Assembly (NCBI GenBank): GCA_016861085.1
Contig: BOKR01000001.1
Span: 668,081-732,080 of the forward strand
DNA: 64,000 bases
From: Patescibacteria group bacterium
GTDB lineage: Bacteria; Patescibacteriota; Microgenomatia; UBA1400; PJMF01
Direction: 5' to 3'
In this document: positions 1 through 64,000 of the stretch, in pieces
How the letters are laid out: every line of letters begins with the position of its first letter
How positions within the stretch are numbered: the first letter of the stretch is position 1
The notes under the pieces: generated by a model
What the model saw: the letters and a program-made list of their open reading frames with translations, nothing else
Database searches by the model: none
What the model was told of the DNA's origin: nothing
Made by a program: the position numbers and the translations under genes

Positions 1-2691
1 TTGCTGAGCTAACACTTCATTAAAATAAAATTCCAGGACTTCTATCCCATGTTGCAGTCTGTCTGTAAAATCTGATTCAGATAAAAACTCCCGTTTCAGA
101 GCTAATTCAAATTGCTGCTGCACTTCTTGCTTGGAAAGCATAATACCTGCTTGCTGTTTGGTATAAAATTTTTCAAGTGCAAAATGAACAGCAGTTCCAA
201 AAGATAAAATAGGGGTTTTGGCTCTGGGAATTCTTAGTAATGAATTAACTAAAAATTCATGTGGATCTTTGAGATAATTATTGAGTGCAGTAACCGATAG
301 TTTAAATTCTCCAACTAACTGAGCAAAAAATTCTTTTTCTTGCTGTGAGTATTTTCTTTGAGTCAGGGGTTGTGTCACTAACATCTGTTCCAGCAATTTT
401 TCACTCTTTATTGCTAATTGAGAGCTTTTTTCTTCAGCAAACTGCACATGATTTTCAAGTTCAGTAACAAACATCGAGTGCAGCAAGTTCTTTCCATCAG
501 TTCTTGTCTTTGACCATGAAACATACGCTCTTTTACTTGCACGGGTGAGTGCTACATAGAATAACCTGCGATCATCCTCGTTTTTTTCTTTCTTGCTAAT
601 GTCAACATTAGTCAGAATACTGTCCGGCAGTGCCAACAACTCTCTGTTTACGCCATTACCCCATTTTTTATCAGCACACCCAATAATAAAAACATACTGC
701 CATTCTTTCCCTTTCGCACTATGTACTGTAGAAAGTGAGACTCTGTTTTTTGTTACATTGAAATCTTGTATTTTAATATTTAAATTGTGTTCTTGCATCG
801 TGGCTACTCTGTGCAAAAAATCATCGAGATCAAATCCCCGTTGTTCACTCACAAACTGCTTTACCACTCCAAACAAAGAATTGATCGCAAACAAATGATC
901 AGTCTTGACTGGTTGAGCCAATACAAATTCCATAAATCCGAAGCCATTTGGTTTTGATTGCTCACCAGATTTTGTTAACTGTGAATTATCTGCAGAAAGC
1001 AACAAGCTAAACCATTCATGGAAAAGCATGTTTTTGCTTTTGTTGTACCAGTCAATCACCTTGAGTTTAAATTCTACCAACGCAGTAAAATCGGCTTCTT
1101 GTAAACCATAGTTCTCCGAAATATCCCCATATTCTAATTCCAAAACTTCACCAACACTCTTGGATACTTTCCCAGCAATTCTTGCTAATTTGTACACAGA
1201 TACTCGCTCTAACCCTATCCATGAATATTGCATTACCTCGAATAATAATTCTGTGTCAATTCCTAGTGCTAACTCTCGCAAGCAGTGCAAAAAAGTAAGC
1301 AGCTGTTGAATAAGCAAGTCGTCTAACACATTTCCACCAATGGAAAGTTCATATTCAATATCCCATTTTTCCAAAAATTCTTGTAGATTTTTTGCTTCAG
1401 CGTTATTGCGATATAAAACTGCAATTTCTTCCAGTAGCACACCCTGTTTTTGCAAACGCTTGATCTCTTCAACAACAAATAAAAGCTCCATAGTTTCGCT
1501 ATCAGCTTCAAAAGTTGTGATGTGACTATTGTCACCTTTTGCTGATTCTAATTTTTTTGTCAGTGCTTTATTAAGTTGTTCTTGGGCTTTGTCCCCACCA
1601 ATTCCAAAATCTAGAATATTATTGCTGATCAGTGTGTGTGCAGCGTCATATACTTCTTGAAAACAGCGATAGCCAGTTTTGAGTGTAATTACCTCTGCCA
1701 TCGGGTATGTCGACACAAATTGCAACATGTTTTCAGTAGATGCTCCTTGAAATCTATAAATCGACTGATGCGGGTCTCCTACCACAAAAATATTTGGACC
1801 ATTGGGAGCATCAGCCCAATATGAGCCAAGCAGCTCCACAATTTTATTTTGGGCTGCATTGGTATCTTGATACTCATCAACCAAAATATATTGAAATCGT
1901 TCTTGATAATCAAGCAATAATTCTTCGTCAGTTTCAAACGCAGCAACTACAAAAGTAATCATGTCATCAAAGTCATAGCGCTTACGTTTTCTTAGCTCTA
2001 CTTTGTACTTTGTGTACAGCGTCAAGAGTTCTTTTTGTTTTTCAAAATCTTTTTTTTGTTTGAGCAACTCAGTGCTTAGTTTTGTCCTAGCTTTTTTTCC
2101 TTTTGCTTCTTGTTCTGCTTGGATTGCCCAAAATTCAGTTTCTGCGTTTTGAATTTCTGTTGCCTCTGATTGCAAAATGACTTCAAACCGTTCAGGGGTA
2201 ATATATTCACGCTTCAACTCTGAAATTCGCTTGATTACCTCTTTTATATAGTGCAACTGACTATTGAGTGGTTTTAGAACTTTTAGGTCAGAATGTAAAA
2301 TCAGATCCTCAAAAATCTCAAATCGTTCAAAGTCTGAGAGCGGCTCACTTCCTCTTTCTATAGGAAATTTTTCTGGATAGTTATTAATCACTTCGCCCGC
2401 AAAACCATGAAATGTCATGATGTTAACGTAAAATCCGTCTGCCCCAATCAAAGAAACAATACGTTCACGCATGTTTTGTGCAGCAGCGTCAGTGAAAGTG
2501 AGAGCTAAAATATTTTGTGGTTTTTGGTCTTGTTCCTGAAGAATTTTAGCAACCCTGGTTGCAAGCACCTGAGTTTTGCCAGTTCCCGGACCAGCCATTA
2601 CCATCACCGCACCTTCAATAGTATCAACTGCCCTTTTTTGTTCTGGGTTGAGTTTGTTGTAAATAGTAGTAAAGTTTTTGTTTTCCTGCAT
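1..2691 (-). CDS. UvrD/PcrA/Rep-family superfamily-1 DNA helicase. Partial: the C-terminus lies beyond the window start. Not in the ORF track because the frame has no stop inside the window.
   Basis: I translated the minus strand myself. The ATG at 2691 is preceded by an in-frame stop at 2701-2703. Helicase motifs read directly: I AVMVMAGPGTGKTQVL (about 2611-2570), Ia LTFT, II ILVDEYQDTN (about 1890-1860), III VVGDPHQSIYRFQGA (about 1800-1750), V LSTVHSAKGKEWQYVFIIG, VI FYVALTRASKRAYV. The frame was checked codon-by-codon at the N-terminus only; the rest is a by-eye translation. Confidence 0.8.
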   Translation of the reverse strand, partial: MQENKNFTTIYNKLNPEQKRAVDTIEGAVMVMAGPGTGKTQVLATRVAKILQEQDQKPQNILALTFTDAAAQNMRERIVSLIGADGFYVNIMTFHGFAGEVINNYPEKFPIERGSEPLSDFERFEIFEDLILHSDLKVLKPLNSQLHYIKEVIKRISELKREYITPERFEVILQSEATEIQNAETEFWAIQAEQEAKGKKARTKLSTELLKQKKDFEKQKELLTLYTKYKVELRKRKRYDFDDMITFVVAAFETDEELLLDYQERFQYILVDEYQDTNAAQNKIVELLGSYWADAPNGPNIFVVGDPHQSIYRFQGASTENMLQFVSTYPMAEVITLKTGYRCFQEVYDAAHTLISNNILDFGIGGDKAQEQLNKALTKKLESAKGDNSHITTFEADSETMELLFVVEEIKRLQKQGVLLEEIAVLYRNNAEAKNLQEFLEKWDIEYELSIGGNVLDDLLIQQLLTFLHCLRELALGIDTELLFEVMQYSWIGLERVSVYKLARIAGKVSKSVGEVLELEYGDISENYGLQEADFTALVEFKLKVIDWYNKSKNMLFHEWFSLLLSADNSQLTKSGEQSKPNGFGFMEFVLAQPVKTDHLFAINSLFGVVKQFVSEQRGFDLDDFLHRVATMQEHNLNIKIQDFNVTKNRVSLSTVHSAKGKEWQYVFIIGCADKKWGNGVNRELLALPDSILTNVDISKKEKNEDDRRLFYVALTRASKRAYVSWSKTRTDGKNLLHSMFVTELENHVQFAEEKSSQLAIKSEKLLEQMLVTQPLTQRKYSQQEKEFFAQLVGEFKLSVTALNNYLKDPHEFLVNSLLRIPRAKTPILSFGTAVHFALEKFYTKQQAGIMLSKQEVQQQFELALKREFLSESDFTDRLQHGIEVLEFYFNEVLAQQ

Positions 2692-2700
2692 CACTCTGTT

Positions 2701-3261
2701 TTATGATATCTTAAGTTTTCGTGCCACAATCTGGATAACGCTACTTGCGACTGAATCAATATTTTCTCCAGCGTCTATCATTTGTAAAACTTCCGAGATT
2801 GGAACGAAGCGTTTTTCTTCTACAAATTCATCAGTATCTGAAACATCTTCATTTGGTAACTCAACAGAATCAACCCTAGCTAAATAAATGGACTCTTTTT
2901 CTGTTGAGCCACTACTTAATGGATAAACTTCTAATAATTTTTCGAGATAAATAACTGTAACTCCAGTTTCTTCTTCAAGCTCACGAATTGCTGATTCTTC
3001 TGGGTCTGTCCCATCTATTGCTCCCCCCGGGATACTCCACTGCGTTTTGCCAATTGGGTATCGATATTGCTTAATAAGTAAAACTTCATTGCTAGCATTT
3101 ACCACTACGATTCCTGAGCCATCACTTCGTCGCATGTACCCATAGATACCTTTTTGACCATTTGGAAATTCTATCTCATCTTCAAAGACTTCTGTCCATT
3201 TGTTTTTATACACACTTCTAGAACTGAGCTTTTTAAACATATGCTTTATTCTAGCATTCAA
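2701..3261 (-). CDS. Nudix (MutT-family) hydrolase
   Basis: Nudix box GGAIDGTDPEESAIRELEEETGV (GX5EX7REUXEEXGU). The stop is 9 nt upstream of the helicase start, so probably co-transcribed. Confidence 0.8.
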   Translation of the reverse strand: MNARIKHMFKKLSSRSVYKNKWTEVFEDEIEFPNGQKGIYGYMRRSDGSGIVVVNASNEVLLIKQYRYPIGKTQWSIPGGAIDGTDPEESAIRELEEETGVTVIYLEKLLEVYPLSSGSTEKESIYLARVDSVELPNEDVSDTDEFVEEKRFVPISEVLQMIDAGENIDSVASSVIQIVARKLKIS

Positions 3262-3274
3262 AACAAAAATTTAG

Positions 3275-3317
3275 GTTGAAAAAGACAAAAAAAGAGGCCG
3301 GGCTGTAAAGCCCGGCC
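3275..3317 (-). terminator. Rho-independent terminator downstream of the 75-aa ORF/DUF2130 unit. Perfect 9-bp GC stem GGCCGGGCT/AGCCCGGCC with a 4-nt loop, followed on the minus strand by TCTTTTTTTGTCTTTTT.
   Basis: Seen directly at 3296-3317 plus the A-run at 3276-3293 on the plus strand. The GC-rich stem is conspicuous in an AT-rich background. Confidence 0.65.
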
Positions 3318-3340
3318 CATAATAAGACCAATAGAAATTA

Positions 3341-3568
3341 TTATTTTTTATTTTTATCTACAATCTTTGGAAACTCAGATCTATTAAAAAATCGTGCTAA
3401 TGCCCAAGGTAATCCCATTATTGCAACAACGTATTTCCAGGCAGATACATGCTCTTCAGAAGCAAAGTTTGCCTTTCCGTCTGTACTTATGTGAACACCA
3501 TAATCACGCATCAAGCTCGTTGGCACTATTGGAGTACCTGACTCTAAACGCTGTATTCTTTTTTGCAT
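3341..3568 (-). CDS. Hypothetical small protein (75 aa) with a hydrophobic C-terminal segment
   Basis: ORF directly downstream of the DUF2130-like gene on the same strand with a 21-nt gap. No recognisable domain. Confidence 0.4.
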   Translation of the reverse strand: MQKRIQRLESGTPIVPTSLMRDYGVHISTDGKANFASEEHVSAWKYVVAIMGLPWALARFFNRSEFPKIVDKNKK

Positions 3569-3589
3569 AAAAAAACCTCCAAATAATTT

Positions 3590-4801
3590 TTACTTCTCTT
3601 CCTCTGCTAATTTTTCCAAATCTTCCAATCCATCATCAAGTTCTAAATACTCAATTCCCGGTAAACTGCCACCAATGATTCCTTGTAAGTCGCCATACAT
3701 TGTTGAAGTGCTTGCAATTACTTTTTCAATTTCTTTGTCTCTTTTGGCCCAAATCCTTGAGAACGATCGTTTCTCGGTTTCTAAATCTTCTTTCATACTT
3801 ACAAAAGCCATTACAATATTTTCAACCCTATTTCTAAATTGTGGACCAGACAAATATTTGTACAACACATCCATTTTTTCATCTCGACCAACCAAAGATT
3901 GTTTTACCTTTGAAATTTCAACTAATTGGATTCTCAAAGCATTAACCAATGGCAAAACATGGGCGTATGAAACTACCCAAACACCGTTGAGCAACCCAAA
4001 ACTAGTAATACTGGAAGGCAAATTTTGAGTAACCAGAATTGCGATATCAGCTTTGACCAAACCCTGATCACTTTTTAATTTAGATATCCACCCCTCACTG
4101 AACGACTTGGTGTTTTTCGACTCCCAAATAATAGTTCCTGTGTGATTGCCAGTCTTTGCGTTCACTTTTTGGACTAAATCAGCACCCTTAGCACCCGTTG
4201 GGACATCACTAATTTCATCTGTGACAAATGATGAAGCTAGTAACTCTCGCAAATCGTCTTCCTGAACCTCGCCTTGAATCTGCATCGAACCTTGTTCGGC
4301 CTTACGTTTTAAATCATCTACCTGTGAGCGCATCATTTCAATCAGTTTGTCTTTTTCCTGCATTTTCAGACGCTGCGCTTCAGCTTCTTGTTTCTTGGTC
4401 TGCGTAACAATTTTATTTCTCTCCTCATCTAATTTTCGAGCCATTTCTAACTCAATTTTTTGTTCTTTTTCTTCTAATTCTCGAGCTTTTTTACGCAGTT
4501 CTAACTCATGTTTTTCAGACTCTTCTAATTTTTTTGTATTCTCTTGCAATTGCTCTTGTAACTCTTTTAATTCTTTTTGCTGTTTTTCCTGAGCTTTTTG
4601 TTGTGCCACAACCCACAGTTTTTTCTTTTCAACTTCTAATTTTTCACTAATCGATTTAGCCTGTTTTTCAAGCTCTGCTTCATACTCTCTTTTCTGTTTT
4701 TCTAGCTGGTGCTGTAACTTGTGCTCAACTTCTTCAGCCAGAGCTTGGGTAAGTGGAATTTGGTGTCCACATTTGGGACAAGTAATTGTTTGATCTGCCA
4801 T
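3590..4801 (-). CDS. DUF2130-like protein: N-terminal CPxCG zinc ribbon, long E/K/Q-rich coiled coil, conserved C-terminal globular domain
   Basis: N-terminus ITCPKCGHQIPL, about 150 aa of heptad-like EKQ-rich sequence, then a C-terminal domain (GADLVQKV...GTIIWESKNTK...ADIAILVT). This architecture is recalled from DUF2130-family proteins. Confidence 0.55.
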   Translation of the reverse strand: MADQTITCPKCGHQIPLTQALAEEVEHKLQHQLEKQKREYEAELEKQAKSISEKLEVEKKKLWVVAQQKAQEKQQKELKELQEQLQENTKKLEESEKHELELRKKARELEEKEQKIELEMARKLDEERNKIVTQTKKQEAEAQRLKMQEKDKLIEMMRSQVDDLKRKAEQGSMQIQGEVQEDDLRELLASSFVTDEISDVPTGAKGADLVQKVNAKTGNHTGTIIWESKNTKSFSEGWISKLKSDQGLVKADIAILVTQNLPSSITSFGLLNGVWVVSYAHVLPLVNALRIQLVEISKVKQSLVGRDEKMDVLYKYLSGPQFRNRVENIVMAFVSMKEDLETEKRSFSRIWAKRDKEIEKVIASTSTMYGDLQGIIGGSLPGIEYLELDDGLEDLEKLAEEEK

Positions 4802-4930
4802 AGGTGCTTTCTAAAATATGCGAAGTACCATTATAGTACAATAGAAACCTAAAATATGCTGACCCGTGTTAGAAATATGGACACATTAAAGCAAGGCTCC
4901 ATTTTGCAGTTATTGTGCCAATCTCACTTA

Positions 4931-6286
4931 TTACAGCTTAATTTTCTTTGGCCGATCTGAAGATACCTTCCAATTATCACACATGCCATTCCAAGTTTGG
5001 GCATCCATGAGCCAGCCGTCATTCGCTTTGCCAACCTCTTCAAGTAATGCGTGCGTTACTTCCATAGCCCGCCTTGGATTCCTTTGTGCATACTCAAGTA
5101 TCCTTGGCACTAAATTCATTTTTTCTGATTGGAATGTTTCCAGCCTCATCCATGTATTACAACTCCTCATTTTCTCGTTTATCATTTGAACAATTAGCTC
5201 ATCATTCCATGCAAATACCCCATCTAAAACCTTTATTCCTGTGTTTTTAGTTTTCACCCTTGCCGGAGAAAAAACCTTTAGATAGACACCAACTTCTTGC
5301 AAACGAGCAATTAGCTTGTGGTCAGTGAGTGCATCAAGTGTTCTTTTTGCCTCTCTATTGTTTTGTATATCTGCTACTAAATATATATTTTGTGCATAAT
5401 CACCAAGTAAATTATGCACAACTTTCACCATTTCTGGTACAGTTTGTATTGCTTTTGCTCTTTTTACAGTACGGTCTACATTTCTTATAAACTGTTTCCT
5501 GTCCCTAAGAGATGGAATCGCACCTTCCTTTCTTGAGACCAGACTTCGAAGTGTCATAAGAATACCTTGCAAAAAAGTTTCTTTTGCTTGTGATCCTACA
5601 TATCTAGATTGTATTCTTTGCGCAATTGGAAATAGTGCTTCTAAACCCTCAGGGTCATCATCTTTCCGTCTATGGTTTACAACTGCTCGTAGCAAATTTT
5701 GCATAGGTTTACCACCAGTCTTCACAACCCTGGCATAATCAACCACAAATTGTGAATGTGCACCTGACATGCTTTTACGATCATAGATAAGGTGAAACCT
5801 TTCTATAAGTTCAACTAATCTACCCATGCTTTGACAAATCATTTGATCTATAGAACCACTCTTTAATAAACTTAAATCAAGAGGAATTACTAAATTGCCC
5901 CCCGACACCAACCTTTCATACATCTCAAACACCATTCCTGAATGTGTTGCCCCTTCTCCTGACTGATAAGGAATAACAGCATGTTCATGTTTTTTTAAGA
6001 GTGAAAATAAATCAGTTCTGTATTTAGAATTTTCTACTACTTCGGTATGGGCCGGACTACCCCCATGATTTTCTTGAAGATACATAAGCAGTTCTTCTGT
6101 CGTAAAATTTCCCAGCATCTCCCTAATTCTGACTTCATCAGGTTTTTCATAGTACCTAACACGCTTATTCTCAGCTTTTACACCAGCTTCATCAGGGTTT
6201 TTTCTGGAGGTTTCTATCCTCTGTGTAAATCTTTGCATAGCATCTTTCTGCCTATTACAGGCCTTTTTTGCGATTATATTCTGCAT
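4931..6286 (-). CDS. Hypothetical protein (451 aa), no recognisable domain. Local GC looks slightly higher than neighbours.
   Basis: Long ORF transcribed divergently from the 6374 gene. No Walker, HTH or catalytic motif recognised. Confidence 0.5.
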   Translation of the reverse strand: MQNIIAKKACNRQKDAMQRFTQRIETSRKNPDEAGVKAENKRVRYYEKPDEVRIREMLGNFTTEELLMYLQENHGGSPAHTEVVENSKYRTDLFSLLKKHEHAVIPYQSGEGATHSGMVFEMYERLVSGGNLVIPLDLSLLKSGSIDQMICQSMGRLVELIERFHLIYDRKSMSGAHSQFVVDYARVVKTGGKPMQNLLRAVVNHRRKDDDPEGLEALFPIAQRIQSRYVGSQAKETFLQGILMTLRSLVSRKEGAIPSLRDRKQFIRNVDRTVKRAKAIQTVPEMVKVVHNLLGDYAQNIYLVADIQNNREAKRTLDALTDHKLIARLQEVGVYLKVFSPARVKTKNTGIKVLDGVFAWNDELIVQMINEKMRSCNTWMRLETFQSEKMNLVPRILEYAQRNPRRAMEVTHALLEEVGKANDGWLMDAQTWNGMCDNWKVSSDRPKKIKL

Positions 6287-6322
6287 ATTTACTATGTACT
6301 TGACAACCTATTGTTACTTTAG

Positions 6323-6355
6323 TGTCAGAATAATGTCAGATATTTGACATATTGT
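6323..6355. promoter_or_regulatory. Three phased 11-bp direct repeats (TGTCAGAATAA / TGTCAGATATT / TGACATATTGT) in the divergent promoter region. Candidate operator for the adjacent OmpR-type winged-helix protein.
   Basis: Read directly. The 11-bp periodicity matches how OmpR/PhoB-family DNA-binding domains bind direct repeats. The repeats overlap a TTGACA at 6344-6349. A TGtTATATAAT-like -10 at 6353-6363 sits about 10 nt before the ATG at 6374. Confidence 0.45.
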
Positions 6356-6373
6356 TATATAATATGATCCATA

Positions 6374-7579
6374 ATGAAACAAGGACCAAGCATCCACCCT
6401 GAAACAATTGCAAAAATTAGTTCAAGGTGGATCCAAGCAATCAAAGCCCAAGAAAACATACTCTCTGTCTTTCCAAGAGGTGTGGCTGGGTATCGCCGAC
6501 TTGAAAGCCTAATTTCAGATCAAGAACTTCTCAAGAACAACTCAATAAATGTAGAAAAATTTGCTTTCTATTACTACCGAGTTGAACCAACATCTCCAGA
6601 TTTTATTACAACGTTACAAAACCTATTTCAGATTAAAAAGAAAATAGAAAATATTGATCAATGCATCCAAGAAATCAATAAAAAGTACACACAAAATCAA
6701 CAACACATCTTTCTTATTGCTTTTATTGATAGTTGGCTAAACAAGGAAACTACAATTTTACATTTGCTCAGCTTAGTATCAGATAGCTGTCCTCAAATCC
6801 AATTTTTATTGCTCACTGAAGAAAATATACATGACACCGAAAAAATAATTCTGCTTGGAAAATACCATCAGCTCTTTCAAAATATTAGTTACATTCCGCT
6901 CTACTCAAATGAAACGCTCCAATACTTTGTTACTGATTACAGCACCATACTTGAAAAGCCAATCTCAAAAGACCAAGCGCTGAAACTGCTTCAAGTTACA
7001 GGGAAACACATTGCACTGGTAAAAGAGGCTGTGCGATTACACTGTTTGTATGATGTTCCTTTTCAAGAAATTACTCAACAACTGAGCTATAAAATTAAAT
7101 TGAGCCAAATATGGAGTTCTTTTTCAAGAAAGGAACAAACGGTTTTCAACAAAATTTGGAACAACCAAGTACTAGAAACCCAAACTCTAAAAGAAACATA
7201 TATACATTTAAGAGACTTACAATGGTTTGAAGAAACTCCTGAAAAAATACTCTGCTCTGTACCAGGCTTTGAATACTTTATCACTCAAAAAACACCTGTA
7301 AAGCTACTACTACAACTCGGTCATCTCTATATCGGTGATACTATTGCGGATGATAAATTTACACAAAATGAAGCTAAACTTTTAACACTGTTCCTTTCTG
7401 GAACAAAAAATTTATACACAAAAGAGGAACTTTTTGAACAACTGTGGGACAACCCAGAAGAATATTCTGATTGGGCACTTGATAAATCACTCCATCGCCT
7501 GAGAACAAAACTCAATGAATTACAAGTAACTTCCCAAATAGTAACACTCAGGGGTAGGGGGTACTCGTGGCAAGCATAG
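6374..7579 (+). CDS. Uncharacterised protein with a C-terminal OmpR/PhoB-type winged-helix DNA-binding domain and an approx. 300-aa N-terminal domain of unknown type. No P-loop and no canonical receiver aspartates.
   Basis: The C-terminal 70 aa (LTLFLSGTKNLYTKEELFEQLWDNPEEYSDWALDKSLHRLRTKLNELQVTSQIVTLRGRGYSWQA) match the trans_reg_C pattern (…RLRKKL…TVRGVGY…). The N-terminal part is unassigned. Confidence 0.6.
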   Translation: MKQGPSIHPETIAKISSRWIQAIKAQENILSVFPRGVAGYRRLESLISDQELLKNNSINVEKFAFYYYRVEPTSPDFITTLQNLFQIKKKIENIDQCIQEINKKYTQNQQHIFLIAFIDSWLNKETTILHLLSLVSDSCPQIQFLLLTEENIHDTEKIILLGKYHQLFQNISYIPLYSNETLQYFVTDYSTILEKPISKDQALKLLQVTGKHIALVKEAVRLHCLYDVPFQEITQQLSYKIKLSQIWSSFSRKEQTVFNKIWNNQVLETQTLKETYIHLRDLQWFEETPEKILCSVPGFEYFITQKTPVKLLLQLGHLYIGDTIADDKFTQNEAKLLTLFLSGTKNLYTKEELFEQLWDNPEEYSDWALDKSLHRLRTKLNELQVTSQIVTLRGRGYSWQA

Positions 7580-9078
7580 AAAAAAGAACTACACTCTCTG
7601 AATTGTGGAATGCCGCTGATCTCTTACACAGACCAGAGCCACCACAACTTTTGACAAGTCTGTTACTTTCATTCAGAAAAAAAGGACTCATAGACGAAGC
7701 AACGCAATTATTTTTGTTTGATTCGTTGCCCTTGTACTATCTTTTAAAGTCAGATACTGAGTGTCTTAGTTTTTTTGGTGACACTCCAATGATTCCTTTA
7801 TTGGTACAGGCAGGTTTAGCAAGCCATTTTTTTAACACCCCAGAAAATTTGCCAGAAAAACAACAGAAACGTATTGACCAAATAGAATCCTACTTCACCG
7901 TTGGACCAAATGATATTGATCTAAAAATACCTGGTTTAAACAGCTCTAACTGGGAGGCCACGGTAGAATGGTTAACTAATAATTCTCAAAGTATTCAAAA
8001 AACTGAAGCAAAAGAAGAATACCTATGCACTGGCATAGCTATTTGGGATCAAGCACAACAAGTTGAATTTACTGATCGTAAAGTATATGAAAGAAATAAC
8101 TTACTTGAACAATCACCTGAAAAAACAAATGCAGTTCGCGCCACAGTGGTCAAAAATATCGACGGCAATCATGAAACACTTATAGTTATTATTTTAGAAC
8201 TTGGATTTTGTGAACAGAATGCTGTCACTTTAAAAACTTTCAAACCAGTTGCAACAATACATATTTCAAATATTCCGCAACATGACACTCGATTACAAAA
8301 GAATCCAAACTCCACATTGGCTCAAATAACCCCCAAACTGAGTGTACCTGAAACAACTGAAGCAGACTGTACTATAGAATATCCAGAAAACTTTGAAACT
8401 TTACTATTTGAAGAGTTACAATTACTCCTTGATCCGCAAAAACCACTAGAAAGTTTTGTTGCAGCAATTAGTTTTTTTAGAAAAATAAATGTTAAGTTTT
8501 CTTTAGCAAATAAACATATTGAGAGAAGAAGACAAAAATTAGACATCACTGATGCGGAATATGACCTAGTAGTCATAAATCCATTTATTTCTTTTTATTC
8601 ACTTTTTAATACCTTTTTGAATGACCTATCAGAACCAATAAAATTAACCCAAGAATATGATATTGCCCGCTTCTCAAGCGATTTAGCTCTTATTGCAGTT
8701 GCTGTTGGACCAAAAGAATTTAGTAAAGTCCTAATTTCAACAGGATTAGTAAACTATATTGAAAGAAATATTGCAGGCTTTCTAAAACAAGGGATTGAAA
8801 CAAACCCTTTTTGTAAAGGTCTTTTATTTGAAAAGACTCACATAGCCATCAAAAAAAACGAAAATAAAATAAAAGCAAGCTTATTTCCATTCCCAGAGCC
8901 AAATAATTTTGGCAAACAAGAAACACACCCTCTTCCTTGGGATGGTCTGACTGCTCTCATTCAGTTACTCAAGGAGAAAACAGAAATTGAACTTTCACAA
9001 TACCCACTGCTTTGTTTTATCAACCTCTTTTGCGCCCCTTTTTTTGAAGATACTCAAGACCAACAAAACGTTTACTAA
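7567..9078 (+). CDS. Hypothetical protein (503 aa), translationally coupled to the upstream winged-helix gene
   Basis: GTG start at 7567 overlaps the upstream stop (7577-7579) by 13 nt. A G-rich SD-like run (GGGTAGGGGG) lies just upstream. No recognisable domain. Confidence 0.5.
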   Translation: MASIEKRTTLSELWNAADLLHRPEPPQLLTSLLLSFRKKGLIDEATQLFLFDSLPLYYLLKSDTECLSFFGDTPMIPLLVQAGLASHFFNTPENLPEKQQKRIDQIESYFTVGPNDIDLKIPGLNSSNWEATVEWLTNNSQSIQKTEAKEEYLCTGIAIWDQAQQVEFTDRKVYERNNLLEQSPEKTNAVRATVVKNIDGNHETLIVIILELGFCEQNAVTLKTFKPVATIHISNIPQHDTRLQKNPNSTLAQITPKLSVPETTEADCTIEYPENFETLLFEELQLLLDPQKPLESFVAAISFFRKINVKFSLANKHIERRRQKLDITDAEYDLVVINPFISFYSLFNTFLNDLSEPIKLTQEYDIARFSSDLALIAVAVGPKEFSKVLISTGLVNYIERNIAGFLKQGIETNPFCKGLLFEKTHIAIKKNENKIKASLFPFPEPNNFGKQETHPLPWDGLTALIQLLKEKTEIELSQYPLLCFINLFCAPFFEDTQDQQNVY

Positions 9079-9081
9079 CTT

Positions 9082-9324
9082 TTAAGATTCGTCCTTCAGC
9101 TTCCTAATTTTTGCATCGAGCTGATACCCCTTGTGTTGGTATATTTTATCAAGAGGATCTGGGCTGGCAAACTCTTTCTTTAGAAGAGTTTTACGCTCAT
9201 TCATGGCTTTACTCAGCGATTGATTCATTTGTTGAGCTCGTTTTTCCCCGAATGAGGTTGGTTTTGGTGTTACTGACTTTCGTGTAGCTGAACCTAAACT
9301 CAACAATGGTTTTAAAAATTTCAC
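9082..9324 (-). CDS. Hypothetical small basic protein (80 aa)
   Basis: ORF overlapping the stop of the S51 peptidase gene by 4 nt. K/R-rich, no known domain. Confidence 0.35.
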   Translation of the reverse strand: MKFLKPLLSLGSATRKSVTPKPTSFGEKRAQQMNQSLSKAMNERKTLLKKEFASPDPLDKIYQHKGYQLDAKIRKLKDES

Positions 9325-9965
9325 TCTGCTCCTTTCGTATCAGAAATTATTACATCAGCATCAGTAAGCGCCACAAACACGACCTTATTATTTAAATAGT
9401 AGTCAACCACAACATTAATTTTTTGAGACTCAGGATGATCAGATCTAAAATGAGGCGCTACACTATAATGAATTATCCCCAAACCTTCTTCTAACCTCTG
9501 TTTTTTATATCCTTCAGGATCGATCTGTGGATCATCAACGAACTGCAATCCGTCCAAGCTCGGGCTAAGAACACACATTCCAGCACTATACCCCGCATAC
9601 ACAAAATCGTCTTGCTTTGCTAGATCAAAGATAATTTTGTCAAAACCACTCTCTTGGAATGCACGTCGTAACACAAACACATTACCACCACGTACATAGA
9701 CAGCGTTAAACTCTGCGAGTTTTTTTTTGAGGGCATCAGTCTTACCAAAGTATTCGCGCAAATCAACTTGTTCAACCTCTAACCCGAGTCCTTCAATATC
9801 GCGTTTATCCCTTTGTACTGATTTGGTGAGTTCAAAATAATTATTGGTAAAGTCAAGTGCGTTGGTAATGAGAGCAACTTTTTTATTTTTAGTCACCGAT
9901 AACAACAAATCTTTAAACTTTTCTGGATATTCTCCCAAGCGGTATGAAGCTAAATATAGTTGCAC
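9321..9965 (-). CDS. Peptidase S51 family (dipeptidase E / cyanophycinase-like) protein
   Basis: Ser-nucleophile elbow region YAGYSAGMCVL and overall length/pattern typical of PepE-like S51 peptidases. Confidence 0.6.
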   Translation of the reverse strand: MQLYLASYRLGEYPEKFKDLLLSVTKNKKVALITNALDFTNNYFELTKSVQRDKRDIEGLGLEVEQVDLREYFGKTDALKKKLAEFNAVYVRGGNVFVLRRAFQESGFDKIIFDLAKQDDFVYAGYSAGMCVLSPSLDGLQFVDDPQIDPEGYKKQRLEEGLGIIHYSVAPHFRSDHPESQKINVVVDYYLNNKVVFVALTDADVIISDTKGAE

Positions 9966-9970
9966 ACTTT

Positions 9971-10204
9971 TTATCCCTGTAGTACTTCAATCATTACACC
10001 AGCCATACTGACCGGAATATAGAACCTAACTCCTGTAGCATCAGTGACAATAACTTGCTCATCTTCACCATTCAAACCATTTGTTCCTTGAATCGTTCCT
10101 CTCTCTTTATGTGGAGAAATCACTACTGGGTTTTTAAAATTACACGCAGTTCCAACCAAAGCAGACCAGTTCACAGCTTCTTTTCTCAACAAAGTTTTTT
10201 TCAT
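9971..10204 (-). CDS. Hypothetical small protein (77 aa)
   Basis: ORF 5 nt upstream of the S51 peptidase start on the same strand. No confident domain. Confidence 0.35.
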   Translation of the reverse strand: MKKTLLRKEAVNWSALVGTACNFKNPVVISPHKERGTIQGTNGLNGEDEQVIVTDATGVRFYIPVSMAGVMIEVLQG

Positions 10205-10374
10205 AGCAAAAATCCTCTGAGACGCAATCTTTTACTTATCATAAGCATACCACAGTGCTACGGTTTATGTAAGAAAAAACCAGTAGGATATATTCAGTAA
10301 GTACAAAATTGCATATGGTTATTTTTCAGAAAGTTTGCTTTACTTACTGATGCATAAAAACCCAAAGCAAGTTT

Positions 10375-10404
10375 TGTAACAAAGTATTAGTATGTGTAAC
10401 AAAA
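10375..10404 (+). promoter_or_regulatory. Direct repeat TGTAACAAAG(N10)TGTAACAAAA immediately upstream of the recA start; candidate repressor site
   Basis: Read directly at 10375-10384 and 10395-10404, 20 bp centre-to-centre. It lies 13-42 nt upstream of the recA ATG at 10417. Confidence 0.35.
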
Positions 10405-10416
10405 GGTAAGGAAAGT

Positions 10417-11481
10417 ATGACAAAAAAATCTAAAATGCAGGATGCCCCCGAAGAAATCTCAGAAAAATCAGCAAAACAGCAAGCTATCTCTATAGCTATG
10501 CAACAAATTGAAAAAGAATTTGGCAAGGGTTCGGTCATGAAAATGGGTGATTCTTTGCGTAATATGGCAACCATTCCGGTTATTTCAACTGGTTCTTTAG
10601 CATTAAACTTGGCACTTGGTATCGGTGGATTTCCAAAAGGCAGAATCATTGAAATTTATGGACCAGAGGCTTCTGGTAAAACAACGCTTTGTCTACATGC
10701 GATTGCAAATGTACAAAAACAGGGTGGAGTTGCTGCCTTTATTGACGTTGAGCACGCCCTTGACCCACAAAGAGCCGAGAAAATTGGTGTCAATTTAGAT
10801 GAACTGCTTATTTCTCAACCAGATTATGGTGAACAAGCACTTGAAATCGCAGAAAAACTTATTCGTTCTGGTGGTGTTGATGTCTTAATTATCGACTCTG
10901 TGGCAGCGTTAGTTCCAAAATCTGAAATTGAGGGTGAAATGGGTGACCACCAAATGGGCACTCAAGCTCGCTTAATGTCACAAGCTATGAGAAAACTTAC
11001 CGGAGCAATTAGTAAAACTAAAACGCTCGTAATTTTCACCAACCAGATTCGCTTTAAGATTGGTGTCATGTTTGGCTCTCCAGAGACTACTACAGGAGGA
11101 AACGCACTTAAGTTTTATGCTTCACTCAGACTTGATATTAGAAAAGTCGGCAATATTCAAGAAGGTGAACAAATTGTTGGTAGTCGCCATAGAGTTAAGG
11201 TCAAGAAAAACAAACTTGCTCCTCCATTTCAAGAAGCAGAATTTGACATGGATGAAAATGGTATTTCTATGACAGGTGATGTTGTGGACCTAGGGGTCAG
11301 AGAAAATATTATTCAAAAAGCAGGCAGTTTCTATAAGTATGGTGGTGAGGTAATTGCACAAGGAAGAGAAGCTACAAAAACCTATCTCGCTGAAAATCCA
11401 AGTGTCATGAAAAAAATGCAAAAAGAAATTTGGGATACAATTAAAAAAGAAAACAAAATTGAGGAACCAAAAGAAGAATAA
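10417..11481 (+). CDS. recA: Recombinase RecA
   Basis: Walker [11 protein letters not shown], the RecA signature [15 protein letters not shown]2-loop region. 354 aa. Confidence 0.95.
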
Positions 11482-11502
11482 ATTTAACGCTGAAACTACT
11501 TA

Positions 11503-11536
11503 GCACCTCGAGTATACTCGGGGTGCTTTTCTCTTA
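11503..11536 (+). terminator. Rho-independent terminator after recA: GCACCTCGAG-TATA-CTCGGGGTGC then TTTTCTCTT
   Basis: 10-bp stem (one G-U pair) and T-rich tail, seen directly. Confidence 0.6.
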
Positions 11537-11542
11537 CTGGCA

Positions 11543-11571
11543 TTGACTTAGAACCTATCTACGAGTACAAT
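11543..11571 (+). promoter_or_regulatory. Sigma-70-like promoter (TTGACT-17-TACAAT) that would give rny a leader of about 250 nt
   Basis: Hexamers read directly at 11543-11548 and 11566-11571. Confidence 0.45.
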
Positions 11572-11828
11572 GTGTACTGTGCTGAAGTCTTTAAAGAAAG
11601 AATTAAGCAAAATAACTTAGGTATATTGGAAATTATTACAAAAATAAATAATGAGTGATACAAAAAACACAGCGAGCGGCTCTTCACCACAGTAAATACT
11701 ATCTGTGGTAGATAACCGTACCTCACAAAATAGCACTCTCATTCTTCCGCCTACACAAAGTTATTTTCTTAAAGCTTGATTTTAGCCAATTTATTAGTTA
11801 GTAAATTTGGAAAAATAGTAAGGAATAT

Positions 11829-13436
11829 ATGTCATTTTTTGGAAATTTATCAACGTTGTTTGGACCTACACAGCAAGGCAAAAGACAACAAACAGTAGGA
11901 GGACAACCTGCACAGCAAGGAGCTGCAAAACCAAAGTTTCAAAAACATAAACGAAACAAAAAACAGCACCAACAAGATGTCAGACCTCAACAAGTACAAG
12001 TAGTTACCCCAGTAATTCCTGAGAATATTCAGCAGATCAGAAGAGATGCCGAAGCAAAAGCTCGCGAAATCATTGTTGAGGCAAAGTCAGAAGCATTACA
12101 ATTAAGAAGTAAAGCTGAGCAAGAACAGCGAGAGCTTGGCAAACAGCTTGAACAACAACAAAGAATCCTACAAGCAAAACTAGATCGTATTGATGAGCGA
12201 CTAGAAGTCATTAGTACTAAAGAAGAACAGCTTGAAAAAAAACGCTTTGAAATTGTTGAACTCAAACAAGACGTAGAAAAAGAAAAAGAAAAAGTTCTCA
12301 AAGAACTTGAAAAAGTTTCAACGTTCACTCGCGATGAAGCAAAAGAAGAACTCCTGCAACGACTTGAGAAAAAATTGAGCAAGGAAACCGCTCTCTTTAT
12401 TCGACAAAAAGAAGAAGAAGCTCACACTGAAGCAGATGAGAAAGTCAAAGAAATCTTAATTGATGCCATGAAACATGGTGCTACAGAATATGTACCTGAA
12501 TACACTATTTCAGTTGTTACTCTTCCATCAGAAGATGCTAAAGGTAAAATCATCGGTAAATCAGGGAGAAACATTAATGCCTTCGAAAGAAGAACTGGTG
12601 TTGATGTTGACCTTGATATGTCACCAACCGAAGTTCGTCTTTCTTGTTTTGACCCAGTCAGAAGAGAAATCGCTAGAATTTCTTTGGAACGATTAGTTAA
12701 AGATGGCCGTATCCAACCAACCAGAATTGAAGAAGTTGTCGACAAAGTTGAAAAAGAAATGGCGAAAACCACCCTCGAAGCTGGTAAAAAACTCTGTCAC
12801 GACGTTGGTGTTTTTAACTTGCCAATCGACTTAATGAAAATGCTTGGAAAATTTAAATTTAGATTTTCTTATGGTCAAAACTTGATTGCTCACACTTTAG
12901 AAGAGACTAAAATTGGTATCAAGATTGCTCACGAACTTGGTCTTGATGTCAACACAGTTAAACTAGGGTGTTTACTTCATGACATTGGTAAAGTTTCCGA
13001 AGAAACTGAAGGATCTCACGTTGAGCTCGGTATTAAAATTGCCAAACGCTATAACATGCCACAACCAGTCATTGACTGTATTGCCCAACATCACGAGGAT
13101 GAACCATTCTCTGGACCAGAACAGATGGCTGTCTACATTGCCGATGCAATTTCAGGAGCTCGACCAGGTGCTCGATATGAAAACTATGACGAATACGTTA
13201 AAAGATTGCAACAACTTGAAGAAATTGCAATGCAGTACAAAGAAGTTAAACAAGCATATGCTATTCAAGCTGGACGTGAAGTTCGTGTTCTATTAGAACC
13301 TGAACAATCCAAAGACGACGACGTAAAATCATTAAGTCTTAAAATCAGAGACGAAATCAAGGAAAAAGTTACCTATCCAGGAACTGTTACCGTTACTGTT
13401 ATTAGAGAAACACGTGGATCTGAAATAGCAAAATAG
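11829..13436 (+). CDS. rny: Ribonuclease Y (KH + HD domains); N-terminus is Q/K-rich and lacks a transmembrane helix
   Basis: KH region IIGKSGRNINAFERRTGVDVDL and the HD-domain motif GCLLHDIGK…HHED. 535 aa. Confidence 0.9.
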   Translation: MSFFGNLSTLFGPTQQGKRQQTVGGQPAQQGAAKPKFQKHKRNKKQHQQDVRPQQVQVVTPVIPENIQQIRRDAEAKAREIIVEAKSEALQLRSKAEQEQRELGKQLEQQQRILQAKLDRIDERLEVISTKEEQLEKKRFEIVELKQDVEKEKEKVLKELEKVSTFTRDEAKEELLQRLEKKLSKETALFIRQKEEEAHTEADEKVKEILIDAMKHGATEYVPEYTISVVTLPSEDAKGKIIGKSGRNINAFERRTGVDVDLDMSPTEVRLSCFDPVRREIARISLERLVKDGRIQPTRIEEVVDKVEKEMAKTTLEAGKKLCHDVGVFNLPIDLMKMLGKFKFRFSYGQNLIAHTLEETKIGIKIAHELGLDVNTVKLGCLLHDIGKVSEETEGSHVELGIKIAKRYNMPQPVIDCIAQHHEDEPFSGPEQMAVYIADAISGARPGARYENYDEYVKRLQQLEEIAMQYKEVKQAYAIQAGREVRVLLEPEQSKDDDVKSLSLKIRDEIKEKVTYPGTVTVTVIRETRGSEIAK

Positions 13437-13459
13437 TGTACACTTGAAAGAGAATATAT

Positions 13460-13678
13460 ATGAATAACCTATGGTTAATCGTTCAAGCGATTGTATCAGT
13501 ACTTATTATCACTGCAGTTTTGCTGCAAACACAAGGTGGCGGAATTGGCCCAGCTTTTGGCGGTGGCGGTGAGAGTTATCATACTAGAAGAGGTATAGAA
13601 AAAGTGCTGTTCAATGCAACAATAGTACTTGTTGCCTTATTTGCCGTTGCTTCTATTGCTTCGCTTGTAACTAAATAA
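13460..13678 (+). CDS. secG: Preprotein translocase subunit SecG
   Basis: Two TM segments flanking a Gly-rich loop LLQTQGGGIGPAFGGGGES, typical SecG pattern. 72 aa. Confidence 0.7.
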   Translation: MNNLWLIVQAIVSVLIITAVLLQTQGGGIGPAFGGGGESYHTRRGIEKVLFNATIVLVALFAVASIASLVTK

Positions 13679-13695
13679 CGAACACAAAGGTTTAC

Positions 13696-15096
13696 ATGAG
13701 AAAACTGTATTGGTATTTAACAACATATGCCAAAAAACATGGAGCAATCCTAATTACTTCTGTTGTTATAGCCATAGCAGTTTTCTCGTTCATAGTTCCA
13801 TCACTCATTTCGGTCATTGAAAATAAAAAAACACAGTATGTTGGTCTTATCGGTGATTTCAATATCGACACCTTGCCCATAGAAGTTACTGGAAAACTGA
13901 GTGCCGGCTTAACGAAAATCAATCCGGACGGTACTGTTGAGCCATTACTCGCACAACGCTGGAGTACAGAACAAGAAGGAAAAACATATCGATTCATCTT
14001 GAAAGAAGGTATTTTCTTTCGAGACGGGCGCGAACTAACAACACAAGATATTACTTATTACTTCCCAAATGTTGAAACGATTGTTACTCCTAACGATATT
14101 GTTTTTAAATTACCTGACTCGTTTGCTCCATTTCCTGTTGCTGTTTCACAACCAATTCTGCGAAAAGAGAACCAAACACATAAGGTGTTATTAACAAGAC
14201 CAACACTTATTGGGATTGGTCCATATTCACTCACTGATTATGAAAAAATCGGTAACAGAATTTCAGAAGTTCGCCTTGAGGGTAGAGATGACAAATACAT
14301 ATATAGATTCTATCTAACTGAAAAAGATGCAGTTACCGCATTTAAACATGGTGAAGTAGATTTATTACCTGGACTCTCACAGGCATTTGACATTGTTGAT
14401 TGGAAATCAGCTAAAGTTACAAAAGAAACAGATTTTAGCAAATATCTTGCGGTCTTTTTTAACATGCGTGAGCAAAAGTTCACAAAAAACATACGACAAG
14501 CTCTCTCATATGCTATTGATAAACCAACAGATGAATCTAGAGCTTTAGGTCCAATAAGTCCTGAATCATGGGCATATTTACCTGCTTTAAAAACTTATGA
14601 CAAAGATATTGAAAGAGGCATTGAAAGAATTCTAGACGAACCTCCTCAGGAAAAGCTTGAGTTCAACCTAACTACCACTTCAACATATCAACCTATAGCT
14701 GAAGAAATTATTAAGCAATGGGAAGAGTTTGGTCAAAAAGCATTTGAATCATGCCAGGCTTCTAGCACGATTAAAGAAAAATCAGTTTGTGAGAATATGA
14801 AAATCAAAACTAGCTTAAAAATCACAAACTTCCCTGATACAAGTAACTTTGAGCTGTTGCTCATTGGCCAAGAGTCGCCACCAGATCCTGACCAGTATCA
14901 ACTCTGGCACTCAGGAGAAAGCACCAACTTTACCGGATACAAAAATACTCGTATTGATAATTTGCTTGAAAAAGGCCGACAGACTACTAATTTTCAGGAA
15001 CGCAAAGAAATTTATCAAGAATTTCAACAGTTCTTTTTGGAAGATGCACCTGCCATTTTTATTAAACACTTAGATTCGTATACAATTTCACGGTAA
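13696..15096 (+). CDS. ABC transporter substrate-binding protein, family 5 (peptide/nickel type), N-terminally membrane-anchored. No cognate permease or ATPase adjacent.
   Basis: N-terminal TM helix, then the SBP_bac_5-like region LAQRWSTEQEGKTYRFILKEGIFFRDGRELTTQDI. Confidence 0.65.
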   Translation: MRKLYWYLTTYAKKHGAILITSVVIAIAVFSFIVPSLISVIENKKTQYVGLIGDFNIDTLPIEVTGKLSAGLTKINPDGTVEPLLAQRWSTEQEGKTYRFILKEGIFFRDGRELTTQDITYYFPNVETIVTPNDIVFKLPDSFAPFPVAVSQPILRKENQTHKVLLTRPTLIGIGPYSLTDYEKIGNRISEVRLEGRDDKYIYRFYLTEKDAVTAFKHGEVDLLPGLSQAFDIVDWKSAKVTKETDFSKYLAVFFNMREQKFTKNIRQALSYAIDKPTDESRALGPISPESWAYLPALKTYDKDIERGIERILDEPPQEKLEFNLTTTSTYQPIAEEIIKQWEEFGQKAFESCQASSTIKEKSVCENMKIKTSLKITNFPDTSNFELLLIGQESPPDPDQYQLWHSGESTNFTGYKNTRIDNLLEKGRQTTNFQERKEIYQEFQQFFLEDAPAIFIKHLDSYTISR

Positions 15097-15101
15097 AAAA
15101 G

Positions 15102-15302
15102 TTAATTTTCTTCAGGAATTACCAACCAAAGTAAAACGTATGGAATTATTCCTGGTAGACCACCTGGCATGAGAAGCAACACCCAGAGCACCCTAACTAG
15201 GGTGACATCTATATCAAAATAGTTTGCCAGTGCTTGGGCAACTCCACCAATTTTTTTACCTTTTTTTGGTAAGAGTAATCGTTTGTTTTTTAGATTTTTC
15301 AT
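15102..15302 (-). CDS. PspC-domain small membrane protein
   Basis: GGVAQALANYFDIDVTLVRVLWVLLLMPGG…LLWLVIP matches the PspC domain pattern (GVCGGLAxYFGIDPTLVRxxFVLL). Confidence 0.6.
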   Translation of the reverse strand: MKNLKNKRLLLPKKGKKIGGVAQALANYFDIDVTLVRVLWVLLLMPGGLPGIIPYVLLWLVIPEEN

Positions 15303-15311
15303 ATGCTGCTA

Positions 15312-16358
15312 TTATAACCTACGCATCTTCTTACGCAAAAGTTCAAATGCAGCAGTCACTGTATATTTTGCTGAAAGCGGAACATCCTGAGCATGCAAGT
15401 ATTCAACTGGAGTACCACCAAATCCAGTCTTAAACATTGTTACTCCCGCAAAGCGGTGGTTTACTGCACCTTCAGGAGCTATGCCCCAGAAATTATACCG
15501 TAAACAGCCTCTAGCTTTCGCTTCTAAAATCGCTGCCCACTGACATGCATAGCTGCCAGGGAGTTTTGCATTCTCATCAGTTGAAATTCCGTAGTGATAT
15601 ACTGCTTCTTTATTGTAGAAAATAACAAACGCCGAAGCTAATAGCTTTCCTTCATAATATGAGTGAAATAACACTACTTGATCGTCTTGTGCAAATGCTT
15701 TGAATTGCTCATGTAAAAACTCATATGAAAACGGTACAAATCCATGGTGCTTAGCGAGTGCAACTTGGTTATCATAAAAAGCCTTGATTTCTTCAGGATT
15801 ACTGGTCTTTTCAACAATAATTCCCAGACTTTGCGCTTTACGAATTGAAGATCGGTGATTTTTTCTCATTTGAGCAAGTAATGCATCATTAGACAAAGAT
15901 AAATCCAACTGTAACGTTAAATCTGCTGTTAGATGCATTGGTGAAAGGCGCGCCCCTACAACAGAAATAACCTTCTCCTGCAATTCTGGGGTATTCATTT
16001 CCTGGGGGCGAAACCGAATAAAATCTACCTTTTGCTCTTGGGCAGTAATTTTGATTTGCGTAAAAACGTATTCAAATAATTCTTGATTGCTCCAATCCAT
16101 AATTGGACCACCAGCAATCGTAACATAGTTTCCGCGCTTGGCTTTTTCAACAACAAGTTGTGCTAAAGCAACTGGTTTTTCTTGTTCTAAAAACAACAGC
16201 CGTACTACTGTCTTTCCTAAATTATGATGAAATACACCCCAGTTCCATGACTGTAAAAAGTTAGCCTCTGCAAAATGAGCAACAGCATTTTCCCACTGTT
16301 CTTTGGTCGCGTCAGTGATGATAGTTATATTCATACATTCTCCAGTAGTATGGTACAA
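15312..16358 (-). CDS. FemAB-family (FemX-like) aminoacyl-tRNA-dependent peptidyltransferase
   Basis: 348 aa, FemAB-family pattern (FLQSWNWG…, MRKNHRSSIRKA, YNFWGI) without the coiled-coil insert, i.e. FemX-like. Confidence 0.75.
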   Translation of the reverse strand: MYHTTGECMNITIITDATKEQWENAVAHFAEANFLQSWNWGVFHHNLGKTVVRLLFLEQEKPVALAQLVVEKAKRGNYVTIAGGPIMDWSNQELFEYVFTQIKITAQEQKVDFIRFRPQEMNTPELQEKVISVVGARLSPMHLTADLTLQLDLSLSNDALLAQMRKNHRSSIRKAQSLGIIVEKTSNPEEIKAFYDNQVALAKHHGFVPFSYEFLHEQFKAFAQDDQVVLFHSYYEGKLLASAFVIFYNKEAVYHYGISTDENAKLPGSYACQWAAILEAKARGCLRYNFWGIAPEGAVNHRFAGVTMFKTGFGGTPVEYLHAQDVPLSAKYTVTAAFELLRKKMRRL

Positions 16359-17614
16359 ATTTTCTTGGCAATAGCTGGCGTTATTTCTCTGTGAGTTGGG
16401 AGATTTAACACCTGAGTTGCTAAAAGCTCAGCATGAGGGCAACTTTTATTTTGATACATTGTCTTACACTGATAACTACCACAATCAACCGACCAACGAT
16501 ACCAACGATCAGAAACATAGATTCTATTTTTCTTTAAAGCAGCAACTAATTTTTTCACCTGAGTGTCATCTGTACAACGAACACTAAACCGTAAATTACT
16601 TGACCGTTCTAACTCTTCTTTCGTAAACAAAAGTTGAAGTCCACCTTGTTTCAGGCTGCTCTGGCTTAACTGCTCAAAATATATCTGTGCAATCTTTTTT
16701 CGATGCTCTATTTGTTGTTCCAAACCTTTAAACTGCAGTACTGCTAGTTTCGCATACGCTTGATGCATCCAGGTCATTGTGTCTGTTTTACTCTTAATTG
16801 GAGAGCCTAATAACCCGAGTTTTTTTGCCAAAACAAATACCACTTTCCCAAAACCAAAATGGTGTGTTTTACGAATAAAGGAAGTTAGATCTGGGTATAG
16901 TAAATCTTCATATACAATAGAAAATGGCAATTTTCCAACCATTTTCTTCACATCTATCAACCGTTCATTTCGCTCATCATCCATCACTTTGAAAACTACA
17001 GCTCCACCAGAAATTGCATCAATAATCTTGTCTTTACCAAACGAAAAAATTACTGCATCTGCTAGTTCTCCCAGCATCTTACCAGTACTATCAATACCCC
17101 CAATACCCTGGGCTATATCTTCTATCATTAGTAGACCGTGCGTATTACACCACTTTCTGATAGCAACACTATCTGCAGGAATTCCCAGACTATGCTGAAT
17201 TAAAACTGCTTTTGCTTGTGGATACTTTTTGTACGTCTCAGCAATACTCTCAACTGTCAAATTGGTTGAATCTCTTGAGATATCTGCATAGACTGCCTTC
17301 ATTCCAGCTCGCAACATTCCCTCTTCAACTGCATAACAACTAAAAGCTTGTGTAATAATCTCACTACCAGGTTTTAACAAAACTCTACAACAGGCTTCTA
17401 TAGCATCCCTGCCTTTGTACAAGCTGAGAACTTCACCACCATATGTTTGCGCTAAGTGTCTTTCTAGTTTTTTAACGTCAGATTTTCTTGAAAAGAAAAT
17501 ACTCCACAGACTTGTTGAAACGAATTTTAGAGAGTAATTAGAGCCTAAACTATTAAATATTGATTTCATATTATTCAAAGTATTGCTTTGCCCAAGCCGG
17601 CATTCTTCCCTCAA
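16331..17614 (-). CDS. DegT/DnrJ/EryC1/StrS-family PLP-dependent aminotransferase (sugar aminotransferase-like)
   Basis: PLP-lysine region VIFSFGKDKIIDAISGGAVVF (family pattern SFHxxKxxxxGEGG). Overlaps FemAB by 28 nt. An N-terminal extension is present if the first ATG is used. Confidence 0.65.
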   Translation of the reverse strand: MREECRLGQSNTLNNMKSIFNSLGSNYSLKFVSTSLWSIFFSRKSDVKKLERHLAQTYGGEVLSLYKGRDAIEACCRVLLKPGSEIITQAFSCYAVEEGMLRAGMKAVYADISRDSTNLTVESIAETYKKYPQAKAVLIQHSLGIPADSVAIRKWCNTHGLLMIEDIAQGIGGIDSTGKMLGELADAVIFSFGKDKIIDAISGGAVVFKVMDDERNERLIDVKKMVGKLPFSIVYEDLLYPDLTSFIRKTHHFGFGKVVFVLAKKLGLLGSPIKSKTDTMTWMHQAYAKLAVLQFKGLEQQIEHRKKIAQIYFEQLSQSSLKQGGLQLLFTKEELERSSNLRFSVRCTDDTQVKKLVAALKKNRIYVSDRWYRWSVDCGSYQCKTMYQNKSCPHAELLATQVLNLPTHREITPAIAKKICTILLENV

Positions 17615-19067
17615 TAACTATCAAGTCTTCCTTATCTAAAGTTGAAATTATTTCTTGCAATTGTTCCTTTGTAGTCAACAGCTCAGCACCAAAATAGCTT
17701 TGAAACTCTTCTTTTCCAGGCTCACCGACAAAAACGACGACATCAAAAACTTTTTTTGCATCTCTAGCTAATTCTAGATGAATTTCCCTTGAATCTTTAC
17801 CAAGATCAACAATACCTGGGGTCACCAATACCTTTTTATTTGCTTTCAGTGATCTTGCTAGAGTAATCATGGCTGAGAAACCCTTCGGATTACTGGTATC
17901 GCCATCATCAATGATTTTCACACCACTGGCAAGAGCGTAGGTTAAAACAAACTTATCATCAGGAGAGAAAGACTCAAGTGCATCAAGTATTGCAGCAGTA
18001 CCCAGTTTAAAGTGCATCGCTGTTGTAATTACGAGATGAACTAATTCTTTATACTGAACCCCAACAAGTTGTGTTCTAACAGTTTGTCCATTCCAAGAAA
18101 ACTGTAATTTTCCTTCTTGATTGACCCGAGCGTTTTCAATTTGGACAGCATTAAATTCTGGGCCGACAGCAATCAATTTTGCGTCATTTTTAGTATTACC
18201 AGTATCAACTATTTGTCTAGTCTGCTCGTCATAAACATTACAAATAACAGTAGCTTTTTGCGGCAGGCTAGCAACAAGTTCTGCCTTAGCCTTGATAATT
18301 TCCTGAAGACTACCAAACAACCCAACATGCTGTTTTGCCAAACCAGTGATAATTGCCATATCAGGTTTAACCCACTTAGCTAATTCTTTGATTTCACCTT
18401 TTTTGTAAGCTGCATATTCAATAATGGCAATTTCTTCACCGTTATATCCTGATACTACACTCTGAGCTACTGAATATTTAGTATTGTATGATTTTGGTGT
18501 CACAAACACTGAGTATTTTTTGCCAAGCACATGTGCTAACAGTAGCTTTGTAGAGGTCTTTCCGTAGCTACCAGTGATTCCAATAACCGTAGGTTTCTTC
18601 GTATCTAACAGAGCTTTTGCTTGCAATAATTTTTTATATGTTTGCACATATGCCAATACTACAGTAGGCACAGCGCTCAACATAACTAAGAACGGAATAG
18701 TTACTAAATATAATACTAAAAGTAACAAATATGCCGTATATCGATACCACAACGGGTATGGATACCATTGCAATAGGAACTGTGTAATAAATTCCATTCC
18801 ACCCCGAAGAAATAAAAAGGACAACAATGCAAATATAGCCGAAAGCAACAGTGATCTGTGGGTCATTTTTGGTCGTTTTAAACCTGTTTTAGAAAAATCA
18901 GATTTTTTTGGCAAAATTCGCAACAACTCGCGGATGCCCTCACCTGAAAGTAAAAATAATGCAACTCGATCAAATCGATATTCCTTTTGCTGTAAAACAC
19001 CAATCCAACGAAGTGCTCGTACAAAAAAAGAGGCTAATAAAAAAAGTAGTACTAGAGTAGTTTTCAT
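17571..19067 (-). CDS. Mur ligase family protein (MurF-like ATP-binding and C-terminal domains) with an approx. 150-aa N-terminal polytopic membrane region
   Basis: P-loop VIGITGSYGKTSTKLLLAHVL, Mur-ligase central and C-terminal patterns. Residues 1-150 are hydrophobic (3-4 predicted TM). Overlaps the aminotransferase by 44 nt. Confidence 0.75.
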   Translation of the reverse strand: MKTTLVLLFLLASFFVRALRWIGVLQQKEYRFDRVALFLLSGEGIRELLRILPKKSDFSKTGLKRPKMTHRSLLLSAIFALLSFLFLRGGMEFITQFLLQWYPYPLWYRYTAYLLLLVLYLVTIPFLVMLSAVPTVVLAYVQTYKKLLQAKALLDTKKPTVIGITGSYGKTSTKLLLAHVLGKKYSVFVTPKSYNTKYSVAQSVVSGYNGEEIAIIEYAAYKKGEIKELAKWVKPDMAIITGLAKQHVGLFGSLQEIIKAKAELVASLPQKATVICNVYDEQTRQIVDTGNTKNDAKLIAVGPEFNAVQIENARVNQEGKLQFSWNGQTVRTQLVGVQYKELVHLVITTAMHFKLGTAAILDALESFSPDDKFVLTYALASGVKIIDDGDTSNPKGFSAMITLARSLKANKKVLVTPGIVDLGKDSREIHLELARDAKKVFDVVVFVGEPGKEEFQSYFGAELLTTKEQLQEIISTLDKEDLIVIEGRMPAWAKQYFE

Positions 19068-19762
19068 TTCAAAAATGCTCCAATAACTGCAGCTGTTTCT
19101 GCTTGATGTGTAAACTGTGGAGAGTGTCGAGCTCCTTTAACAATATATAGTGTACTGTTTTGTAGTAAAGATTTAAATTGTTTTGCAAATTTTACAGGGG
19201 TAGTCATGTCATGTTCACCCCAAACGATAAGGGTAGGACACAGAATTTGCGGCAAATAATCTAATATTTCAGTGTTGATGACATTTGCCATAGTCTGACG
19301 TTGTGTTTCGTTTGCTTTAAGGTAGTCTTGTTCGCGTGCCAATTTATATAACACGTTCCTAAAAAATTCATGCTTAAAAACTGGTTTTCCAAGCACAGCT
19401 GCTGTTTTAAAAATTGAGCGTTTGAGTACTTTTTTAAATGATCTATCAATCATTCCTGCACTATCTATCAGAATAAGTTTAGTCATTCGTTCTGGATTTT
19501 GAGCCGCGAATTGGCAAGAGATCTGCCCCCCAAAGGAATGACCAAGCAAAATGACAGACTCATTTTTGGGCAACTGACTTTCCAACCAAGAAACATAAGA
19601 ATCAAGTGTCCACACTTCATCTAGTTTTGTAGTTAAACCAGGAATTGGTAAAAATTTGCTTGCTATGCCCTGCTCTTGTAGTAACTCACGAAATGCTTGC
19701 CACTTTTTTTCGTTGGCTTCATCAATCGCCCAGCCATGCAAAATATATACCGTTTGTTTCAT
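19064..19762 (-). CDS. Alpha/beta-fold hydrolase
   Basis: Nucleophile elbow GHSFGG, 232 aa. Stop overlaps the Mur ligase start (4 nt). Confidence 0.7.
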   Translation of the reverse strand: MKQTVYILHGWAIDEANEKKWQAFRELLQEQGIASKFLPIPGLTTKLDEVWTLDSYVSWLESQLPKNESVILLGHSFGGQISCQFAAQNPERMTKLILIDSAGMIDRSFKKVLKRSIFKTAAVLGKPVFKHEFFRNVLYKLAREQDYLKANETQRQTMANVINTEILDYLPQILCPTLIVWGEHDMTTPVKFAKQFKSLLQNSTLYIVKGARHSPQFTHQAETAAVIGAFLK

Positions 19763-19818
19763 ACGCTCGCTCTAGTATCTCAAGAGTACCCGAAAGATTC
19801 AAGGCTTAAGTTCAATAG

Positions 19819-19846
19819 TTGAAACTTTTTTTGATCTGCCTATACT
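19819..19846 (+). promoter_or_regulatory. Promoter TTGAAA-16-TATACT ending 8 nt before the cyclophilin ATG (near-leaderless transcript)
   Basis: Hexamers read directly at 19819-19824 and 19841-19846. ATG at 19855. Confidence 0.5.
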
Positions 19847-19854
19847 AAGCTAGT

Positions 19855-20520
19855 ATGAAATCACTACACAAACGACTACTCTTTTCAGCTGTTATAATAT
19901 CAACATCAGTACTCTTGTCTGGATGTACTGATCCAGCAAAAAAGGGCTCTCAGGACATCAATTTATCAGATATCAGTGTCTCAAACACAACAAATACTAA
20001 TACAGAAAGGCCAACTACCATGCCAGAAGTTACATATAAGAACCTTGCAGATTTTAAAGAAATTCAAGCCACTCAAGCAGTTTTTGAAACAACCAAAGGC
20101 ACACTTGTCATGGACTTATACCGTGATAAAGTACCGCTTACAACTGCAAACTTCCTTAATTTAATTGATGAAGGCTTTTACGATAATATTGTGTTCCACA
20201 GAGTAATTCCTGGATTTATGGCACAAGTCGGTGATCCATTCACCAAAGATCCAAGTAAACCCGAGTCACAATGGGGCATGGGTGGGCCAACCTACAGAAT
20301 TATGGATGAGTTTGATCCAACCTTAAAACATGATGCTGCTGGTATTCTTTCTATGGCAAATGCCGGACCAAATACTGGAGGAAGTCAAATTTTTATTACA
20401 TACGGCCCACAGCCACATCTTGATGGAAAACATGCTGTCTTTGGCAAATTAGTTGAAGGCATGGATGTTCTGGAATCGATAACTGTTGGTGACAAGATCA
20501 TCAAAGCCTCGTACAGATAG
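19855..20520 (+). CDS. Cyclophilin-type peptidyl-prolyl cis-trans isomerase, lipoprotein (lipobox LSGC)
   Basis: Cyclophilin motifs HRVIPGFMAQVGD and SMANAGPNTGGSQIFIT. Signal peptide with Cys lipobox. Confidence 0.85.
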   Translation: MKSLHKRLLFSAVIISTSVLLSGCTDPAKKGSQDINLSDISVSNTTNTNTERPTTMPEVTYKNLADFKEIQATQAVFETTKGTLVMDLYRDKVPLTTANFLNLIDEGFYDNIVFHRVIPGFMAQVGDPFTKDPSKPESQWGMGGPTYRIMDEFDPTLKHDAAGILSMANAGPNTGGSQIFITYGPQPHLDGKHAVFGKLVEGMDVLESITVGDKIIKASYR

Positions 20521-20523
20521 ACA

Positions 20524-22029
20524 ATGAAAAAAACCATTCTCAGTTTAGTCTGCCTGCTTCTTGTTGGCGTGGTTTTGTTGGGGCTGGTACTTGTAAAAAA
20601 TATCTCTGGTATTAAAGCTTTTTCAAACCAGCTTCGATCACTCACCAAGCAACCACAATCTGATCAAGTTATTTTTGATCTTCGCACACTGCTTGAACTT
20701 AATGTTGTCGTCTCAAAACTCTCAGAAAATAAATTACTGTCTGTATTCCTAAAAAAAGACCAAAAGGAATTATTGGCCCGTTTGCAAACCATATCATCAG
20801 ATGTAGGAAGTGTTTTGTCAGAACTAAGCGACCAAGAACAACGCTGGTTATTTATATTTCAAAACAGTAATGAACTGAGAGCAACCGGTGGGTTTATGGG
20901 TTCATATGCTATTGTTGAAATTAATGAAGGAAAAATTATTTCTATCAACACTGAAGATATTTACGACGCTGATGGCCAATTTAACGGATATTTCGAAGCA
21001 CCATCTGGGGTAAAAGAATATTTAAGTAGTGGTAAAGGTTTACGGCTCCCAGACGCTAACTGGCATATTGATACTGCCAAAAGTGCTGAGCAAATTTTAC
21101 CGTTTTTCGCATGGGGAAATAAACAAAATGTGAAAGGCATTGTCTTTGTGAATCTTGAGTTTGCAAAAAAATTGTTAGAGTTTTTGGGACCAATTGAACT
21201 TACTGATTATAATACCATTGTGACTCAAGATAACCTTGATGAGGTTTTGCGTTCAAGAAGAGATGATTTCTTTCCTGGCAGCACACAAAAAAAACATATG
21301 CTCTCTCAACTTTTAACGCAAGTAAGACTAAAAACAACTTCACTGAATCCTGAACAGCTCATTTTACTATTAGATTTTATTCAAAATGAAATCTCTCAAA
21401 ACAACTTGCAATTTTATTCAAATAATCAGACTATTGATGCAGTTTTTGAAAAAAATAAGATGCGACAAATTGTAAATATTCCGGATAATTCTGAGTTTCT
21501 TTATCTTGTAGAATCAAATGTTGGTATCAACAAGGCGAATAAAGCAGTTTCAAGACAGGTATCTATAACAAAAACTCCAAACCAGAGGACCGTTACAATC
21601 GACTTTACCAATAACAATAAAAGGCCAACAATTTCTAAACTTACACAGATAACTGAGCTAGAAACAACTTCACCGGCAACTCAAGAAGCAAAAATAAATA
21701 ATCACCTTGCATATGTGAATTACCAAAGAGTTGTTGTGCCAAAAAATTGGGAACTTACTTCCGTCTTATTCCAAAACACCACTGTTGAGCCTATAGATCA
21801 AGAACTGTTGATTATTGATGGTGTCGAATTTAAACAAATCGGCTTTTTAGTTGTCATCCCTGAAGAAAAAAATGCTACTGCACAAATTTTATTCAATGTT
21901 CCAGAGAGCCTAGAGCAAATCTATATTCAAAAACAACCAGGACTTCCTGCAACAAACTATGTTCTAGAGTATAATCAGAACCAAGAAACCCACACAATAA
22001 CAAACAACCTACTATTGAAATATCCATAA
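20524..22029 (+). CDS. Hypothetical membrane-anchored extracytoplasmic protein (501 aa). I tentatively recall the [11 protein letters not shown] motif as DUF4012-like.
   Basis: N-terminal TM helix and a large extracytoplasmic domain. Starts 4 nt after the cyclophilin stop. Confidence 0.45.
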
Positions 22030-22030
22030 T

Positions 22031-23122
22031 ATGGTACTAGAAAAAGATGAGCAAATAATTTTAGATCAAGCCCAAGAATATCTTGATTCTGTTGCTATCA
22101 GTCAAATTGAAACCGATCTCAAAACAAAAGAGGCAGTCACGTTTGAAGCCAGTTTTTGGCAATCAAATTCAGCGCAAAAAACAATGAAAGAAATTGCGCT
22201 AATTAAAGAAAAGATTGCAGAATATGAGTCGGTGAAGCAACTGGTGAATGATATTGAAGCCTATCAAGAGTTGTTAGAAGAAATTGAGGAAAACCAAAAA
22301 GAAGAATTAACCCAAGAACTACAAAAATCAATCAAAAGACTGGGCAGACTGGTGAACGAACTCAAACTGAAACAGTACTTAAGCGGAAAGTATGACAGTT
22401 ACCCAGCCATACTCTCAATCCATTCTGGACAAGGTGGTACTGAAGCCATGGATTGGGCCGAAATCCTCAAACGCATGTATTCTAGATATTTTGAACGAAA
22501 AGGCTGGAAAGCATCACTCATCAGCGAATCCAGAGGTGAAGAAGCCGGAATAAAATCGTGTGAGTTTGAAGTAGAAGCACACTATGCATATGGATTTTTA
22601 AAACATGAACAAGGCACGCATAGGCTAGTAAGGCAAAGTCCATTTAACGCCGACAATCTACGACAAACATCCTTTGCTCTCGTAGAAGTTTTACCATTAA
22701 TTGATGAAAATGACGATGAAATTCAAATCCCAGATTCAGAACTAGAGTGGAATTTTTCTAGGGCTGGTGGTGCAGGCGGGCAAAATGTTAATAAGGTTAA
22801 TACTGCAGTTGAGCTCACTCATATCCCAACTGGAATTACAGTTCGCTGTCGCGAAGAACGAAGTCAAGTTCAAAATAAAGAAAAAGCGCTAAAAAAGCTT
22901 AAAAGTAAACTTGCTCAAATTGAAGCTCAAGAACTTTCAGCAGAATTACAGCAAGAAAAAGGAGAATTTGTCCAGGCAAGTTGGGGTAATCAAATAAGAA
23001 ATTATGTTCTACACCCATATAAATTGGTTAAAGATACTAGGACTGAAGTAGAAACCACAAACACAGACCAAGTTTTAGATGGTGATATAGAAATATTTGT
23101 TCAAGCAGAAATTAAACTGTAA
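22031..23122 (+). CDS. prfB: Peptide chain release factor 2, encoded in a single frame (no programmed +1 frameshift site)
   Basis: SPF tripeptide (QSPFNAD) and GGQ ([12 protein letters not shown]). 363 aa contiguous ORF. Confidence 0.9.
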
Positions 23123-23168
23123 AAATAATTGGTAATTAGTTACCGAATCGGGTATACTAAAGCAGCAT

Positions 23169-23732
23169 ATGAGAAAAATTTCATTAGAGCCAACTGGCTC
23201 ATCAAATAAACCGACTGTTGACGATGAACTGCTCCTAGAGCATAATCAGGATTCGTCCAATACAAACAGTACAATCACAAGAGATACAGGGAAAGAATCA
23301 CTTATGCGAGCTCCGTCTAAATTATTGATTACCTTAACAATCGTCGCAGTTCTTGCGGGAGTTGGTACGGGTTTTGGTACATTTAGGCTTCGAAACAAAA
23401 ACACTGAGCAGCTAGCAGCTGTCCCAACAACTGAAAGTGGTGTGGCAGCGGGCGATGAATTTGGTAGCAAAGACGAAGTTTTTGATTCACACGCCGTTGG
23501 ATATATTGAGGAAGGTGGACTTGACGGTGAGGGCTCACATAAACTGCTGCGAGCAGGTGGTGATTCTCAGACTGTCTTCTTGACTTCATCAGTAACCGAT
23601 CTTGATGTTTTTGTTGGTATGGAAGTCGAAATTTGGGGTGAAACATTCAAAGGTCAAAAAGCAGGATGGTTCATGGATGTTGGTAGAGTAAAGGTTGTAA
23701 ATCCTGATGGCCAGCCACCAACTGAAGAATAG
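23169..23732 (+). CDS. Hypothetical single-pass membrane protein (187 aa)
   Basis: Central TM LLITLTIVAVLAGVGTGFGTF. No known domain. Confidence 0.45.
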   Translation: MRKISLEPTGSSNKPTVDDELLLEHNQDSSNTNSTITRDTGKESLMRAPSKLLITLTIVAVLAGVGTGFGTFRLRNKNTEQLAAVPTTESGVAAGDEFGSKDEVFDSHAVGYIEEGGLDGEGSHKLLRAGGDSQTVFLTSSVTDLDVFVGMEVEIWGETFKGQKAGWFMDVGRVKVVNPDGQPPTEE

Positions 23733-23795
23733 GCTTTTAGCCCTATTTTCATCTTGCAAAGATATAGTATTTCAGTCTACACTTAAAGATACATT

Positions 23796-24779
23796 ATGAT
23801 TGTATTTTCTTCTGTTAGCAAACAATTTCTTCCAGATTCATATGCTCTAGAGAATGTTTCTTTTGATATAGACCCAGGTGAACTTGTATTGTTAACCGGC
23901 CCCTCTGGGTCTGGCAAAACTACAGTGATGAAACTCTTAACCAAAGAGTATCAACCAACATCAGGTGAAATTCTGTTTCATACAGTTAATTTGAATGATA
24001 TTAAAAATTCACTCGTGCATGAGCACAGAAGAAAAATTGGGGTTGTATTTCAAGACTATAAATTGATTCCAGAGCTTAATGTTTGGGAGAACATTGCGCT
24101 TCCTCTTTCTATCATCGGTAAAAGCGAGGCAGAAACAGAAGAACGCGTGACAGATTTGCTAGAACTTGTAGGACTTGCTGACAAAGCCATGTATTTCCCA
24201 AAGCAACTTTCAGGTGGTGAGGCTCAAAGAATTAGTATTGCTCGCGCCCTTTCTACTGCTCCTTCCGTTATTTTTGCTGATGAACCAACTGGTAATCTAG
24301 ATAAAGATAACTCATTACAAATTGCAAAACTACTTACAAAAATCAATGAACTAGGCACAACCATACTCTTTGCAACTCACGACCATGATGTTTTGGATAT
24401 CCTTGGTGACCATAGGCATATTGTCTTAGAAAACGGTAAATTGGTGAGTGATACAGCCGGTAAATCGAAAAAAGTAAAAAAAGAAGAAACAAAAAAAACT
24501 GATACAAAAACAGAGGAGAAAGCTCCTGAAGTTGTGGAAACCGTTACTATAGTAGCAACAAATGAACCAAAACGAGTTGGTTTCCTCTCCTCGTTGTTCG
24601 GAAAAAAAGAGTCAAATAAAAAAATCAGCCTCAAAAAAGAGGACGAAAAAACAAAAGAGAAAGTGACCGAAACTAAAAGTGAATCAGAACCTGACGACAA
24701 GGACTCAGAGCATAAAAAAACTGAGAAAAAAGAAGAAAAATCTGAAAAAAAACCAGTAAAAGCAAAGAAAAAATCATGA
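23796..24779 (+). CDS. ftsE: Cell-division ABC ATPase FtsE with an approx. 100-aa Lys/Glu-rich C-terminal tail
   Basis: Walker A GPSGSGKTT, ABC signature LSGGEAQRISIARAL, Walker B IFADEPTGNLD. Residues about 225-327 are low-complexity K/E/T. Confidence 0.85.
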   Translation: MIVFSSVSKQFLPDSYALENVSFDIDPGELVLLTGPSGSGKTTVMKLLTKEYQPTSGEILFHTVNLNDIKNSLVHEHRRKIGVVFQDYKLIPELNVWENIALPLSIIGKSEAETEERVTDLLELVGLADKAMYFPKQLSGGEAQRISIARALSTAPSVIFADEPTGNLDKDNSLQIAKLLTKINELGTTILFATHDHDVLDILGDHRHIVLENGKLVSDTAGKSKKVKKEETKKTDTKTEEKAPEVVETVTIVATNEPKRVGFLSSLFGKKESNKKISLKKEDEKTKEKVTETKSESEPDDKDSEHKKTEKKEEKSEKKPVKAKKKS

Positions 24780-25645
24780 ACGCATTTACAACTGCCCTCA
24801 CTACCATTAGAAGATCTCCATATCAAGCGTTAACTTCTATTCTTATGGTTGCAGTAACTTTTTTTGTAGCGTACGCATTTTCAATATTCATGGTAGGTTC
24901 AAAGGTGGTCCTAGAACATTTTGAAACTCAACCACAAGTTTTGGCATTTTTTGAATTAGAAACCAAACCTGAGATTATTGAAACTGTTGCTAAAACTATG
25001 GAAGAGAAACCCTATGTTTCATCGGTTAAAATTATTTCACAGGAAGAAGCATTAAAACTGTATCAAAAAGATAATAGCGACGACCCATTGTTACTTGAAT
25101 TAGTCACTGCAGATATTCTGCCAGCGAGTGTCGAGGTCTCTGGTACAGATATTGACTCGCTTGCGCTCATCAAAAAAGACTTAGAAGTCTTTACTCAAGT
25201 TGAAGACATTGAATACCAAGAAGACGTCATTACCACACTTTCAAATTGGATTACTACTATTGAACTGACTGGATTGATAACAACAATAGTACTTGGCACA
25301 ATCTCATTCCTTATTATCATGGTTATCATAGCAATGAAGGCAAACGCTCAAAAAAAGAAAATCCAAATCATGCGTATGCTTGGAGCCACCAAATGGTACA
25401 TCAAAGCACCATATATGCACGAAGGTATTATTTATGGGTTTGTAGGTGCACTCGTAGGCTGGTTTGTGATGTTTGCTACCCTTCTATATCTCACGCCTTC
25501 CATAAACTACATCCTTGGAGATATCACACTGCTTCCTGCCCCACTTGAATTTTATGTAATTCATGCTTTAGGCGGAATTATTCTTGGGATGTTTTTAGGA
25601 GCATTCGCAAGTATTGTTGCAGTTCAACGATTCATTAAGAATTAA
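24776..25645 (+). CDS. ftsX: Cell-division permease-like protein FtsX
   Basis: Four TM segments with a large first extracellular loop. Overlaps the ftsE stop by 4 nt. Confidence 0.8.
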   Translation: MNAFTTALTTIRRSPYQALTSILMVAVTFFVAYAFSIFMVGSKVVLEHFETQPQVLAFFELETKPEIIETVAKTMEEKPYVSSVKIISQEEALKLYQKDNSDDPLLLELVTADILPASVEVSGTDIDSLALIKKDLEVFTQVEDIEYQEDVITTLSNWITTIELTGLITTIVLGTISFLIIMVIIAMKANAQKKKIQIMRMLGATKWYIKAPYMHEGIIYGFVGALVGWFVMFATLLYLTPSINYILGDITLLPAPLEFYVIHALGGIILGMFLGAFASIVAVQRFIKN

Positions 25646-25651
25646 GTTACA

Positions 25652-26908
25652 ATGAAAACAATCATGCAAACAATTAAATTGGCACTGGTGGCTCTGGTAT
25701 TATCTTCGCTTCTTTTTGCTAGAAATGCATATGCTCAAGAAAATTGTGACCAAGAGTGTAGTGAAGCAGACTCAAATTATGAGCAATGTCTAAAAGACAA
25801 GATTGCTTGCTTGGAAAATAATTTGGAAGAAACTAAAGCAAAAAAGACGACACTTGAGAATGCAATCAGCATTATCAATGGCAATATAAACATTCAACAA
25901 GTAAAAATCTCTCAAACTAAAAATGAAATCTCGGTTCTTGAAAAAGAAATTGCCGATCTAGATAACAGAATATCTGGTCTTAGTATTTCACTTGATAGAC
26001 TTTCTACGTTGCTAGTTGAAAGAATTCGCACCCAATATAAGAGAGAACAAGTTGACCCGATCACTTTTGTTGCATCATCAAAGTCACTCGCCGATTTTAT
26101 GTCACAATTCCGGTATTTGAGATTGGCTGGTCAACAAACAGCCCAGGCCATGCAAAAAGCGGAAAGTCAACGATCTGCGTACGATGAACAAAAAATACTG
26201 AAAGAAGAAAAGCAGGCAGAAGTTGAAAAGAAAAGACAGCAACTACAAGGTGAACAAAACATTCTAGTTGGTCAACGCCAGGAACAACAAAACTTGTTAA
26301 CTGTTACAAAAAATGACGAGCAAAAATTTCAACAGTTGTTAAAAGAAGCACAAGAACAAATCAATGCCATTAGAAGATATACCGCCAGTAAAGGTGGCGC
26401 ATCTATACTCTCTGGCACTACAAAATGTGATGACTGGGGTTGCTACTATAATCAAAGAGATAGTGAATGGGGCAACCAACTGATTGGTAGGAGCAATGAA
26501 ACTGTTGCTGAAGTTGGTTGTTTGATTGCATCGGTGGCAATGATTACCTCACACTATGGCAAAACCCTGACACCTGCCCAAATAGCCGGTAGCTCGAACC
26601 CTTTTTTCTATAATACTGCCGATATGCTTTGGACTTGGTCTGGCCCAGTCAATGGCGTTATGGCCACTAGAACAAGAGTTGGATACAATTCATCTGCTTT
26701 GGATGCTGAACTTAACGCTGGGAGGCCTGCAATTGTGAGAATATCTGTTGCCAATAGCGTTGGGACCCACTTTGTTGTCATAACAAAAAAACAGGATGGA
26801 AAATATATGATGAAAGATCCGTACGAAGCTGACGGTAATGACATCCCATTCACCGACAAACATTCTCTTTCTCAAATTACCGCGGTTGATAGACTTACCG
26901 TTCAATAA
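25652..26908 (+). CDS. Secreted coiled-coil protein with a C-terminal papain-fold (C39-like) cysteine peptidase domain. Positional analogue of PcsB/EnvC/RipC.
   Basis: Signal peptide, about 230 aa heptad coiled coil. C-terminal domain with putative catalytic Cys (AEVGCLIASVAMI), His (GTHFVVIT) and Asp/Asn, i.e. a Peptidase_C39_2-like arrangement. Immediately downstream of ftsEX. Confidence 0.55.
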   Translation: MKTIMQTIKLALVALVLSSLLFARNAYAQENCDQECSEADSNYEQCLKDKIACLENNLEETKAKKTTLENAISIINGNINIQQVKISQTKNEISVLEKEIADLDNRISGLSISLDRLSTLLVERIRTQYKREQVDPITFVASSKSLADFMSQFRYLRLAGQQTAQAMQKAESQRSAYDEQKILKEEKQAEVEKKRQQLQGEQNILVGQRQEQQNLLTVTKNDEQKFQQLLKEAQEQINAIRRYTASKGGASILSGTTKCDDWGCYYNQRDSEWGNQLIGRSNETVAEVGCLIASVAMITSHYGKTLTPAQIAGSSNPFFYNTADMLWTWSGPVNGVMATRTRVGYNSSALDAELNAGRPAIVRISVANSVGTHFVVITKKQDGKYMMKDPYEADGNDIPFTDKHSLSQITAVDRLTVQ

Positions 26909-26957
26909 CTTTTCTACGTCACACTTTATGTAAGGTTCACTACATATACTTGTACTC

Positions 26958-27758
26958 GTGAAAATATTCATTTTCGCAACCCTATTCTTTTTTTGGTTTG
27001 CCACCCCTGCCCGTGCACAAGTGGTGATCTCTGAAGTGTATCCTGCCCCCACTTCAGAAGAAAAAGAATGGATAGAGTTATACAACACCAGTGAGAGTTC
27101 TGTAGACATTTCTGGCTGGAAACTATTTGAACATTTTTCAAGTAAAAGTGAATTGGTTACCTTCATTAATGCTCAAATTGAACCGCATGGCTTTTTTGTG
27201 CTTGAATTAACCTCCAACAAACTTAACAACACCGAAGAAAAGATAAGTTTAGAAAACACACAGTTAGAAGAACAAAATGTGTTACATTTCACTAACAGCG
27301 AAACCCAAATGAGCTTTAGTTTTCTCTTTTCTGATGAGACTACAATAAGCGATACATTGGAAATTACTCAACCAACAAAAGGCATCAAAAACCCTGCCCT
27401 GGCCATACAAACTCCTACTCCTCTGCCAACACCAAGTACTGTACCTCAACCGACAACAACTGTAACCCCTACCCCCAATCCTCCCAAACAATCCTTGCAA
27501 GAAAACAGCAAATCTGAAGCAACCAAAGAGCTAACTGAGATCGATTCAAATGTAGACCCAAAACCTACACAAATAGAATCATATAGAAAAATATCACAGC
27601 TACTAAAACTTCCAAGTTATCTGCGTGTTGAAAAAGTAGGACTAGAGAAAAGAGTACCGCAACTCTCCTATCTAATTCAAAAAAAAGTTTCAAAACAGGG
27701 TGTCATAAATGCTATAATTGGAGGAACACTATTAGTATGTACAGGACTCCTGTTGTGA
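26958..27758 (+). CDS. Lamin-tail-domain (LTD) protein with a Pro/Thr-rich linker and a C-terminal TM anchor; GTG start
   Basis: LTD signature VVISEVYPAPTSEEKEWIELYNTSESSVDISGWKL. The PT-rich stretch is TPTPLPTPSTVPQPTTTVTPTPNPP. Confidence 0.6.
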   Translation: MKIFIFATLFFFWFATPARAQVVISEVYPAPTSEEKEWIELYNTSESSVDISGWKLFEHFSSKSELVTFINAQIEPHGFFVLELTSNKLNNTEEKISLENTQLEEQNVLHFTNSETQMSFSFLFSDETTISDTLEITQPTKGIKNPALAIQTPTPLPTPSTVPQPTTTVTPTPNPPKQSLQENSKSEATKELTEIDSNVDPKPTQIESYRKISQLLKLPSYLRVEKVGLEKRVPQLSYLIQKKVSKQGVINAIIGGTLLVCTGLLL

Positions 27759-28147
27759 ATTTTTTTGTAAAAAAACTGACGATCAAAGATTTTTTGTCTG
27801 CATTCGTGCCTCCTACTTTATGGGCAATTATTATTTTCTTATTCTCCTCACAAACTACACTACCGGGTTTTGAGGAATCAGCTTACGACTTTATTTTCAA
27901 AAAACTTGCGCATATTACTGTGTATTTAGTCTTATACTTATTAGTTTTTCGTGCAGTTAAGCTAACCAGTAATGAAAAAAATAAAAACACTCTTTTGCTA
28001 GTTCCAATCACTATTTGCTTACTGTACGCAATTAGTGATGAGTTCCACCAGTCACTTGTCCCTGGGAGATATGCAACACTGCGAGATATTGGGTATGATA
28101 TGCTTGGTGTCAGCATTGCTTTTCTCAAAAAATATGGGTATATATAG
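27737..28147 (+). CDS. VanZ-like family membrane protein
   Basis: 136 aa, 4 TM, with the conserved SDEFHQSLVPGR-type motif of the VanZ family. Overlaps the LTD gene by 22 nt. Confidence 0.55.
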   Translation: MYRTPVVNFFVKKLTIKDFLSAFVPPTLWAIIIFLFSSQTTLPGFEESAYDFIFKKLAHITVYLVLYLLVFRAVKLTSNEKNKNTLLLVPITICLLYAISDEFHQSLVPGRYATLRDIGYDMLGVSIAFLKKYGYI

Positions 28148-28160
28148 CCAAAAATGAGTG

Positions 28161-28189
28161 TTGACATCATTTTAAAATAGTTGATAATA
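28161..28189 (+). promoter_or_regulatory. Strong sigma-70-like promoter for hup: TTGACA-17-ATAATA
   Basis: Perfect -35 at 28161-28166 and -10 at 28184-28189. Confidence 0.55.
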
Positions 28190-28277
28190 GTTAATCTATG
28201 GCACTTTTAAAAATGCTATAAAGATGTCAATAATTAGTATTAAGTAGCCATTTGTGCACATTTAGAAAGGTTCCTAC

Positions 28278-28553
28278 ATGACCAAGTCACAATTAATTGC
28301 AATCGTTGCAAAGAAGGCACACCTAACCAAGAAAGCTTCAAACGATGCTGTTGAAAGCCTCTTTGAAGAAATCATTAGAGCTGTCAAAAAAGGTGAAAAA
28401 GTCGTGATCTCTGGTTTTGGTACATTCTACATTAGCAAAGTTGGAGACAAACAAGTTGTCCCATTTGGTAATGAAGAGAAACGCCAAACAATCAAAGGCC
28501 ACAAGGTTGTCAACTTTAGAGTTGGTAAACCTCTCAAAAAAGAAGTTTGGTAA
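28278..28553 (+). CDS. hup: DNA-binding protein HU
   Basis: 91 aa. HU/IHF motifs GFGTF and the beta-arm R…G…P…K. Confidence 0.9.
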   Translation: MTKSQLIAIVAKKAHLTKKASNDAVESLFEEIIRAVKKGEKVVISGFGTFYISKVGDKQVVPFGNEEKRQTIKGHKVVNFRVGKPLKKEVW

Positions 28554-28575
28554 CCAATTTTCTTAAAAGAGTAAT

Positions 28576-28614
28576 GAAAGCCTCATCAGCCCAATGCTAG
28601 TGAGGCTTTTTAGT
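28576..28614 (+). terminator. Putative terminator after hup: 9-bp stem AAAGCCTCA/TGAGGCTTT with a 15-nt loop, then TTTTAGTTT
   Basis: Read directly. The loop is long, so confidence is moderate. Confidence 0.4.
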
Positions 28615-28636
28615 TTCCAGATGCTAGAATAGATAC

Positions 28637-29437
28637 GTGTTCAAAAAATACTATTCAATCTTTCGCTATATGTTTATTAGGACACTGCAATTTCGGGCAG
28701 AGGTTGTTATTTATAGTTTTTTGGACGTTTTACCTTACTTCGTTTTATTTTTTGTTTGGAAAGCAATTTTCAAGCAAGTTGATACTCTTAATAGCTTCAC
28801 CTTAAGTGAAATTGTTAACTACTACCTTCTTGTCATTGTAATCGAACGTCTGAGTGCCACGCACTTTGAAAGTTGGCGCACAGAAGAAATTAGAATGGGC
28901 AAAATTGATTATTTCTTAACCCGACCTTTTTCTTATTTAAGCGAAATTTACTCAAAAGAAGTCAGCTCAAAACTTATTAGCATTCTGTTTTCCATACCTG
29001 TTATTTCAATCTTTTTCATCGCAAATGTTATCATTTATAATATTGACCAATCCAACATAACACTACAAAGCTTGTTGATTTTCCTATTGATGATGCTTGC
29101 TGCTCATACCATTCAATTTTTTATTGCACTTTGGATAGTCCTGTTAGGGTTCTGGATGGAAGGGTCAAGTGGTTTAGAGCACTTTAAATGGATTGTTTTG
29201 ACGCTCTTTAGTGGAGCAATGATACCAATAGAGTTTATGCCAAATTGGCTGAAAACTATCACAAATGTACTCCCCTTCAAGTATGTCTTTTCTGTTCCAA
29301 TTACTGTTCTACAAAACAAATATGCCTTAGGTCTCTATGATTATGTGTATGTAGCTTTTATTCTTTTTGGGATGGCATACATCTCAAAGGTGCTCTGGGA
29401 AAAAGCAAAGTTTAAATATTGTTCAGCAGGTGGATAA
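28637..29437 (+). CDS. ABC-2-type transporter permease, paralogue 1 of 4 (GTG start)
   Basis: 266 aa, 6 TM, C-terminal cytoplasmic tail ending KYCSAGG (conserved among the four paralogues). Confidence 0.55.
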   Translation: MFKKYYSIFRYMFIRTLQFRAEVVIYSFLDVLPYFVLFFVWKAIFKQVDTLNSFTLSEIVNYYLLVIVIERLSATHFESWRTEEIRMGKIDYFLTRPFSYLSEIYSKEVSSKLISILFSIPVISIFFIANVIIYNIDQSNITLQSLLIFLLMMLAAHTIQFFIALWIVLLGFWMEGSSGLEHFKWIVLTLFSGAMIPIEFMPNWLKTITNVLPFKYVFSVPITVLQNKYALGLYDYVYVAFILFGMAYISKVLWEKAKFKYCSAGG

Positions 29438-29440
29438 ATA

Positions 29441-30229
29441 ATGAAAAAATATTGGTTGTTGTTTTTAGCATTTCGAAAAATTCAAATCATGAAATTCTTT
29501 GAGTATCGTGGTGACTTCTTTTTTTGGATGTTCGTTTCTCTCATGTGGACCGCATTTAATTATTTCTATTTTGGACTGATATTCTCACAGGGAAAAGGTA
29601 TTGAGGGATGGAACTATGATCAAATCATGCTACTTATTTCTTTCTACACAATGATAGATGCATTCACATGGTCAATCTTTTGGCCAAACATGAGTGAGTA
29701 CACTCGACAAGTTTTTAACGGTGAATTAAGTAAATATTTGCTTATGCCAGTAAACACCGTGTACCTACTCTTGACTCAACATGCCACATATCACAACATT
29801 TCCCGATTTTTTATCGGTTTATATATTCTTATTCATTCAATACAGAGACTCGCCATCAGTGTTTCTTTGTGGCAAATTTTTTTGGCAACCATAGTGTTTT
29901 GTTTTGGGATATTATTAATTTATAGCTGTTGGTTTCTACTGGCAACAGTTTCTTTCTGGGTTGAGAGACTAGAAAATATTAATGAAATAATGCCACAGTT
30001 TCGATCAGTCTACCAAGTGCCGGTCAAAGTTTTTACAGGAGTTCCTGGATTTGTTTTTAGTTTTTTGTTACCACTTGGGTTAGTCACAACACTTCCAAGC
30101 GAAATCATTTTGGGGACAGGTAGTGTAGTTTTTGTTTTGTATCTAATTGTAAGTAGCATATTGTTTTTCGCCCTATCAGTCTTGTTTTTCAAATTATCAA
30201 TAAAAAAATATTCAAGTGTGGGAGGATAG
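29441..30229 (+). CDS. ABC-2-type transporter permease, paralogue 2 of 4
   Basis: 262 aa, 6 TM, tail KYSSVGG. Confidence 0.55.
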   Translation: MKKYWLLFLAFRKIQIMKFFEYRGDFFFWMFVSLMWTAFNYFYFGLIFSQGKGIEGWNYDQIMLLISFYTMIDAFTWSIFWPNMSEYTRQVFNGELSKYLLMPVNTVYLLLTQHATYHNISRFFIGLYILIHSIQRLAISVSLWQIFLATIVFCFGILLIYSCWFLLATVSFWVERLENINEIMPQFRSVYQVPVKVFTGVPGFVFSFLLPLGLVTTLPSEIILGTGSVVFVLYLIVSSILFFALSVLFFKLSIKKYSSVGG

Positions 30230-30243
30230 GATACAATATTTAT

Positions 30244-31230
30244 ATGAAACAAAGCGTAATATCAGTCAAAAATGTATCAAAGCATTTTAAGGTGTACAAA
30301 AAAGAACCAGGACTCATGGGATCTTTTAAGTCATTATTTATCAGAAAATATGAAACTGTCAAAGCCGTGAATGACGTTTCATTCGAAATCAATGAAGGAG
30401 AAATCATCGGATTCATAGGACAAAATGGGGCTGGTAAAACAACCACACTGAAGATTCTATCAGGCCTACTCTATCCAACTTCTGGAGAGGTTAGTGTTTT
30501 GGGTTTTAACCCATGGGATAGAAAACAGGAATTTCAAAAACAATTTGCCCTAATTATGGGGCAAAAAAACCAACTTTGGTGGGATCTCCCAGCAATAGAG
30601 TCGTTCTTGCTTAACAAAGCCATTTACGAAATTCCAGACAAACAGTTTACCGAGACTTTAGAAAAACTAAGCACTCTTTTAGATGTTAAAGATATATTAC
30701 AAATCCAAGTTAGAAAGCTCTCACTTGGTCAAAGAATGAAATGTGAATTGATTGCTGCTTTACTTCATAATCCAAAAGTACTCTTTCTGGACGAACCTAC
30801 TATTGGTTTAGATGTGGTGATGCAGAAGACACTCAGAGACTTCATCAAAGAATACAATAAGGAATTTGGCGCCACAATCATTTTAACCAGTCACTATATG
30901 GATGACGTTAAAGAATTGTGTGAGCGCGTCATAATTATTGATCATGGTACCAAGATATATGATGGTGAGCTTGATAAAATCATCAAGACATATGCTCGAA
31001 ACAAAACACTTACCATTACGTTTGCTGATGAAGTTTCACATAAAGAGCTTGAGCAATTTGGAACAGTAAAATCAATTTCAGAAAATCAGGCAACTTTGTT
31101 GGTAAAAAGAAGTGACGCCACACAGATTGCATCAAAAATCTTAAATAAATTCAAGGTTACTGACTTAAATATTGAAGAGGCACCAATTGAAGCGATTATT
31201 AGAGAAATCTTTTCGACCAAACGCGAATAA
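30244..31230 (+). CDS. ABC transporter ATP-binding protein (single NBD plus an approx. 90-aa C-terminal domain)
   Basis: Walker A GQNGAGKTTT, signature LSLGQRMKCELIAAL, Walker B LFLDEPTIGLD, H-loop SHYMDD. Confidence 0.85.
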   Translation: MKQSVISVKNVSKHFKVYKKEPGLMGSFKSLFIRKYETVKAVNDVSFEINEGEIIGFIGQNGAGKTTTLKILSGLLYPTSGEVSVLGFNPWDRKQEFQKQFALIMGQKNQLWWDLPAIESFLLNKAIYEIPDKQFTETLEKLSTLLDVKDILQIQVRKLSLGQRMKCELIAALLHNPKVLFLDEPTIGLDVVMQKTLRDFIKEYNKEFGATIILTSHYMDDVKELCERVIIIDHGTKIYDGELDKIIKTYARNKTLTITFADEVSHKELEQFGTVKSISENQATLLVKRSDATQIASKILNKFKVTDLNIEEAPIEAIIREIFSTKRE

Positions 31231-32021
31231 TGCAAAAATATGTGACATTATTGAAATTAAGTTGGCAAAATGGCTTGGTATATAGGACCAGTGTCATTAT
31301 GTGGCGTGTGAGGCAATTCTTAGGTACACTCATGGCATTAACTGTATGGCTTGTCATTTTTCAAGGAAACCCAACAGCATTTCAATATACAAAAGATAGC
31401 ATGATTACGTATATTTTCTTGGTCTCTTTCCTGCAAAGCCTAATTATTTCTACCGCTCTGAATGGTTTAGCCGATCGGGTATATTCTGGTGAAATCAGTA
31501 ATCATTTACTCAAACCCCTCAATTTGTTTGGATACTTTGCAATTGAAGAAATCGCTGATAAAGCAAAAAATATTTTTTTTCTCATACTTGAAACCATCAT
31601 CCTTTTTTTAATTTTTAAACCAATGATTGTTTTTCCAACCACTGGTGTTTTTTTATTATTTTTTGTATGGTCGTGTTTTGGAGTAATCATCAACTTTTTC
31701 ATTACTTTGTTGTTTGGAGCTTTTGGTTTTTGGAGCCCAGATACTTGGGGGCCAAGGTTTTTATTTTTTATGATTCTCAACTTTACAGCCGGAAAATTGT
31801 TCCCTCTTGATATTCTACCTACAGCACTACAAAAAGTTCTCTATGCTACTCCATTTCCATATCTTTCTTTTGTACAAATCCAGTTATTCTTAGGGAGATT
31901 GAACTTGGAAGAGATAGTAAGTCATTTCTTGCTCATGTTATTTTGGATTGGTTTACTAGGAAGTTTCGTCACTTGGTTATGGAAAAAGGGGTTAAAAAAT
32001 TACGAATCGACAGGAAGATAA
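31230..32021 (+). CDS. ABC-2-type transporter permease, paralogue 3 of 4
   Basis: 263 aa, 6 TM, tail NYESTGR. Start overlaps the ATPase stop. Confidence 0.55.
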   Translation: MQKYVTLLKLSWQNGLVYRTSVIMWRVRQFLGTLMALTVWLVIFQGNPTAFQYTKDSMITYIFLVSFLQSLIISTALNGLADRVYSGEISNHLLKPLNLFGYFAIEEIADKAKNIFFLILETIILFLIFKPMIVFPTTGVFLLFFVWSCFGVIINFFITLLFGAFGFWSPDTWGPRFLFFMILNFTAGKLFPLDILPTALQKVLYATPFPYLSFVQIQLFLGRLNLEEIVSHFLLMLFWIGLLGSFVTWLWKKGLKNYESTGR

Positions 32022-32819
32022 ATGGTACAAAGATTAAAAACATACTTCACAATTTGGAGCATTTTTGGCAAAAATGCTCTACAAGAAACCTTTGTTAATC
32101 GGGGATCAAACGCATTATTTATGCTTGGAAAAATCATTCGTCTGGCCATGTCTTTATTGTTCTTGTTTTTAATTCGGCAAAATGTACAAACATTCGCCGA
32201 TTATACAAGTGATCAGCTAGTTGTATTTTTTCTAACCTATCAAATTATTGATTTAGTTGCCCAAGTTGTGTACCGAGGAGTTTATGTTTTCGGCAATATG
32301 GTAAGAAGTGGAGAATTTGACTTTTTACTGGTTAAGCCAATTAATCCATTATTCCGTGCCCTCACAGGAAAACCAGACATTAATGATTTTTTGTTTTTGT
32401 TCCCAAATCTAGCAATAGCTGGATATCTCTTGAGTTTGCTTGATTTGCATATCACTGTTTGGTCATCAGTTTGGTTTATTATTTTACTTGTAAATGCATT
32501 TTTAGTTGTAACAGCGCTTCATATCCTTGTTTTGGTCACAGGAATTTTAACAACTGAAGTTGATGGAGTAATATGGATATACCGGGATTTAAGCTATATG
32601 GGTCGCTTTCCGATTAGTATTTATATGGAACCACTGCGATTTGCGTTGTTTTTTCTAGTTCCAATCGGGATAATGATAACAATACCAACAGAAGTGTTTT
32701 TGGGATTACAGCCAAGTTATAGCCTATTCTGGGTGTTCTTTGTTGGAATTGGCAGTTTATTTTTCAGCTTGAAAGCCTGGAACTGGGCACTGAAAAAGTA
32801 TACAAGTACGGGGAGTTAA
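32022..32819 (+). CDS. ABC-2-type transporter permease, paralogue 4 of 4
   Basis: 265 aa, 6 TM, tail KYTSTGS. Confidence 0.55.
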   Translation: MVQRLKTYFTIWSIFGKNALQETFVNRGSNALFMLGKIIRLAMSLLFLFLIRQNVQTFADYTSDQLVVFFLTYQIIDLVAQVVYRGVYVFGNMVRSGEFDFLLVKPINPLFRALTGKPDINDFLFLFPNLAIAGYLLSLLDLHITVWSSVWFIILLVNAFLVVTALHILVLVTGILTTEVDGVIWIYRDLSYMGRFPISIYMEPLRFALFFLVPIGIMITIPTEVFLGLQPSYSLFWVFFVGIGSLFFSLKAWNWALKKYTSTGS

Positions 32820-32830
32820 CAATCATACCC

Positions 32831-32857
32831 AACAAAAACCCCCGATTTCTCGAGGGC
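32831..32857 (-). terminator. Putative terminator at the convergent junction (end of the ribosomal superoperon after rpsI). Interrupted stem GCCCTCGAG…TCGGGGG, followed on the minus strand by TTTTTGTTGGG.
   Basis: Read directly. The stem has one bulge. Confidence 0.4.
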
Positions 32858-32906
32858 TTTTCCAATTTCGAATGTATTTGCAATCTGCAAAACAATCCAA
32901 CAAACT

Positions 32907-33419
32907 TTAACGTTTTGGAGATTGTCTGCTTCTTCTTGCTTTACCACCCATACCAATTTTTCTGGTTTCTTTCATTCTGTCATCTCGGGTTAATAAACCA
33001 GCTGGTTTAAGTAATGCTAATAAACTTGCATCATACTTAACCAATGCTCTTGCAATACCATGAATCATTGCTTCAAGTTGTGCAACTTGACCAGATCCAC
33101 CAACTTTGACGCTAACGGTAAATTTACCTTTTGTACCAGTTAATTCAAATGGAACGTTGTATCGAGCAGAAACGTTTGGAATTGTGTTGAAATATTGACC
33201 AACAACTTTACCATTAACAACAAAATCACCATCAGACTCGTATAATCTTACTCGAGCGGTTGCTACTTTTCTTCTGCCCACAGCTTCAACATATTTTCCG
33301 GTTGGCATTGTAACAACACCAGCAGGAGCCTGAACTCTAGGTGCAACTTTCTTGACTTTTACTGTTTTTTTAACAACTTTTTGAGCGGTTGTCTTCTTTT
33401 TTGATAATTTTAATGCCAT
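32907..33419 (-). CDS. rpsI: 30S ribosomal protein S9 with an approx. 40-aa Lys-rich N-terminal extension
   Basis: C-terminal S9 signature GGKARRSRQSPKR and the core GRRKVATARVRL. Confidence 0.9.
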   Translation of the reverse strand: MALKLSKKKTTAQKVVKKTVKVKKVAPRVQAPAGVVTMPTGKYVEAVGRRKVATARVRLYESDGDFVVNGKVVGQYFNTIPNVSARYNVPFELTGTKGKFTVSVKVGGSGQVAQLEAMIHGIARALVKYDASLLALLKPAGLLTRDDRMKETRKIGMGGKARRSRQSPKR

Positions 33420-33420
33420 A

Positions 33421-33846
33421 TTATTTACTTGCTCCTAATTGACTCTCGTGTTTGTGTTCACTACCTGCATATACTTTTAATCGGGTCATTCTTTGATCTT
33501 GCAGTTTGTTTTTTGGAAGCATGTTTCGCACAGCGTTCTCAATAATGACTTCTGGGTTTAAAAGTCTTGCTTTTGCCAAGTTTTGACTCTTTAATCCACC
33601 TGGGAAGTTTGAGTGTCTGTAGTACATTTTGTCTTGCTCTTTTGTACCAGTAACTGCAACTTCTTTAGCATTGATAACAACAACAAAGTCACCACTATCA
33701 ATATGAGGAGTATATTCCTTTTTGTTTTTACCAATTAATTTGGTTGCAATGTCTGTAGCGACTCTTCCAAGAACTTTGTCTTTAGCATCAACTAAATGCC
33801 ATGTTCTTTTCACTTCGCTTGCTTTTTGTGTGTATGTTTTTTGCAT
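33421..33846 (-). CDS. rplM: 50S ribosomal protein L13
   Basis: WHLVDAKDKVLGRVAT…, 141 aa. Confidence 0.9.
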   Translation of the reverse strand: MQKTYTQKASEVKRTWHLVDAKDKVLGRVATDIATKLIGKNKKEYTPHIDSGDFVVVINAKEVAVTGTKEQDKMYYRHSNFPGGLKSQNLAKARLLNPEVIIENAVRNMLPKNKLQDQRMTRLKVYAGSEHKHESQLGASK

Positions 33847-33848
33847 GA

Positions 33849-34340
33849 TTATTTAGTCTCCTTTTTGACAGCTTTTTTAGCTGGAGCCTTCTTTGCAGGT
33901 GCCTTTTTAACTGTTTCAGTCTTCACTGCCTCAGCTTTTTTAGCTTGAGCTTTTGCCACATTTTTGAGTGTGCCTACAGTTTCTGGAGCATTTACTAATG
34001 AAAGTTCTGCCATAGGAACATTATCGCCACGTCTGACTCCGACTTTGGTGATTCTGATAAAACCAGAGTTTCTATCCGAAAATTGTGGTGCTATTCTATC
34101 AACCATTGTGTTGACAACGTCTCTCACACCAAAAAATCTGTGTAAAACTCTTCTGGTTGCTGTTGAATCATTTTTTGCTTTACCAATGAGCTTATCAGCA
34201 ATTCTTTTTGCTTCTTTGGCTTTTGCTTCTGTTGTAACAATTTTTCCTTGCTCAACCAATGCACGAACCAAACTCTTGAAAAGTGCTTTTCTGCTTTTAG
34301 TATCTCTACTGAATTTTGTAATACTACTTCTATGTCTCAT
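33849..34340 (-). CDS. rplQ: 50S ribosomal protein L17 with an AKKAPAKKA-type C-terminal tail
   Basis: MRHRSSITKFSR…, C-terminus KKAPAKKAPAKKAVKKETK. Confidence 0.9.
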   Translation of the reverse strand: MRHRSSITKFSRDTKSRKALFKSLVRALVEQGKIVTTEAKAKEAKRIADKLIGKAKNDSTATRRVLHRFFGVRDVVNTMVDRIAPQFSDRNSGFIRITKVGVRRGDNVPMAELSLVNAPETVGTLKNVAKAQAKKAEAVKTETVKKAPAKKAPAKKAVKKETK

Positions 34341-34364
34341 GACCGGTTATCAGACTTTGGGAAA

Positions 34365-35309
34365 TTACTCACCCAAAGATACGCCTTTCTTTTGAAGAGC
34401 CGCATCGATTAATACGACACTCTTACCGCCCAAGTTTTTAACTTTTGCGATAACATCTCTTGGTGCACCACTTAAGTCTCCAACTGTCTTGAATCCACCT
34501 TTTCTCAAAGCGTTTGCAATTCTGGTTGGGAGATCAAGTTCTTCAACAGTGAGTCTTAAAACTTCTGCCTCTTCTGGTGATAATGTCTCTTCTACTTCTT
34601 CTACTTCTTCAACGACTGGATCAAATACCTGTGTGAATTGTTTAGCTAAGATACGTGCAGCTTGCTTCACAGCTTCAAGAGGTGAAACTGAACCGTCGGT
34701 TTCAATTTCCATTACTAATTTATCAAAGTCAGTTCTTCTTCCCACACGAGTTTGTTCAACTGTGTATGAGACTTTAACAACTGGTGAATATAGCGCGTCT
34801 AAGACGATTTCACCAACTGAGGTGACATTTCTTTCATCAGCTAAAATATAGCCAACTCCAGATTCAACTGTCATTTCAGCGACCAATTTTTTACCTTTAG
34901 CAACTGATGCAATTGGTTGGTTGGTGTTGATAATTTCAAAGCCAGCTTCACATTCAATGTCAGCAGCAGTAACTTCTGCAGGACCAGTAACTGAAATTCT
35001 CAGTGTACCTTTGTCTTGTGTAGAAGCTTTTACTCTCACTTGTTTAACATTTAAAGCAATTTCCAAGACATCTTCAGTTAAGCCTTCAACTGTTGAAAAT
35101 TGGTGATCTGCACCATCAATTCTTAAACTGGTGATTGCTGTACCTGGTAGTGAACTGAGCAACACTCTTCTCAAAGCGTTACCAAGGGTGTGGCCATAAC
35201 CATTTTCTAATGGTTCGATGACGATTGTTGCTTTTGTAGCACTAGCGTTAACTTCCTCTGTTTGGAAGGTTGGGTTCATACTGGTGATTGAGTTTACATT
35301 AAGACTCAT
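34365..35309 (-). CDS. rpoA: DNA-directed RNA polymerase subunit alpha
   Basis: N-terminal domain pattern IEPLENGYGHTLGNALRRVLLSSLPG and the C-terminal domain. 314 aa. Confidence 0.9.
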   Translation of the reverse strand: MSLNVNSITSMNPTFQTEEVNASATKATIVIEPLENGYGHTLGNALRRVLLSSLPGTAITSLRIDGADHQFSTVEGLTEDVLEIALNVKQVRVKASTQDKGTLRISVTGPAEVTAADIECEAGFEIINTNQPIASVAKGKKLVAEMTVESGVGYILADERNVTSVGEIVLDALYSPVVKVSYTVEQTRVGRRTDFDKLVMEIETDGSVSPLEAVKQAARILAKQFTQVFDPVVEEVEEVEETLSPEEAEVLRLTVEELDLPTRIANALRKGGFKTVGDLSGAPRDVIAKVKNLGGKSVVLIDAALQKKGVSLGE

Positions 35310-35396
35310 ATGTTTTTTCCTTTGTTTCTCCTCCTCTGCTTGAGCAGAGAATCCGTATCTGGTGTATACTTTTTACTTTAATACCTTTTTACTTCC

Positions 35397-36011
35397 TTAT
35401 CTTGAGTAGTACTCGACGACTAACTGTTCTTCGACAACTTCTGTAATATCAGATCTCTCTGGAAATCTGGTAACTTTGGCAGCACCACCTTTTTGCTCTA
35501 ACCAAGAAACATTAGAAGCACCTTCTTTTACTGCTTGTGATGCATAAGGCACTTTAGTGCCACTGGTTGAAAGTGTGATCACATCATTTACTTTTACTGT
35601 ATATGAAGGAACATTCATCTTCTTGCCATTAACCATAATATGGTCATGAGCAACCAGTTGTCTTGCCTGTGCACGAGTTCCAGCCCAACCGAGTCTATAT
35701 ACAGCGTTATCTAATCTTCGTTCGAGCAAACTTAAAAGAGCTGCACCTGTTGCAGTTGGATTTTTAGATGCTTCAGTGTACAGTTTTCTTAGTTGTTTTT
35801 CCAAAATACCATAAATATATTTAATTTTTTGTTTTTCTTTGAGCTGAGTACCGAAATCTGAGAGTTTTCTCTTAGATTTAGCACCATGCATACCTGGTTT
35901 AATTGTTAGGCGACGAGCAACCTTCAAAGCGTTGGTTTTGAGTCCCAAGTCTTCTCCGATTTTTCTGCTAAGCTTATTTTTTGGTCCTGTGTATCTTGCC
36001 ATATTTATCAA
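35397..36011 (-). CDS. rpsD: 30S ribosomal protein S4
   Basis: MARYTGPKNKLSRKIG…, S4 domain. Confidence 0.9.
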   Translation of the reverse strand: MINMARYTGPKNKLSRKIGEDLGLKTNALKVARRLTIKPGMHGAKSKRKLSDFGTQLKEKQKIKYIYGILEKQLRKLYTEASKNPTATGAALLSLLERRLDNAVYRLGWAGTRAQARQLVAHDHIMVNGKKMNVPSYTVKVNDVITLSTSGTKVPYASQAVKEGASNVSWLEQKGGAAKVTRFPERSDITEVVEEQLVVEYYSR

Positions 36012-36014
36012 TCC

Positions 36015-36416
36015 TTATTTATTGTGCTTTGCTTTTCTTGGTCTTGTACCATTATGTGGATCAGGGGTCATATCAGCAATTAAACCGATTCTGATACCTT
36101 GAGCCTTAAGAACTCTCAAAGCCACGTCTCTTCCCGGGCCTGGGCCTTTAATGAATAAATCCATGGCTCCCATTCCGAATGCCTTTGCTTTGTTTACTGC
36201 ATTTTCGACAGTAATTGTAGCTGCGTACGGGGTTGATTTTCTTGAACCAGTGAATCCTGCTTCACCTGCTGTTGACCAACAGACAACATTTCCTTGTTCA
36301 TCGGTAATACTAGCTAAGGTACTGTTAAATGTTGCAGTAACATAGAGTCTCCCTTTTGGAACAACGCGAGCGTTAGCTTTTTTTACAGTTTTGGTTGATT
36401 TAGTTGCTTGTGCCAT
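36015..36416 (-). CDS. rpsK: 30S ribosomal protein S11
   Basis: Conserved S11 core …GSRKSTPYAA…. Confidence 0.9.
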   Translation of the reverse strand: MAQATKSTKTVKKANARVVPKGRLYVTATFNSTLASITDEQGNVVCWSTAGEAGFTGSRKSTPYAATITVENAVNKAKAFGMGAMDLFIKGPGPGRDVALRVLKAQGIRIGLIADMTPDPHNGTRPRKAKHNK

Positions 36417-36430
36417 AATTCAAATCTTTA

Positions 36431-36841
36431 TTATTTTGTAGACTTTGCTGCTTCTAATTTTGCTGCCATTTCTTTAGTCATAGCACCAACTGTTCTTCTC
36501 TTAGCACCACCACGGGCGTTACGAGAATTAGTTTTGGTTCTTTGGCCTCTTACTGGCAACTTCATAATATGTCTAATACCTCTATAAGCTTTGATTCTTT
36601 TAAGTCGATCAATATTATCATTAACGTGACGTCTTAAATCACCTTCAAGTTCATATTTATCTAATACTCTTTGAATTCTTCCTAATTCATCGTTGTTCAA
36701 GTCTTTCGCTCTCTTGTCTGGATCAACTTGAGCTTCTCTGAGAACTACTTCTGCAATCTTGGGACCAACCCCATATAAAGCTTGCAGTGCATAAAATATT
36801 TTCTTGTTTTCTGGTACATCGACACCTAAAATACGAGGCAT
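36431..36841 (-). CDS. rpsM: 30S ribosomal protein S13
   Basis: MPRILGVDVP…, 136 aa. Confidence 0.9.
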   Translation of the reverse strand: MPRILGVDVPENKKIFYALQALYGVGPKIAEVVLREAQVDPDKRAKDLNNDELGRIQRVLDKYELEGDLRRHVNDNIDRLKRIKAYRGIRHIMKLPVRGQRTKTNSRNARGGAKRRTVGAMTKEMAAKLEAAKSTK

Positions 36842-36857
36842 ATTGTTTTATTCCTTT

Positions 36858-36971
36858 TTATCCTTGTTTTCCTCTATGTTTTGGCTCTTTGCAGATTCTT
36901 CTTAAAACGCCCTTGCGTTTAATAAGCTTGCAATGAAGACAAATTGTTTTTAAAGATGATTTAACTTTCAT
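36858..36971 (-). CDS. rpmJ: 50S ribosomal protein L36 (37 aa). Too short for the ORF track, so called by my own translation.
   Basis: The minus-strand translation [37 protein letters not shown] matches the L36 consensus (MKV…CxxCK…C…H). It sits in the canonical infA-rpmJ-rpsM position. Confidence 0.75.
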
Positions 36972-37039
36972 ACTATTATCTCTATTATTATTTTTTGACA
37001 GGCTTGAATTTTACATCATATCTGGCAAACTGAATAGGA

Positions 37040-37447
37040 TCAAATTTGCTGCGAAGCATTTTGTGTTGATCTATACGTTATTTTACACTTTTTGAGGTCA
37101 TATTTACTGACATAACCTTTGATTATATCACCAGGCATAACTCGAATTCTGTAGAGTCTCATTTTACCTACCAAAGTACCAAGCAATTCTTGACCAATCA
37201 TTGGAGTGACTGCCGAATTAGTGACTTTCACTCGAAACATTGTGTTTGGTAAACACGCCTCAACCACTCCTTCTATTTCAAAGCGGTCTGTATCCTGAGA
37301 TTTTTGTGTAGTTGTATCGACCTGGCGTCTAGCTTTAGCCGCGCGTTTATGATCTTGAACTTTACCCATAGTTTTATCTACCTTTTCTTTTCTTGAGGTA
37401 ATTTTCGCTGACAAACCTAGTATAGGCTTCGTAGTTTCTACATGCAA
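37040..37447 (-). CDS. infA: Translation initiation factor IF-1 with an approx. 60-aa basic N-terminal extension (or the true start is the internal Met27)
   Basis: C-terminal S1-like core FEIEGVVEACLPNTMFRVKV…GDIIKGYVSKYDLKKCKITYR. The first ATG has a GAGG SD about 10 nt upstream. Confidence 0.8.
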   Translation of the reverse strand: MHVETTKPILGLSAKITSRKEKVDKTMGKVQDHKRAAKARRQVDTTTQKSQDTDRFEIEGVVEACLPNTMFRVKVTNSAVTPMIGQELLGTLVGKMRLYRIRVMPGDIIKGYVSKYDLKKCKITYRSTQNASQQI

Positions 37448-37466
37448 AAAGACCTCAGAACAGATT

Positions 37467-37475
37467 ATTATACCA
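37467..37475 (-). promoter_or_regulatory. Extended -10 element TGGTATAAT (minus strand) between map and infA; possible internal promoter for infA-rpmJ-rpsM
   Basis: Read directly (plus strand ATTATACCA). About 20 nt upstream of the infA ATG. Confidence 0.4.
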
Positions 37476-37477
37476 GA

Positions 37478-38224
37478 TTATGGTGATTTTGTCAGTACCT
37501 GTGGACCATCTTTAGTTACAAGCACTGTCTCTTCAAACATTCCAGACAAAGAACCGTCAACAGCAACATAGGTCCAGCCATCTTCGGACTCTTCTAACAC
37601 AGGACTACCCATGGTATACATATTCTCAATCGCAAGCGTTTGCCCTTCATACAGTTTAATCTTCTTATCAGATTTACTTGGAGAACAAGGAATTGCAGGC
37701 TCCATATGCAGGGCTTCACCTACACCATGACCAGTGAGTTGAAATACAACACCATACCCTTTTCTTTTAAGAGGTTTCTCCATCGCAAAGCTAATATCAT
37801 AAACTGAGTTGCCTACTTTTGCCTGTGCAATAGCGTTTTCGAGAGATTTTTTTCCTATTTCTAAAAATTCTCTGGTTTCTTCCAAGACAGTTCCAACCGG
37901 AAATGTAATTGTTGTATCAAGATGATAGCCTTTGTTAATTAATCCGATATCAATTGTAATAATATCACCGTCTTGTACTCGTTTGCCTTTAGGAATCCCG
38001 TGACACACTTCATCGTTCTTCATGACACAGGTAGCCCAATGATATCCTGGAACTGTAGAAAAAGAAGGCTCCATACCGGCTTTTTTAATCAAACTTTGTG
38101 CTTTATCTTCTATTGCTTCAAAAGTTGTGCCAATTTTTACGAAGTCCTGAAGATCAGCCTTAATTTTGCCCAAGGCTGCACCACCTTCACGCATTGCTAG
38201 AATTTTTTTATCTGATCTTGTCAA
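37478..38224 (-). CDS. map: Methionine aminopeptidase type I
   Basis: Metal-ligand pattern …DIGLINKGYHLD…GHGVG…, 248 aa. Confidence 0.85.
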   Translation of the reverse strand: MTRSDKKILAMREGGAALGKIKADLQDFVKIGTTFEAIEDKAQSLIKKAGMEPSFSTVPGYHWATCVMKNDEVCHGIPKGKRVQDGDIITIDIGLINKGYHLDTTITFPVGTVLEETREFLEIGKKSLENAIAQAKVGNSVYDISFAMEKPLKRKGYGVVFQLTGHGVGEALHMEPAIPCSPSKSDKKIKLYEGQTLAIENMYTMGSPVLEESEDGWTYVAVDGSLSGMFEETVLVTKDGPQVLTKSP

Positions 38225-38750
38225 GCTCTTTTTTTATGTCTTTGAACACATCATCAATATTTTGTTCACCATCAACAGCAACTAATTTGTCTTGCTGACG
38301 GTAATATTCAACCACTGGTTTGGTGTATTCGTGAAATGAATCAATTCTTTTTCTAATTGCATGCACAGTCTCGTCAGCTCTGTCTGAAACTCTTCCTGCA
38401 ATTCTCCAGAGTGCTTCTTTGTCTGAAACATCTAAGAAAACAACTTTATCAACACCGCCATTGAAAGCCTCAGCCTGAACGACCGTTCTTGGAAAACCAT
38501 CAAGAATATAGCCATTGGCATACTCTGGTTTCTCTAAATAAGTAAGAATGATTTCAAGTGTTTTGTCATCTGGGACTAATGCTCCAGAGTTGATTGTTTC
38601 TTTGAGCCACCTGCCCATTTGAGTCTTTTCTTTTGCCATTTCTCTAAAAATATGGCCAGATGATAAGTATGGAATGTTATATTCTTCAGAAAGAAAATTT
38701 CCCTGGGTTGATTTCCCTGCTCCCTGAATTCCAATTAAAACGAGTTTCAT
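38208..38750 (-). CDS. adk: Adenylate kinase (short form without a zinc lid)
   Basis: P-loop GIQGAGKSTQG. 180 aa. Confidence 0.85.
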   Translation of the reverse strand: MKLVLIGIQGAGKSTQGNFLSEEYNIPYLSSGHIFREMAKEKTQMGRWLKETINSGALVPDDKTLEIILTYLEKPEYANGYILDGFPRTVVQAEAFNGGVDKVVFLDVSDKEALWRIAGRVSDRADETVHAIRKRIDSFHEYTKPVVEYYRQQDKLVAVDGEQNIDDVFKDIKKELDKIR

Positions 38751-38781
38751 GATCGCTTTCTTCCACTTAGAGTGGATACCT

Positions 38782-40062
38782 TTATAAGAATCGGTCGTAA
38801 TTTTGTTCGACCAGCATACTTTCTACTTGTTTATAGGTCTCAAGAATAACCGAGACCACAATTAAAATACTTGTACCACTAATAGCCAGCTGTCCTATTC
38901 CCACAAAGATTTGTGCAAATGAAGGCAAGAGTGCAATAATTCCTAAAAATAATGCACCAGCTAAAGTTATACGTGATACAACAAATTCAAGATATTTTTT
39001 GGTGGCTGCTCCCGGTCTAACACCAGGAACAAATGCCCCACTTTTCTTTAACTCATCAGAGATGTCCCCTGCATTAAAAAAGATGAGAGCACTAAAGAAT
39101 GTAAAAAAGAAAACAATGAGAAAGTACAGTGTCATATATACTGGGGAAGTATCTGTAAACAGTACAGTTATAGTATTTCCCAGATCGATAAAGTTTGGTT
39201 TGCCAGAAGCAACCAATAATCTTGCAACAAACGATGGAGCAAGCATAATTGAAACAGCAAAAATGATTGGCATGACTCCAGCCACATTAACCTTTACTGG
39301 TAAGTGAGAAGTCTGACCTCCAACAATTTTGCTTCCTCTGGTTCTTTTGGCATATTGGATTGTAATTTTTCTTACAGCTTCATTCATGAATACAACTAAC
39401 CCAACAATAGCAAGAAAAACTGCAAAAAATGAAATGAGCACGAATGATTGGTCAGAACTGGAATTAATAATATCAAGAAATGACTTTGGTAATTGACTCA
39501 TGATACCTGCAAATAAAATCATTGAGATACCATTTCCGATACCTTTTTCAGTTACAAGTTCACCCAACCAAGTTACAATCATGGCTCCAGCAACAAGACT
39601 TAGGATCATAGCTATCAATGTGATTGGTGTAGTTACACCAATTAATCCTGAAGACTTCAGTAAAGCAAGAACAGAAATACTCTGTCCAACTGCTAAAGGC
39701 AATGACAAGTATCTAGTATATTGATTCAACTTCTCCCTGCCAGCTTCACCCTCTTTTTGCATTTCTTTTATTTTTGGAAACACCATGCCAGACAATTGCA
39801 TCACAATTGAGGCTGTAATATATGGGTTAATACCAACAGCCAGGACTGAGAAATTTGATAAGGTACCGCCAGAAAAAACGTTAAGCAAACTTAAAAACTG
39901 ATTTGATGCAAATAAAGTCCTTAATTGAGTAACATCAACTGTTGGAACAGGAATGTGGGCAAAGAATCTAAATATGAGAAGTATAGCTGCGGTAAAAAGG
40001 AGCTTGTTTCTTAACTCTGTATTTGAATTAATTCTTTTCAAAAAGGCAGTTATTTTTTGCAC
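38782..40062 (-). CDS. secY: Preprotein translocase subunit SecY
   Basis: 426 aa, 10 TM, conserved SecY segments ([14 protein letters not shown]…). Confidence 0.9.
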
Positions 40063-40130
40063 AGCCTATTTTTCTCCCCGTATTACCTTAAACAGCAAAG
40101 CACCCGTCAACGATACCAGATTTTATGCAA

Positions 40131-40568
40131 TTACGCAACCGTACCACCAGCAGCAACAATAGCTTCTGCTGCGGTCTTGGTAACCTTGACACCTTGAACA
40201 GTAACTTTTCTACTTAACTTGCCAGAAGCAACAATTTTTGCTTTAGCAAATTTTGAACCGATTACTTTTTCTAATTTGAGTGTATCTAGTGTGATTGTAT
40301 CAGCTTTCATTGCTTCTACTTCAGAGAGTGTAACCTCTGCAGTTGGTCGAACAACATTGAGTCTGTGCTTACCACGAAGCATAGGAAGACGTTTAATCAA
40401 CGGCAGTTGACCACCTTCAAACCACAATGGAATTTTGGCACCTTGTCTAGCTTTTTGACCTTTTTGACCTCTAGTAGAAGTGTGACCACCTTTACCTGAG
40501 CCAATACCTCTGCCAAGTCTCTTTGCTGATTTAGTAGTAGTGCTAGTAAGTTTGTTAAGTAATGACAT
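40131..40568 (-). CDS. rplO: 50S ribosomal protein L15
   Basis: Gly/Arg-rich N-terminus RLGRGIGSGKGGHTSTRGQKG…. Confidence 0.9.
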   Translation of the reverse strand: MSLLNKLTSTTTKSAKRLGRGIGSGKGGHTSTRGQKGQKARQGAKIPLWFEGGQLPLIKRLPMLRGKHRLNVVRPTAEVTLSEVEAMKADTITLDTLKLEKVIGSKFAKAKIVASGKLSRKVTVQGVKVTKTAAEAIVAAGGTVA

Positions 40569-40570
40569 GA

Positions 40571-41191
40571 TTATTTTTTCTCTTCAGTTTTCTTTTTTGC
40601 TGGAGCTTTCTTAACTGGTGCCTTTTTAACTGGAGCACCTGTTACTGCTTTTGCTTTTTCTTGCAATTCTTTGAGTTTTGCAGCTTCTTCTGCTTCTACT
40701 TCAGCAATAGACTTTAATTTAATACCCTTGAGTTCTACAATTTTTTGAATTTGTGTCAGTGCCTCAAATGTAGCATATACACTTGATGCTTGGTTTTCCG
40801 AACCTAAAATCTTACTAGAAACGTCTCTGATACCTGCTGCTTCAACAACAGCTCTAACTGGTCCTCCGGCTATAACACCAGAACCTTTTGGAGCTGGCTT
40901 AAGCAAAACTCTTCCTGCACCCTTTTTAACTTCAATTGAAAAAGGAACAGTTGTACCATCGAGTGGCACGGTGATCATACGTTTTTTGGCTTTTTTAATA
41001 CCTTTTTTGATCGCACCCAGAACATCTGTTGCCTTACCAAGTCCAACACCAACCTTACCTTTTTTGTCACCAACAACCATTAAAACTGAGAAACCAACTT
41101 TGTTTCCACCTTTAGTTTTCTTTGAAACACGAGAGATTTGAATAACTTTCTCTTCGAATTCTTTTGGCTCATTTGTATGATTCATGTTCAT
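40571..41191 (-). CDS. rpsE: 30S ribosomal protein S5 with a Lys/Ala-rich C-terminal tail. No rpmD (L30) gene follows it.
   Basis: S5 dsRBD-like and C-terminal domains. Tail APVKKAPVKKAPAKKKTEEKK. The stop abuts the rplO start. Confidence 0.9.
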   Translation of the reverse strand: MNMNHTNEPKEFEEKVIQISRVSKKTKGGNKVGFSVLMVVGDKKGKVGVGLGKATDVLGAIKKGIKKAKKRMITVPLDGTTVPFSIEVKKGAGRVLLKPAPKGSGVIAGGPVRAVVEAAGIRDVSSKILGSENQASSVYATFEALTQIQKIVELKGIKLKSIAEVEAEEAAKLKELQEKAKAVTGAPVKKAPVKKAPAKKKTEEKK

Positions 41192-41196
41192 GTGTG

Positions 41197-41568
41197 TTAT
41201 ACCTCTATTCCACCATCGCGCAATACTTGTGCGACAGCTCTTACTCTACCGTGATATTTATATTGTCCTCTATCAAATACTACAGCTGTAACTTTTGCCT
41301 TTTTGAGTGACTCAAGTAGTAATTCTGTAGCTTTAATAGCTGCTGCAGTTTTTGTTACAGCATCACCTTTTTTTACAGCTTTTCTAACTTTGACGTCATT
41401 AGCGCTTGCAACTGTGATCCCTGTATCATCATTAATTGCCTGTAGGTACACATATTTGTTTGATTTGTGTACGGTTAAACGAGGACGAGCAGCAGTTCCA
41501 TGTAATTTTGCACGAACTCTGCGTTTGCGCTTTTCTGCGACTGATAAGTTGTGATTAATGTTTGTCAT
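41197..41568 (-). CDS. rplR: 50S ribosomal protein L18
   Basis: …RPRLTVHKSNKYVYLQ…, 123 aa. Confidence 0.9.
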   Translation of the reverse strand: MTNINHNLSVAEKRKRRVRAKLHGTAARPRLTVHKSNKYVYLQAINDDTGITVASANDVKVRKAVKKGDAVTKTAAAIKATELLLESLKKAKVTAVVFDRGQYKYHGRVRAVAQVLRDGGIEV

Positions 41569-42104
41569 TACGCAGCAGCCTTTCCTTGTTTTCTTCTAAC
41601 CTCTTCATCTTCATAGCGAATCCCTTTACCCTTGTAAGGCTCTGGTGGTCTGATTTTCCTGATATTAGCAGCAACTTGACCAACTGCTTGTCTATCAATA
41701 CCTTCAATATGAATTGTGTCAGTACCTTCAACTTTCAAAGTAACTCCAGGGAGTGGAGCAAAATCAACGGGGTGTGAATATCCAACTGCGAGTTGAATTC
41801 CAGCTCCTTGTGCTTTTGCTCTATATCCAGTTCCAATCAACTTCAAAGTTTTTTTGAAACCAGTTGAAACACCAGCAACAGCATTATTGATTAAACTTCT
41901 CACCAATCCATGATATGCCTTGGTCTGTTTTTCATCATTAGATCTAGTAACAGAAACTAAACCTTCAGCAACTGTAACAGTGATTCCTGGTAATGTTTCT
42001 ACAGTTAATTGGCCTTTTGGACCGTTAACTGCAACAGTAGAACCACTCACTGTGATCGTAACGCCTTGTGGAACACTAATTGCTTTTAATCCGATTCTTG
42101 ACAT
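41568..42104 (-). CDS. rplF: 50S ribosomal protein L6
   Basis: MSRIGLKAISVPQGVTITV…, two L6 repeats. Confidence 0.9.
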   Translation of the reverse strand: MSRIGLKAISVPQGVTITVSGSTVAVNGPKGQLTVETLPGITVTVAEGLVSVTRSNDEKQTKAYHGLVRSLINNAVAGVSTGFKKTLKLIGTGYRAKAQGAGIQLAVGYSHPVDFAPLPGVTLKVEGTDTIHIEGIDRQAVGQVAANIRKIRPPEPYKGKGIRYEDEEVRRKQGKAAA

Positions 42105-42117
42105 ACTCTATATACCT

Positions 42118-42510
42118 TTACCAAATTTGGCAGAGAAGTTCTCCCCCAATGTTTTCTTTTCTAGCTTTTTTATCAGTCATAACTCCCTTACTGGTTGAAA
42201 TGATAGTAATACCATATCCACCTAACGCTCTTGGAAGTTGTTTTGCAGGTGCGTATAATCTTCTACCTGGCTTTGACAAACGTTTTACTTCATTAATAGC
42301 TGGCAGTCTACCAATATATTTTAAGGTTAAGACCAAAGTATTGAATGGAGTACCTTCTTTAACAACAGCAGCAGAAATGTATCCCTCCTCTACTAAAATG
42401 TCTGCGAGAGATTTCTTAATTTTTGAAAAAGGAACTTCTACAGTGGCATGTCTTGCCATGTGTGCGTTCTTTATTCTGATGATGATGTCTGCGATTGGAT
42501 CTGTAGTCAT
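42118..42510 (-). CDS. rpsH: 30S ribosomal protein S8
   Basis: MTTDPIADIIIRIKNA…, 130 aa. Confidence 0.9.
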   Translation of the reverse strand: MTTDPIADIIIRIKNAHMARHATVEVPFSKIKKSLADILVEEGYISAAVVKEGTPFNTLVLTLKYIGRLPAINEVKRLSKPGRRLYAPAKQLPRALGGYGITIISTSKGVMTDKKARKENIGGELLCQIW

Positions 42511-42529
42511 ATCTATTTTTTTAACCTTA

Positions 42530-42760
42530 TTATTTGCTGGATTTCACTACGCCTGGTAGTTCACCCTTTAACGCTAATTCTCTAAATGTCAGTCTGCTTA
42601 AACCAAAAAATCTCATATAACTTCTTGGACGACCAGTTATTTTACAACGATTTACTCCTCTAGTCGAGAACTTATTCACTTTCTTTTCTCCAGAAAGTTC
42701 ATATGCTGATCTCTTTGCGAGTAACCTTAAGTCTTTAGCGATTTTTGATTTTTTAGCCAT
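42530..42760 (-). CDS. rpsN: 30S ribosomal protein S14 (76 aa, short form with a single Cys)
   Basis: …[34 protein letters not shown]…. Confidence 0.85.
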
Positions 42761-42763
42761 GGA

Positions 42764-43318
42764 TTATTTTTCCTCTTTTTCAAACGGCATACCAAGTAAT
42801 TCTAACAATTTATAAGCATGCTCGTCTTTTTTTGCTGTAGTTACAAATACTGCTTGTAAACTTCTAATACTCTCGATTTTATCGTAGTTAATTTCAGGGA
42901 AGATAATCTGCTCTTCAATTCCCATTGAGTAGTTACCTCTTCCGTCAAATGCAACTCTAGAAACACCTCTGAAATCCTTCACACGAGGGAGCGCGACTGC
43001 AATTAGTTTCTCTAAAAATCCCCACATGCGTTTACCTCTTAAAGTTACCTTCACGCCAAGTGGATCACCAGCTCTTAGTTTAAACCCTGCAATTGACTTT
43101 CTTGCCGTTGTAACCATTGGTTTTTGACCAGAGATCGCCTCAAACTGTTCAACGATGTTCATAATAACTTGTTTTCTCTGTCTTGGATCTTGAGGATCGG
43201 CAACACCAATGTTTAGAATAATTTTTTGTAGTTTTGGAACTTCAAAAACATTATCAAGTTTTAATTCATCTTTGAGTTGCTGAGCAACTGTCTTGTTGTA
43301 GTAGTCTCTTAATTGCAT
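42764..43318 (-). CDS. rplE: 50S ribosomal protein L5
   Basis: 184 aa, L5 core pattern. Confidence 0.9.
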   Translation of the reverse strand: MQLRDYYNKTVAQQLKDELKLDNVFEVPKLQKIILNIGVADPQDPRQRKQVIMNIVEQFEAISGQKPMVTTARKSIAGFKLRAGDPLGVKVTLRGKRMWGFLEKLIAVALPRVKDFRGVSRVAFDGRGNYSMGIEEQIIFPEINYDKIESIRSLQAVFVTTAKKDEHAYKLLELLGMPFEKEEK

Positions 43319-43323
43319 GTCTT

Positions 43324-43650
43324 TTATTTCTTACTCTCTTTTTTCTCTGTAATAACAGTTCCAGTTTTCTTAAAAACTCTAACTTTTGAACCATCTTTGG
43401 CGACTTGGTACCCAATTCTATCTGGTTGATTTTTCTCGTTTAAAATTGCAACTTTAGCAGTTGCCAAATATCTTTCAACGAGGACTTTATCTCCAGCTCT
43501 TCCTGCAACTGGTTTAATGTGTTTTACATACTTGTTAACACCTTCAACCACTACACGCTCTAATTTAGGATCAACTTTAACGACTGTACCGGTCTTACCT
43601 TTATCTTTGCCTGTTGTTACGAGTACTTTGTCTCCTACTTTTAATTTCAT
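43324..43650 (-). CDS. rplX: 50S ribosomal protein L24
   Basis: KOW motif MKLKVGDKVLVTTGKDKGKTGTV. Confidence 0.9.
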   Translation of the reverse strand: MKLKVGDKVLVTTGKDKGKTGTVVKVDPKLERVVVEGVNKYVKHIKPVAGRAGDKVLVERYLATAKVAILNEKNQPDRIGYQVAKDGSKVRVFKKTGTVITEKKESKK

Positions 43651-43657
43651 ATCTTCC

Positions 43658-44032
43658 TTATAAAACCTCTGGTGCTAAACTTGCAATTTTGTTAAACAAT
43701 TTATTTTTAACTTCTCTTGCAACTGGACCAAACACACGTGTTCCCACAGGGTTTGCGTCTTTTCTTGATGTAATAATAACTGCTGCGTTATCATCAAATC
43801 TGATGTATTCACCAGAAGCTCTTCTGACTTCTTTTTTGGTTCTAACAATAACTGCTTTAACTTTTTCACCTTTTTTAACTGTACCAGCGGTGTCTGCTTG
43901 AATCACAGAAGCTGCAACAATATCACCAACGGTACCAAATTTCTTAAATGAACCACCATGGACTTGAATGACTCTGAGTTTCTTTGCTCCTGAGTTGTCA
44001 GCAACGTTCAGGACTGTACGTAATTGGATCAT
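43658..44032 (-). CDS. rplN: 50S ribosomal protein L14
   Basis: [24 protein letters not shown]…. Confidence 0.9.
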
Positions 44033-44271
44033 TATTTGGTTTCCTCTACTTTGCTCACTACTCTAAATTTCTTGGTTTTACTGATTGGAGTTGTTTCTAC
44101 AATCATGACTTCATCACCAACCTGCAATTCAATACCCTCTACATGACATGCATAGTTTTTTGTTCTTTTTACAGATTTTTTATAAACTGGGTGTTGCCAC
44201 AAACGAGCAACACTTACTTTTGCTGTCTTATCAGTTTTAAGTGAGATAACTGTTCCTTGAATTGCTTTCAT
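44032..44271 (-). CDS. rpsQ: 30S ribosomal protein S17
   Basis: 79 aa OB-fold, …[21 protein letters not shown]…. Confidence 0.9.
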
Positions 44272-44283
44272 AGTTTCGTTCTT

Positions 44284-44493
44284 TTATTCAGCTTTTTCAG
44301 CTTTTTTCTTCATGCTTAGTACTGTCTTAACTCGAGCAACGTCATCTGATAGTAAAGCAGTGTGGGTATTTTTTAGTTTACCAGCAGCTTTTTTCATTCT
44401 TGCTTGAGCCAACTCAACTAACAAATCTTTGAGTTGCTTTTCCAACTCTACGATTGTTTTGTTGTGTAATGCTGTAATATCGTTCTTTTTCAT
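44284..44493 (-). CDS. rpmC: 50S ribosomal protein L29
   Basis: 69 aa helical protein in the canonical position. Confidence 0.85.
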   Translation of the reverse strand: MKKNDITALHNKTIVELEKQLKDLLVELAQARMKKAAGKLKNTHTALLSDDVARVKTVLSMKKKAEKAE

Positions 44494-44495
44494 AC

Positions 44496-44900
44496 TTATT
44501 TCTTAATCAATGTCGTCTTAACTGATAATTTGTGACCTGCTTTTACAAAAGCTGTTTTTGCCACATCTTCGGTAACACCACCAAGCTCGAATAATACTTG
44601 TCCTGGTCTCACCACTGCCACATATTCTTCTATAGCACCTTTACCAGAACCCATTTTGACACCAACTGGCTTTTTAGTAACTGGTTTGTGTGGAAACACT
44701 TTGATCCAGTACTTACCAGCTCTTTTAGTCATAAAGGTAATTTTTTTACGAGCAGCTTCAATTTGTCGAGCAGAGACAAATCCTCTAGTAACTGCCTGCA
44801 AACCATACTCACCAAAAGTAACTGTGTTACCTCTTTGTGCGGTTCCACGCATCTTTCCTCTAAATGCTTTGCGGTATTTTGACTTCTTAGGTTGCAACAT
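44496..44900 (-). CDS. rplP: 50S ribosomal protein L16
   Basis: MLQPKKSKYRKAFRGKMRG…. Confidence 0.9.
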   Translation of the reverse strand: MLQPKKSKYRKAFRGKMRGTAQRGNTVTFGEYGLQAVTRGFVSARQIEAARKKITFMTKRAGKYWIKVFPHKPVTKKPVGVKMGSGKGAIEEYVAVVRPGQVLFELGGVTEDVAKTAFVKAGHKLSVKTTLIKK

Positions 44901-44901
44901 A

Positions 44902-45552
44902 TTAGATTATTTCGCCTTTATAAATCCATACTTTAATGCCAACATATCCTGATCTGGTGTTTGCTGGAACTTGATGGTAGTCAATGTTTGCTCTCAAAGT
45001 TTGTGTTGGGACACTTCCTTCAAAATATTTCTCACTTCTACCAATTTCAGCACCACCAATTCTTCCGGTAAGTTGAATTTTAATCCCTTTTGCACCAGCC
45101 TGCATTGTTTTCTCAAGAGCTTGAGTAACTGCACGTCTGTGTGGAAATCTTTTGATCAGTTGACCAACGATTTTTTCTGCGACTAATTTTGCACTCAAAT
45201 CTGGTTTTTTTACTTCTTCAACTCTTAAATCAATCTTTACTTTATCTTTCTTTGCTTTTGAAATATTGAGAATTCTCTCTATTTCACCTTTGACAACTTC
45301 TAAGTTAGTTCCGCCTTTGCCGATAACAACACCTGGTCTAGAAACATAGAGAATCACTTTGATTGCGGTTAAAGATCTCTCAATGTCAACTTTAACCAAC
45401 CCAGCACTAGCAAGCTTATCTGATAAGAATTTTCTGACTTTATAGTCCTCAAGAACTAAATCGGAATAATTGCTTGGATCAGAATACCATCGGGAACCCC
45501 ACGTAAAGGTGGTGCCGATTCTGTAGCCAGTTGGATTAACTTTTTGTCCCAT
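44902..45552 (-). CDS. rpsC: 30S ribosomal protein S3
   Basis: MGQKVNPTGYRIG…, KH domain. Confidence 0.9.
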   Translation of the reverse strand: MGQKVNPTGYRIGTTFTWGSRWYSDPSNYSDLVLEDYKVRKFLSDKLASAGLVKVDIERSLTAIKVILYVSRPGVVIGKGGTNLEVVKGEIERILNISKAKKDKVKIDLRVEEVKKPDLSAKLVAEKIVGQLIKRFPHRRAVTQALEKTMQAGAKGIKIQLTGRIGGAEIGRSEKYFEGSVPTQTLRANIDYHQVPANTRSGYVGIKVWIYKGEII

Positions 45553-45623
45553 ATTTCTTTTCTGTATTTTTTAACACAAGATGTGTATTATACTACTTTC
45601 TTTACTTATTTTCTTGACCAAAT

Positions 45624-46133
45624 TTATTTTTCACCTGTTCTTCTGACCCCTCTTGTGACTGATTTTTGAGCCACTGCTTTTGTAGGAGCAACTTTTTTCA
45701 CTTTTGGAGCAACAACTTTTGGTTTTTCTGTAACTGTTGTTGGTTCAACTTCTTTTACTTCAGTAGCTACTTTCGTTTCTTTCTTCACAGCCTTTGGAGC
45801 GCTGCCAGCTTCAAGTTCTACCATAATGTGGCAGGTTCTCTTAAAAATTGTGTGTGCTCTTCCTCTACTCACAGCTCTAAACCTCTTATATGTAGGGCCT
45901 GGAGTAACTGTAATATTTTTAAGTGTGAGCTCATTCATGCTGTAGCCATGATTGTGCATAGCATTTGCAATAGCTTGTCTAACAACTTTCAAAACGGTCA
46001 AACTAGCTCTTTTTTGCATCACCCCAAGCTGCTTGATTGCATCAACCAGAGGAAGTTTCCTAACTTGGTTAGCAACGAGTCTCACTTTAAGTGCTGTTTG
46101 TCTAGTATTTTTTTGTGTTGCAGTAATTATCAT
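45624..46133 (-). CDS. rplV: 50S ribosomal protein L22 with an approx. 55-aa Lys/Val/Thr-rich C-terminal tail
   Basis: L22 core followed by …KVVAPKVKKVAPTKAVAQK…. Confidence 0.9.
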   Translation of the reverse strand: MIITATQKNTRQTALKVRLVANQVRKLPLVDAIKQLGVMQKRASLTVLKVVRQAIANAMHNHGYSMNELTLKNITVTPGPTYKRFRAVSRGRAHTIFKRTCHIMVELEAGSAPKAVKKETKVATEVKEVEPTTVTEKPKVVAPKVKKVAPTKAVAQKSVTRGVRRTGEK

Positions 46134-46155
46134 TTTAATTTTCTTTCAATTGCCT

Positions 46156-46440
46156 TTAGGTCTTAGCCAAGACACGTTTCACAACTTTACCGTGGCCTCT
46201 AAAGGTTCGGGTTGGAGCAAATTCACCAAGTTTGTGACCTACCATAGCCTCATTTACAAAAACTTCAACAAAGTTCTTGCCCTGATGCACTAAGAAGGTA
46301 TGACCAACAAAGTCTGGAGAGACAACGCACTCTCTGCTCCATGTTTTAATTCCAGCTTTATCTCCACTATTCTTCTGAGCCAATACTTTTTTGAGAAGTT
46401 TTGGATCAATGAATGGTCCTTTTTTACTTGATCTTGACAT
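46156..46440 (-). CDS. rpsS: 30S ribosomal protein S19
   Basis: [12 protein letters not shown]…[16 protein letters not shown]. Confidence 0.9.
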
Positions 46441-46452
46441 ACTGTATTCCTC

Positions 46453-47286
46453 TTATTTAACTCTTCTATCTCTAACAATCCATTTATTAGTTCTGTGGCG
46501 TTTAACTCTAGTCTTTGTACCAAGAGCATGTTTACCCCATGGTGTTTTTGGATATTTCATACCAACACCAGATCTGCCTTCACCACCACCATGTGGATGT
46601 GAATCTGGATGCTGAGCAGTACCACGGTTTGTTGGTCGTACACCCATTAATCGTTTTGTACCAGCTTTACCAATTTTTCTATTTTTCCATTCTGAATTAC
46701 CGACTTGACCAATTGTTGCAAAACAATCAGCATTAATGAGTCTTAATTCTTTTGAAGGCAGTTGAATTGTAACGTACTTACCCTCTTTTGCTTGAATCAT
46801 AGCTCCAACACCAGCACTTTTAACTAATTGGGCACCTTTGCCAGCTCTTAGTTCAATATTATGAATAAATAATCCGACTGGAATATTCTTGAGTGGCAGA
46901 GCGTTACCTGGTTTAGCTTCAATTGATTCTCCAGCTAAAACTTTTTCTCCAACTTCCAAACCTTGTGGAGCAAGAATGTATGCTTTTTCACCATCAGCGT
47001 ATTGTAAGAGCGCAAGATTAGCACTTCTCATTGGATCATACTCAAATCGAACTACTGTTGCTGGAATATCACGTTTGGTTCTCTTCCAATCAATAACACG
47101 CATTCTCTTCTTTACACCACCACCTCTGTGTCTTACAGTGACACGACCCATGAAACCACGGCCTTGTCTCTTTTTGTGACCAGAAACTAAAAGTGACTTT
47201 TCAGGCTCACCCTTGTGTAGATCAGAACGATCAATTGTAACTAAGTGTCTTCTTCCGTTGGTAGTTGGTTTATGTGTTCTTAACAT
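46453..47286 (-). CDS. rplB: 50S ribosomal protein L2
   Basis: 277 aa, …GRNxxG…HRGGG…, C-terminus KTRVKRHRTNK. Confidence 0.9.
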   Translation of the reverse strand: MLRTHKPTTNGRRHLVTIDRSDLHKGEPEKSLLVSGHKKRQGRGFMGRVTVRHRGGGVKKRMRVIDWKRTKRDIPATVVRFEYDPMRSANLALLQYADGEKAYILAPQGLEVGEKVLAGESIEAKPGNALPLKNIPVGLFIHNIELRAGKGAQLVKSAGVGAMIQAKEGKYVTIQLPSKELRLINADCFATIGQVGNSEWKNRKIGKAGTKRLMGVRPTNRGTAQHPDSHPHGGGEGRSGVGMKYPKTPWGKHALGTKTRVKRHRTNKWIVRDRRVK

Positions 47287-47306
47287 GGTCTTCTCTAACT
47301 CTTTCG

Positions 47307-47606
47307 TTATTGTTGTTCTGAGATATCAAACAAATCAATTGCGTGACCCTCTTTTAAGGTGACAAAAGCTTTTTTTGTCTTACCTGTTGTAACTGCTAAT
47401 CTTCTTTTACCAGTTTTTTTGTTTCCTTTTTGATTGACAACTGTCCTGATAGATGCGACTTCAACAGAAAAAAGATTTTCAATAGCTTCTTTTACTTGTC
47501 TCTTGTTTGCAGTCATTTGAACGGCAAAAGTATAGGTGTTGTCACCATTGGCAAGTCTTAAAGACTTTTCTGTAATAACTGGTTTTATAACAATGTAAGG
47601 ATTCAT
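47307..47606 (-). CDS. rplW: 50S ribosomal protein L23
   Basis: 99 aa, canonical position, …ITEKSLRLA…. Confidence 0.85.
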   Translation of the reverse strand: MNPYIVIKPVITEKSLRLANGDNTYTFAVQMTANKRQVKEAIENLFSVEVASIRTVVNQKGNKKTGKRRLAVTTGKTKKAFVTLKEGHAIDLFDISEQQ

Positions 47607-47613
47607 AACTATT

Positions 47614-48285
47614 TTATTCTGCTTCTTTTGCTACTTCTGCCTTCGCAACAACGTCTTTTTGATTTTTCACAGCTAGTCTTGCTTCAATATTCTTTAATGC
47701 TGCTTTAGTCATAATGATTGATTCTACACTTGCAACATCTAATGCATTTACTAATGAATCTTGCATAACTATGACCTCTGGAATGTTATTAAATGCTCTC
47801 AAAATATCTTTTGAGCCTTCATCTAAAACGAGCAATACTTTCTTTCCTGTAACATTAATTGTATTTAATAACTTAGCTGCATTTTTGGTCTTACCTTCAA
47901 TCTCAGAGAGGTTGTCAGTAACAACAATGTTCTCTGCTTGTGCACTCAAGGCTGAGATAAGGGCTTTTCTTTTCATCACTTTTGAAAGTGAAAGGTCCCA
48001 ATTTTCGATACCTTTTGGACCATGTGCAACACCACCTCCAACAAAAATTGGAGCAGATTTTGCACCGTGACGTGCATTACCAGTTCCCTTCTGTTTCCAG
48101 ATTTTTCTTCTTGAGCCAGTGACTTCACTACGAGTTTTCACTCTGCTTGTACCTTGTCTCAAATTTGAGAGGTACACTCTGATTGCTTGACTTAACAATT
48201 CTTTGTTAATAGCTGCACCAAAGACTTCATCACTGACTGTGACTGTAGAAAATTTGTTGCTTGCGGTAATACTTGTAACTTTCAT
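47614..48285 (-). CDS. rplD: 50S ribosomal protein L4
   Basis: 223 aa, …KQKGTGNARHGAKSAPIFVGGGVAHGPK…. Confidence 0.9.
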   Translation of the reverse strand: MKVTSITASNKFSTVTVSDEVFGAAINKELLSQAIRVYLSNLRQGTSRVKTRSEVTGSRRKIWKQKGTGNARHGAKSAPIFVGGGVAHGPKGIENWDLSLSKVMKRKALISALSAQAENIVVTDNLSEIEGKTKNAAKLLNTINVTGKKVLLVLDEGSKDILRAFNNIPEVIVMQDSLVNALDVASVESIIMTKAALKNIEARLAVKNQKDVVAKAEVAKEAE

Positions 48286-48288
48286 GTC

Positions 48289-49062
48289 TTATTCTGCACT
48301 TTCTTGTGTAGCTTCTTCTGCTTTCTCTTGAACGGCAGGAAGGTTTGAAGCAGTAAGGTCTAATTCAATATTCTTTTTTTTACCTGTCTTTGAAATCTTG
48401 ACTTCACTCATTATTGATCCTGGAATTGGTCCTGAGAGCCAAATTTCCTTTTTTGTTGTATCAATATGTAAAACAACTAGGCCTGAAACTGATTTGGTCA
48501 CATCTCCAAAATGTCCTGGCATTTTTTTGCCGAGCCATACTCTACCTGGGGTTGTACGTTGACCAATAGAACCAACAGCTCTAGATCTGTCTGATTGACC
48601 GTGGGTAGCTGGACCACCGTGAAAACCATGGCGTTTCATTGCACCTGCAAATCCATGACCTTTGGTTACACCCTGTACCTGAACAACATCTCCAACACTC
48701 AAAATTGAATCTGATGCAATAACATCACCAACTTTATAGTCAGTTTCTGTTGCTGGATTTGCTTTGTCGTCAACTACTCTCACACCTTCAATTATTTGAT
48801 ATCCAAAAGAAAAACCACCTTTTTCTAATTTAGATCGAAGTGGTTTTTTCATGTTTTTCAACTTTTTTGTTCCATGTCCGACTTCTAAAATGGTGCATGG
48901 AAGGGTTTGTTTGAGTTGAGAATTCTTATCAAGAACTGAAACTTCTTGCTTACCAACAACTGCCATCTCATCTAATGAGACACGAGTTACAGCCAAGCGT
49001 TGACCTTTTTTTGTCCAAGCTTGTGTCATTCCTAATTTGGTCGCAAATGTATCTAATATCAT
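48289..49062 (-). CDS. rplC: 50S ribosomal protein L3
   Basis: …GVTKGHGFAGAMKRHGFHGGPATHGQSDRSRAVGSIG…. Confidence 0.9.
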   Translation of the reverse strand: MILDTFATKLGMTQAWTKKGQRLAVTRVSLDEMAVVGKQEVSVLDKNSQLKQTLPCTILEVGHGTKKLKNMKKPLRSKLEKGGFSFGYQIIEGVRVVDDKANPATETDYKVGDVIASDSILSVGDVVQVQGVTKGHGFAGAMKRHGFHGGPATHGQSDRSRAVGSIGQRTTPGRVWLGKKMPGHFGDVTKSVSGLVVLHIDTTKKEIWLSGPIPGSIMSEVKISKTGKKKNIELDLTASNLPAVQEKAEEATQESAE

Positions 49063-49171
49063 ACCAATAATATCTATAATTCAATTTTTTTACTATTTCT
49101 TTAGTCAGGTTGCCCGTATAAGTTGTGTGCAACAGTAACCTCTTTTGTATCTATCTACTACTAACAAACCA

Positions 49172-49504
49172 TTACATCTTTATCTGGATTGAAACACCTG
49201 CTGGTAATTCCAAATGCATCAAAGAATCGATGGTTTTACTGGTTGGATTGACAATGTCAATCAAACGCTTGTGAGTCTTAATATGATAATGTTCTTGTGC
49301 GTTCTTATCCACGTGTGGTGAAACCAACACAGTGAATTCTCTTTTGTGGGTAGGCAGTGGAACTGGTCCAACAACCTTTGCACCGGTAGAGAGCGCAGTC
49401 TCCAAAATCTTTTGGCTAGCAGCATCTATGACTCTGTGATCATAAGATTTTAATCTTACACGAATCTTATTTGCCGCATTGTTTTTTAGATTTTGTTTTG
49501 CCAT
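49172..49504 (-). CDS. rpsJ: 30S ribosomal protein S10. Start placed at the internal Met (MAKQN…); the ORF-track start at 49525 adds 7 aa.
   Basis: …[18 protein letters not shown]…, SD GGAAAG before the internal ATG. Confidence 0.85.
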
Positions 49505-49542
49505 TTTTTTTACTTCTTTCCACATTTAAAACGTAGGACGCA

Positions 49543-49571
49543 ATTATACACAATATTCCTCAAGTTGTAAA
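49543..49571 (-). promoter_or_regulatory. Candidate S10-operon promoter (minus strand): TTTACA-17-TATAAT
   Basis: Plus-strand ATTATA at 49543-49548 and TGTAAA at 49566-49571, read directly. Confidence 0.45.
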
Positions 49572-49639
49572 GCATATGATGCTTTCCTGTGTTTTTTGGT
49601 AAAAAACTAGATTGAATATTGTTAGTGCAATCTACTTGT

Positions 49640-49694
49640 TTGCCAAAAAAGTTTGGTGTTTCAAACTTTGCGCCCCGCGTAAAGCGGGGCGCAA
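49640..49694 (-). terminator. Terminator downstream of tuf (minus strand). Perfect 11-bp GC-rich stem TTGCGCCCCGC/GCGGGGCGCAA with loop GTAAA, then a second small hairpin and TTTTTTGG.
   Basis: Read directly at 49668-49694. A-run at 49645-49650 on the plus strand. Confidence 0.6.
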
Positions 49695-49712
49695 GTTGAA
49701 TTCTAATTCAAA

Positions 49713-50906
49713 TTATTTGACGATCTTGGTAATAGCACCAGCACCAATTGTGTGTCCGCCTTCACGAATAGCGAAGCGAAGACCTTCATGAGCTGCGACT
49801 GGAACGATCAACTTCACAGTCATTTTAGCGTTATCACCTGGCATGACCATTTCAACACCACTTGGAAGTTGAATTTCACCGGTAACGTCTGTAGTTCTGA
49901 TGTAGAACTGTGGTCTGTATCCTGTAAAGAATGGTTTGTGTCTTCCACCTTCTTCTTTAGTTAAGATGTAAACCTCAGCTTCAAATTCAGTATGAACAGA
50001 AGTTGAACCTGGTTTAGCCAAGACTTGACCTCTTTCAACAGCTTCCTTATCAATACCTCTCAATAAGATACCGACGTTGTCACCTGCTTCACCTTGGTCA
50101 AGCATTTTACGGAACATTTCAACACCAGTAACTGTTGATTTTTGGGTTGGTCTGATACCAGTAATTTCAATTTCGTCACCAACTTTGACAATACCAGTTT
50201 CAATACGACCAGTAACAACAGTTCCTCTTCCTTTGATAGAGAAAACGTCTTCAACTGGCATCAAGAATGGCTTGTCTAATTGTCTGACTGGATCTGGAAT
50301 ATAGGTATCCACTGAGTTCATTAATTCCATGATTGCATCTTGTGCTGCCTTATCACCTTCAAGAGCTTTCAAAGCTGAAACTCTGTGAACTGGAACATTG
50401 TCACCGTCAAAACCATATTTGGTTAAGAGCTCTCTGACTTCCATTTCGACCAAGTCGAGTAGTTCAGAGTCATCAACCATATCTGATTTGTTCAAAGCAA
50501 CGACCAATCTTGGAACGTTAACTTGGTTAGCCAAGAGAATATGCTCACGGGTTTGTGGCATAGGACCATCAGTAGCTGCAACAACTAAAATTGCACCGTC
50601 CATTTGAGCTGCACCAGTAATCATGTTCTTGATGTAGTCAGCGTGACCTGGAGCGTCAATATGAGCGTAGTGTCTTTTCTCTGTTTCGTACTCGATGTGA
50701 GAAATGTTGATTGTAACACCACGAGCTGCTTCTTCTGGAGCATTGTCAATATCTAAATATGCTTTAGCTGCATTCACGCCGCCTGGAATTCTTGCTGCCA
50801 AAGTGGTAGCAATAGCTGCTGTAAGGGTGGTTTTACCGTGGTCAACGTGACCAATGGTACCGATGTTAACGTGCTTCTTATCACGTTTAAATTTATTATC
50901 TGCCAT
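49713..50906 (-). CDS. tuf: Elongation factor Tu
   Basis: [25 protein letters not shown]. 397 aa. Confidence 0.95.
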
Positions 50907-51013
50907 ATAAGGGCCTCCTTAATACATTTACTTACTTTTTACTTACGCACTCGAGTCTAATATTGTACTTGTTTCTGACCTTGCTGTCGAGAAGCAGTTA
51001 CTGTATCAAACAT

Positions 51014-53143
51014 TTATGAATTTTGATGTGATTTATGTTCTGCAACAATTTTTTCTGTTATATTGTTTGGAACAAAATCATAGTGACTTGGAAGCATCAC
51101 ACTTGAAGCTCTACCCTTGGTCATACTTCGTAGTTGTGTCACATATCCTTGCATTTCAGCTAAAGGTGCAAGCGCTGTGATAATCACAACACTACCTCTA
51201 GTTGTAGTACCTTGGATCTGGGCTCTTCTTGAACCTAAATCACCAATGACATCACCCATGTATTCTTCTGGGGTTGAGACTTCTACTTTCATGATTGGTT
51301 CTAGCAACATCATACCTGCTTTTGCAGTAGCGCTTCTCATTGCTAATGAGCCAGCCATCTTAAATGCAATTTCACTTGAGTCAACATCGTGGTATGAACC
51401 ATCATAGAGAGTTACTTTAACGTCACTCATTGGGTACCCAGCTAAGAAACCTCTCTCTAGAGATTCTTGCACACCTTTATCTGTTGGTTTAATAAATTCT
51501 TTTGGAACTACACCACCAGTTATAGCATTCACAAATTCATATCCGGTACCGCGATCTTTTGGCTCGATTCGCAGCCAAACATGACCATACTGACCACGAC
51601 CACCAGATTGTTTGATATATTTACCTTCAGCTTCTGCTACTTGAGTAATAGTTTCGCGATAGGCAACTTGTGGAGTACCAACATTAGCGTCAACCTTGAA
51701 TTCTCTCTTCATACGGTCAACGAGAATTTCAAGATGTAACTCACCCATACCACCAATGATTGTTTGTCCAGTTTCTGGATTAGATTTAATAGCAAAGGTT
51801 GGATCTTCTTCACTTAATTTAGCCAGTGCCATACCCATTTTTTCTTGGTCTGATTTGGTTCTTGGCTCAATTGCTAAAGAAATAACAGGATCTGCAAAAG
51901 TTATACCTTCCAGAACAATTGGGTTGGTATCATCGCATAAAGTGTCACCAGTTTTAGTGTTTTTCAAACCAACAATAGCAACGATTTCACCAGCTTGTGC
52001 TTTTGCAATTTCTTCTCTTTCATTTGCATGCATGAGTAACAAACGCCCAACTCTTTCTTTGGTGTCAGTGCTTGAATTATAAATGTATGTACCAGATTCT
52101 AATGTTCCAGAATATACGCGTGTGTATGTAATTCTTCCAACGTGTGGATCTGTTTGAATTTTAAACGCAAGCGCACAAAACTTTTCTTCTGGGATTAATT
52201 TTCTTGTTTCTTCTTCTTTTGTTTTTGGATTGGTACCGGTAATGTGATCAATATCAACCGGAGATGGGAGGTACTCAACAACTGCGTCCAGTACTGGCTG
52301 AACACCAGTGTTCTTCAATGAAGAACCAGCATAAACTGGAACTAATTGGTAGTTAATAACAGCTTTTCTTAGAGCAGCCTTCAATTCATTTAGTTCTAGT
52401 TCTTCACCAGCAAAATACTTCTCAAGTAATGCATCATCAGTCTCTGCTATCTGTTCAACTAACTGGGCGCGAAGTTCTTCAACTCTTGCTTTGTATTCTT
52501 CTGGTATCTCTTTGACATCCGGCTCTGTAGCCTCTGATTTATCTTCCCAAAATAATGCTTTTCTCTCTAAAAGTTGAATCACACCATCAAAGTTATTTTC
52601 AGCACCCATTGGGAGTACCATAATGGCTGGGGTCACCCCAAATTTTTCTCTAATATCTTGAACAGTCGCAAAAAAATCTGCACCCAATTTATCCATTTTA
52701 TTTATGAAACAAATTCTTGGCACATTATATTTATCAGCTTGTCTCCAAACAGTTTCTGATTGTGATTGCACACCCTCTGAAGCATCAAGCACGGTGATAC
52801 CACCGTCTAAGACACGCAGTGAGCGCTCAACCTCTGCAGTGAAGTCAACGTGCCCTGGAGTATCAATGATGTTGAATCTATATGGAGCTTTTTCCAAATG
52901 GACCTCAAAATGAGGTTCCCAAAAACAGGTTGTAGCTGCAGAAACGATAGTTATACCACGTTCTTGCTCTTGTTCCATCCAGTCCATGGTTGCAGCGCCC
53001 TCATGAACTTCACCGATTTTGTAGGTTCTACCAGTAAAGAATAAAATTCTCTCTGTCGTTGTAGTTTTACCTGCATCAATGTGAGCGATAATTCCGATGT
53101 TTCTAATTCTTTGTAATGGAACGTTTTTAGGTTTGCCTGCCAT
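51014..53143 (-). CDS. fusA: Elongation factor G
   Basis: [27 protein letters not shown]. 709 aa. Confidence 0.95.
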
Positions 53144-53167
53144 ATATATTTTGCCTTATAAATTAGT

Positions 53168-53644
53168 TTACCATCTGAAATGAGCGAATGCTTTGTTAGC
53201 ATCAGCCATTCTGTGAGAAGTGTTTCTCTTGTTAATTGCACCACCTTGTCCCTGCAAAGAGTCGAGCATTTCTGCCACAAGCTTTTCAGCAAAAGTATGA
53301 TGTAATTTACTTGGGCGTTTTGCAGCTTCACTGATGAGCCATCTAAGTGCTAAAGCAAATGCTCTTTTTGCACGAACAGGCATAGGAACTTGATAAGAAG
53401 CACCACCAACGCGACGAGAACGAACTTCCATCTGTGGAGAAATCGCCTTAACAACTTCTTCAAATGCTTCAACTGGTTTTTTGCCAGTTTTTTTTGCTAA
53501 CTCTTCAAGAGCCGCATACACTTGTTTTTGAGCCACGGTTTTTTTGCCGTCTTTCATCACAGCATTGATAAATTTAGTGACTCTGGTAGAGCCATATCTG
53601 CCATCAGGCAAAACTGTTCTTATTGGAGCTTTTTTAGTTCTCAT
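53168..53644 (-). CDS. rpsG: 30S ribosomal protein S7
   Basis: 158 aa, …KFINAVMKDGKKTVA…. Confidence 0.9.
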   Translation of the reverse strand: MRTKKAPIRTVLPDGRYGSTRVTKFINAVMKDGKKTVAQKQVYAALEELAKKTGKKPVEAFEEVVKAISPQMEVRSRRVGGASYQVPMPVRAKRAFALALRWLISEAAKRPSKLHHTFAEKLVAEMLDSLQGQGGAINKRNTSHRMADANKAFAHFRW

Positions 53645-53718
53645 GATATTTTCTTCTCCGCCACTTTGTGACGAATACTTTCATTGACTATATATTACTT
53701 TTTTACTTACTATTTTGA

Positions 53719-54129
53719 TTAGCTTTTCTTCACACCGTATTTACTACGAGAAGTTTTTCTGCCACTTACACCTGCAGCATCATATTTGCCTCTAATGATG
53801 TGATATTTCACACCAGGCAAGTCTTTCACTCTGCCACCTCTGACCAACACGATACTGTGTTCTGCCAATGAGTGACCTTCACCCATAATGTATGCTGTAA
53901 CTTCCATTTTATTAGAAAGACGAACACGAGCAACCTTACGAAGTGCTGAGTTTGGTTTCTTAGGAGTCATAGTTTTGACTACAGTACAGACACCACGTTT
54001 CTGTGGGTTGTTAGTCATAACTTGTTTACCAGTATTAGAATTAAAACTTCGGCGTAGTGCTTGAGCTTTAATTTTTTTAGGTTTACTTTTACGTCCACCT
54101 TTTCTAATTAACTGATTAATTGTTGGCAT
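53719..54129 (-). CDS. rpsL: 30S ribosomal protein S12
   Basis: [13 protein letters not shown]…[16 protein letters not shown]…. Confidence 0.95.
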
Positions 54130-54221
54130 AATTGCTGCTTTCTTACTTTTTCGTTATATATATCTATTTAATGTTTGCTATTTTTGAAGTCACACTTACC
54201 ACAAAAATAACGCGAGAACTG

Positions 54222-54230
54222 ATTATATCA
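54222..54230 (-). promoter_or_regulatory. Extended -10 TGATATAAT (minus strand) about 90 nt upstream of rpsL
   Basis: Plus-strand ATTATATCA read directly. No strong -35. Confidence 0.4.
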
Positions 54231-54266
54231 TGAAGCGCTTATTTGTGCAGAACTAAAATGAGGTTT

Positions 54267-56243
54267 TTACTTACCAGCACTAATTGTTTTTATTCTAGTA
54301 AGATCAACAGGTTTTTCTGAGAGGAACGACCATAAAAAACGCTCAACAAGTAATCCATTAACCCATAGGGAGATTGTGTTTTCAGAAATTCGCAGTTTTT
54401 CAATAATAGCCCTTACTTGTTGTGGATAATCTTGCAATCTCAATCCAGAAGCAGAACCGCCAACATAGAAGCCATTTTGGGAATCACCTTTAATTGCGGT
54501 TTGTCCTTCTCTATCTTGAACTATGCCAATATTTAACCCAGATAATCTTGATAACATATTTTCGATATTGAACCGTTCAAGTCCTGTTGCAGGAATCACA
54601 TAGTCATACTGTTGCGTTCTTACCGATCTTTTCTTTCCAGCTGGGGCGTCACTGACAACTATAGCTGTTGTTTTTCTATCTGCATCTTTCACTTCAGCCC
54701 ATCGTGTAACTCTATTTGCAATTGTAGTAATTACACCTTTATTTTTCTCTGAAAACACTCTCTTATATCTAGGTCTTACAGCCTCTGCAAACTCTTGTGG
54801 AGTCTGTTCGGGAATGTTGTAGTGGGTCACTTTTGGAATTACCTTTCTACTTAATTCGAATGGATATGAAAGCAACGGTCCATCAAAATTGAATAACTCA
54901 GACAAAGTATATGCCGTATCAGCACCACCAATAATAGCGACACTTTTTGGCTGACCGGTTTGAGGATCAATTTGAAAAACTTCATTCAAAGGGAAATATT
55001 TCGGATCTGGATTTGCTTGTAACTCCTCGTACCAAAATCCATACAGCTTTTCTATAGAAGTTAAGGTAAGTATTTTTGGTAAATCCCAAACAACTTTATT
55101 TAATCTTCCAGATCTTACATATGCGCGGTTAGTTTCTATTTGTTTATCAATCGATTTTGCCGCTCGCTCATATGATGCTCTTGTAGTTCTGTCCTCAATT
55201 TTACAAACTTCTCTTCCAGGACCAGTTAAACAAATAACTGCAGCCGCATCTATTTTTCTTCTTTTACCTCTTGAATCAACCAAAGTTAATTCTTTGGTCC
55301 CATCTGCATTAACTTTTGTCTGGCTTAAGTCAACCTCTTGCCCAACAATATAGTCTGTCGCCCCTAAAGCAATATTTGTAGCTATCGCAGCTCCAAGTTT
55401 TTGTCCGGCAATATATTCTCGAGTTACACCATCGTCACAAACTACGCGTAAATCACCAGCATCTATAAGGTTTGAAAGACGAACAGCACCAAGCTGACCA
55501 CTCACTGTAATTGGAGTTGTGCCACTATTTTGTAGTGGTAAACGTTTTCCATTAGCTGATTCATTTACTGTACTGTTAATATAGAGAGGACGATTCCTCC
55601 ATGGTTTACCGATGGTTGTTTCCTTTGTAATAACGGTAACGTTGTAAAATGGACCTAGTAACTGGACTGCCAGAGAGGTTAATGGACCCCCTCCAATAAT
55701 TACTATATCCTTTTTTATTTTTTTTCTTCTAGAGCGATCAATCTCAGTTATATTTCTTCTAGAAGAATCTTGAACTGCAGTATCTATCTCTCTTAGCCAT
55801 ACTGCTCTCAATTTTGGTTCATTTAAAATAACTTCAAGTTGAAAATCCAAAACATCCTCTGGAACACTGAAAAAAGTATCAATCCCTTGTGGAGCCTTTT
55901 CTCGGAAAGTTGAGAAAAACAGACCTCTTTTTTCTGCATATGCCAGTTGAAAATTAAATTGGTTAACGAGGTCATATTGAGATCTTTTTGTTGCAAAAGT
56001 CCTATCAATGAAAGCCTTCAAGGGCCCTAGATTCTTTCTTCTACTCTTGAGGATATAGTATGATAACTCTGGAGCAGTGAGCTTAATTCCAACTATTGCT
56101 AACTCTCTTTGTAACTTATTTAAAAAGCTTTTTTTTAAGCTTGAAAGGTCAGCTACATCTGAGTTTGCTCTCACAAAATCGACTGCTTCAGTTATTGGTG
56201 GTAAATTTTCTCTTTTTTCTTGCCTTAAAGTTTTTCTTAGCAT
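54267..56243 (-). CDS. Two-dinucleotide-binding-domain flavoprotein-like protein (658 aa) with an approx. 180-aa N-terminal extension; putative FAD/NAD(P) oxidoreductase of unknown function
   Basis: Two Rossmann beta-alpha-beta fingerprints: IVIIGGGPLTSLAVQLLGPFYNVTVITKE and VAIIGGADTAYTLSELF. C-terminal GD-like motif NGFYVGGSASG. No closer family recognised. Confidence 0.55.
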   Translation of the reverse strand: MLRKTLRQEKRENLPPITEAVDFVRANSDVADLSSLKKSFLNKLQRELAIVGIKLTAPELSYYILKSRRKNLGPLKAFIDRTFATKRSQYDLVNQFNFQLAYAEKRGLFFSTFREKAPQGIDTFFSVPEDVLDFQLEVILNEPKLRAVWLREIDTAVQDSSRRNITEIDRSRRKKIKKDIVIIGGGPLTSLAVQLLGPFYNVTVITKETTIGKPWRNRPLYINSTVNESANGKRLPLQNSGTTPITVSGQLGAVRLSNLIDAGDLRVVCDDGVTREYIAGQKLGAAIATNIALGATDYIVGQEVDLSQTKVNADGTKELTLVDSRGKRRKIDAAAVICLTGPGREVCKIEDRTTRASYERAAKSIDKQIETNRAYVRSGRLNKVVWDLPKILTLTSIEKLYGFWYEELQANPDPKYFPLNEVFQIDPQTGQPKSVAIIGGADTAYTLSELFNFDGPLLSYPFELSRKVIPKVTHYNIPEQTPQEFAEAVRPRYKRVFSEKNKGVITTIANRVTRWAEVKDADRKTTAIVVSDAPAGKKRSVRTQQYDYVIPATGLERFNIENMLSRLSGLNIGIVQDREGQTAIKGDSQNGFYVGGSASGLRLQDYPQQVRAIIEKLRISENTISLWVNGLLVERFLWSFLSEKPVDLTRIKTISAGK

Positions 56244-56277
56244 TTTGTTTAATTGACTTTACTTTGTAAAAAAAGGC

Positions 56278-56306
56278 ATTATAACGTGTAATAGTGGATA
56301 CGTCAA
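56278..56306 (-). promoter_or_regulatory. Consensus-like sigma-70 promoter (minus strand) TTGACG-17-TATAAT driving the 658-aa gene
   Basis: Plus-strand ATTATA at 56278-56283 and CGTCAA at 56301-56306. The spacer is exactly 17 nt. Confidence 0.5.
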
Positions 56307-56315
56307 GCAATTACA

Positions 56316-56344
56316 AAGCAGCCTCACAAAAAGTGAGGCTGCTT
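56316..56344 (-). terminator. Hairpin downstream of rpoC: 12-bp perfect stem AAGCAGCCTCAC/GTGAGGCTGCTT with loop AAAAA, followed on the minus strand by TGTAATTG (modest U-tract)
   Basis: Read directly. It separates rpoC from the inserted 658-aa gene. Confidence 0.5.
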
Positions 56345-56367
56345 ACAAAATCATTCTTATTTCAAGA

Positions 56368-59300
56368 TTATACTGTGATCTCGGCTCTCTCTTTGCTTGT
56401 TGGGATCAAACGTCCGATAATAACGTTTTCTTTCAACCCTTCGAGGTAATCAATATCACCTGCTGAAGCTGCATCTGTTAACACATTTTTGGTGTGTTGG
56501 AATGAAGCAGCAGACAACCATGAAGCTGTAAAAAGCGATGATCTGGTAATACCCAAGAATAACACTTTAGCAGTGGCTGGTTCACCACCAGCTGCCATTG
56601 CTTCATCATTGGCTTCAATGAATTTAGCTCTTTCAATTACTTCACCAGTCAAGAAATCAGTATCTCCAGTAGATTCAATCATGACTTTATCAGACATTTT
56701 TCTGATAATCACTTCAAAGTGCTTATCATGAATAGGAATACCTTGTGATTCGTATACTGCTTGTACCTGACCAATTGTGTATTGTTGTGCTTGAGTCAAA
56801 CCAGTCACGATCATTAACTCTTTTACATTGATCGCACCAGAAGTTAATTGTTGCCCAGCATACACTAGGTCTCCATCTGATACAACTATATCTGTAGAAA
56901 GAGGTACTGTGTATTGTACTTCTTCTGATGGAGCTGCTGTGGTTTTAATAGTAATGATCATCTCTTTTTCAGTCTCTTCAAGAGAAACTTTACCGGTGAC
57001 TTCACTAATTAAAGATTGATTCTTTGGTGAACGTGCTTCAAGCAATTCTTCCACACGAGGCAAGCCTTGAGTCACGTCAGCACCAACGATACCACCTTTG
57101 TGCTTAGTTCTCATGGTTAACTGAGTACCTGGCTCACCAATTGATTGTGCGGCCAAAATACCAACTGGAACACCGATCTCAATCATCTTTGAAGTTGAGA
57201 AGTCGATGCCATAGCATTGGGCACACAAACCCTTTGGAGAATCACAAGTGAGTGGTGATCTCACCTCTGCTGAAGGTAACCCTGCTGCTACTAATTCTTC
57301 TGCAAGTTCGATTGTGAGTAGTGTACCTTTTTGTGCTACCACTTTACCCTTAATTAAAGCGTCTTTTGCCAAGATTCTGCCTGAGATTCTGGTTGCAAAG
57401 ACATCAGTTCTATCTTCATTGGTAATTGTGATGTAATTTTGAGTACCACAGTCCTCAAGTCTAATAATTGCGTCATGAGCAACGTCACACAAACGTCTGG
57501 TAAGGTATCCTGCATCTGCTGTTTTGATAGCAGAGTCAGTTAAACCTTTACGAGAACCTCTTGCAGATGTCACGTACTCGAAAATTGTCAAACCTTCTCT
57601 AAAGTTAGATTTTGTAGGCATTTCGACAATGTTTCCAAGTGGGTCAACAACAAGTCCACGCATAGCAGCGAGTTGTTTCACCTGATCTTTTGAAGCACGA
57701 GTACCACCTGATTCAATAATAACTTTGACTGCATTATCAGCTGAGTAAGTTTCCCATGTCTTTTCTGCAATTTCTTCTGTTGTATCAATCCAAACATCAA
57801 ATGAAAGTCTCTTTCTCTCTTCGAGAGCGATCATACCTTCATTATACTGTTCTTGAATCTCTTCAACTTTCTTGTTTGCACTGGCAATGATCTCATTTTT
57901 CTCTGGGATCATCTCACAGTCAGACACAGAAACTGAAATTCCAGAAACTGTTGCTGCAGCAAAACCCAGATCTTTGATACTGTCAATTAATCTTGTGACA
58001 ACATCTCTATCCAAGGTTTTGATTGCTGTAGTAACCAACTGTTTGATTTTCTTTGCTGGAATTGCTTCGTTAATGAACCCAAATTCTTCTGGCAACACAT
58101 CATTAAATTGGAGTCTACCAACCGTTGTTTCAACAACTTTGTTCAGACCATTTACTTGTATTCTTACCTTTGCAAGTTGTCTCAAACCTAATTTGCCAAC
58201 CTGATATGCATGGTATGCTTCATCTTTTGAAGCAAAAATACTTGCAAATCTTGGCAATTTTGTATCAACTGCTGTGTGATAGTACACACCCATAGCCATT
58301 TCTTTGTTAGGAATGGTTATTGGTTCACCGTTAGCAGGTTTGAGCAAGTTGTGAGTTGCCATCATTAACTCTTGAGCTTCTTCTTGAGCTTTTTTGGTTA
58401 GTGGAACATGCACAGCCATTTGGTCACCGTCAAAGTCAGCGTTATACCCTGAACAAACACAAGGGTGCAATCGAATAGCGTTTCCTTCAATCAAAATTGG
58501 GAAGAAGGCTTGCATACCAAGTTTATGCAAAGTTGGAGCACGGTTTAAAATCACTGGGTGATTTTTGGTAACCTGTTCAAGAATGTCATAGACTTCTGGC
58601 TCGTGTCTTTCAATTAAGTGTTTTGCACTCTTCACGTTTGGAGCTATACCATTAACAATCAGTTCACGTAAAACGTATGGTTTGAACATTTCAAGTGCCA
58701 TATCTTTTGGTAATCCACACTCATTGAGTTTGAGTTCTGGACCCACAACGATAACTGAACGACCTGAGTAGTCAACACGTTTACCAAGCAAGTTCTGTCT
58801 GAAACGACCTTGTTTACCTTTCAACATCTCTGAGAGAGATTTGAGTGGCCTTCTGGTTTGTCTTCTTCTGGTTTGTCGTGCACTTGAACCATCAATTAAT
58901 GAATCAACTGCTTCTTGAAGCATACGTTTTTCATTTCTTAAAATGATCTCTGGAGCACCAAGCTCGATCAAATGTTTCAAACGGTTGTTACGATTGATAA
59001 CTCTTCTGTACAAATCGTTCAAATCTGAAGTTGCAAATCTTCCGCCTGAAAGTTGTACCATAGGACGTAAGTCTGGTGGTATAACTGGTAAGATTGTCAT
59101 GAACATCCAAGATGGCTTGATTCTTGCTTTTCGCAAACCCTCAACGACTCTCAAGCGTTTGGTAGCTTTGAGACGTTTTGCACCTTTTGATTCGACAACT
59201 TCGTCTCTTAGTTTGATCACAAGATCGTCTAAATCTACTTGTGAAACTAACTCAAGAATACTCTCTGCACCCATACCAACTCGCAAGTGGCTTGAAGCAT

Positions 59301-60084
59301 TGTAATCATCAAGCTTGAGGTATTCGTCTTCTGAAAGGATAGTTCCTTTAGAAATTTTCTTGACCATTTGCTTGACGGTTTTGTATATCTCTTCAGTCTG
59401 TTCAAGTTGCACTTCTAGTTGCTTTTTGAGCGCTGCCAATTTGTTTTTAGCTTTGAGTTCAATTTCGGTCAACTTAAGTTGTAAAGTTTCCTTATTGGTG
59501 ACTTTTTCTTTTAAGTGTTTTTGATCCTCAACCAAAGTGTTAGTAACAACTTCCATTTCTTTCTTAACGTTTTCTTTGAGCTCGTCTTGTGCCGCAACCA
59601 AATCAACGTCTAAGTTTTCAACAACTGCTGTTCTTTCTTCTACATCTACATCTAATACAACGTATTTTGAGAAATACACAATTGAACTCAAGTTTCTTGG
59701 ACTAATGTCTAGGAGTAAAGAAAGTTTTGATGGAGCACCCTTGAAAAACCAGATATGAGCAACTGGAGCGGCCAATGAAATATGACCCATTCTCTCACGT
59801 CTCACTTTTGATTGTGTTACCTCAACACCACATTTATCACAGACAATACCTTTGTAACGAATTCTTTTGTATTTACCACAATAACACTCATAGTCTTTGA
59901 TAGGTCCAAAGATTTTTTCATCAAATAAACCATCTTTTTCTGCTTTCAAAGATCTGTAGTTAATTGTTTCTGGTTTTTTAACCTCACCGTATGACCAAGA
60001 TTTAATTGTATCTGGGTCTGCGATTCTGATTTCTAAGGCTGAAAAGTTAATTATATTCTTCATATGTGTTTCCTTATTCTTCAT
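56368..60084 (-). CDS. rpoC: DNA-directed RNA polymerase subunit beta-prime
   Basis: Zn-finger [22 protein letters not shown], catalytic NADFDGDQM. 1238 aa. Confidence 0.95.
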
Positions 60085-63000
60085 CCTCCGCTACTTCATC
60101 ACTGAGTTCTGACTCATCTGGTTCTGTAAAATCCATGTCTTCTACATCTTCAAGTTCAGCATCATCATCTACTGCAACTTCTTCCTCTGAGCTATTATCG
60201 AATTCATCTGCTGCCATTTCTTCTGGGGCGAGTTCGATTTTTTCTTCTGTTACAACTTCTTCTTCTTCTTCAATTTCATGAGGAACAACGTCGATACCAA
60301 GTGAATTCAACTCTCTCATTAAGACTCTAAATGATTCTGGAACTGTTGGTTCTGGAATATCAAGACCTTTAACAATAGATTCAAAAGCCTTTGCTCTACC
60401 CATCACATCGTCAGATTTAATGGTAAGCATTTCTTGCAAGGTATGAGCTGCCTTATGTGCCTCAAGTGCCCAGACTTCCATTTCTCCAAGTCTTTGACCA
60501 CCCATTTGTGCTTTACCACCAAGAGGTTGTTGTGTGACTAAAGAATATGGACCAGTTGAACGAGCATGCATTTTGTCTTCCACCATGTGTGAAAGTTTCA
60601 AAATATACCCAATACCAACTGTGGTTGTTTCAGCAAATTTTTCACCAGTTCTACCGTCAATTAATTGAGCTTTACCAGTGACTGGTAATCCTGCTCTTTC
60701 AAGTTCTTGCCAGATTTTAGCTTCTTCAAATTGCTCAAATGCTGGGATAGCAATCTTGTAACCAAGTTTTTGTGCTGCCCATCCTGCATGTGCTTCCAAA
60801 AGCTGTCCAAGGTTCATACGAGCCAAGACAGAAAGTGGTGAAATAATAATGTCAACAGGAGTACCATCTTCTAAGTGTGGCATGTCAGCGGTTGGAATTA
60901 TCTTTGAAATAACACCTTTATTACCATGACGTCCTGCTAACTTATCACCAACAGTGATTTTTCTAACTTGTGCAACTTTCACAGTTACTTCTTTAAGAGT
61001 ACCTGGATCAAGTTCATCTCCTAGGTCAGTGTCTAAAACTTGCACTTCTATAACAGTACCAGCTTGACCATGAGGTAGTCTCAAGGATGTATCACGAACC
61101 TCTCTGGATTTTTCACCAAAGATAGCACGCAACAATCTTTCTTCTGGAGAAAGTTCTGTTTCACCTTTTGGAGCAATCTTACCAACTAAAATATCACCTG
61201 AAGTAACAACACTTCCAACTCTAATAATACCGTCTGGAGTCAAGTTTGAAAGATACACTTCTGAAACGTTAGGAATATCGTTGGTGAGTTCTTCTGCACC
61301 CAATTTGGTGTCCATCACTTTTGCTTTGTATTCGTTAATCTGAACAGAAGTCAATGTATCATCTCGCACCAGTCTCTCTGAGATAACGATAGCGTCTTCA
61401 TACCCAAGACCTTCAAAAGATGCGTACGCAATTGTTAAGTTTGCACCAAGTGCTAACTCACCCTGATCAGCTGCAGGACCATCAATGATGACATCACCTG
61501 CAACAACTTTATCACCAGCTTTTACAATTGGTCGCTGTGAGTATGAGGTTGATTGTGAAGTTCTTACAAATTTTGTGATTGTGTATGTGTCAACACCATC
61601 TGCATAGTGATATACCTCATCATTAAGCTCTTCTGCTTCAGCTTCAGCTTTTTTGATTGCTGGTTTTGCAAGTTCGACAACTACTTTGGTAGCGTCAACA
61701 TAGCTTACTGTACCATCATGAAGCGCTGTAACTGTTCTATCCATTGCTGTTGCGATCGCTGCTTCCATACCAGTTCCAACGATTGGAGCCTGTGGTCGAA
61801 CTAAAGGCACTGCTTGACATTGCATGTGAGTACCCATCAAAGCACGGTTCGCTTCGTCATTAGCAATAAATGGAATCAATGATGCTGAAGTACCAATCAC
61901 TTGGTGAGGAACAACATCTATATATTGAACCTCTTGGACTGGACCTTCAGTAAAGTTATTCATATAACGAATAGCAACCCACTCGTCTTGAATAACACCT
62001 GAATCATCTATCTTAACACTTGCATGAGTGATTCTGTAATCTTCTTCTTCGTCAGCTGAAAGGTAAGAAATTTCGTCAGAAACCACCATTTTGCCGTTTT
62101 TGTTCTCGACTTTTCTGTATGGAGCTTCTAAAAATCCGAATGCATTAACTCGAGCGTATAGAGTTAAGTAGGTAACCAAACCAATATTTGGACCTTCTGG
62201 AGATCTCACCGGGTCAATTCTTGAGTATTGTGATGCATTAATGTCACGCATAGAAAATGATGCGCGCTCTCTGGTAACACCACCAGTACCCATGACTGAC
62301 AAACGTCGTAAATTGTCAATTTCTGAAAGCGGGTTGGTTTGATCTAAGATTGTTGAAAGTCTGTTTCTTCTGAAGAATTCAGAAATTGTAGCGATTAATG
62401 GTCTTGCATTAACCAAAGCTGCTGGAGTTAATACATCCTCAGTTTTAGTAAGGGACATTTTTTCACGAATTGATTTTTCAAGTCTAATTAATCCAATCCT
62501 GAATGCCGATTCTCGAACCAATTCACCAATTTGTCTGACTCTTCGGTTACTTAAGTGGTCAATATCATCAACCTTTCCTTGACCATTTTGTAGTTTGAGC
62601 AAGTATTTTACGGTTGCAACGATATCTTCTTTAGTAAGGATAGTTGTTTCTTGATCGACAGAGAGACTAAGTCTTCTGTTTAGTTTATATCTTCCGACTC
62701 TACCCAGATCATATCTTCTTGGATCAAAGAATAATTGCTTAAAATACTCTCTTGAAGTTTCCAAAACTGCTGGTTCTCCTGGTCTCATCTTTTCATAGAT
62801 TTCGATCAGAGCCTCTTCTTGTGTTTTGGTTGCATCTTTTTCAATTGTGTTTGCTACCAAATTATATTCGTCTAAGGCAATTTCTTCCTTGAGCAAGTCC
62901 AAAATTTCTTCATCACTTGCATACCCCAATGCTCTTAACAAAACACTTACTGGAATTTTTCTTCTTCTGTCAATTTTAACTGTGATGACATCACGTTTTC

Positions 63001-63514
63001 CAACAGTAACTTCAATCCATGAACCTCTTTTTGGTCTAAGTTCTGCAGTATATAAACTGCGTCCAAGAGTATTTTCCATAGCACCGCTAAAGAAAACTCC
63101 TGGTGATCGCACTAATTGGGTAACAACAGCACGTTCAATACCGTTAATAATAAATGTACCAATTTTAGTCATTTTAGGAATATCACCTAAAAAGACTTCC
63201 TGAGTTTTTTCTTCGCCGGTTCGTTTGTTGATCAAGGTAGCCTCGACATACAAAGGCATATCATAAGTAACACCTTTATTTTTGGCTTGAGTAACAGTGT
63301 ATTTTGATTTTCCAAATCGAAAGTCACCAAAAGAGAGTGACCAGTTTTTACCAGTGTAATCTTCGATACCTTTTTCACCATTGACTTCTTGCAAAGCTCT
63401 TTTGATCCCGTTGTCCAAAAAATCTCTGTAAGAATCCAATTGTAATTTAATTAAGTCTAGTTCTGGAAGGATTGTATGTGACTGTCCCCAATTGAGACGA
63501 AGTTTGTTCTGCAT
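60074..63514 (-). CDS. rpoB: DNA-directed RNA polymerase subunit beta with an approx. 65-aa poly-acidic C-terminal tail
   Basis: Conserved Rpb2-type regions (…[17 protein letters not shown]…, …PFLEHDDANRALMG-like…). C-terminus [11 protein letters not shown]…DEVAEDEE. 1146 aa. Confidence 0.95.
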
Positions 63515-63565
63515 GGTAATGCTTTCGTTTCTACTTAGTATCTCGAGGTGATTATTTCTTGACCA

Positions 63566-63607
63566 CTAAAAAATGGAGAGACCAATTCCAAGGATTTAGT
63601 TCTCTCC
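63566..63607 (-). terminator. Hairpin GGAGAGA-N19-TCTCTCC followed on the minus strand by ATTTTTTAG, in the rpoB leader / downstream of mltG. Could be a terminator or attenuator.
   Basis: Read directly at 63575-63607 with the A-run at 63568-63573. Confidence 0.4.
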
Positions 63608-63713
63608 TTTATCTTATTTAGCTAGACTAAAAGTCATAGACTTTACTGTACTCAAGAAATTACCCCACTATTTTTTTGTACACTGAACTGCCGATTATAA
63701 CAAAAGTTGCCCG

Positions 63714-64000
63714 TTAGCGCAAGTATTTATTTATATTTGCGTTATGCTGTTCAAGTGTTGCCGCCGTATAGATGTTCCCATCATCTGCATGAATGTAATA
63801 GAAGTCGCTACTTTTTAAAGGTAACAGCGTAGCTTTTATCGCATCATAACTTGGATTTGCAATCGGTTTTGGCGGAAGCCCAGGATGCAAATACGTGTTA
63901 AACAGTGAATTAAGCTGTTTTTGGTCAGCGGTTGGAGGTGCCCACCACGTTTTTTGTAAATTGTTATAGCCAGCAGCATACTGTAGCGTAGCATCAACTT
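63714..64000 (-). CDS. mltG: Endolytic murein transglycosylase MltG/YceG. C-terminal 95 aa only; the N-terminus is beyond the window end.
   Basis: My own minus-strand translation: …VDATLQYAAGYNNLQKTWWAPPTADQKQ…YLHPGLPPKPIANPSYDAIKATLLP…DFYYIHADDGNIYTAATLEQHNANINKYLR*. This matches the YceG C-terminal consensus (GLPPGPIxNPG…YFVA…G.H.F..T..EHN). Confidence 0.7.
   Translation of the reverse strand, partial: VDATLQYAAGYNNLQKTWWAPPTADQKQLNSLFNTYLHPGLPPKPIANPSYDAIKATLLPLKSSDFYYIHADDGNIYTAATLEQHNANINKYLR

Follow-up and report, generated by a model that had tools for sequence, protein, structure and literature searches.

At positions 4931 to 9078 of the window, the 64-kb stretch of Patescibacteria DNA analysed here, lie three genes with a short divergent promoter among them (Table 1). 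One codes for a 451-aa protein, and the two that diverge from it code for a 401-aa regulator and its 503-aa partner.

Table 1. Features of the locus, in window coordinates
Feature	Position	Strand	Remarks
451-aa ORF	4931-6286	-	Divergent to the regulator; no known domain
Candidate -10 elements of the 451 gene	6273-6283	-	TATAAT 6278-6273, CAGAAT 6283-6278
Candidate operator array	6299-6354	+	Five 11-bp phased units, TG(T/A)C core
-10 hexamer of the 401/503 operon, TATAAT	6358-6363	+	Aligned T69 A70. A72 A73 T74 invariant
401-aa regulator ORF	6374-7579	+	AAA+-like domain without Walker A, lid, small winged helix, OmpR/PhoB DNA-binding domain
P-loop-NTPase/AAA+-like core, (beta-alpha)5	6455-6949	+	Residues 28-192
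Helical lid, then small winged helix	6968-7288	+	Residues 199-305
OmpR/PhoB-type DNA-binding domain (beta-hairpin and winged helix-turn-helix)	7304-7573	+	Residues 311-400
Translational-coupling junction	7551-7579	+	Shine-Dalgarno (SD) sequence, GTG 7567, TAG of the 401 gene 7577-7579, 13-nt overlap
503-aa partner ORF	7567-9078	+	GTG start; no known domain

The gene trio and its neighbourhood

All three open reading frames are present where the first-pass annotation had placed them, and on sequence comparison they are real genes, because their orthologues keep many invariant columns at about 28-69% identity. Orthologues of the 451-aa protein (27-64% identity) have 32 invariant columns and an invariant G-x-G-A-[TS] motif at residues 110-114. 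In the 503-aa protein, which is predicted to be cytoplasmic, conservation is strongest in the block IHISNIPxHDTRLQxxPNSxLA (residues 231-252). As had been suspected from the letters, neither protein has a recognised motif: searches of both against Pfam, NCBIfam, PADLOC, PHROGs and PDB sequences returned nothing.

The order of genes at the locus is DUF2130, the trio, an 80-aa gene, an S51 peptidase, RecA and RNase Y. Synteny and co-occurrence were followed in the six Woesebacteria-like lineages where the region can be read (W, L003, L009, L012, L013/L016 and L014/L015), and in all six the trio has the same order, orientation and neighbours, with no variation in presence or absence. Thus the view that the three genes form one unit holds, while the statement that they do not sit within a conserved syntenic neighbourhood has to be withdrawn. 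It is to be noted that the trio is only about 28-69% identical between lineages, while RecA, RNase Y and DUF2130 beside it reach 80-92%. Although their position is fixed, the 451- and 503-aa proteins change several times as fast as the housekeeping proteins around them, and no explanation tried accounts for this pattern. In L009 and L011 the regulator gene is frameshifted and the 451 and 503 genes are intact; therefore, the two orphans can persist without an intact regulator, unless the frameshift is an assembly error.

The regulator and its relatives

The C-terminal OmpR/PhoB winged helix noticed at first reading is confirmed by a Trans_reg_C match at residues 329-398 (E 7.6e-13). What then precedes it? 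In a structure model built from only five sequences (pLDDT 76.7), an AAA+-like base, a lid and a winged helix, arranged as in ORC/Cdc6, RuvB and clamp-loader delta, come before the OmpR domain. The model has the alpha-beta-alpha base and the helical lid by which AAA+ proteins are known, and its Foldseek matches to AAA+ structures are weak (E about 3e-3 to 3e-2). Its predicted fold and domain order over residues 28-305 are like those of ORC/Cdc6, RuvB, the archaeal Walker-type ATPase PAB2304 (2qen) and clamp-loader delta, and a Walker-B-like acidic residue and a lid arginine are retained. Of 126 family members, 114 have an acidic D/E at position 119 and likewise 114 have R221 in the lid, the equivalence of these two positions to Walker B and sensor 2 being drawn from their place in the model only. 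The lid also carries a family motif, CGGHxWL(I/V)KEAxR. Unlike those AAA+ proteins, the regulator shows no detectable sequence homology to them, is fused to an OmpR domain and belongs to a family that has lost Walker A throughout: the position reads FPRGVAGYRR in the 401-aa protein and P-K-S-D-R-x-R-R in the family consensus, and GxxxxGK[ST] is absent from 125 of 126 members, the sole match to the pattern lying elsewhere in the protein. Because it has no P-loop, the module would be a structural rather than a catalytic AAA+ domain, as in clamp-loader delta.

The first-pass annotation had described the N-terminal part as neither a receiver, nor a BTAD, nor a P-loop domain. The first two denials stand, since none of 100 family members scanned matches Response_reg or BTAD (AAA_35 appears weakly in two of the 100), but the third has to be qualified, because the fold is AAA+/P-loop-like even though Walker A is missing family-wide. 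On the structure model, the 401-aa protein would be a one-component-type regulator in which an AAA+-derived module that has lost Walker A takes the place of the phospho-receiver. Like OmpR/PhoB response regulators, it joins an N-terminal sensor module to a C-terminal Trans_reg_C DNA-binding domain, but it has no receiver, no phospho-acceptor Asp and no adjacent kinase, and about 300 residues of AAA+-like base, lid and winged helix stand there instead. In SARPs an N-terminal DNA-binding domain precedes BTAD, and AfsR adds TPRs and a functional NB-ARC that keeps Walker A; compared with such SARP/AfsR-type and STAND regulators (AfsR, EmbR), the 401-aa protein has its DNA-binding domain at the other end and lacks BTAD, TPR and Walker A. 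Use of an OmpR-type domain without phosphorylation is shared with ToxR/CadC-type proteins, and the DNA-binding domains of CadC and ToxR are among the structural matches. ToxR and CadC, however, are membrane-anchored proteins with an N-terminal DNA-binding domain and a periplasmic sensor, while the 401-aa protein is soluble and has this domain at its C-terminus.

A profile search with the N-terminal part collected 579 clusters of the same architecture, almost all of 370-430 aa. Of the 15 regulator genes that were inspected, 13 are followed by a gene that overlaps or closely abuts them and has no Pfam match, and across the family unrelated orphan families (440-973 aa) take the place of this coupled partner.

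The divergent promoter and the coupled junction

The divergent promoter is 87-135 bp long across loci, and in it the candidate operator array directly abuts the -10 hexamer of the 401/503 operon. Its units are CTTGAC (6299-6304), a degenerate one at about 6313, GTGTCAGAATA (6322-6332), ATGTCAGATAT (6333-6343) and TTGACATATTG (6344-6354), with a G recurring at 6302, 6313, 6324, 6335 and 6346. Four of these Gs do not vary among the six orthologous loci, and the one at 6335 is G in five of the six. The five 11-bp phased units are kept although the proteins of these loci are only 37-69% identical, which bears out the first reading of the shared promoter as one with phased repeats that would suit an OmpR-type binder. 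In pho boxes, too, direct repeats with a TGTCA core and an 11-bp period stand in place of the -35 element, and the present array is like them in all these respects; it differs from OmpR/PhoB sites in having five phased units against two to four half-sites. TTGACA-like units in the array are confounded with the -35 consensus of sigma-70. This is the only exact TGTCA-N6-TGTCA in the window, and when one mismatch is allowed the motif is not enriched (7 observed, 7.4 expected), so that no regulon is visible beyond the locus. In L014 the divergent regulator/451 pair has been duplicated, the second pair of paralogues being again divergent and having GTCA motifs in its intergenic region, and related heptamers, TG(A/T)CAG(A/G), occur at or near -35 upstream of distant family members.

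In the 401/503 operon the array takes up the place of the -35 hexamer, and for this reason no good one is present. From the -10 hexamer it is 10 nt to the ATG, so that from the putative transcription start the leader would be very short or absent. On the other strand, the true start of the 451 gene is probably Met17, with a product of about 435 aa, because the annotated ATG (6286) lies upstream of both candidate -10 hexamers and the orthologues start at or after Met17: the closest of them (P0012) starts at the Met17 equivalent (ATG 6238-6236), and distant ones start further downstream. The ATTATA element of this promoter is also found in L009 and L003.

At the other end of the regulator gene, the SD sequence GGGGTAGGGGG (7551-7561) lies within the R-G-R-G-Y codons, with 5 nt between it and the GTG. 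L003, L009, L012, L014 and L016 share the SD and the 13-nt overlap, and in them the 503 gene begins with an ATG at the corresponding position; the arrangement behind the proposed translational coupling, with its G-rich SD, is therefore conserved in all six loci. OmpR/PhoB regulators differ in that the locus described here consistently has such a translationally coupled partner.

Possible mode of action and competing readings

How might these parts work together? With only slight confidence above an even chance, we favour the reading that the trio is a regulatory module peculiar to one Woesebacteria-like clade of Patescibacteria, passed on vertically and evolving fast, in which an autoregulated one-component regulator oligomerises on the array and acts with a co-translated partner. 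The AAA+-like module would serve as a scaffold for oligomerisation and signal reception, not as a motor, and several protomers would bind head-to-tail on the five TG(T/A)C units at 11-bp spacing. The bound array would fill the divergent promoter, overlapping the -35 regions of both promoters, and binding might thus control the regulator's own operon and the divergent 451-aa gene. For the operon, activation seems probable, because a -10 element is present in its promoter and a -35 element is not. The 503-aa protein, which would be made in fixed proportion through the 13-nt overlap, may be the bound partner of the regulator, as a modulator or as the signal input; to see the two orphans as effector or sensor proteins, as was suggested at first reading, is a guess.

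Another possibility is that the trio is a conflict or anti-phage defence system, or a symbiont-host module, with the wHTH/AAA+-like protein as sensor or regulator and the fast-diversifying 503- and 451-aa proteins as effectors. The low identity of the module genes beside the housekeeping ones would suit this, as would the replacement of the coupled partner by unrelated orphans, and one family member (in L019) lies near PLDc_2, HTH_3 and Cap15_CD_rec genes. We consider it unlikely, however: PADLOC recognises none of the three proteins (E <= 1), the sole PHROGs match is to a generic DNA-binding domain, no nuclease, toxin or transmembrane signature can be recognised, no viral relatives were found, and the place of the module among housekeeping genes is fixed in all six lineages. 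The same fixed flanks largely refute the first-pass annotation's proposal of a self-regulated accessory cassette acquired horizontally, to which we give very little credence. It is true that the plus-strand pair is AT-richer, as claimed (GC 0.351 for the 401 gene and 0.347 for the 503 gene, where 37 long ORFs average 0.375, sd 0.018; z -1.4 and -1.6), that the proteins have very few homologues in 5.8 billion proteins, and that no relatives turned up among the GTDB species representatives. But the slight difference in GC is inside the normal range of the window, GC3 departs from the window mean by no more than 1.2 sd (z +0.4 and -1.1), there are no viral matches, and the ORFs and called genes on either side of the block include no integrase, repeat or tRNA boundary. 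A mobile or accessory island would be expected to vary in presence, to have an atypical composition and to bring mobility genes or viral relatives, and none of these marks was found; the module is inherited vertically.

Since the regulator fold resembles ORC/Cdc6, RuvB and clamp-loader subunits, and oriC has arrays of low-affinity DnaA boxes that five 11-bp phased sites recall, it can also be asked whether an ORC/DnaA-like oligomer forms on an iteron-like array for a chromosome-structural or initiator-like purpose rather than ordinary transcription control. This is highly improbable, in view of an array that sits in a divergent promoter against a -10 hexamer, a GC skew that makes no switch here beyond the effect of gene orientation, the absent Walker A, and a DNA-binding domain of the kind with which transcription factors of the OmpR/PhoB family contact RNA polymerase. 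Least probable, to the point of being almost negligible, is an ordinary two-component response regulator with its kinase elsewhere. The C-terminal domain does match PhoB, CreB, RppA and similar models best, but it falls well short of every equivalog cut-off (35.7 bits against 270) and matches over the last 70 residues only. An ordinary receiver with an adjacent kinase, the plain outcome that had been foreseen at first reading, was looked for and rejected: besides the lack of Response_reg in the family, no locus has a histidine kinase next to the module, and none is among the called genes of L001, L003, L009 and L012.

If the regulatory reading is followed beyond this locus, the 401-aa family might be a large unnamed class of signal-transduction proteins, in which the receiver has been swapped for a Walker-A-less AAA+ module and an obligate co-translated, fast-diversifying partner supplies the specificity of input; this we put forward tentatively, as a rather doubtful generalisation. 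Such a class would probably be concentrated in Patescibacteria, whose genomes are very small (here about 1.2 Mb) and whose regulation is, to our knowledge, almost unstudied. With at least 579 clusters of Walker-A-less AAA+/OmpR fusions, usually with a coupled orphan, it could be one of the main classes of transcription factors in these bacteria. With its obligate partner it would amount to a regulatory architecture of two proteins that is neither a one- nor a two-component system. The locus could also show by what means a dead ATPase scaffold stands in for phosphorylation in switching an OmpR-type domain. The short, conserved five-site candidate operator offers a testable entry point.

A three-gene module at a fixed locus

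The three ORFs of 451, 401 and 503 aa are present exactly as the first-pass annotation had stated them (locus tags BroJett025_06430 and BroJett025_06450 in the source, a 'Patescibacteria group bacterium' MAG with a contig of 1.17 Mb, whose closest relative with a name is a Candidatus Woesebacteria MAG), and the OmpR-type winged helix that it had read at the C-terminus of the 401-aa protein, here called the regulator, is recovered by Pfam as Trans_reg_C at residues 329-398 (E 7.6e-13). For the 451- and 503-aa proteins, nothing significant was found in Pfam, and NCBIfam, PADLOC, PHROGs and PDB sequences gave no usable match with either single sequences or profiles; by Pfam, the neighbours are DUF2130, NUDIX and Peptidase_S51 genes. 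That the plus-strand pair is AT-richer than its surroundings is true but trivial: GC is 0.351 for the 401 gene and 0.347 for the 503 gene (z -1.4 and -1.6 against 37 long ORFs of the window, mean 0.375, sd 0.018) and 0.381 for the 451 gene, and GC3 of the module genes is not deviant.

Homologues of the module are very rare. Among 5.8 billion proteins, the search found four homologues of the 401-aa protein, at 53% and ~25% identity, another four of the 503-aa protein, at 65-40%, and a single one of the 451-aa protein, at 64%, and neither pattern scans of GTDB species representatives nor IMG/VR viral contigs revealed any relative of the 503- or 451-aa protein. The block had been described as lying outside any conserved syntenic neighbourhood, which is contradicted by the common layout of six orthologous loci. 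Upstream of the trio are genes for a UvrD/PD-(D/E)XK helicase and a NUDIX protein, a small ORF and a DUF2130 gene, followed by the 451-like gene on the minus strand and, facing it on the plus strand in each conserved locus, the 401-like and 503-like genes; downstream come an ORF of 74-80 aa and genes for Peptidase_S51, RecA, RNase Y, SecG, SBP_bac_5, PspC and FemAB. Because every long-enough contig with a homologue keeps this one layout (L001/L002, which are one organism, that of the window; L003; L009; L012; L013/L016; and the JGI loci L014/L015), the block does have a conserved syntenic neighbourhood. Identity to the window is 89-90% for RecA, 80-92% for RNase Y and 83-86% for DUF2130 in the flanks, and 28-64% for the 451, 40-69% for the 401 and 37-65% for the 503 gene product; judged by these identities, the module genes are fast-evolving at a fixed locus.

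Features of the module, of the regulator model and of related loci (nucleotide positions are those of the window unless a locus is named)
Feature	Position	Strand	Basis	Remark
451-aa ORF	4931-6286	-	ORF call	
401-aa ORF, regulator	6374-7579	+	ORF call	
503-aa ORF	7567-9078	+	ORF call	GTG start
Array unit 1, CTTGAC	6299-6304	+	sequence	
Array unit 2, degenerate	around 6313	+	sequence	
Array unit 3, GTGTCAGAATA	from 6322	+		
Array unit 4, ATGTCAGATAT	from 6333	+		
Array unit 5, TTGACATATTG	from 6344	+		
-10 of 401/503 promoter, TATAAT	6358-6363	+		ATG at 6374
Candidate -10 of 451 promoter	6278-6273 (TATAAT) or 6283-6278 (CAGAAT)	-		
Small ORF of 69-75 aa	L001:6968-7195; window equivalent between 3262 and 3589			called at equal position
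N-terminal helix	residues 9-24 of regulator		AlphaFold2 model	
(beta-alpha)5 core	residues 28-192 of regulator		AlphaFold2 model	
Helical bundle	residues 199-262 of regulator		AlphaFold2 model	
Small winged helix	residues 270-305 of regulator		AlphaFold2 model	
Beta-hairpin	residues 311-320 of regulator		AlphaFold2 model	
OmpR-type wHTH	residues 331-400 of regulator		AlphaFold2 model	
Regulator (450 aa), then gene of at least 459 aa	L008			4-nt overlap
Regulator and partner, 422 + 545 aa	L017			4-nt overlap
Regulator and partner, 421 + 627 aa	L018			8-nt overlap
Regulator and partner, 417 + 577 aa	L019			11-nt overlap; divergent 543-aa orphan
Second regulator paralogue (partial, 324 aa), then 440-aa orphan	L016:3-2299			1-nt overlap
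Regulator and partner, 379 + 973 aa	L021			also 380 aa, then four orphans of ~300 aa

The regulator and its family

The regulator was modelled by AlphaFold2 from a five-sequence alignment (mean pLDDT 76.7, pTM 0.62). Foldseek matches of the model are weak, namely ORC/Cdc6 (7jgr_A, E 2.9e-3), RuvB (1in8, 3pfi), the Pyrococcus Walker-type ATPase 2qen (TMq 0.36), clamp-loader delta and RFC/Elg1. Because model and matches agree, the N-terminal 300 residues are assigned as a predicted AAA+-type module of base, lid and winged helix, and the earlier judgement that this part is not a canonical receiver is sustained.

An exhaustive HMMER run with a profile of the N-terminal residues 1-322 (clusters at 50% identity) retrieved 579 clusters at E <= 1e-3 and 361 at E <= 1e-10, almost all of 370-430 aa. 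Trans_reg_C was detected in all the 100 members scanned, Response_reg and BTAD in none, and AAA_35 weakly in only two. The family lacks a Walker A motif, the sole match among 126 members falling elsewhere in the protein; the consensus at the P-loop position is P-K-S-D-R-x-R-R, and both an acidic residue (D or E) at position 119, the end of beta-3, and R221 in the lid motif CGGHxWLxKEAxR are kept in 114 of these 126. Thus read, the N-terminal module is predicted to be a pseudo-ATPase or, failing that, to bind nucleotides in a non-canonical way. No Pfam model exists for this domain, and a literature search found no paper on a Walker-A-less AAA+/OmpR fusion, on the family size or on the rule of coupled orphan partners. 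We see in it a one-component regulator of the OmpR family, set apart by a new input module and a putatively obligate partner; the DNA-binding domain itself is ordinary. The module is real, conserved and testable, and is confined to an uncultivated clade.

A phased array between the divergent genes

Phased repeats had been noticed in the shared promoter, and their period is indeed conserved over six orthologous regions: in the alignment, G is invariant at window positions 6302, 6313, 6324 and 6346 and is kept in five of the six at 6335, so spaced as to give an exact 11-nt period, and the -10 hexamer of the 401/503 promoter is invariant at TA.AAT. OmpR/PhoB domains use an 11-bp direct-repeat period, and the TGTCA core and AT-rich spacer are similar to the pho box of E. 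coli. The strongest evidence that the array is functional is this conservation of non-coding DNA between genomes that share no more than 37-69% identity in their module proteins. The 401/503 promoter lacks a -35 hexamer (GTCAGA, with three matches of six), and the array fills the place where one would lie, so this promoter may be activator-dependent. Relative to the likely 451 promoter, unit 1 of the array falls near -36. It is to be noted that the annotated ATG of the 451 ORF (6286) is upstream of both candidate -10 hexamers on the minus strand, and that in the closest orthologue (P0012) the start corresponds to Met17; Met17 (ATG at 6238; window 6236-6286 region) is therefore the more probable start. 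Distant orthologues start later, and no orthologue has anything that matches the first 16 codons.

Exact TGTCA-N6-TGTCA occurs only in the array within the 64-kb window. With one mismatch there are 7 matches against 7.4 expected, which is no enrichment, so that the window reveals no other members of a regulon. Heptamers of the type TG(A/T)CAG(A/G) at or near -35 of the distant members L017, L018 and L019 hint at related sites, though they are confounded with the TTGACA consensus. An inverted repeat with 18-nt arms at 6392-6432 (+), just inside the 5' coding end of the regulator gene (-15.9 kcal/mol, z -3.1), is only weak in the nearest relative and missing from more distant orthologues; it was rejected as a conserved element and is probably not functional.

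Coupled partners and a possible mode of action

The claimed overlap of GTG start and upstream stop with a G-rich Shine-Dalgarno (SD) sequence is found as described, the order being GGGGTAGGGGG (7551-7561), GTACTC, GTG (7567) and the TAG of the 401 gene (7577-7579), with 13 nt of overlap. All six orthologous loci have the start of the 503-like gene 13 nt ahead of the regulator stop, with GTG in the window and ATG at the homologous position in the others, and the SD, of the AGAGGAAGGGGG type, lies within the conserved R-G-R/K-G-Y codons of the wing. Across the wider family, a coupled or abutting partner gene accompanies 13 of the 15 regulator genes inspected, by our count; the exceptions are L004, where LGT is next, and the second L014 copy, for which the inspection did not extend downstream. 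The partners in L008, L017, L018 and L019 are mutually homologous (23-48% identity in four of six pairwise comparisons). Kinship of the 503 family with these, with the 440-aa protein of L016 or with the 973-aa protein of L021 was not detected (hhalign probability <= 1.3%); the L016 orphan is also unrelated to 451 and to the L008/L017 partner families, and no credible Pfam match was obtained for partners of the wider family.

In L014/L015, a second pair, a 378-aa regulator paralogue (-) facing a 413-aa 451-paralogue (+), lies directly upstream of the main trio (L014:520-4168, also L015). Together with the constant divergent arrangement, duplication of the two genes as a unit argues for a functional tie between the regulator and the 451-like gene. 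Over seven sequences, the 451 family shows 32 invariant columns, and its motif G-x-G-A-[TS] at residues 110-114 is invariant. A suspicion that it is a second AAA+-like or degenerate P-loop protein, raised by this motif together with hhhhD and NPRRA, found no support in hhalign against the N-terminal family of the regulator (probability < 1%) and is speculative.

How might such a module work? With moderate confidence, we propose that the regulator is a soluble, kinase-independent protein of OmpR type which would bind the array and control both divergent promoters, presumably with a positive sign at that of 401/503, and that its AAA+-derived module would drive oligomerisation along the five phased sites, much as DnaA and other AAA+ proteins that bind DNA are assembled on phased boxes. 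The 503-aa protein, stoichiometrically co-translated, might bind the regulator as a modulator or an input subunit, a role that we put forward with much lower confidence.

The main alternative, a defence or conflict module, would account for the fast evolution of the module genes and for the swapping of partners across the family, and one distant member adjoins PLDc_2 and Cap15-like genes: the stretch L019:8180-11254, downstream of its regulator/partner pair, contains genes for PLDc_2, a 545-aa orphan, HTH_3 and Cap15_CD_rec, which looks like a defence-island context. However, the module has no PADLOC match and shows neither mobility nor variable presence, and we regard this alternative as unlikely. 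Horizontal acquisition as a cassette is essentially refuted, transfer of the trio being ruled out by conserved synteny together with GC3, and the accessory cassette suggested in the first-pass annotation fails on the same fixed synteny and normal GC3. An initiator-like or structural role is hard to reconcile with the promoter context and is very unlikely. The idea of a plain response regulator is refuted: a receiver at the N-terminus is ruled out by the structure model and by the lack of a Response_reg match in 100 relatives, and NCBIfam response-regulator models cover only the ~70 last residues, far under their cut-offs (PhoB, 35.7 bits against 270).

Several minor observations concern the related loci. 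The 92-bp intergenic region of the second pair in L014 contains GTCA motifs. An LGT and DksA/TraR zinc-finger gene pair follows distant regulators in L004:4055-5233 (directly) and L021:9786-10938 (after the four orphans), which may be a recurrent association. A frameshifting deletion between ...QNI(H)Y and PLYS... divides the regulator orthologue of a Candidatus Woesebacteria MAG (GCA_018001655.1; L009:4402-5600) into ORFs of 199 and 182 aa, with the 451 and 503 orthologues intact; GCA_020047555.1 (L011:15-740) has a matching downstream ORF structure. Either this is a true pseudogene, or the two assemblies have an error in common. A small ORF without Pfam match lies between the NUDIX and DUF2130 genes in L001, L002, L009 and L012. 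An 80-aa ORF at 9082-9324 (-), also without Pfam match, shares 4 nt with the start of the S51 peptidase gene; because it is conserved at the same position in all related loci (56-66% identity), it is, by this conservation, a real small protein.

Follow-up and report, generated by a model that had tools for sequence, protein, structure and literature searches.

The intergenic region ahead of an uncharacterized 401-aa protein gene holds five 11-bp units in helical phase (positions 6300-6354), and this array is probably the operator of the adjacent 401-aa regulator, set within a bidirectional promoter. The DNA examined is a 64-kb stretch (the window) of the 1.17-Mb contig of a BroJett025 MAG from an uncultured Patescibacteria group bacterium; coordinates refer to the window unless a related locus is named. 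Repeats, phase, conservation, exclusive association with the regulator gene, a PhoB-like domain in the encoded protein and the promoter geometry can all be observed directly.

To our knowledge, almost nothing has been established experimentally about gene regulation in the Patescibacteria (CPR), whose genomes encode few regulators. The locus provides a testable circuit, made up of a 55-bp array that has a defined consensus, of two predicted promoters and of one candidate binding protein; a solved PhoB-DNA complex is available for comparing the residues with which this protein would read DNA. The regulator, its partner and the divergent target are all annotated as hypothetical, and each belongs to a very small family; an operator would thus offer a handle on a lineage-restricted cassette. 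By analogy, the cis-element would work like a Pho box or a SARP box, and the regulatory principle is not a new one. The regulator itself is an unannotated, rare architecture in an under-studied phylum, and the locus would be a case of the one-turn direct-repeat grammar of OmpR/PhoB domains being used by a protein of non-receiver architecture.

The repeat array

The first-pass annotation of this DNA had listed three 11-bp direct repeats between the divergent genes, and these are found at 6323 (TGTCAGAATAA), 6334 (TGTCAGATATT) and 6345 (TGACATATTGT). Five columns are invariant among them (T1, G2, C4, A5 and A7). Two of the repeats had been credited with 8 matching positions of 11; the pairwise identities are actually 7, 7 and 6. 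The repeats and their 11-bp phase are real, but they are merely the core of a longer array of five units at 6300-6354, as TGACA at 6301 and TGTTA at 6312 continue the same phase upstream.

The five units are described here in a frame that begins at 6300. Unit 1, the distal box (TTGACAACCTA, 6300-6310), is in 11-bp phase with the others and is followed by a weak unit 2 (TTGTTACTTTA, 6311-6321). Units 3 (GTGTCAGAATA, 6322-6332) and 4 (ATGTCAGATAT, 6333-6343) are assigned to the plus strand and correspond to repeats 1 (6323-6333) and 2 of the earlier list; unit 5 (TTGACATATTG, 6344-6354), formerly repeat 3, is a degenerate direct or inverted unit, left like units 1 and 2 without a strand. The internal units are of the TGTCA type and the two outer ones read TGACA. 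Since the TG-W-CA core is nearly self-complementary, the orientation of a unit rests on one base. Unit 5 can equally be read as inverted: its TTGACA pairs with the TGTCA to its left, and units 4 and 5 together make an 18-bp near-palindrome (ATGTCAGAT joined to ATTTGACAT, 6333-6350) in which 16 of 18 positions are palindromic.

The phase stands out from the background. The five TG(A/T)CA units score 24/25 at period 11, compared with at most 15/25 at any other period from 7 to 15, and the period-11 self-similarity score of the 87-nt intergenic region was matched by 1.7% of shuffles. The pattern TGWCA-N6-TGWCA-N6-TGWCA occurs once in the 64-kb window and in none of 100 shuffles, and TGWCA pairs at spacings of 4, 5, 7 or 8 are absent from the window. 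A search for further copies of TGTCAGA-N4-TGTCAGA, suggested earlier, gave no second one within the 64 kb. The only other WGWCA-N6-WGWCA pair in the window, at 8530-8545, lies inside the 503-aa coding region, stands alone instead of belonging to an array and may be due to chance. An RNA element at the array was considered and excluded: there is no Rfam match, and the predicted fold is no better than that of shuffles (z -0.4).

Conservation in related loci

Seven loci with a complete upstream region were collected by protein look-ups and by using the conserved neighbouring DUF2130 gene as an anchor. Five are syntenic orthologous loci (the window, L027, L001, L026a and L030), and two belong to a paralogous cassette (L008 and L026b, the latter with the same sequence as L018) whose regulator is ~30% identical to the window protein. 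Closest to the window is L027, whose partner protein is 65% identical to that of the window; the regulators of L001 and L026a are 53% and 40% identical to the window protein, and that of L030 has 402 aa.

Conservation of the repeats in orthologous intergenic regions had been set beforehand as the test of the proposal, and they are kept in the five orthologous and the two paralogous loci. In all seven, TG(A/T)CA-type units in 11-bp phase precede a regulator gene, with regulators 30-53% identical to the window protein, and each locus has at least two repeats of a 6-7 bp core at a 10-11 bp period, the arrangement expected of an OmpR/PhoB-type operator. Three-unit arrays were compared with shuffles in five loci and were significant in each (p <= 0.0013). 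When the window (6296-6363) is laid against L001 without gaps, 48 of 68 positions are identical (71%), against a background of 19.4 +/- 3.7 and 35 at the next best offset; such conservation of non-coding DNA next to regulators that are 53% identical points to a sequence-specific reader. Across ~400 kb of related loci, phased triples are confined to the front of regulator genes and are missing from relatives that lack the cassette, such as L009. For the distant family members P0003 (L002) and P0004 (L007), which have 27% and 25% identity, no upstream phased repeats beat shuffles (p 0.16-0.9), and repeat-based autoregulation accordingly should not be generalized to the whole family.

The units differ in what is conserved. 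CTTGAC in unit 1 is the best-conserved block of the region, identical in 6 of the 7 loci and present also in L030, where MAFFT offsets it by one unit. Unit 2 is conserved only at its G (mostly TG), the equivalents in the other loci being TTGCGA, TTGGAA, ATGTCT, ACGTCA, ATGACT and CTGACA. The GTC of unit 3 is invariant in the seven aligned loci, and the TGTCA of unit 4 (AGTCA in L026a) begins exactly 24 nt upstream of the -10 hexamer in 5/5 orthologous loci. The consensus of the 32 units taken together is TTGTCATATTA, in which a TGTCA-type core precedes an A/T-rich spacer. Every unit (32/32) has the G at position 3 and 28/32 have the C, while A/T makes up at least 94% at positions 8-11.

The most telling locus is L030, which has four almost perfect tandem 11-mers (AGTCCTTATTT, TGTCCTTATTT, TGTCATTATTT and TGATATATTAT) and six units in total, one 11-bp unit more than the window, and its last TGTCA is still exactly 24 nt from TATAAT. 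Gain of a whole unit with the phase kept is as expected if the 11-bp unit were the functional module.

This bears on another reading of the DNA, in which the near-palindrome at 6333-6350 is the operator of a symmetric dimeric repressor, either the 401-aa protein bound head to head or an unrelated HTH protein, that blocks the -35/spacer region, and the units upstream are incidental. The 16 of 18 symmetric positions speak for it, as does TGTCA-N6-TGACA, which occurs nowhere else in the window and is matched exactly in L027 and L001. Both head-to-head and head-to-tail binding are possible for OmpR (PMC3973317). In addition, a position within the spacer would be suitable for repression, and negative autoregulation is common. 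However, symmetry outside the GTCA core decays (6/9 in L001, 4/9 in L026a). The arms are exact in three orthologs and match 4/5 in one arm in the other two, the right arm in L030 being TGATA, and in the paralogs they are 3 nt apart rather than 6. Units 1-3, the 11-bp phase and the direct-unit gain in L030 are left unexplained. We consider a symmetric repressor site improbable as the main function; that a dimeric protein could use the palindrome of units 4-5 nevertheless counts against the operator reading.

In one of the related loci the regulator gene is interrupted. At L027 3818-5013 (Woesebacteria) a frame change upstream of ~4402 leaves it as two ORFs (199 and 182 aa), and the operator is almost identical to that of the window despite the split, which may be an assembly error or a recent pseudogene.

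Predicted promoters on both sides of the array

The earlier annotation had also described a TTGACA at 6344-6349, a -10 element downstream of it and an ATG about 10 nt further on, all of which are present: the -10 is TATAAT at 6358-6363 (plus strand), with TA.AAT invariant in the seven loci, and the ATG at 6374 begins 10 nt past it. The transcript of the regulator operon is predicted to start near 6370-6371, with a leader of ~3 nt. Between the -10 and the ATG there are 10-11 nt in the window, L027 and L001 and 6-7 nt in the paralogs; this short distance implies a leaderless or near-leaderless mRNA.

No canonical -35 element lies 16-18 bp from the plus-strand -10 in the window, and unit 4 occupies the expected -35 position. 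We rejected the TTGACA at 6344 as the -35 of the regulator because it is only 8 nt from the conserved -10. The same hexamer (TTGATA in L030) lies exactly 8 bp from TATAAT or TACAAT in 5/5 orthologs, and no acceptable -10 occurs 16-18 nt downstream of it in the window before the conserved N-terminal codons. The paralogs differ: their proximal TTGACA is separated from TATAAT by 17 bp and makes a perfect -35. At L008 7478-7515 and L026 5252-5290, TTGACA-17-TATAAT is followed by an in-frame ATG 6-7 nt past the -10, which implies truly leaderless mRNAs; mechanical ORF calls for these paralogous regulators begin at an upstream ATG within the promoter.

On the other side, the divergent gene occupies 4931-6238 (minus strand) and most likely starts at the ATG at 6238, giving a protein of 435 aa. 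It had been taken as a 451-aa gene, as the mechanical ORF runs to 6286, but that length is over-called by 16 codons (6239-6286): the equivalent extension in L027 has stop codons, the L027 gene call begins at the equivalent of Met17 of the 451-aa ORF, and in the window the extension contains the minus-strand -10 of the divergent gene itself. This -10 (TATAAT, 6273-6278, minus strand) has a TAnnnT hexamer conserved in the seven loci, 26-27 nt from the distal unit in each, and a start at ~6266 (minus strand) is predicted. The array therefore fills the space between two back-to-back promoters. Regulation of the divergent gene from the repeats had been proposed as well, and the conserved placement of this -10 makes that plausible; we give co-control of the divergent gene by the array about an even chance, judging by the layout of the elements.

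The promoter elements could also be taken as sufficient in themselves. In that case there would be no dedicated regulator, and overlapping sigma-70 elements (two TTGACA and two TATAAT) together with phased A/T tracts would bend the DNA of a bidirectional promoter. TTGACA is indeed the -35 consensus, the paralogous TTGACA-17-TATAAT is a perfect promoter, and the A/T-rich spacers are in helical phase. Yet the TTGACA of the orthologs is never 16-18 bp from a -10 on the same strand, and the near-universal G and C of the internal TGTCA units play no part in sigma-70 recognition or in bending. The level of non-coding conservation with L001, seen against the divergence of the regulators, again suggests a reader of specific sequence, and we regard a promoter lacking such a reader as very unlikely.

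Two further site types were considered for the near-palindrome. A LexA-like site has the form CTGT-N8-ACAG and a CRP-like site the form TGTGA-N6-TCACA; in each case the spacing or the core bases misfit, no such regulator is encoded nearby, and both were rejected.

Just inside the regulator coding region, at 6392-6432, there is an 18-nt inverted repeat with 83% complementarity. The hairpin (-15.9 kcal/mol, z -2.4) would begin 18 nt past the start codon of the near-leaderless mRNA. It is partly kept in L027 and absent in L001, L026a and L030.

The 401-aa regulator

The regulator gene (6374-7579, plus strand; GIK84022.1, BroJett025_06440) is annotated as hypothetical. The protein consists, in order, of a degenerate P-loop/AAA+-like domain, a helical domain, a small winged helix and a C-terminal OmpR/PhoB-type winged helix (wHTH). 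This last domain, which had been recognized from the sequence earlier, spans aa 329-398 (7358-7567, plus strand), according to NCBIfam and PDB sequence matches: its best NCBIfam matches are PhoB models, and its best PDB sequence matches are the DNA-binding domain of E. coli PhoB (3T72 and 1GXP), ungapped over 68 residues. An OmpR/PhoB winged-helix protein that could be cognate to the array is thus encoded directly beside it.

PhoB contacts its site through Arg201, which hydrogen-bonds the guanine, through Thr194 and Val197, both of which meet thymines, and through Arg219, which reads the spacer (PMC3973317). Arg201, Arg203, Thr217 and Arg219 are conserved in the wHTH of the regulator family, and Trp184, Asp192 and Glu177, which lie in or flank the activation loop, are largely retained. 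Every family member has Trp at the position of PhoB Arg193 and Ala at that of Thr194, and a recognition-helix signature particular to the family, DWA(L/I)DK, is conserved. Lys at the Val197 position is found in exactly the five proteins whose promoters carry arrays. We think it likely that the 401-aa protein physically binds the array.

The ~320-aa N-terminus is of a different kind. In the structural model it forms a five-strand alpha/beta domain like those of Clp1/Grc3 and clamp-loader delta, followed by the helical and winged-helix domains; no Walker A motif is visible by eye in the 401-aa protein. A search of the protein for a receiver (CheY-like) domain with its phospho-acceptor gave no Response_reg match, and without a receiver domain the regulator is not a response regulator. 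AfsR and EmbR align with it over ~90 residues only. There is no Pfam match to a BTAD in the 401-aa protein, and its domain order is reversed; on both counts it is not a SARP.

The family is small: among 5.8 billion proteins we found 5 full-length relatives and 4 that match in the wHTH alone. A two-member regulator alignment scanned against genome and metagenome collections gave no match.

Comparison with known systems

In E. coli promoters controlled by PhoB, the Pho box lies 10 bp from the -10. The box consists of CTGTCAT, four A/T and CTGTCAT, and is bound by tandem head-to-tail wHTH domains (PMC4832192). The array resembles it in having a 7-bp TGTCA-type core and a 4-bp A/T spacer every 11 bp: set against CTGTCAT(W)4, 31 of the 32 units agree in 7-10 of 11 positions (unit 3 of the window in 9) and one agrees in 6, compared with 4.4 +/- 1.5 for random 11-mers. 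Like a Pho box, it replaces the -35 of a promoter with a good -10. The wHTH domain is, by sequence, most similar to that of PhoB, keeping Arg201, Arg203, Thr217, Arg219, Trp184 and Asp192. The differences begin with the number of units, five to six instead of two to four, and with the outer units, in which the T of the core is an A. From the proximal hexamer to the -10 there are 8 bp, not 10 (~18 bp from the last TGTCA), an offset in geometry of ~3 bp. Unlike PhoB, the regulator has Ala for Thr194, Lys for Val197 and Trp for Arg193, and in place of a receiver and phospho-acceptor it carries the ~320-aa degenerate P-loop/AAA+-like N-terminus.

The likeness is close enough that the array might be a genuine Pho box, in which case PhoB (or PhoP) of the host would bind it, the cassette would belong to the phosphate-starvation regulon and the wHTH protein would be a target instead of the binder. 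The unit matches and the 11-bp period fit this, as does the overlap with the -35 position of a promoter that has no -35. Against it, the occurrence of arrays follows that of the regulator gene exactly: two paralogous cassettes have them, and neither the DNA around nor relatives lacking the cassette do. The cassette itself is also variable, being missing in L009. No pst, phoU, phoB or phoR gene is found in the 64-kb window, so that there are no phosphate genes near the array. The spacing to the -10 does not agree with that of E. coli, and the regulator family has its own recognition-helix signature. A host Pho box therefore appears unlikely, somewhat as the symmetric repressor site does, although the possibility that the host's own PhoB could read such a unit counts against the operator reading.

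A second point of comparison is the SARP family, including AfsR, of Streptomyces. By the promoter rule for SARPs, the -35 is poor and direct repeats recur at 11 or 22 bp, the 3' one being 8 bp away from the -10; the OmpR-type domains cover the -35 position as well as the spacer and make the connection to sigma region 4, and the wHTH of AfsR is coupled to, and controlled by, a STAND NTPase module (PMC10936776). The array agrees with this rule in its 11-bp repeats, in the 8 bp to the -10 in 5/5 orthologs and in the poor -35, but the two paralogous loci are at 17 bp rather than 8. The proteins also differ, as the OmpR-type domain of a SARP is N-terminal and followed by the BTAD, whereas the wHTH of the regulator is C-terminal.

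The third system is the Chlamydia regulator ChxR, an atypical, phosphorylation-independent member of the OmpR/PhoB family that binds direct repeats in its own promoter and keeps a degenerate receiver fold. The regulator described here is similarly an orphan OmpR/PhoB wHTH protein whose own promoter contains direct repeats and whose gene has no kinase gene beside it; its N-terminus differs in being AAA+-like and not a degenerate receiver fold.

Proposed mechanism

Under the operator reading, each 11-bp unit would be read by one C-terminal PhoB-like winged-helix domain of the 401-aa regulator, with the protomers aligned on one face of the DNA. Units 2-4 would be bound head to tail, and the outer TTGACA units would be degenerate or inverted; because they are TGACA and not TGTCA, strictly head-to-tail binding leaves them out. 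As the regulator has no receiver domain, assembly would presumably be driven by the N-terminal degenerate AAA+/P-loop-like domain, perhaps with the 503-aa partner as well.

Units 4-5 cover the -35 position and the spacer of the regulator promoter, where the bound protein could replace the missing -35 contact and activate its own operon. Positive autoregulation is favoured by the 11-bp repeats, the 8 bp to the -10 and the poor -35, as in SARP and PhoB systems; going by this geometry, activation has a probability that we would put just short of even and is the more likely outcome. Repression at the regulator promoter is the less probable of the two but a serious alternative, since unit 5 lies inside the spacer and the TTGACA of the paralogs is a perfect -35, at which a bound protein should obstruct RNA polymerase. 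In the divergent promoter the distal unit is placed at about -39, and the same array may for this reason act on the divergent gene too.

A more specific version is offered tentatively and, in our view, is on the unlikely side. The regulator might be a SARP-like 'sigma adaptation' activator outside the Actinobacteria, built in the reverse order with a degenerate AAA+/STAND-like module first and a PhoB-like wHTH last, which polymerises on the five to six phased sites and, with the 503-aa partner, switches on a variable three-gene cassette. If true, it would be among the first concrete transcription circuits predicted for the ultra-small Patescibacteria.

The cassette and its surroundings

The partner gene (503 aa, 7567-9078, plus strand; BroJett025_06450, hypothetical) is described as co-transcribed with the regulator gene on the basis of the ORF layout. 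Its start overlaps the regulator stop by 13 nt, and it always comes after the regulator in the orthologs. It has 5 relatives among 5.8 billion proteins, and its predicted structure (pLDDT 49) is of too low a quality for its fold to be searched. For the divergent protein there are 7 relatives among 1.84 billion representatives, and homologs have the same back-to-back arrangement with the regulator gene in L001, L026 (two copies), L027 and L030. Searches of Pfam, NCBIfam, PADLOC and PHROGs with the three cassette proteins gave no matches beyond the wHTH domain; an origin of the cassette as a defence system or from a phage was set aside, there being no PADLOC or PHROGs match other than to that domain.

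The divergent, regulator and partner genes form a three-gene module (4931-9078), a variable cassette flanked by the DUF2130 gene on one side and by the S51 peptidase and recA genes on the other. In L009, where the cassette is missing, the S51 peptidase gene directly neighbours the DUF2130 gene. The module of L008 is paralogous and points the other way, and in L026 the two modules lie next to each other, with one inverted. The DUF2130 protein (3590-4801, minus strand) is 81% identical to that of L001, compared with 34-53% for its neighbours. Its N-terminus carries a CxxC motif like that of a zinc ribbon, it contains a long coiled coil that gives Rad50/SbcC-like matches, and PADLOC matches it to LmuB (5e-8). 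A NUDIX gene is next after the DUF2130 gene.

The gene content of the window is CPR-like, with RNase Y beside recA, FemAB, DUF4012 and a lamin-tail-domain (LTD) protein. The closest MAGs (L008, L009 and L010; recA 89-90% identical; compared with window positions 10417-28147) are titled 'uncultured Pseudomonadales bacterium'. These titles look mis-assigned, and we doubt them because of the gene content and because window proteins are identical to records of Patescibacteria group bacterium. Between the 503-aa and S51 peptidase genes there is also an ORF of ~75-80 aa (9082-9324, minus strand) with no family match, and a gene of similar size is called at the equivalent position in L027, L029, L030 and L031.

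Follow-up and report, generated by a model that had tools for sequence, protein, structure and literature searches.

On the minus strand of the window (the whole 64-kb stretch of Patescibacteria DNA that was analysed) a Mur ligase with a hydrophobic N-terminal region is encoded among genes for a hydrolase, an aminotransferase-like protein, a FemX-like transferase and a small membrane protein. The question is whether this ligase is an extra paralogue serving a separate amino-sugar/peptide pathway, as proposed in the first-pass annotation, or the MurF of the organism in an unusual form. With moderate confidence we regard the 498-aa protein as the Patescibacteria version of a widespread membrane-embedded MurF, which would complete the peptidoglycan stem peptide. 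The MurF form in which a membrane module takes the place of the soluble N-domain is apparently undescribed.

Gene arrangement in the window

A check of the window for open reading frames confirmed all five genes between positions 15102 and 19762, each with the Pfam domain attributed to it (Table 1). The overlaps of 4-44 nt claimed for them were found only in part. The hydrolase stop codon and the ATG start codon of the ligase share 4 nt (ATGA), and the DegT and FemAB genes also have a 4-nt ATGA overlap if FemAB starts at the ATG at 16334 (MNITII). The 44-nt overlap between the ligase and DegT genes, however, holds only with the upstream TTG start of DegT; the alternative ATG, 1 nt past the ligase stop codon, matches the 1-nt gap found in relatives. 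FemAB and PspC do not overlap but are separated by 9 nt. Since promoter- and terminator-like sites at the cassette were no more common than in shuffled sequence, it is the packing of the genes that suggests a single transcript for all five. The cassette is flanked by PPIase/DUF4012 genes on one side and by SBP_bac_5/SecG/RNase Y genes on the other, with no dcw gene adjacent. No ddl, murE or mraY was found within the 64-kb window, an observation that counts against the reading given above.

Table 1. Features of the locus (window coordinates)
Feature	Position	Strand	Remarks
Alpha/beta-hydrolase	19064..19762	-	Abhydrolase_1 (PF00561); 232 aa
Hydrolase Ser76	19535-19537	-	triad
Hydrolase Asp185	19208-19210	-	triad
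Hydrolase His213	19124-19126	-	triad
MurF-like ligase	17571..19067	-	Mur_ligase_M + Mur_ligase_C; 498 aa
N-terminal membrane module	18597..19067	-	ligase residues 1-157; hydropathy, AlphaFold2, conservation
Motif 1, QQKEYRFDR	18966..18992	-	ligase residues 26-34; alignments A1, A2, A3 and cross-phylum alignment
Motif 2, KRPKMTHR	18855..18878	-	ligase residues 64-71; alignments
ATP-binding P-loop, GITGSYGKTSTK	18546..18581	-	ligase residues 163-174
DegT_DnrJ_EryC1 protein, PLP aminotransferase-like	16331..17569 (ATG at 17569) or ..17614 (upstream TTG)	-	PF01041; 412 aa from ATG
DegT Schiff-base lysine K181	17027-17029	-	
FemX-like transferase, FemAB	15312..16334 (ATG at 16334) or ..16358	-	340 aa from ATG
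PspC-domain small membrane protein	15102..15302	-	PF04024; 66 aa

Similarity of the ligase to MurF

The P-loop and C-terminal domain by which the ligase had been recognised as MurF-like were both confirmed. The ATP-binding middle domain PF08245 matched residues 164-336 with 99.9 bits, and the C-terminal domain PF02875 passed its cutoff marginally (30.9 versus 28.4 bits); in the AlphaFold2 model of the ligase (pLDDT 92.8, pTM 0.87) the latter domain has high confidence. Among the Mur-ligase models TIGR01143 (murF), which was also the best NCBIfam match, ranked first with 184 bits, followed by MurD (61), MurC (50) and MurE (40). MurF chains (3zl8, 4cvk, 4qf5) came first in the PDB, by sequence as well as by fold. 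In the catalytic part of the ligase, the middle and C-terminal domains resemble those of MurF and have intact ATP and Mg motifs. NCBI and JGI annotations name family members MurF, and ABY1 Patescibacteria genomes contain one K01929 murF apiece (PMC11809585, Table S6).

The TIGR01143 match extends over profile positions 65-403 of 418; positions 1-64 are absent, in agreement with the claim that the MurF N-domain is missing. The score is below the curated cutoff of 288.6 bits, as are those of the relatives (227-274 bits), and within the membrane MurF family none diverges more than the window ligase. The GSYGK form of the P-loop (pattern G[IV][TG]GSYGK[TS][ST]) is a signature of this family. Ligases of the order to which the window ligase belongs have DDGGT[ST]NP where MurF has DD[ST]YN[AS]NP, and EY[AG]AY where MurF has EMGA. 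All but one of the DegT/FemAB-linked Patescibacteria ligases have lost the HLE-motif Glu; MurF signatures of the C-terminal domain are retained in most Patescibacteria members. The low score and altered signatures of this most divergent member count against its assignment as MurF, as does the Glu lost from the DegT/FemAB-linked ligases.

The N-terminal membrane module

The hydropathy scan detected three hydrophobic segments in the N-terminal part of the ligase (approximately residues 3-25, 71-92 and 109-144), and the AlphaFold2 model has helices at 2-27, 70-101 and 106-157, with a basic loop at residues 28-69. The ligase is therefore predicted to be membrane-embedded, as the first-pass annotation had it, with three helices by both methods rather than the three to four proposed for the first ~150 residues. 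Most other lineages have about four to five hydrophobic segments in this module by the same scan, in place of the three transmembrane helices of the window ligase.

No Pfam model covers the module. A profile built from it matched 1942 representative clusters, always N-terminal to this ligase, and in this search it was seen fused solely to membrane MurF-like ligases. Homologous modules are found in Patescibacteria, Clostridia, Bacilli, Chloroflexota, Poribacteria and other phyla, and all family members tested lack the MurF N-domain, as the window ligase does. Two motifs of the general forms Q..xY...R and K.P..T.R characterize the module: Q26, Y30 and R34 of motif 1 are invariant between Patescibacteria and Firmicutes members, and K64, T69 and R71 of motif 2 are invariant family-wide. 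By the positive-inside rule and the predicted model, these motifs would lie at the membrane surface, facing the cytoplasm beside the ligase domain. At least 120 homologues among the matches listed cover 94-100% of the query with 39-68% identity; a few related ligase ORFs (L011, L052, L063) are shorter.

Gene context in other phyla

Of 84 loci from many phyla, 69 have a hydrolase homologue encoded immediately upstream of the ligase in the same orientation, and about 73 have one nearby; in 56 of 77 loci a start codon in the ligase frame occurs within 20 nt of the hydrolase stop codon. Outside Patescibacteria the gene following the ligase is ddl, in about 50-54 loci, and its product scores above the NCBIfam Ddl cutoffs. 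The order in Poribacteria is FtsI-MurE-hydrolase-ligase-Ddl-MraY-MurD-FtsW-MurG-MurC, so that hydrolase, ligase and Ddl together stand where murF is expected in the dcw cluster. Six Poribacteria loci have ligase-Ddl between MurE and MraY, four of them with the hydrolase directly upstream, and no other MurF was found near them. In two Bacillaceae carriers, Evansella cellulosilytica and Salicibibacter cibarius, the hydrolase-ligase-ddl trio is located outside the dcw cluster, and given this site it could be accessory there, a point against the MurF reading.

In Patescibacteria the DegT-like and FemX-like pair takes the place of ddl after the ligase, often within the dcw cluster. The order hydrolase-ligase-DegT-FemAB is kept in 22-23 loci of several classes, and in 20 loci the FemX-like gene is the second one after the ligase. 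Saccharibacteria and Woesebacteria have the ligase inside dcw clusters, and the dcw neighbours of Patescibacteria cassettes include FtsI, MraY, MurD, FtsW, MurG and FtsQ. The ligase is followed either by ddl (54 loci) or by DegT plus FemAB (23 loci), never by both, and no ddl was found within 10 kb of the DegT/FemAB-type loci. Nor was a second MurF-like gene found within 10 kb in any related locus examined.

These arrangements do not support the proposal of an extra paralogue with its own pathway: the same ligase and hydrolase precede ddl in about 50 loci outside Patescibacteria, and the ligase occupies the murF slot in Poribacteria and dcw positions in Saccharibacteria and Woesebacteria. The functional linkage of the neighbours was borne out for the hydrolase, ligase, DegT and FemAB genes, whose neighbourhood is conserved, but not for PspC, which is outside the conserved unit. 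The view that the ligase is a MurF with a lineage-typical anchor and unrelated neighbours comes close to these results, except in two respects: its anchor is a functional, conserved module, and its neighbours are not unrelated.

The partner proteins

The nucleophile elbow H75-S76-F-G-G, D185 and H213 of the hydrolase are 97-100% conserved in 79 partner proteins, as expected for a serine hydrolase; together with HGW, H-S-x-G-G and D146-Y147 the range is 94-100%. The closest solved structures are carboxylesterases. As judged from sequence, the hydrolase appears to be a near-universal, catalytically active partner of the ligase and is probably an esterase.

The DegT protein matched PF01041 with 146 bits. 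Its K181 and D151 are 100% conserved in 118 homologues, and its nearest PDB match is QdtB (3frk), whose catalytic lysine aligns with that of a Saccharibacteria DegT orthologue. Only 200 homologues were obtained at E<=1e-10, every named one from Patescibacteria; 36 of 120 appear to share a contig with a ligase match.

The FemX-like protein matched PF02388 (126.9 bits, cutoff 24) and also PF13480. It is of the short form, without the coiled-coil arm of FemA. Its best NCBIfam match is FemX UDP-MurNAc-pentapeptide-lysine alanyltransferase (NF047883; 65.3 bits versus a cutoff of 500), and its PDB matches are FemA, FemX and tRNA-dependent peptide synthases. The PspC protein matched PF04024 with 73.5 bits (cutoff 25). 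Since no homologue was present in 86 related loci, its gene is likely to be a lineage-specific passenger.

A probable tethered MurF with conserved partners

Because the ligase represents a widespread MurF form with its own module and hydrolase partner, its role is most likely the ordinary one of completing the cell-wall peptide, and not part of a new pathway. The best reading is a tethered MurF with conserved partners, not an extra paralogue; a soluble murF may nevertheless lie elsewhere in the genome. The module would hold the ligase beside MraY and might bind the MurNAc-tripeptide substrate by its (pyro)phosphate-sugar end; to this substrate the ligase would add the C-terminal dipeptide. The FemX-like enzyme might then place a branch amino acid from aminoacyl-tRNA onto the ligase product. 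The upstream hydrolase would act as an active partner, probably an esterase, and the DegT-like PLP enzyme would be a Patescibacteria-specific addition. The FemX-like partner is of the short type, like the FemX of Weissella, which acts on the soluble MurF product; this favours the tethered MurF.

Alternative interpretations

The soluble N-domain of MurF holds the UDP end of the substrate, and loss of this UDP-binding domain is equally predicted by a changed substrate carrier, which weighs against the reading above. MraY might first move phospho-MurNAc-tripeptide to undecaprenyl phosphate, after which the ligase would add the dipeptide at the membrane, its basic motifs binding lipid pyrophosphate instead of UDP. 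The absence of the UDP-binding N-domain from every member and the invariant Arg, Lys and Tyr residues in loops predicted at the cytoplasmic membrane face fit such a lipid-linked acceptor. There is also a precedent: MurT, a Mur-ligase homologue without the N-domain, acts on lipid II, and it was among the weaker PDB matches of the ligase. The same motifs, however, would suit UDP equally well (uracil stacked on Tyr, diphosphate bound by Arg/Lys), the FemX-like enzyme of the cassette is akin to those using soluble UDP-MurNAc-pentapeptide, and the ligase precedes mraY in gene order as an ordinary MurF does. We regard a lipid-linked acceptor as rather unlikely. It concerns the carrier only; the ligase would still be the MurF of the organism.

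Alternatively, the amine substrate could have changed in Patescibacteria. The DegT-like and FemAB-like enzymes would make the amine with aminoacyl-tRNA, replacing the role of Ddl, and the stem peptide would not end in Ddl-made D-Ala-D-Ala. The mutual exclusion of ddl and DegT plus FemAB after the ligase is in line with this, as are the lack of ddl within 10 kb of any DegT/FemAB locus and the missing HLE Glu of the DegT/FemAB-linked ligases. Moreover, in about 8-9 Patescibacteria loci the hydrolase gene is closely preceded by one for seryl-tRNA synthetase, a homologue of lysyl-tRNA synthetase being encoded a few genes upstream of that, and the PDB contains FemAB-fold enzymes that make peptides from aminoacyl-tRNA (9wqy). 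Ddl Pfam domains are absent from a Saccharibacterium annotation table (PMC10633639 supplement), and the ABY1 cell-wall table has no ddl row; ddl may, however, sit elsewhere, or D-Ala-D-Ala may be scavenged. Since the either/or pattern tracks phylogeny as one split, not as repeated swaps, it is weak evidence of equivalent function. FemAB chemistry would give an L-amino acid or Gly at a new N-terminus, not a D,D-dipeptide, the C-terminal MurF signatures persist in most Patescibacteria members, and we know of no DegT-family enzyme that acts on amino acids. A changed amine seems to us improbable. Similarly small is the chance that both changes apply, i.e. that the last stem-peptide step takes place on undecaprenyl-PP-MurNAc-tripeptide after MraY and that in Patescibacteria its amine comes from the DegT-like and FemAB-like enzymes with aminoacyl-tRNA (from the neighbouring lysyl- and seryl-tRNA synthetases) instead of Ddl-made D-Ala-D-Ala. 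If true, peptidoglycan precursors would be made by a rewired pathway that includes a conserved esterase step.

A separate glycopolymer pathway, in which an amino sugar made by DegT would be aminoacylated by FemAB and extended by the ligase to decorate an envelope polymer other than peptidoglycan, with a soluble MurF encoded elsewhere in the genome, is more improbable still. In its favour, the NCBI name of the DegT protein is polysaccharide biosynthesis protein, the solved structures closest to it are those of nucleotide-sugar aminotransferases, one Patescibacteria FemAB homologue scored best with the PEP-CTERM exopolysaccharide-associated FemAB model, and the window cassette lies apart from any dcw gene. 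Against this, orthologous cassettes occupy the murF position inside dcw clusters, no conserved sugar dehydratase or glycosyltransferase was found beside the cassette among the related loci, no second MurF was found within 10 kb in any locus examined, and outside Patescibacteria the partner of the ligase is ddl. Finally, a misassigned start codon, by which the hydrophobic N-terminus would be false and the true protein an ordinary or truncated MurF, had no support beyond the few shorter ORFs and is refuted by the conservation of the region (invariant positions within the N-terminal 150 residues, nearly full-length matches to more than 100 homologues, also across phyla), by the overlap of the ligase ATG with the hydrolase stop codon and by the pLDDT of ~77-96 over this region, so that its chance is negligible.

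Comparison with known systems

In its fold, P-loop, Mg/ATP motifs and two domains (middle and C-terminal) the window ligase agrees with MurF, the UDP-MurNAc-tripeptide:D-Ala-D-Ala ligase (TIGR01143; PDB 3zl8, 4qf5, 4cvm, 1gg4). Orthologues in other loci are encoded at the murF position of dcw clusters or next to ddl, the window gene itself at neither place. The membrane family differs in that the soluble N-domain (profile positions 1 to about 60) is swapped for a module of three to five helices with its own invariant motifs, in its near-universal alpha/beta-hydrolase partner, and in scoring 184-274 bits against the curated cutoff of 288.6.

MurT, from the MurT/GatD complex that amidates lipid II (PDB 6gs2, 7q8e), is likewise homologous to Mur ligases, has no N-terminal substrate domain and uses a membrane-bound precursor, and it provides a precedent for Mur-type chemistry at the membrane. 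MurT, however, is soluble and carries a C-terminal DUF1727 domain; it works with GatD, and its reaction is amidation of the peptide, not extension. The window ligase has no DUF1727 match and no GatD/CobQ-like neighbour, and its PDB match to MurT (E about 1e-10) is far weaker than that to MurF (5e-40). The poly-gamma-glutamate synthetase PgsB/CapB is also an amide ligase associated with the membrane, and its ATP domain is of the Mur-ligase type. It is, however, a polymer-forming enzyme of another subfamily, with only one N-terminal anchor and with PgsC/PgsA as partners; it was absent among the NCBIfam matches listed for the ligase and its relatives.

The DegT protein has the PLP fold, Schiff-base lysine and aspartate of the DegT/DnrJ/EryC1 nucleotide-sugar aminotransferases (QdtB 3frk, PseC, ArnB). 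Its subfamily differs in being restricted to Patescibacteria, in an insertion of ~50 residues, in a divergent C-terminal half and in its constant position between the membrane MurF and FemX, with no conserved dehydratase adjacent to supply a keto sugar. The FemX-like protein resembles Weissella viridescens FemX (UDP-MurNAc-pentapeptide-lysine N6-alanyltransferase; PDB 1ne9, 4ii9) in length (340 versus about 335 aa) and in the FemAB fold without the coiled-coil arm, but reaches only 65 bits against the equivalog cutoff of 500.

The ddl-murF operons of Bacilli and the natural Mur chimeras (MurE-MurF, MurC-Ddl; PMC10214165) also couple dipeptide-making and dipeptide-adding enzymes physically or genetically, and are architectural variants of Mur enzymes. 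The chimera study makes no mention of transmembrane forms or of a hydrolase (PMC10214165); in the membrane family the order is hydrolase-murF-ddl, and the MurF is integral to the membrane.

The gene row in the window

Five ORFs, all in the same direction, were read on the minus strand of the window between positions 15102 and 19762. Pfam and NCBIfam searches gave them the same domains that had been named in the first-pass annotation; the genes are listed in the table below. The hydrolase and ligase genes overlap by 4 nt (ATGA), as do the DegT and FemAB genes. The ATG of the DegT gene lies 1 nt past the ligase stop codon, and a gap of 9 nt separates the FemAB and PspC genes. Overlaps of 4-44 nt had been described previously; two overlaps, both of 4 nt, were found. 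The overlap of 44 nt between ligase and DegT requires an upstream TTG start, the 1-nt gap being also seen in relatives, and the last pair does not overlap. Scans with consensus promoters and terminators did no better at the gene row than on shuffled sequence, so it is from the packing of the genes that we infer a single transcript.

No tRNA or Rfam matches and no other peptidoglycan genes were found in the 64-kb window. The PspC gene had been counted as part of the unit, but it occurs in the window only. None of the 86 related loci has a homologue, and it was removed from the cassette, a term used below for the hydrolase, ligase, DegT and FemAB genes.

Two other parts of the window were recorded. 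A tight row of five genes (28637-32819, plus strand) consists of a single ABC ATPase gene flanked by four genes for permeases of the ABC-2 family (PF06182), each of ~265 aa; four permease paralogues per ATPase is an unusual number. Two large ORFs of 451 and 503 aa (4931-6286, minus strand, and 7567-9078, plus strand) had no Pfam match, and the ORF between them (6374-7579) matched by a C-terminal Trans_reg_C DNA-binding domain only.

Genes of the row in the window and hydrolase-ligase-Ddl trios of cultured Bacillaceae
Feature	Location	Strand	Organism and accession	Remarks
alpha/beta hydrolase	window 19064-19762	-		232 aa; Pfam/NCBIfam
Mur ligase	window 17571-19067	-		498 aa; middle and C-terminal domains only; Pfam/NCBIfam
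DegT-family aminotransferase	window	-		Pfam/NCBIfam
FemAB-family transferase	window	-		Pfam/NCBIfam
PspC-domain protein	window	-		66 aa; Pfam/NCBIfam
Trio	L087:9228-12788		Evansella cellulosilytica DSM 2522, CP002394.1	404-aa Ddl
Trio	L088:9223-12834		Salicibibacter cibarius, CP054705.1	404-aa Ddl

A MurF-like ligase with an N-terminal membrane module

The best NCBIfam model for the window ligase was MurF (TIGR01143), with 184 bits against a cutoff of 288.6. The match spans profile positions 65-403 only, indicating that the MurF N-domain is missing, and the P-loop GITGSYGKTSTK is at residues 163-174. This agrees with the earlier description of a Mur ligase that has a MurF-like P-loop and lacks the MurF N-domain. 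The 3-4 hydrophobic helices that had been proposed for the first ~150 aa proved to be three. Three hydrophobic segments precede the P-loop in a hydropathy scan, and an AlphaFold2 model built on a 76-sequence alignment (pLDDT 92.8, pTM 0.87) has helices at residues 2-27, 70-101 and 106-157 ahead of a MurF-like fold. Residues 1-157 are referred to as the N-module. The loop 28-69 contains 11 Lys/Arg and by the positive-inside rule would be cytoplasmic, which would put the N-terminus on the outer side of the membrane and the ligase domain in the cytoplasm.

The ligase is identical to NCBI BroJett025_06560, encoded by a 1.17-Mb contig of a Patescibacteria MAG. Among the matches listed, at least 120 homologues of 457-514 aa matched almost the whole protein with 39-68% identity. 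In alignments of 25 and 76 homologues Q26-Q27-K28-E29-Y30-R31, R34, R65-P66, R71 and P125, all within the hydrophobic region, were invariant. Misassignment of the start codon, the artefact against which the first-pass annotation had cautioned, was rejected because the N-terminus is conserved, and the hydrophobic N-terminus is genuine. The closest solved relatives were MurF enzymes both by sequence profile (3zl8, E 5e-40; 4cvk; 1gg4) and by fold (4qf5, 3zl8, 4cvm). A MurT-like or CapB-like identity was rejected, MurF being clearly the best match.

Size and spread of the ligase family

One genome per GTDB species was scanned with the two most conserved peptide patterns of the ligase. More than 600 stretches were found among the matches listed, and the best 80 loci were retained. 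ORFs were called in every fetched locus and searched with the window proteins. The ligase ORFs were mostly 470-600 aa long, with the P-loop GITGSYGKT at about residues 150-250 and, in most of them, 3-5 hydrophobic segments before it. The fetched loci came from Patescibacteria, Poribacteria, Clostridia, Bacilli, Chloroflexota and Thermoleophilia, and further from Omnitrophota, Verrucomicrobia, Cyanobacteria, Methylomirabilota and Mycoplasmatota.

The N-modules could be aligned across phyla and have a common order: TM1, motif 1 (Q-x-x-x-Y-x-x-x-R; residues 26-34), an optional transmembrane hairpin that is absent from the window's lineage, motif 2 ([KR]-[KRP]-x-x-x-T-x-[KR]; residues 64-71) and two more helices. 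Residues Q26, Y30, R34, K64, T69, R71 and A150 were invariant when nine Patescibacteria fragments were compared with nine from Firmicutes. A profile of the N-module, searched against 1.84 billion representative proteins, matched 1942 clusters at E<=1e-3, 763 of them at E<=1e-10; with representatives clustered at 50% identity, the family comprises ~1900 clusters. In the best 150 of the 1942 matches the module was always at the very N-terminus, and the full-length proteins had 470-560 aa. Of the shorter matches inspected, some continue as far as the P-loop of the ligase; the others end just past the module. Neither these 150 matches nor the short proteins inspected contained a fusion to another domain, and an occurrence in other architectures was rejected. 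So was identity with a known domain, as Pfam at E up to 10 returned one 17-bit match of chance level only.

In three short Patescibacteria ligases of 400-457 aa (L063:9698-10900, L011:9962-11335 and L052:9356-10621) the membrane module is reduced or could not be detected. The first of these loci (Azambacteria) lacks the DegT/FemAB pair and has a ddl gene next to the ligase, in the opposite orientation. A 425-aa MurF-like protein with the middle domain from residue 29 is listed in a published Saccharibacterium table (PMC10633639 supplement).

Catalytic signatures

The MurF model was the best for all family members tested. Their scores (227-274 bits) fell just below the cutoff because the first ~60 profile positions were unmatched. 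Ligases linked to Ddl retain the MurF signatures QHLE.F and DD[AS][YF]N[SA]NP. In the DegT/FemAB-linked ligases of Patescibacteria the Glu of HLE is lost (QHL[GSA][LT]F); most of them retain DD/DS-[ST]-Y-[NS]-[AS]-NP and the canonical MurF-like ELG..S...H. Further divergence (DDGGT[ST]NP.GF, EY[AG]AY, IVDLG) was seen in the window's order only. Signatures and scores together predict an intact ATP-dependent ligase of the MurF type, and in this lineage a shift in its preference for the incoming amine is conceivable in principle.

The hydrolase partner

A homologue of the window hydrolase was present nearby in 73 of 84 loci, and in 69 of the 84 it was directly upstream of the ligase on the same strand. 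Conservation of the gene neighbourhood, suggested earlier as a check, was thus observed for this pair. A start codon in the ligase frame lies at most 20 nt from the hydrolase stop codon in 56 of 77 loci. The HGW (oxyanion) and H-S-x-G-G (nucleophile) motifs, D185, H213 and the D146-Y147 pair are 94-100% conserved among 79 partner hydrolases, and the nearest solved proteins are carboxylesterases. Judged from these residues and relatives, the partner is predicted to be an active serine hydrolase, probably an esterase.

Genes downstream of the ligase

Two classes of downstream genes, never mixed among the loci examined, were found. At 54 loci, nearly all outside Patescibacteria, the ligase is followed by a D-Ala-D-Ala ligase (Ddl), which exceeds the NCBIfam cutoff (323-351 bits vs 262). 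At 23 loci, which by name or gene content all belong to Patescibacteria, a DegT-like and a FemAB-like gene follow the ligase, the arrangement found in the window. The Ddl partners are long, with 403-410 aa (L013:11271-12503, L016:1649-2860, L087:11574-12788), compared with ~320-365 aa in ordinary Ddl; in L013, a Poribacteria locus, the extra length is an insertion of ~40 residues in the C-terminal half.

At E<=1e-10 no more than 200 homologues of the DegT-like protein were found, all the named ones from Patescibacteria; 36 of its best 120 matches share a contig-length fingerprint with the best 120 ligase matches. Its Schiff-base Lys181 and Asp151 were invariant in 118 members, and among solved structures the protein is closest to nucleotide-sugar aminotransferases such as QdtB. 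No dehydratase that could supply a keto-sugar was conserved near the cassette in the fetched loci. The FemAB-like protein is a short form. Its best NCBIfam match, far below threshold, is FemX acting on UDP-MurNAc-pentapeptide, which is the product of MurF.

At about 8-9 Patescibacteria loci a seryl-tRNA synthetase homologue is located just upstream of the hydrolase and a class II synthetase a few genes further upstream, the latter confirmed as LysRS in the Saccharibacteria locus L080. Such seryl- and lysyl-tRNA synthetase neighbours would fit a tRNA-dependent step. In L080 the genes for lysyl- and seryl-tRNA synthetase (6089-8819) are immediately upstream of the cassette, within the dcw cluster, and the lysyl enzyme exceeds the NCBIfam cutoff with 612 bits. 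Homologous synthetase genes occupy the same region, roughly where murE is expected after ftsI, in L012, L020, L023, L024, L028, L040 and L052; among these other loci the seryl-tRNA synthetase of L012 alone was confirmed by Pfam. Within 10 kb, none of these eight synthetase-bearing loci showed a murE. In L006, whose ligase has 44% identity, a 624-aa class II aminoacyl-tRNA synthetase (tRNA-synt_2 and OB domain) fused to a YbaK-type tRNA_edit domain is encoded two genes past the cassette (17584-19458).

Position of the cassette and the trio in the genome

Six Poribacteria loci have the order FtsI-MurE-hydrolase-ligase-Ddl-MraY, except that in two of them the hydrolase is not the immediate upstream neighbour of the ligase. 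MurD-FtsW-MurG-MurC follow in five of the six, the order being checked by Pfam for L013. The membrane ligase thus occupies the murF slot, and these loci contained no other MurF and no ddlB at its usual place.

The Patescibacteria cassette is often within the dcw cluster. The order is MraY-x-MurD-FtsW-MurG-PGA_cap-LysRS-SerRS-hydrolase-ligase-DegT-FemAB-FtsQ in L080 and hydrolase-ligase-DegT-FemAB-MraY-FtsW-MurG in L015 (Woesebacteria). The PGA_cap gene of L080 (CapA-like, PF09587; 5078-6055) stands between murG and lysS. In the window's lineage the four-gene core is found at a different, conserved place in seven independent genomes (36-47% ligase identity), with SBP_bac_5, SecG and RNase Y downstream in five of them. 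A DUF4012 membrane protein is encoded upstream on the opposite strand in six of the seven, and in four a cyclophilin gene lies between DUF4012 and the cassette; the corresponding stretches of the window are 20524-22029 and 19855-20520, plus strand. This synteny is kept even where the outer flanks differ (L006).

In cultured Bacillaceae the hydrolase-ligase-Ddl trio is isolated, outside the dcw cluster and in unrelated neighbourhoods; these carriers offer a possible experimental handle on the family. That the trio is a mobile or plasmid element was rejected, since a search of 72,556 plasmids yielded no match covering at least 80% of the query and ordinary murF only.

Discussion

The evidence best supports a reading in which the ligase is the MurF of its lineage, embedded in the membrane. 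Circumstantial support comes from the NCBI and JGI names of family members, which are MurF, and from ABY1 Patescibacteria genomes, which have one K01929 murF each (PMC11809585, Table S6). The N-module would tether the MurF-like ligase to the membrane. It would probably also provide the site at which the phosphate-sugar end of the substrate binds, because it replaces exactly the domain that does so in soluble MurF and has invariant Tyr, Arg and Lys. The hydrolase would be an obligatory partner, and the FemX-like enzyme may branch the MurF product.

An acceptor in the form of a lipid-linked tripeptide is compatible with everything observed, and the enzyme would still be "the MurF"; we regard such an acceptor as conceivable but doubtful. 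It is hardly probable that DegT and FemAB stand in for Ddl in Patescibacteria. In its favour are the either/or downstream pattern, the lack of any ddl within 10 kb at the DegT/FemAB-type loci, and two published Patescibacteria tables without Ddl domains or rows (PMC10633639 supplement; PMC11809585). However, the pattern tracks phylogeny, and a D,D-dipeptide is not what FemAB chemistry produces. Given that orthologues are placed in dcw clusters, it is unlikely that the cassette serves a glycopolymer pathway of its own, next to a soluble MurF encoded elsewhere.

The membrane MurF family is real and widespread, and apparently unstudied. Searches of the open-access literature found no account of a transmembrane MurF, of its partner hydrolase or of the Patescibacteria cassette, and a study of natural Mur chimeras mentions none of the three (PMC10214165). 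Its members, scoring just below the curated MurF cutoff, are often labelled hypothetical or 'Mur ligase family protein'; recognition of the family, if confirmed, would aid annotation of cell-wall synthesis in the reduced Patescibacteria genomes. The DegT/FemX pair, specific to Patescibacteria and located in the dcw cluster, points to a yet-unrecognised feature of their cell wall. If confirmed, the esterase-type partner would mean that a much-studied pathway targeted by antibiotics has a step, or a quality control, that has so far been overlooked.

In the textbook view MurC to MurF are soluble cytoplasmic enzymes and the peptidoglycan pathway meets the membrane first at MraY. Membrane-embedded MurF would be an integral membrane protein in many phyla, including cultured Bacillaceae, Clostridia, Chloroflexota, Poribacteria and much of Patescibacteria, and its confirmation would change the picture of how substrate is handed over from MurF to MraY.

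Follow-up and report, generated by a model that had tools for sequence, protein, structure and literature searches.

Hydrolases controlled by FtsEX are a model for how bacteria keep enzymes that cut the wall, and are therefore dangerous, confined to the site of division. In the reference systems of E. coli, V. cholerae and P. aeruginosa (PDB 8hd0, 6tpi, 8tzl, 8i6o), the ATPase FtsE and FtsX, which carries an extracellular domain (ECD), act together with EnvC. The latter consists of an antiparallel hairpin of about 200 residues, a short helix and a C-terminal globular domain, a degenerate and inactive LytM domain that activates AmiA and AmiB. In bacteria without an outer membrane, FtsEX controls the hydrolase directly: PcsB of S. 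pneumoniae carries a CHAP domain, and RipC of M. tuberculosis and CwlO of B. subtilis carry NlpC/P60 domains, each on a secreted coiled coil. To our knowledge, all FtsEX partners studied so far use LytM, CHAP or NlpC/P60 domains. Patescibacteria are uncultivated and genome-reduced, are generally regarded as single-membraned, and their cell-wall biology is almost unknown.

Here we analysed a 64-kb stretch of DNA (the window) from a tiny-celled, Microgenomates-type member of the Patescibacteria. It encodes on its plus strand, to which all coordinates below refer, ftsE (23796-24779, 327 aa), ftsX (24776-25645, 289 aa), whose start overlaps the ftsE stop as ATGA, and, 6 nt past the ftsX stop, the gene of a secreted coiled-coil hydrolase (25652-26908, 418 aa). 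Each feature of this arrangement was found where the first-pass annotation had placed it. We consider it likely that the three genes form an FtsEX module in which the coil docks on FtsX, a C39-like domain provides a peptidoglycan-cleaving output and FtsE carries a genuine C-terminal tail. These features are not chance products, since the search returned 374 homologues at E<=1e-3, with top E-values down to 1e-269. ftsX lies directly upstream of the hydrolase gene in 61 of 67 loci; the hydrolase is thus genetically coupled to ftsEX as expected for a partner of this class, and its gene, unlike that of EnvC, directly adjoins ftsX. Operon structure was deduced from gene spacing alone, because scans for promoters and terminators at the locus returned sites no more commonly than in shuffled sequence.

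The ABC ATPase core of FtsE (residues 1-220, 23796-24455) matched Pfam ABC_tran (E=4.6e-37), and its translation contains Walker A (GPSGSGKT), signature (LSGGE), Walker B (IFADEP) and H-loop (ATHD) motifs. Its top NCBIfam model is FtsE (TIGR02673, 249.6 bits, residues 1-215 on model positions 1-214 of 214), followed by LolD with 173 bits. In FtsX, predicted to span the membrane four times, we detected the ECD between TM1 and TM2 (about residues 54-145, nt 24935-25210; Pfam FtsX_ECD PF18075, 49.4 bits versus a cutoff of 23.5) and the C-terminal permease domain (FtsX, PF02687, 43.3 bits versus a cutoff of 25.5), the combination expected of an FtsX protein. Its top NCBIfam models are FtsX_Gneg (164.9 bits, equivalog cutoff 255) and FtsX_Gpos (147.6 bits). 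That FtsX remains under its strict equivalog cutoff, as does FtsE (264.85, a 15-bit shortfall), is expected because the phylum is divergent. The best match and the translational coupling to ftsX argue for the identity of the ATPase as FtsE.

The third protein starts with a Sec-type signal peptide, read from the translation (residues 1-28, 25652-25735): MKTIMQTIK is followed by the hydrophobic stretch LALVALVLSSLLF and by ARNAYA, with cleavage predicted after AYA and before QE, and residues 2-23 are modelled as a helix. The antiparallel coiled-coil hairpin (about residues 43-246, 25778-26389), with a predicted tip at about 133-145, is the predicted FtsX-docking module. In the AlphaFold model (pLDDT 88.8) helices span residues 43-62, 68-132, 146-219 and 223-246. 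Secretion and coil are as first described, with a modelled helical length of about 200 residues. Within the coil, R124 is near-invariant (108/110 sequences) and Y129 invariant (110/110). A phmmer search of PDB sequences with the single protein had no significant hit (its best, a coiled coil, had E=0.035), so a family profile was needed. It matched E. coli EnvC with E=1.8e-8 (profile 24-228 on EnvC 28-232), a value to be read knowing that coiled-coil composition can inflate profile scores, and also PcsB and the EnvC proteins of V. cholerae and P. aeruginosa. Foldseek ranked EnvC from the FtsEX complex (8tzl_E) first, and EnvC, PcsB and RipC were among the top fold matches. Two family members (P0072 and P0095) passed the Pfam CC_PcsB cutoff, and members of the family carry the JGI label 'CwlO-like'. 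The predicted secretion, the hairpin of about 200 residues and the C-terminal hydrolase-type domain fit the EnvC/PcsB/RipC/CwlO class, in agreement with the architecture initially proposed.

The C-terminal domain (residues 250-418, 26399-26905) passed the gathering cutoffs of both Peptidase_C39_2 (33-36 bits, cutoff 24) and Peptidase_C39 (28-32 bits, cutoff 22). Its candidate catalytic residues, Gln268 (26453-26455), Cys290 (VGC290LIAS, 26519-26521), His373 (GTH373FVV, 26768-26770) and Asp389 (26816-26818), are each present in all 110 family members scored for conservation, which span 35-82% identity; Cys259 and Cys264 are a candidate disulfide. The papain-type fold, the Cys and His, the Asp/Asn as third residue and the Gln of the oxyanion hole place the domain in clan CA. 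Neither by HMM nor by closest fold is it a CHAP or NLPC_P60 domain, and no M23 HMM match bearing HxxxD and HxH was obtained for the coiled-coil protein. Thus, a conventional PcsB/CwlO homologue was rejected, and the C39_2-type Cys, His and downstream Asp/Asn of the first-pass annotation, as well as its exclusion of LytM and CHAP, were borne out. Its claim of a different peptidoglycan peptidase chemistry was overstated, because CHAP and NlpC/P60 domains are Cys-His papain-fold enzymes too, so that the window protein shares with PcsB, RipC and CwlO a secreted coiled coil joined to a Cys-His thiol domain; the difference lies in the family and, probably, in the bond that is cut. Literature searches, mostly outside subscription journals, on FtsEX or FtsX with C39 or C39-like domains and on FtsEX in Patescibacteria returned no account of such a pairing.

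At orthologous loci, close relatives carry a circularly permuted M23 domain in place of the segment that holds this domain (26360-26957). When the window is compared with the M23-type locus L081, nucleotide homology stops at 26359 and restarts at 26958. Between L081 and the C39-type locus L086 it is interrupted in the same way, from about codon 229 up to a point immediately ahead of the LTD gene. At the protein level, the two forms share 80-100% identity up to about residue 232 and 10-25% beyond it; in C39/M23 pairs the coils are 88-92% identical and the catalytic domains unrelated. The M23 forms (P0053, P0101 and others) have a circularly permuted order and keep HxxxD and HxH; judged from these motifs, the permuted cassette is catalytically intact. 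For the flanking genes on both sides, L081 is sister to L086 (100% and 99.7% bootstrap), and the flank phylogenies show at least two C39/M23 exchanges. Nearly identical coils joined to unrelated catalytic domains might also be expected if each genome held two paralogues whose coils underwent gene conversion, with no allelic replacement. Against this, every C39 or M23 locus examined corresponds to one ftsEX locus bordered by the same set of genes, and the trees of both flanks pair an M23 with a C39 locus. Furthermore, no M23 paralogue of the permuted type was found in the 64-kb window or in the C39 loci of about 13 kb, where the sole M23 gene, in L026, is unrelated and 30% identical. We therefore rejected the paralogue explanation, which we regard as extremely improbable. 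In allelic replacement, the catalytic domain acts like a plug-in cassette on a conserved coil, and what is new here is that C39 and M23 domains are swapped at one locus while the coils are up to 92% identical.

The best structural match of the C39-like domain is the wall-lytic PeiR (PDB 8z4h, 13% identity), a C39-family enzyme from phi-mru (a virus of methanogens) that targets archaeal pseudomurein; unlike the window protein, PeiR is delivered by N-terminal pseudomurein-binding repeats and has neither a coiled coil nor a link to FtsEX. The C39 domains of the bacteriocin ABC exporters ComA, PCAT1 and LahT, in contrast, are cytoplasmic, form the exporter N-terminus and cleave GG-leader peptides. 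A true protease acting on a protein or peptide, be it a GG leader, a building block of an S-layer or pilus, or a component of the division machinery, is nevertheless unlikely here. The window domain is Sec-secreted and C-terminal on an EnvC-like coil, so the protein lacks the architecture of Peptidase_C39 sensu stricto (bacteriocin-processing), PeiR does not cleave GG leaders, and the FtsX_ECD is specific to FtsX. Moreover, the domain is replaced in situ by M23, a family of peptidoglycan endopeptidases. The fold as such does not fix activity: according to one report, a C39-like protein of archaeal origin takes beta-galactoside analogues and not peptides as substrates, although it has Asn where the window family has its invariant Asp (PMC13642728).

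Alternatively, the domain might not be a hydrolase at all and, like the degenerate LytM domain of EnvC, might have a regulatory role, binding and switching on another protein, an amidase or hydrolase. By sequence, EnvC is indeed the nearest match of the coil, and it serves as an activator, not an enzyme (PMC11627006). However, the EnvC LytM domain lost its metal ligands, whereas the candidate Gln and the Cys/His/Asp of the C39-like domain are kept throughout the family (110/110), and the alternative M23 cassette retains its HxxxD and HxH motifs. In addition, FtsEX acts directly on hydrolases in a single-membrane setting like that presumed for Patescibacteria, as with PcsB, CwlO and RipC. We thus regard a regulatory module as very unlikely and prefer a C39-like domain that would itself be the peptidoglycan-cleaving output.

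FtsE extends beyond its ATPase core by a tail of residues 221-327 plus stop (24456-24779), the stop being the one that overlaps the ftsX start. Residues from about 216 to 327 lie past the end of the TIGR02673 match. Lys and Glu account for 32 and 19 of the 107 tail residues, so the Lys/Glu-rich extension of about 100 aa described in the first-pass annotation is present. A frameshift artefact was rejected: only one frame is open in this region, the two others being full of stops, and the closest clade provides 19 independent assemblies with in-frame tails of 50-180 aa that run to the start of ftsX. The tail is therefore authentic, in frame and specific to this clade; in distant family members, FtsE is almost without it. 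As for conservation among relatives, the presence of the tail is kept within the clade and its sequence is not, save for a MinD-like GF[LF]xxLF motif, in the window G262-FLSSLFGK-K271 (24579-24608), a candidate membrane-targeting or docking helix. Of the 19 long tails, 10 contain a motif of the strict [FW][FWL]xx[LF]F type, with M23-type loci among them, versus 0.03 expected from 2000 composition-preserving shuffles (maximum 2). Compared to the E. coli MinD membrane-targeting sequence, KGFLKRLFGG (PMC5471200), the tail segment (V)GFLSSLFGKK shares the GFLxxLFG core and flanking basic residues. Unlike in MinD, it sits in the middle of a disordered Lys/Glu-rich extension, and FtsE is an ABC ATPase already anchored to the membrane through FtsX. 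Its hydrophobic moment is 0.32 versus 0.45 for the MinD sequence; since a scan of the tail did not single the motif out as an amphipathic helix, its value not being the tail maximum, we do not claim that it is amphipathic.

A tail without specific function, that is, a neutral low-complexity expansion through poly-A slippage in an AT-rich genome, tolerated at the C-terminus, is possible but doubtful. It would fit the variable length (50-180 aa), the essentially unconserved sequence and the 11 A-runs of 6-8 nt in the window tail, as well as the absence of the hydrophobic motif from the tails of the L004-L007 subclade and the nearly tailless FtsE of distant members. Yet each long-tailed locus keeps its reading frame free of stops as far as the start of ftsX, and the motif recurs far above expectation. 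We thus favour a tail with a function: within a fast-evolving disordered extension lies a single conserved hydrophobic motif of MinD-like type, which would most likely be an additional membrane tether or a docking peptide for a divisome partner.

By analogy with the known systems, FtsE as cytoplasmic ATPase and FtsX as membrane subunit would form a mechanotransmitter, and the antiparallel coil would dock on the FtsX ECDs as the coils of EnvC, PcsB, RipC and CwlO do. When FtsE binds and hydrolyses ATP, the ECDs would shift, the coil would be distorted and the catalytic domain freed, so that the wall would be cut at the division site only. The C39-like domain would then probably act as an endopeptidase on stem-peptide cross-links through Gln268, Cys290, His373 and Asp389, and the tail motif would provide FtsE with a further tether or docking site. 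In sister lineages, the permuted M23 metallopeptidase takes the place of the C39-like domain at this locus and on this coil. More tentatively, and with somewhat less than even confidence, we propose as a joint reading that the FtsEX output is a recombining two-state cassette, C39-like or permuted M23, exchanged at least twice at a single breakpoint inside the helix that follows the conserved FtsX-docking coil, combined with a MinD-like helix on an FtsE tether. If so, the dimorphism could be under selection by cross-bridge chemistry, by inhibitors derived from hosts or phages, or by redox conditions (thiol versus zinc enzyme), and the MinD-like helix would give FtsE its own contact with the membrane or the divisome.

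The C39-like domain would be a fourth catalytic family among FtsEX partners. On the two-state reading, activation through FtsEX and the coil would be indifferent to the catalytic fold. These natural swaps are a ready-made evolutionary experiment; they suggest that activation resides in the coil and FtsX, largely independent of the fold, and they yield a testable design rule for chimeric FtsEX-controlled enzymes. For the Patescibacteria, the motif in the FtsE tail suggests a lineage-specific link of FtsE to the membrane or the divisome, and the C39-like hydrolase is probably one of their principal division hydrolases.

The three genes of the module lie exactly where the first-pass annotation had placed them, and all features located here in the window are on the forward strand: ftsE (23796–24779, 327 aa), ftsX (24776–25645, 289 aa) and a gene for a putative coiled-coil C39-like hydrolase (25652–26908, 418 aa). 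The ftsE stop and ftsX start overlap in ATGA, and 6 nt separate the ftsX stop from the hydrolase gene. A terminator scan revealed no terminator-like sites within the module. Since promoter and terminator scans of the window gave sites not above chance, it is the spacing that points to co-transcription. FtsE was best matched by the TIGR02673 FtsE model (249.6 bits, residues 1–215, full model coverage; 15 bits short of the NCBI equivalog cutoff), with the LolD model far behind at 173 bits. FtsX comprises a Pfam FtsX_ECD domain (49.4 bits, cutoff 23.5) and the FtsX permease domain. On these family-model matches, we treat the pair as a genuine but divergent FtsEX.

Relatives were searched in one genome per GTDB species, and 383 stretches encode them, nearly all in Patescibacteria/Microgenomates MAGs labelled Pace-, Woese-, Collier-, Shapiro-, Levy- or Daviesbacteria. 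Among the 80 loci retrieved, 67 have at least 1.9 kb of flank; 61 of these have a same-strand ftsX as the gene directly upstream. Judged from this gene order, the pairing of ftsX and hydrolase is therefore a stable trait of a large lineage and no one-off. A protein of 'Patescibacteria group bacterium BroJett025' matches the window protein at 100% identity, and the GC content is ~37%. The source records of many MAGs with this Patescibacteria-type locus (L001–L003, L007, L010 and others) probably carry the wrong taxonomic label: their titles read 'uncultured Pseudomonadales' or 'Gammaproteobacteria', as in 'Pseudomonadales bacterium isolate HK-STAS-PATE-15'.

The hydrolase starts with a Sec-type signal peptide (residues 1–28). 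Its AlphaFold model (pLDDT 88.8) has helices at residues 43–62, 68–132, 146–219 and 223–246, which form a long hairpin; a globular domain (250–418) comes after it. When PDB sequences were searched with a profile of 29 diverse family members, E. coli EnvC came first (E=1.8e-8), profile positions 24–228 being colinear with EnvC 28–232, and next came another EnvC construct (6.5e-6), EnvC of V. cholerae (9.5e-5) and of P. aeruginosa (5e-3), and PcsB (0.05). Foldseek with the full model placed EnvC from the V. cholerae FtsEX complex at rank 1; PcsB, EnvC–FtsX(ECD) and RipC–FtsEX were other high-ranking matches. Two family members (P0072 and P0095) pass the Pfam CC_PcsB cutoff, and several carry the JGI label 'CwlO-like'. 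Coil conservation peaks at residues ~91–130, flanking the predicted hairpin tip (R124 in 108/110 and Y129 in 110/110 members). EnvC contacts FtsX through residues 114–160 (PMC11627006), and by colinearity the conserved segment would be the expected FtsX docking region. Before the coil lies a cluster of up to four cysteines (Cys32, 36, 46 and 53; window 25745–25813), of which C36 and C46 are paired in their presence (47 members with both, 57 with neither, 6 mixed).

The C-terminal domain matched Peptidase_C39_2 (33–35.9 bits, cutoff 24) and Peptidase_C39 (28.4–31.6 bits, cutoff 22) in Pfam, while CHAP, NlpC/P60 and M23 gave no match to the isolated domain even at E<=10. The domain-only model is very confident (pLDDT 95.8, pTM 0.92). 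Its structural matches included the S. mutans ComA peptidase domain (11.3), the B. anthracis 'C39-like peptidase' 3erv (11.0), PCAT1 (10.9), a CdiA-CT papain-like toxin (10.8) and classical papain-family enzymes (~8–10), with no CHAP structure among the top 60. The domain thus does not align confidently with CHAP or NlpC/P60, in line with the C39-like assignment made earlier from the sequence. The accompanying claim of a different chemistry was overstated, since the CHAP domain of PcsB and the NlpC/P60 domain of RipC are Cys-His papain-type enzymes too; the novelty lies in the family, and probably also in the bond specificity. Q268, C290, H373 and D389 are each conserved in all 110 family members. 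C259 and C264 (KCDDWGCYY motif, window 26426–26443) occur together in 96 sequences, are both missing in 14 and never stand alone, which suggests a disulfide beside the active site. Among viral structures, the domain best resembles virion-associated lysins (a tape-measure lytic domain, a cyanophage 'lysozyme' and a 'morphogenesis protein 1 hydrolase'), and PMC8223927 names Peptidase_C39_2 as an enzymatically active domain of phage lysins. The methanogen-virus enzyme PeiR, a lytic member of the C39 family that degrades pseudomurein walls, cuts wall-peptide mimics, not double-glycine leader peptides, using Q84/C90/H181 (PMC6189367, PMC13642728).

Nine of the best 120 homologues carry Peptidase_M23 instead of C39 and are 63–75% identical to the window protein, over the N-terminal ~57% only. 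The six M23 forms that were located, orthologous to window 25652–26908 (L081:6001–7233, L083:6001–7230, L087:3141–4367, L088:4001–5251, L089:4001–5227 and L090:1895–3133), all occupy the same locus as the window gene, as do three further C39 forms (L086, L091 and L092). The shared order is DUF4012, prfB, a hypothetical gene, long-tailed ftsE, ftsX, the coiled-coil gene, LTD, VanZ, HU and ABC-2 genes. Identity between the window protein and the M23 form P0053 is 80–100% up to residue ~230 and 10–25% beyond. At the nucleotide level, homology between L086 (C39) and L081 (M23) ends at codon ~229 and returns just before the LTD gene, a cassette equivalent to window ~26360–26957. Coil identity is 88–92% in C39/M23 pairs but can be as low as 79% between two M23 forms. 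In trees of the flanks (FtsE core plus FtsX on one side, VanZ plus HU on the other), L081 is sister to L086 (100% and 99.7% bootstrap), and the M23 loci were monophyletic in 0 of 300 replicates. The trees thus call for two or more exchanges, or else for a long-lived polymorphism that was sorted among the lineages. Circular permutation has reordered the M23 cassette: Pfam model positions 62–89 correspond to its N-terminal piece and 2–53 to its C-terminal piece, so that the half with HLH comes first and the HxxxD half last. Both metal-binding motifs, HxxxD (HPALD) and HxH (HLH), are intact. The C39-like domain can be exchanged on one scaffold for a peptidoglycan endopeptidase domain that is apparently active, and its own substrate would therefore most likely be peptidoglycan.

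FtsE residues 221–327 include 32 Lys and 19 Glu. The stretch has 11 A-runs of 6–8 nt, yet the annotated frame is the only open one. Independent assemblies from the closest clade (FtsE at least ~61% identical, plus M23-type loci) have in-frame tails of 50–180 aa that run up to the ftsX start or overlap it, while in more distant members of the family 0–50 residues are present. The tail is therefore no product of a frameshift or a sequencing error. Some tails bear other low-complexity inserts: that of L026 (tail end ~5116) has a His/Asp-rich run (…DSHDGHHHDHHHDDHHDH…), metal-binding in appearance, and that of L011 (tail end ~4857) four tandem LESKP copies. The tail sequences are unalignable apart from one short hydrophobic motif, and neutral low-complexity growth is the main rival explanation for the tail. 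The motif, GFLSSLFGKK in the window (24579–24608, FtsE residues 262–271), recurs in other loci as GFWVSLF (L001), GFLAKLFGKK (L002), GFFSSLF (L003), GLLAKLLGKK (L010), SFFKKLFARKK (L039), GFFSKLF (L081) and SFFARLF (L083). Its strict pattern occurs in 10/19 long tails versus 0.03 expected from shuffles, and it looks like the E. coli MinD membrane-targeting sequence KGFLKRLFGG (PMC5471200); a simple hydrophobic-moment calculation was not decisive. We give about even odds to the tail being a disordered tether that displays a membrane-binding or partner-docking helix.

Upstream, prfB (RF2; 22031–23122) is one uninterrupted 363-aa ORF starting 1 nt past the DUF4012 gene stop; the prfB-ftsE-ftsX linkage is found in S. 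pneumoniae as well. The ftsE gene ends on a TGA stop and therefore, read from the sequence, UGA is not recoded in this lineage. Between prfB and ftsE lies a hypothetical gene (23169–23732) whose 187-aa product has a single TM segment, lacks a Pfam match and may serve the module as an accessory factor. All full-length orthologous loci that were examined (L081, L083, L086–L089 and L091) have a gene of 186–192 aa without Pfam match at this position. Downstream follow genes for a lamin-tail-domain (LTD) protein (26958–27758; GTG start, signal peptide, Pro/Thr-rich linker, C-terminal TM segment) and a VanZ-family protein (27737–28147). Both are present in all close loci, the LTD protein varying from 254 to 398 aa.

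If the module works as EnvC, RipC and PcsB do, the coil would bind FtsX, and the FtsE ATP cycle would shift the FtsX ECDs. Their movement would strain the coil and free or expose the C-terminal peptidase, which could then cut cross-links at the septum. The analysis itself establishes the components, the architecture and fold, the conserved residues, the gene linkage and the exchange of cassettes; coil binding, activation and the substrate are inferred. A 2024 review lists no FtsEX partner domains other than LytM, CHAP and NlpC/P60, and our literature search found no paper tying FtsEX to a partner of C39 type. In databases the protein already goes under 'C39 family peptidase' or 'CwlO-like', so that the gene family as such is known. 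The most interesting additions are the apparently recurrent exchange of C39 and M23 cassettes and the motif-bearing FtsE tail.
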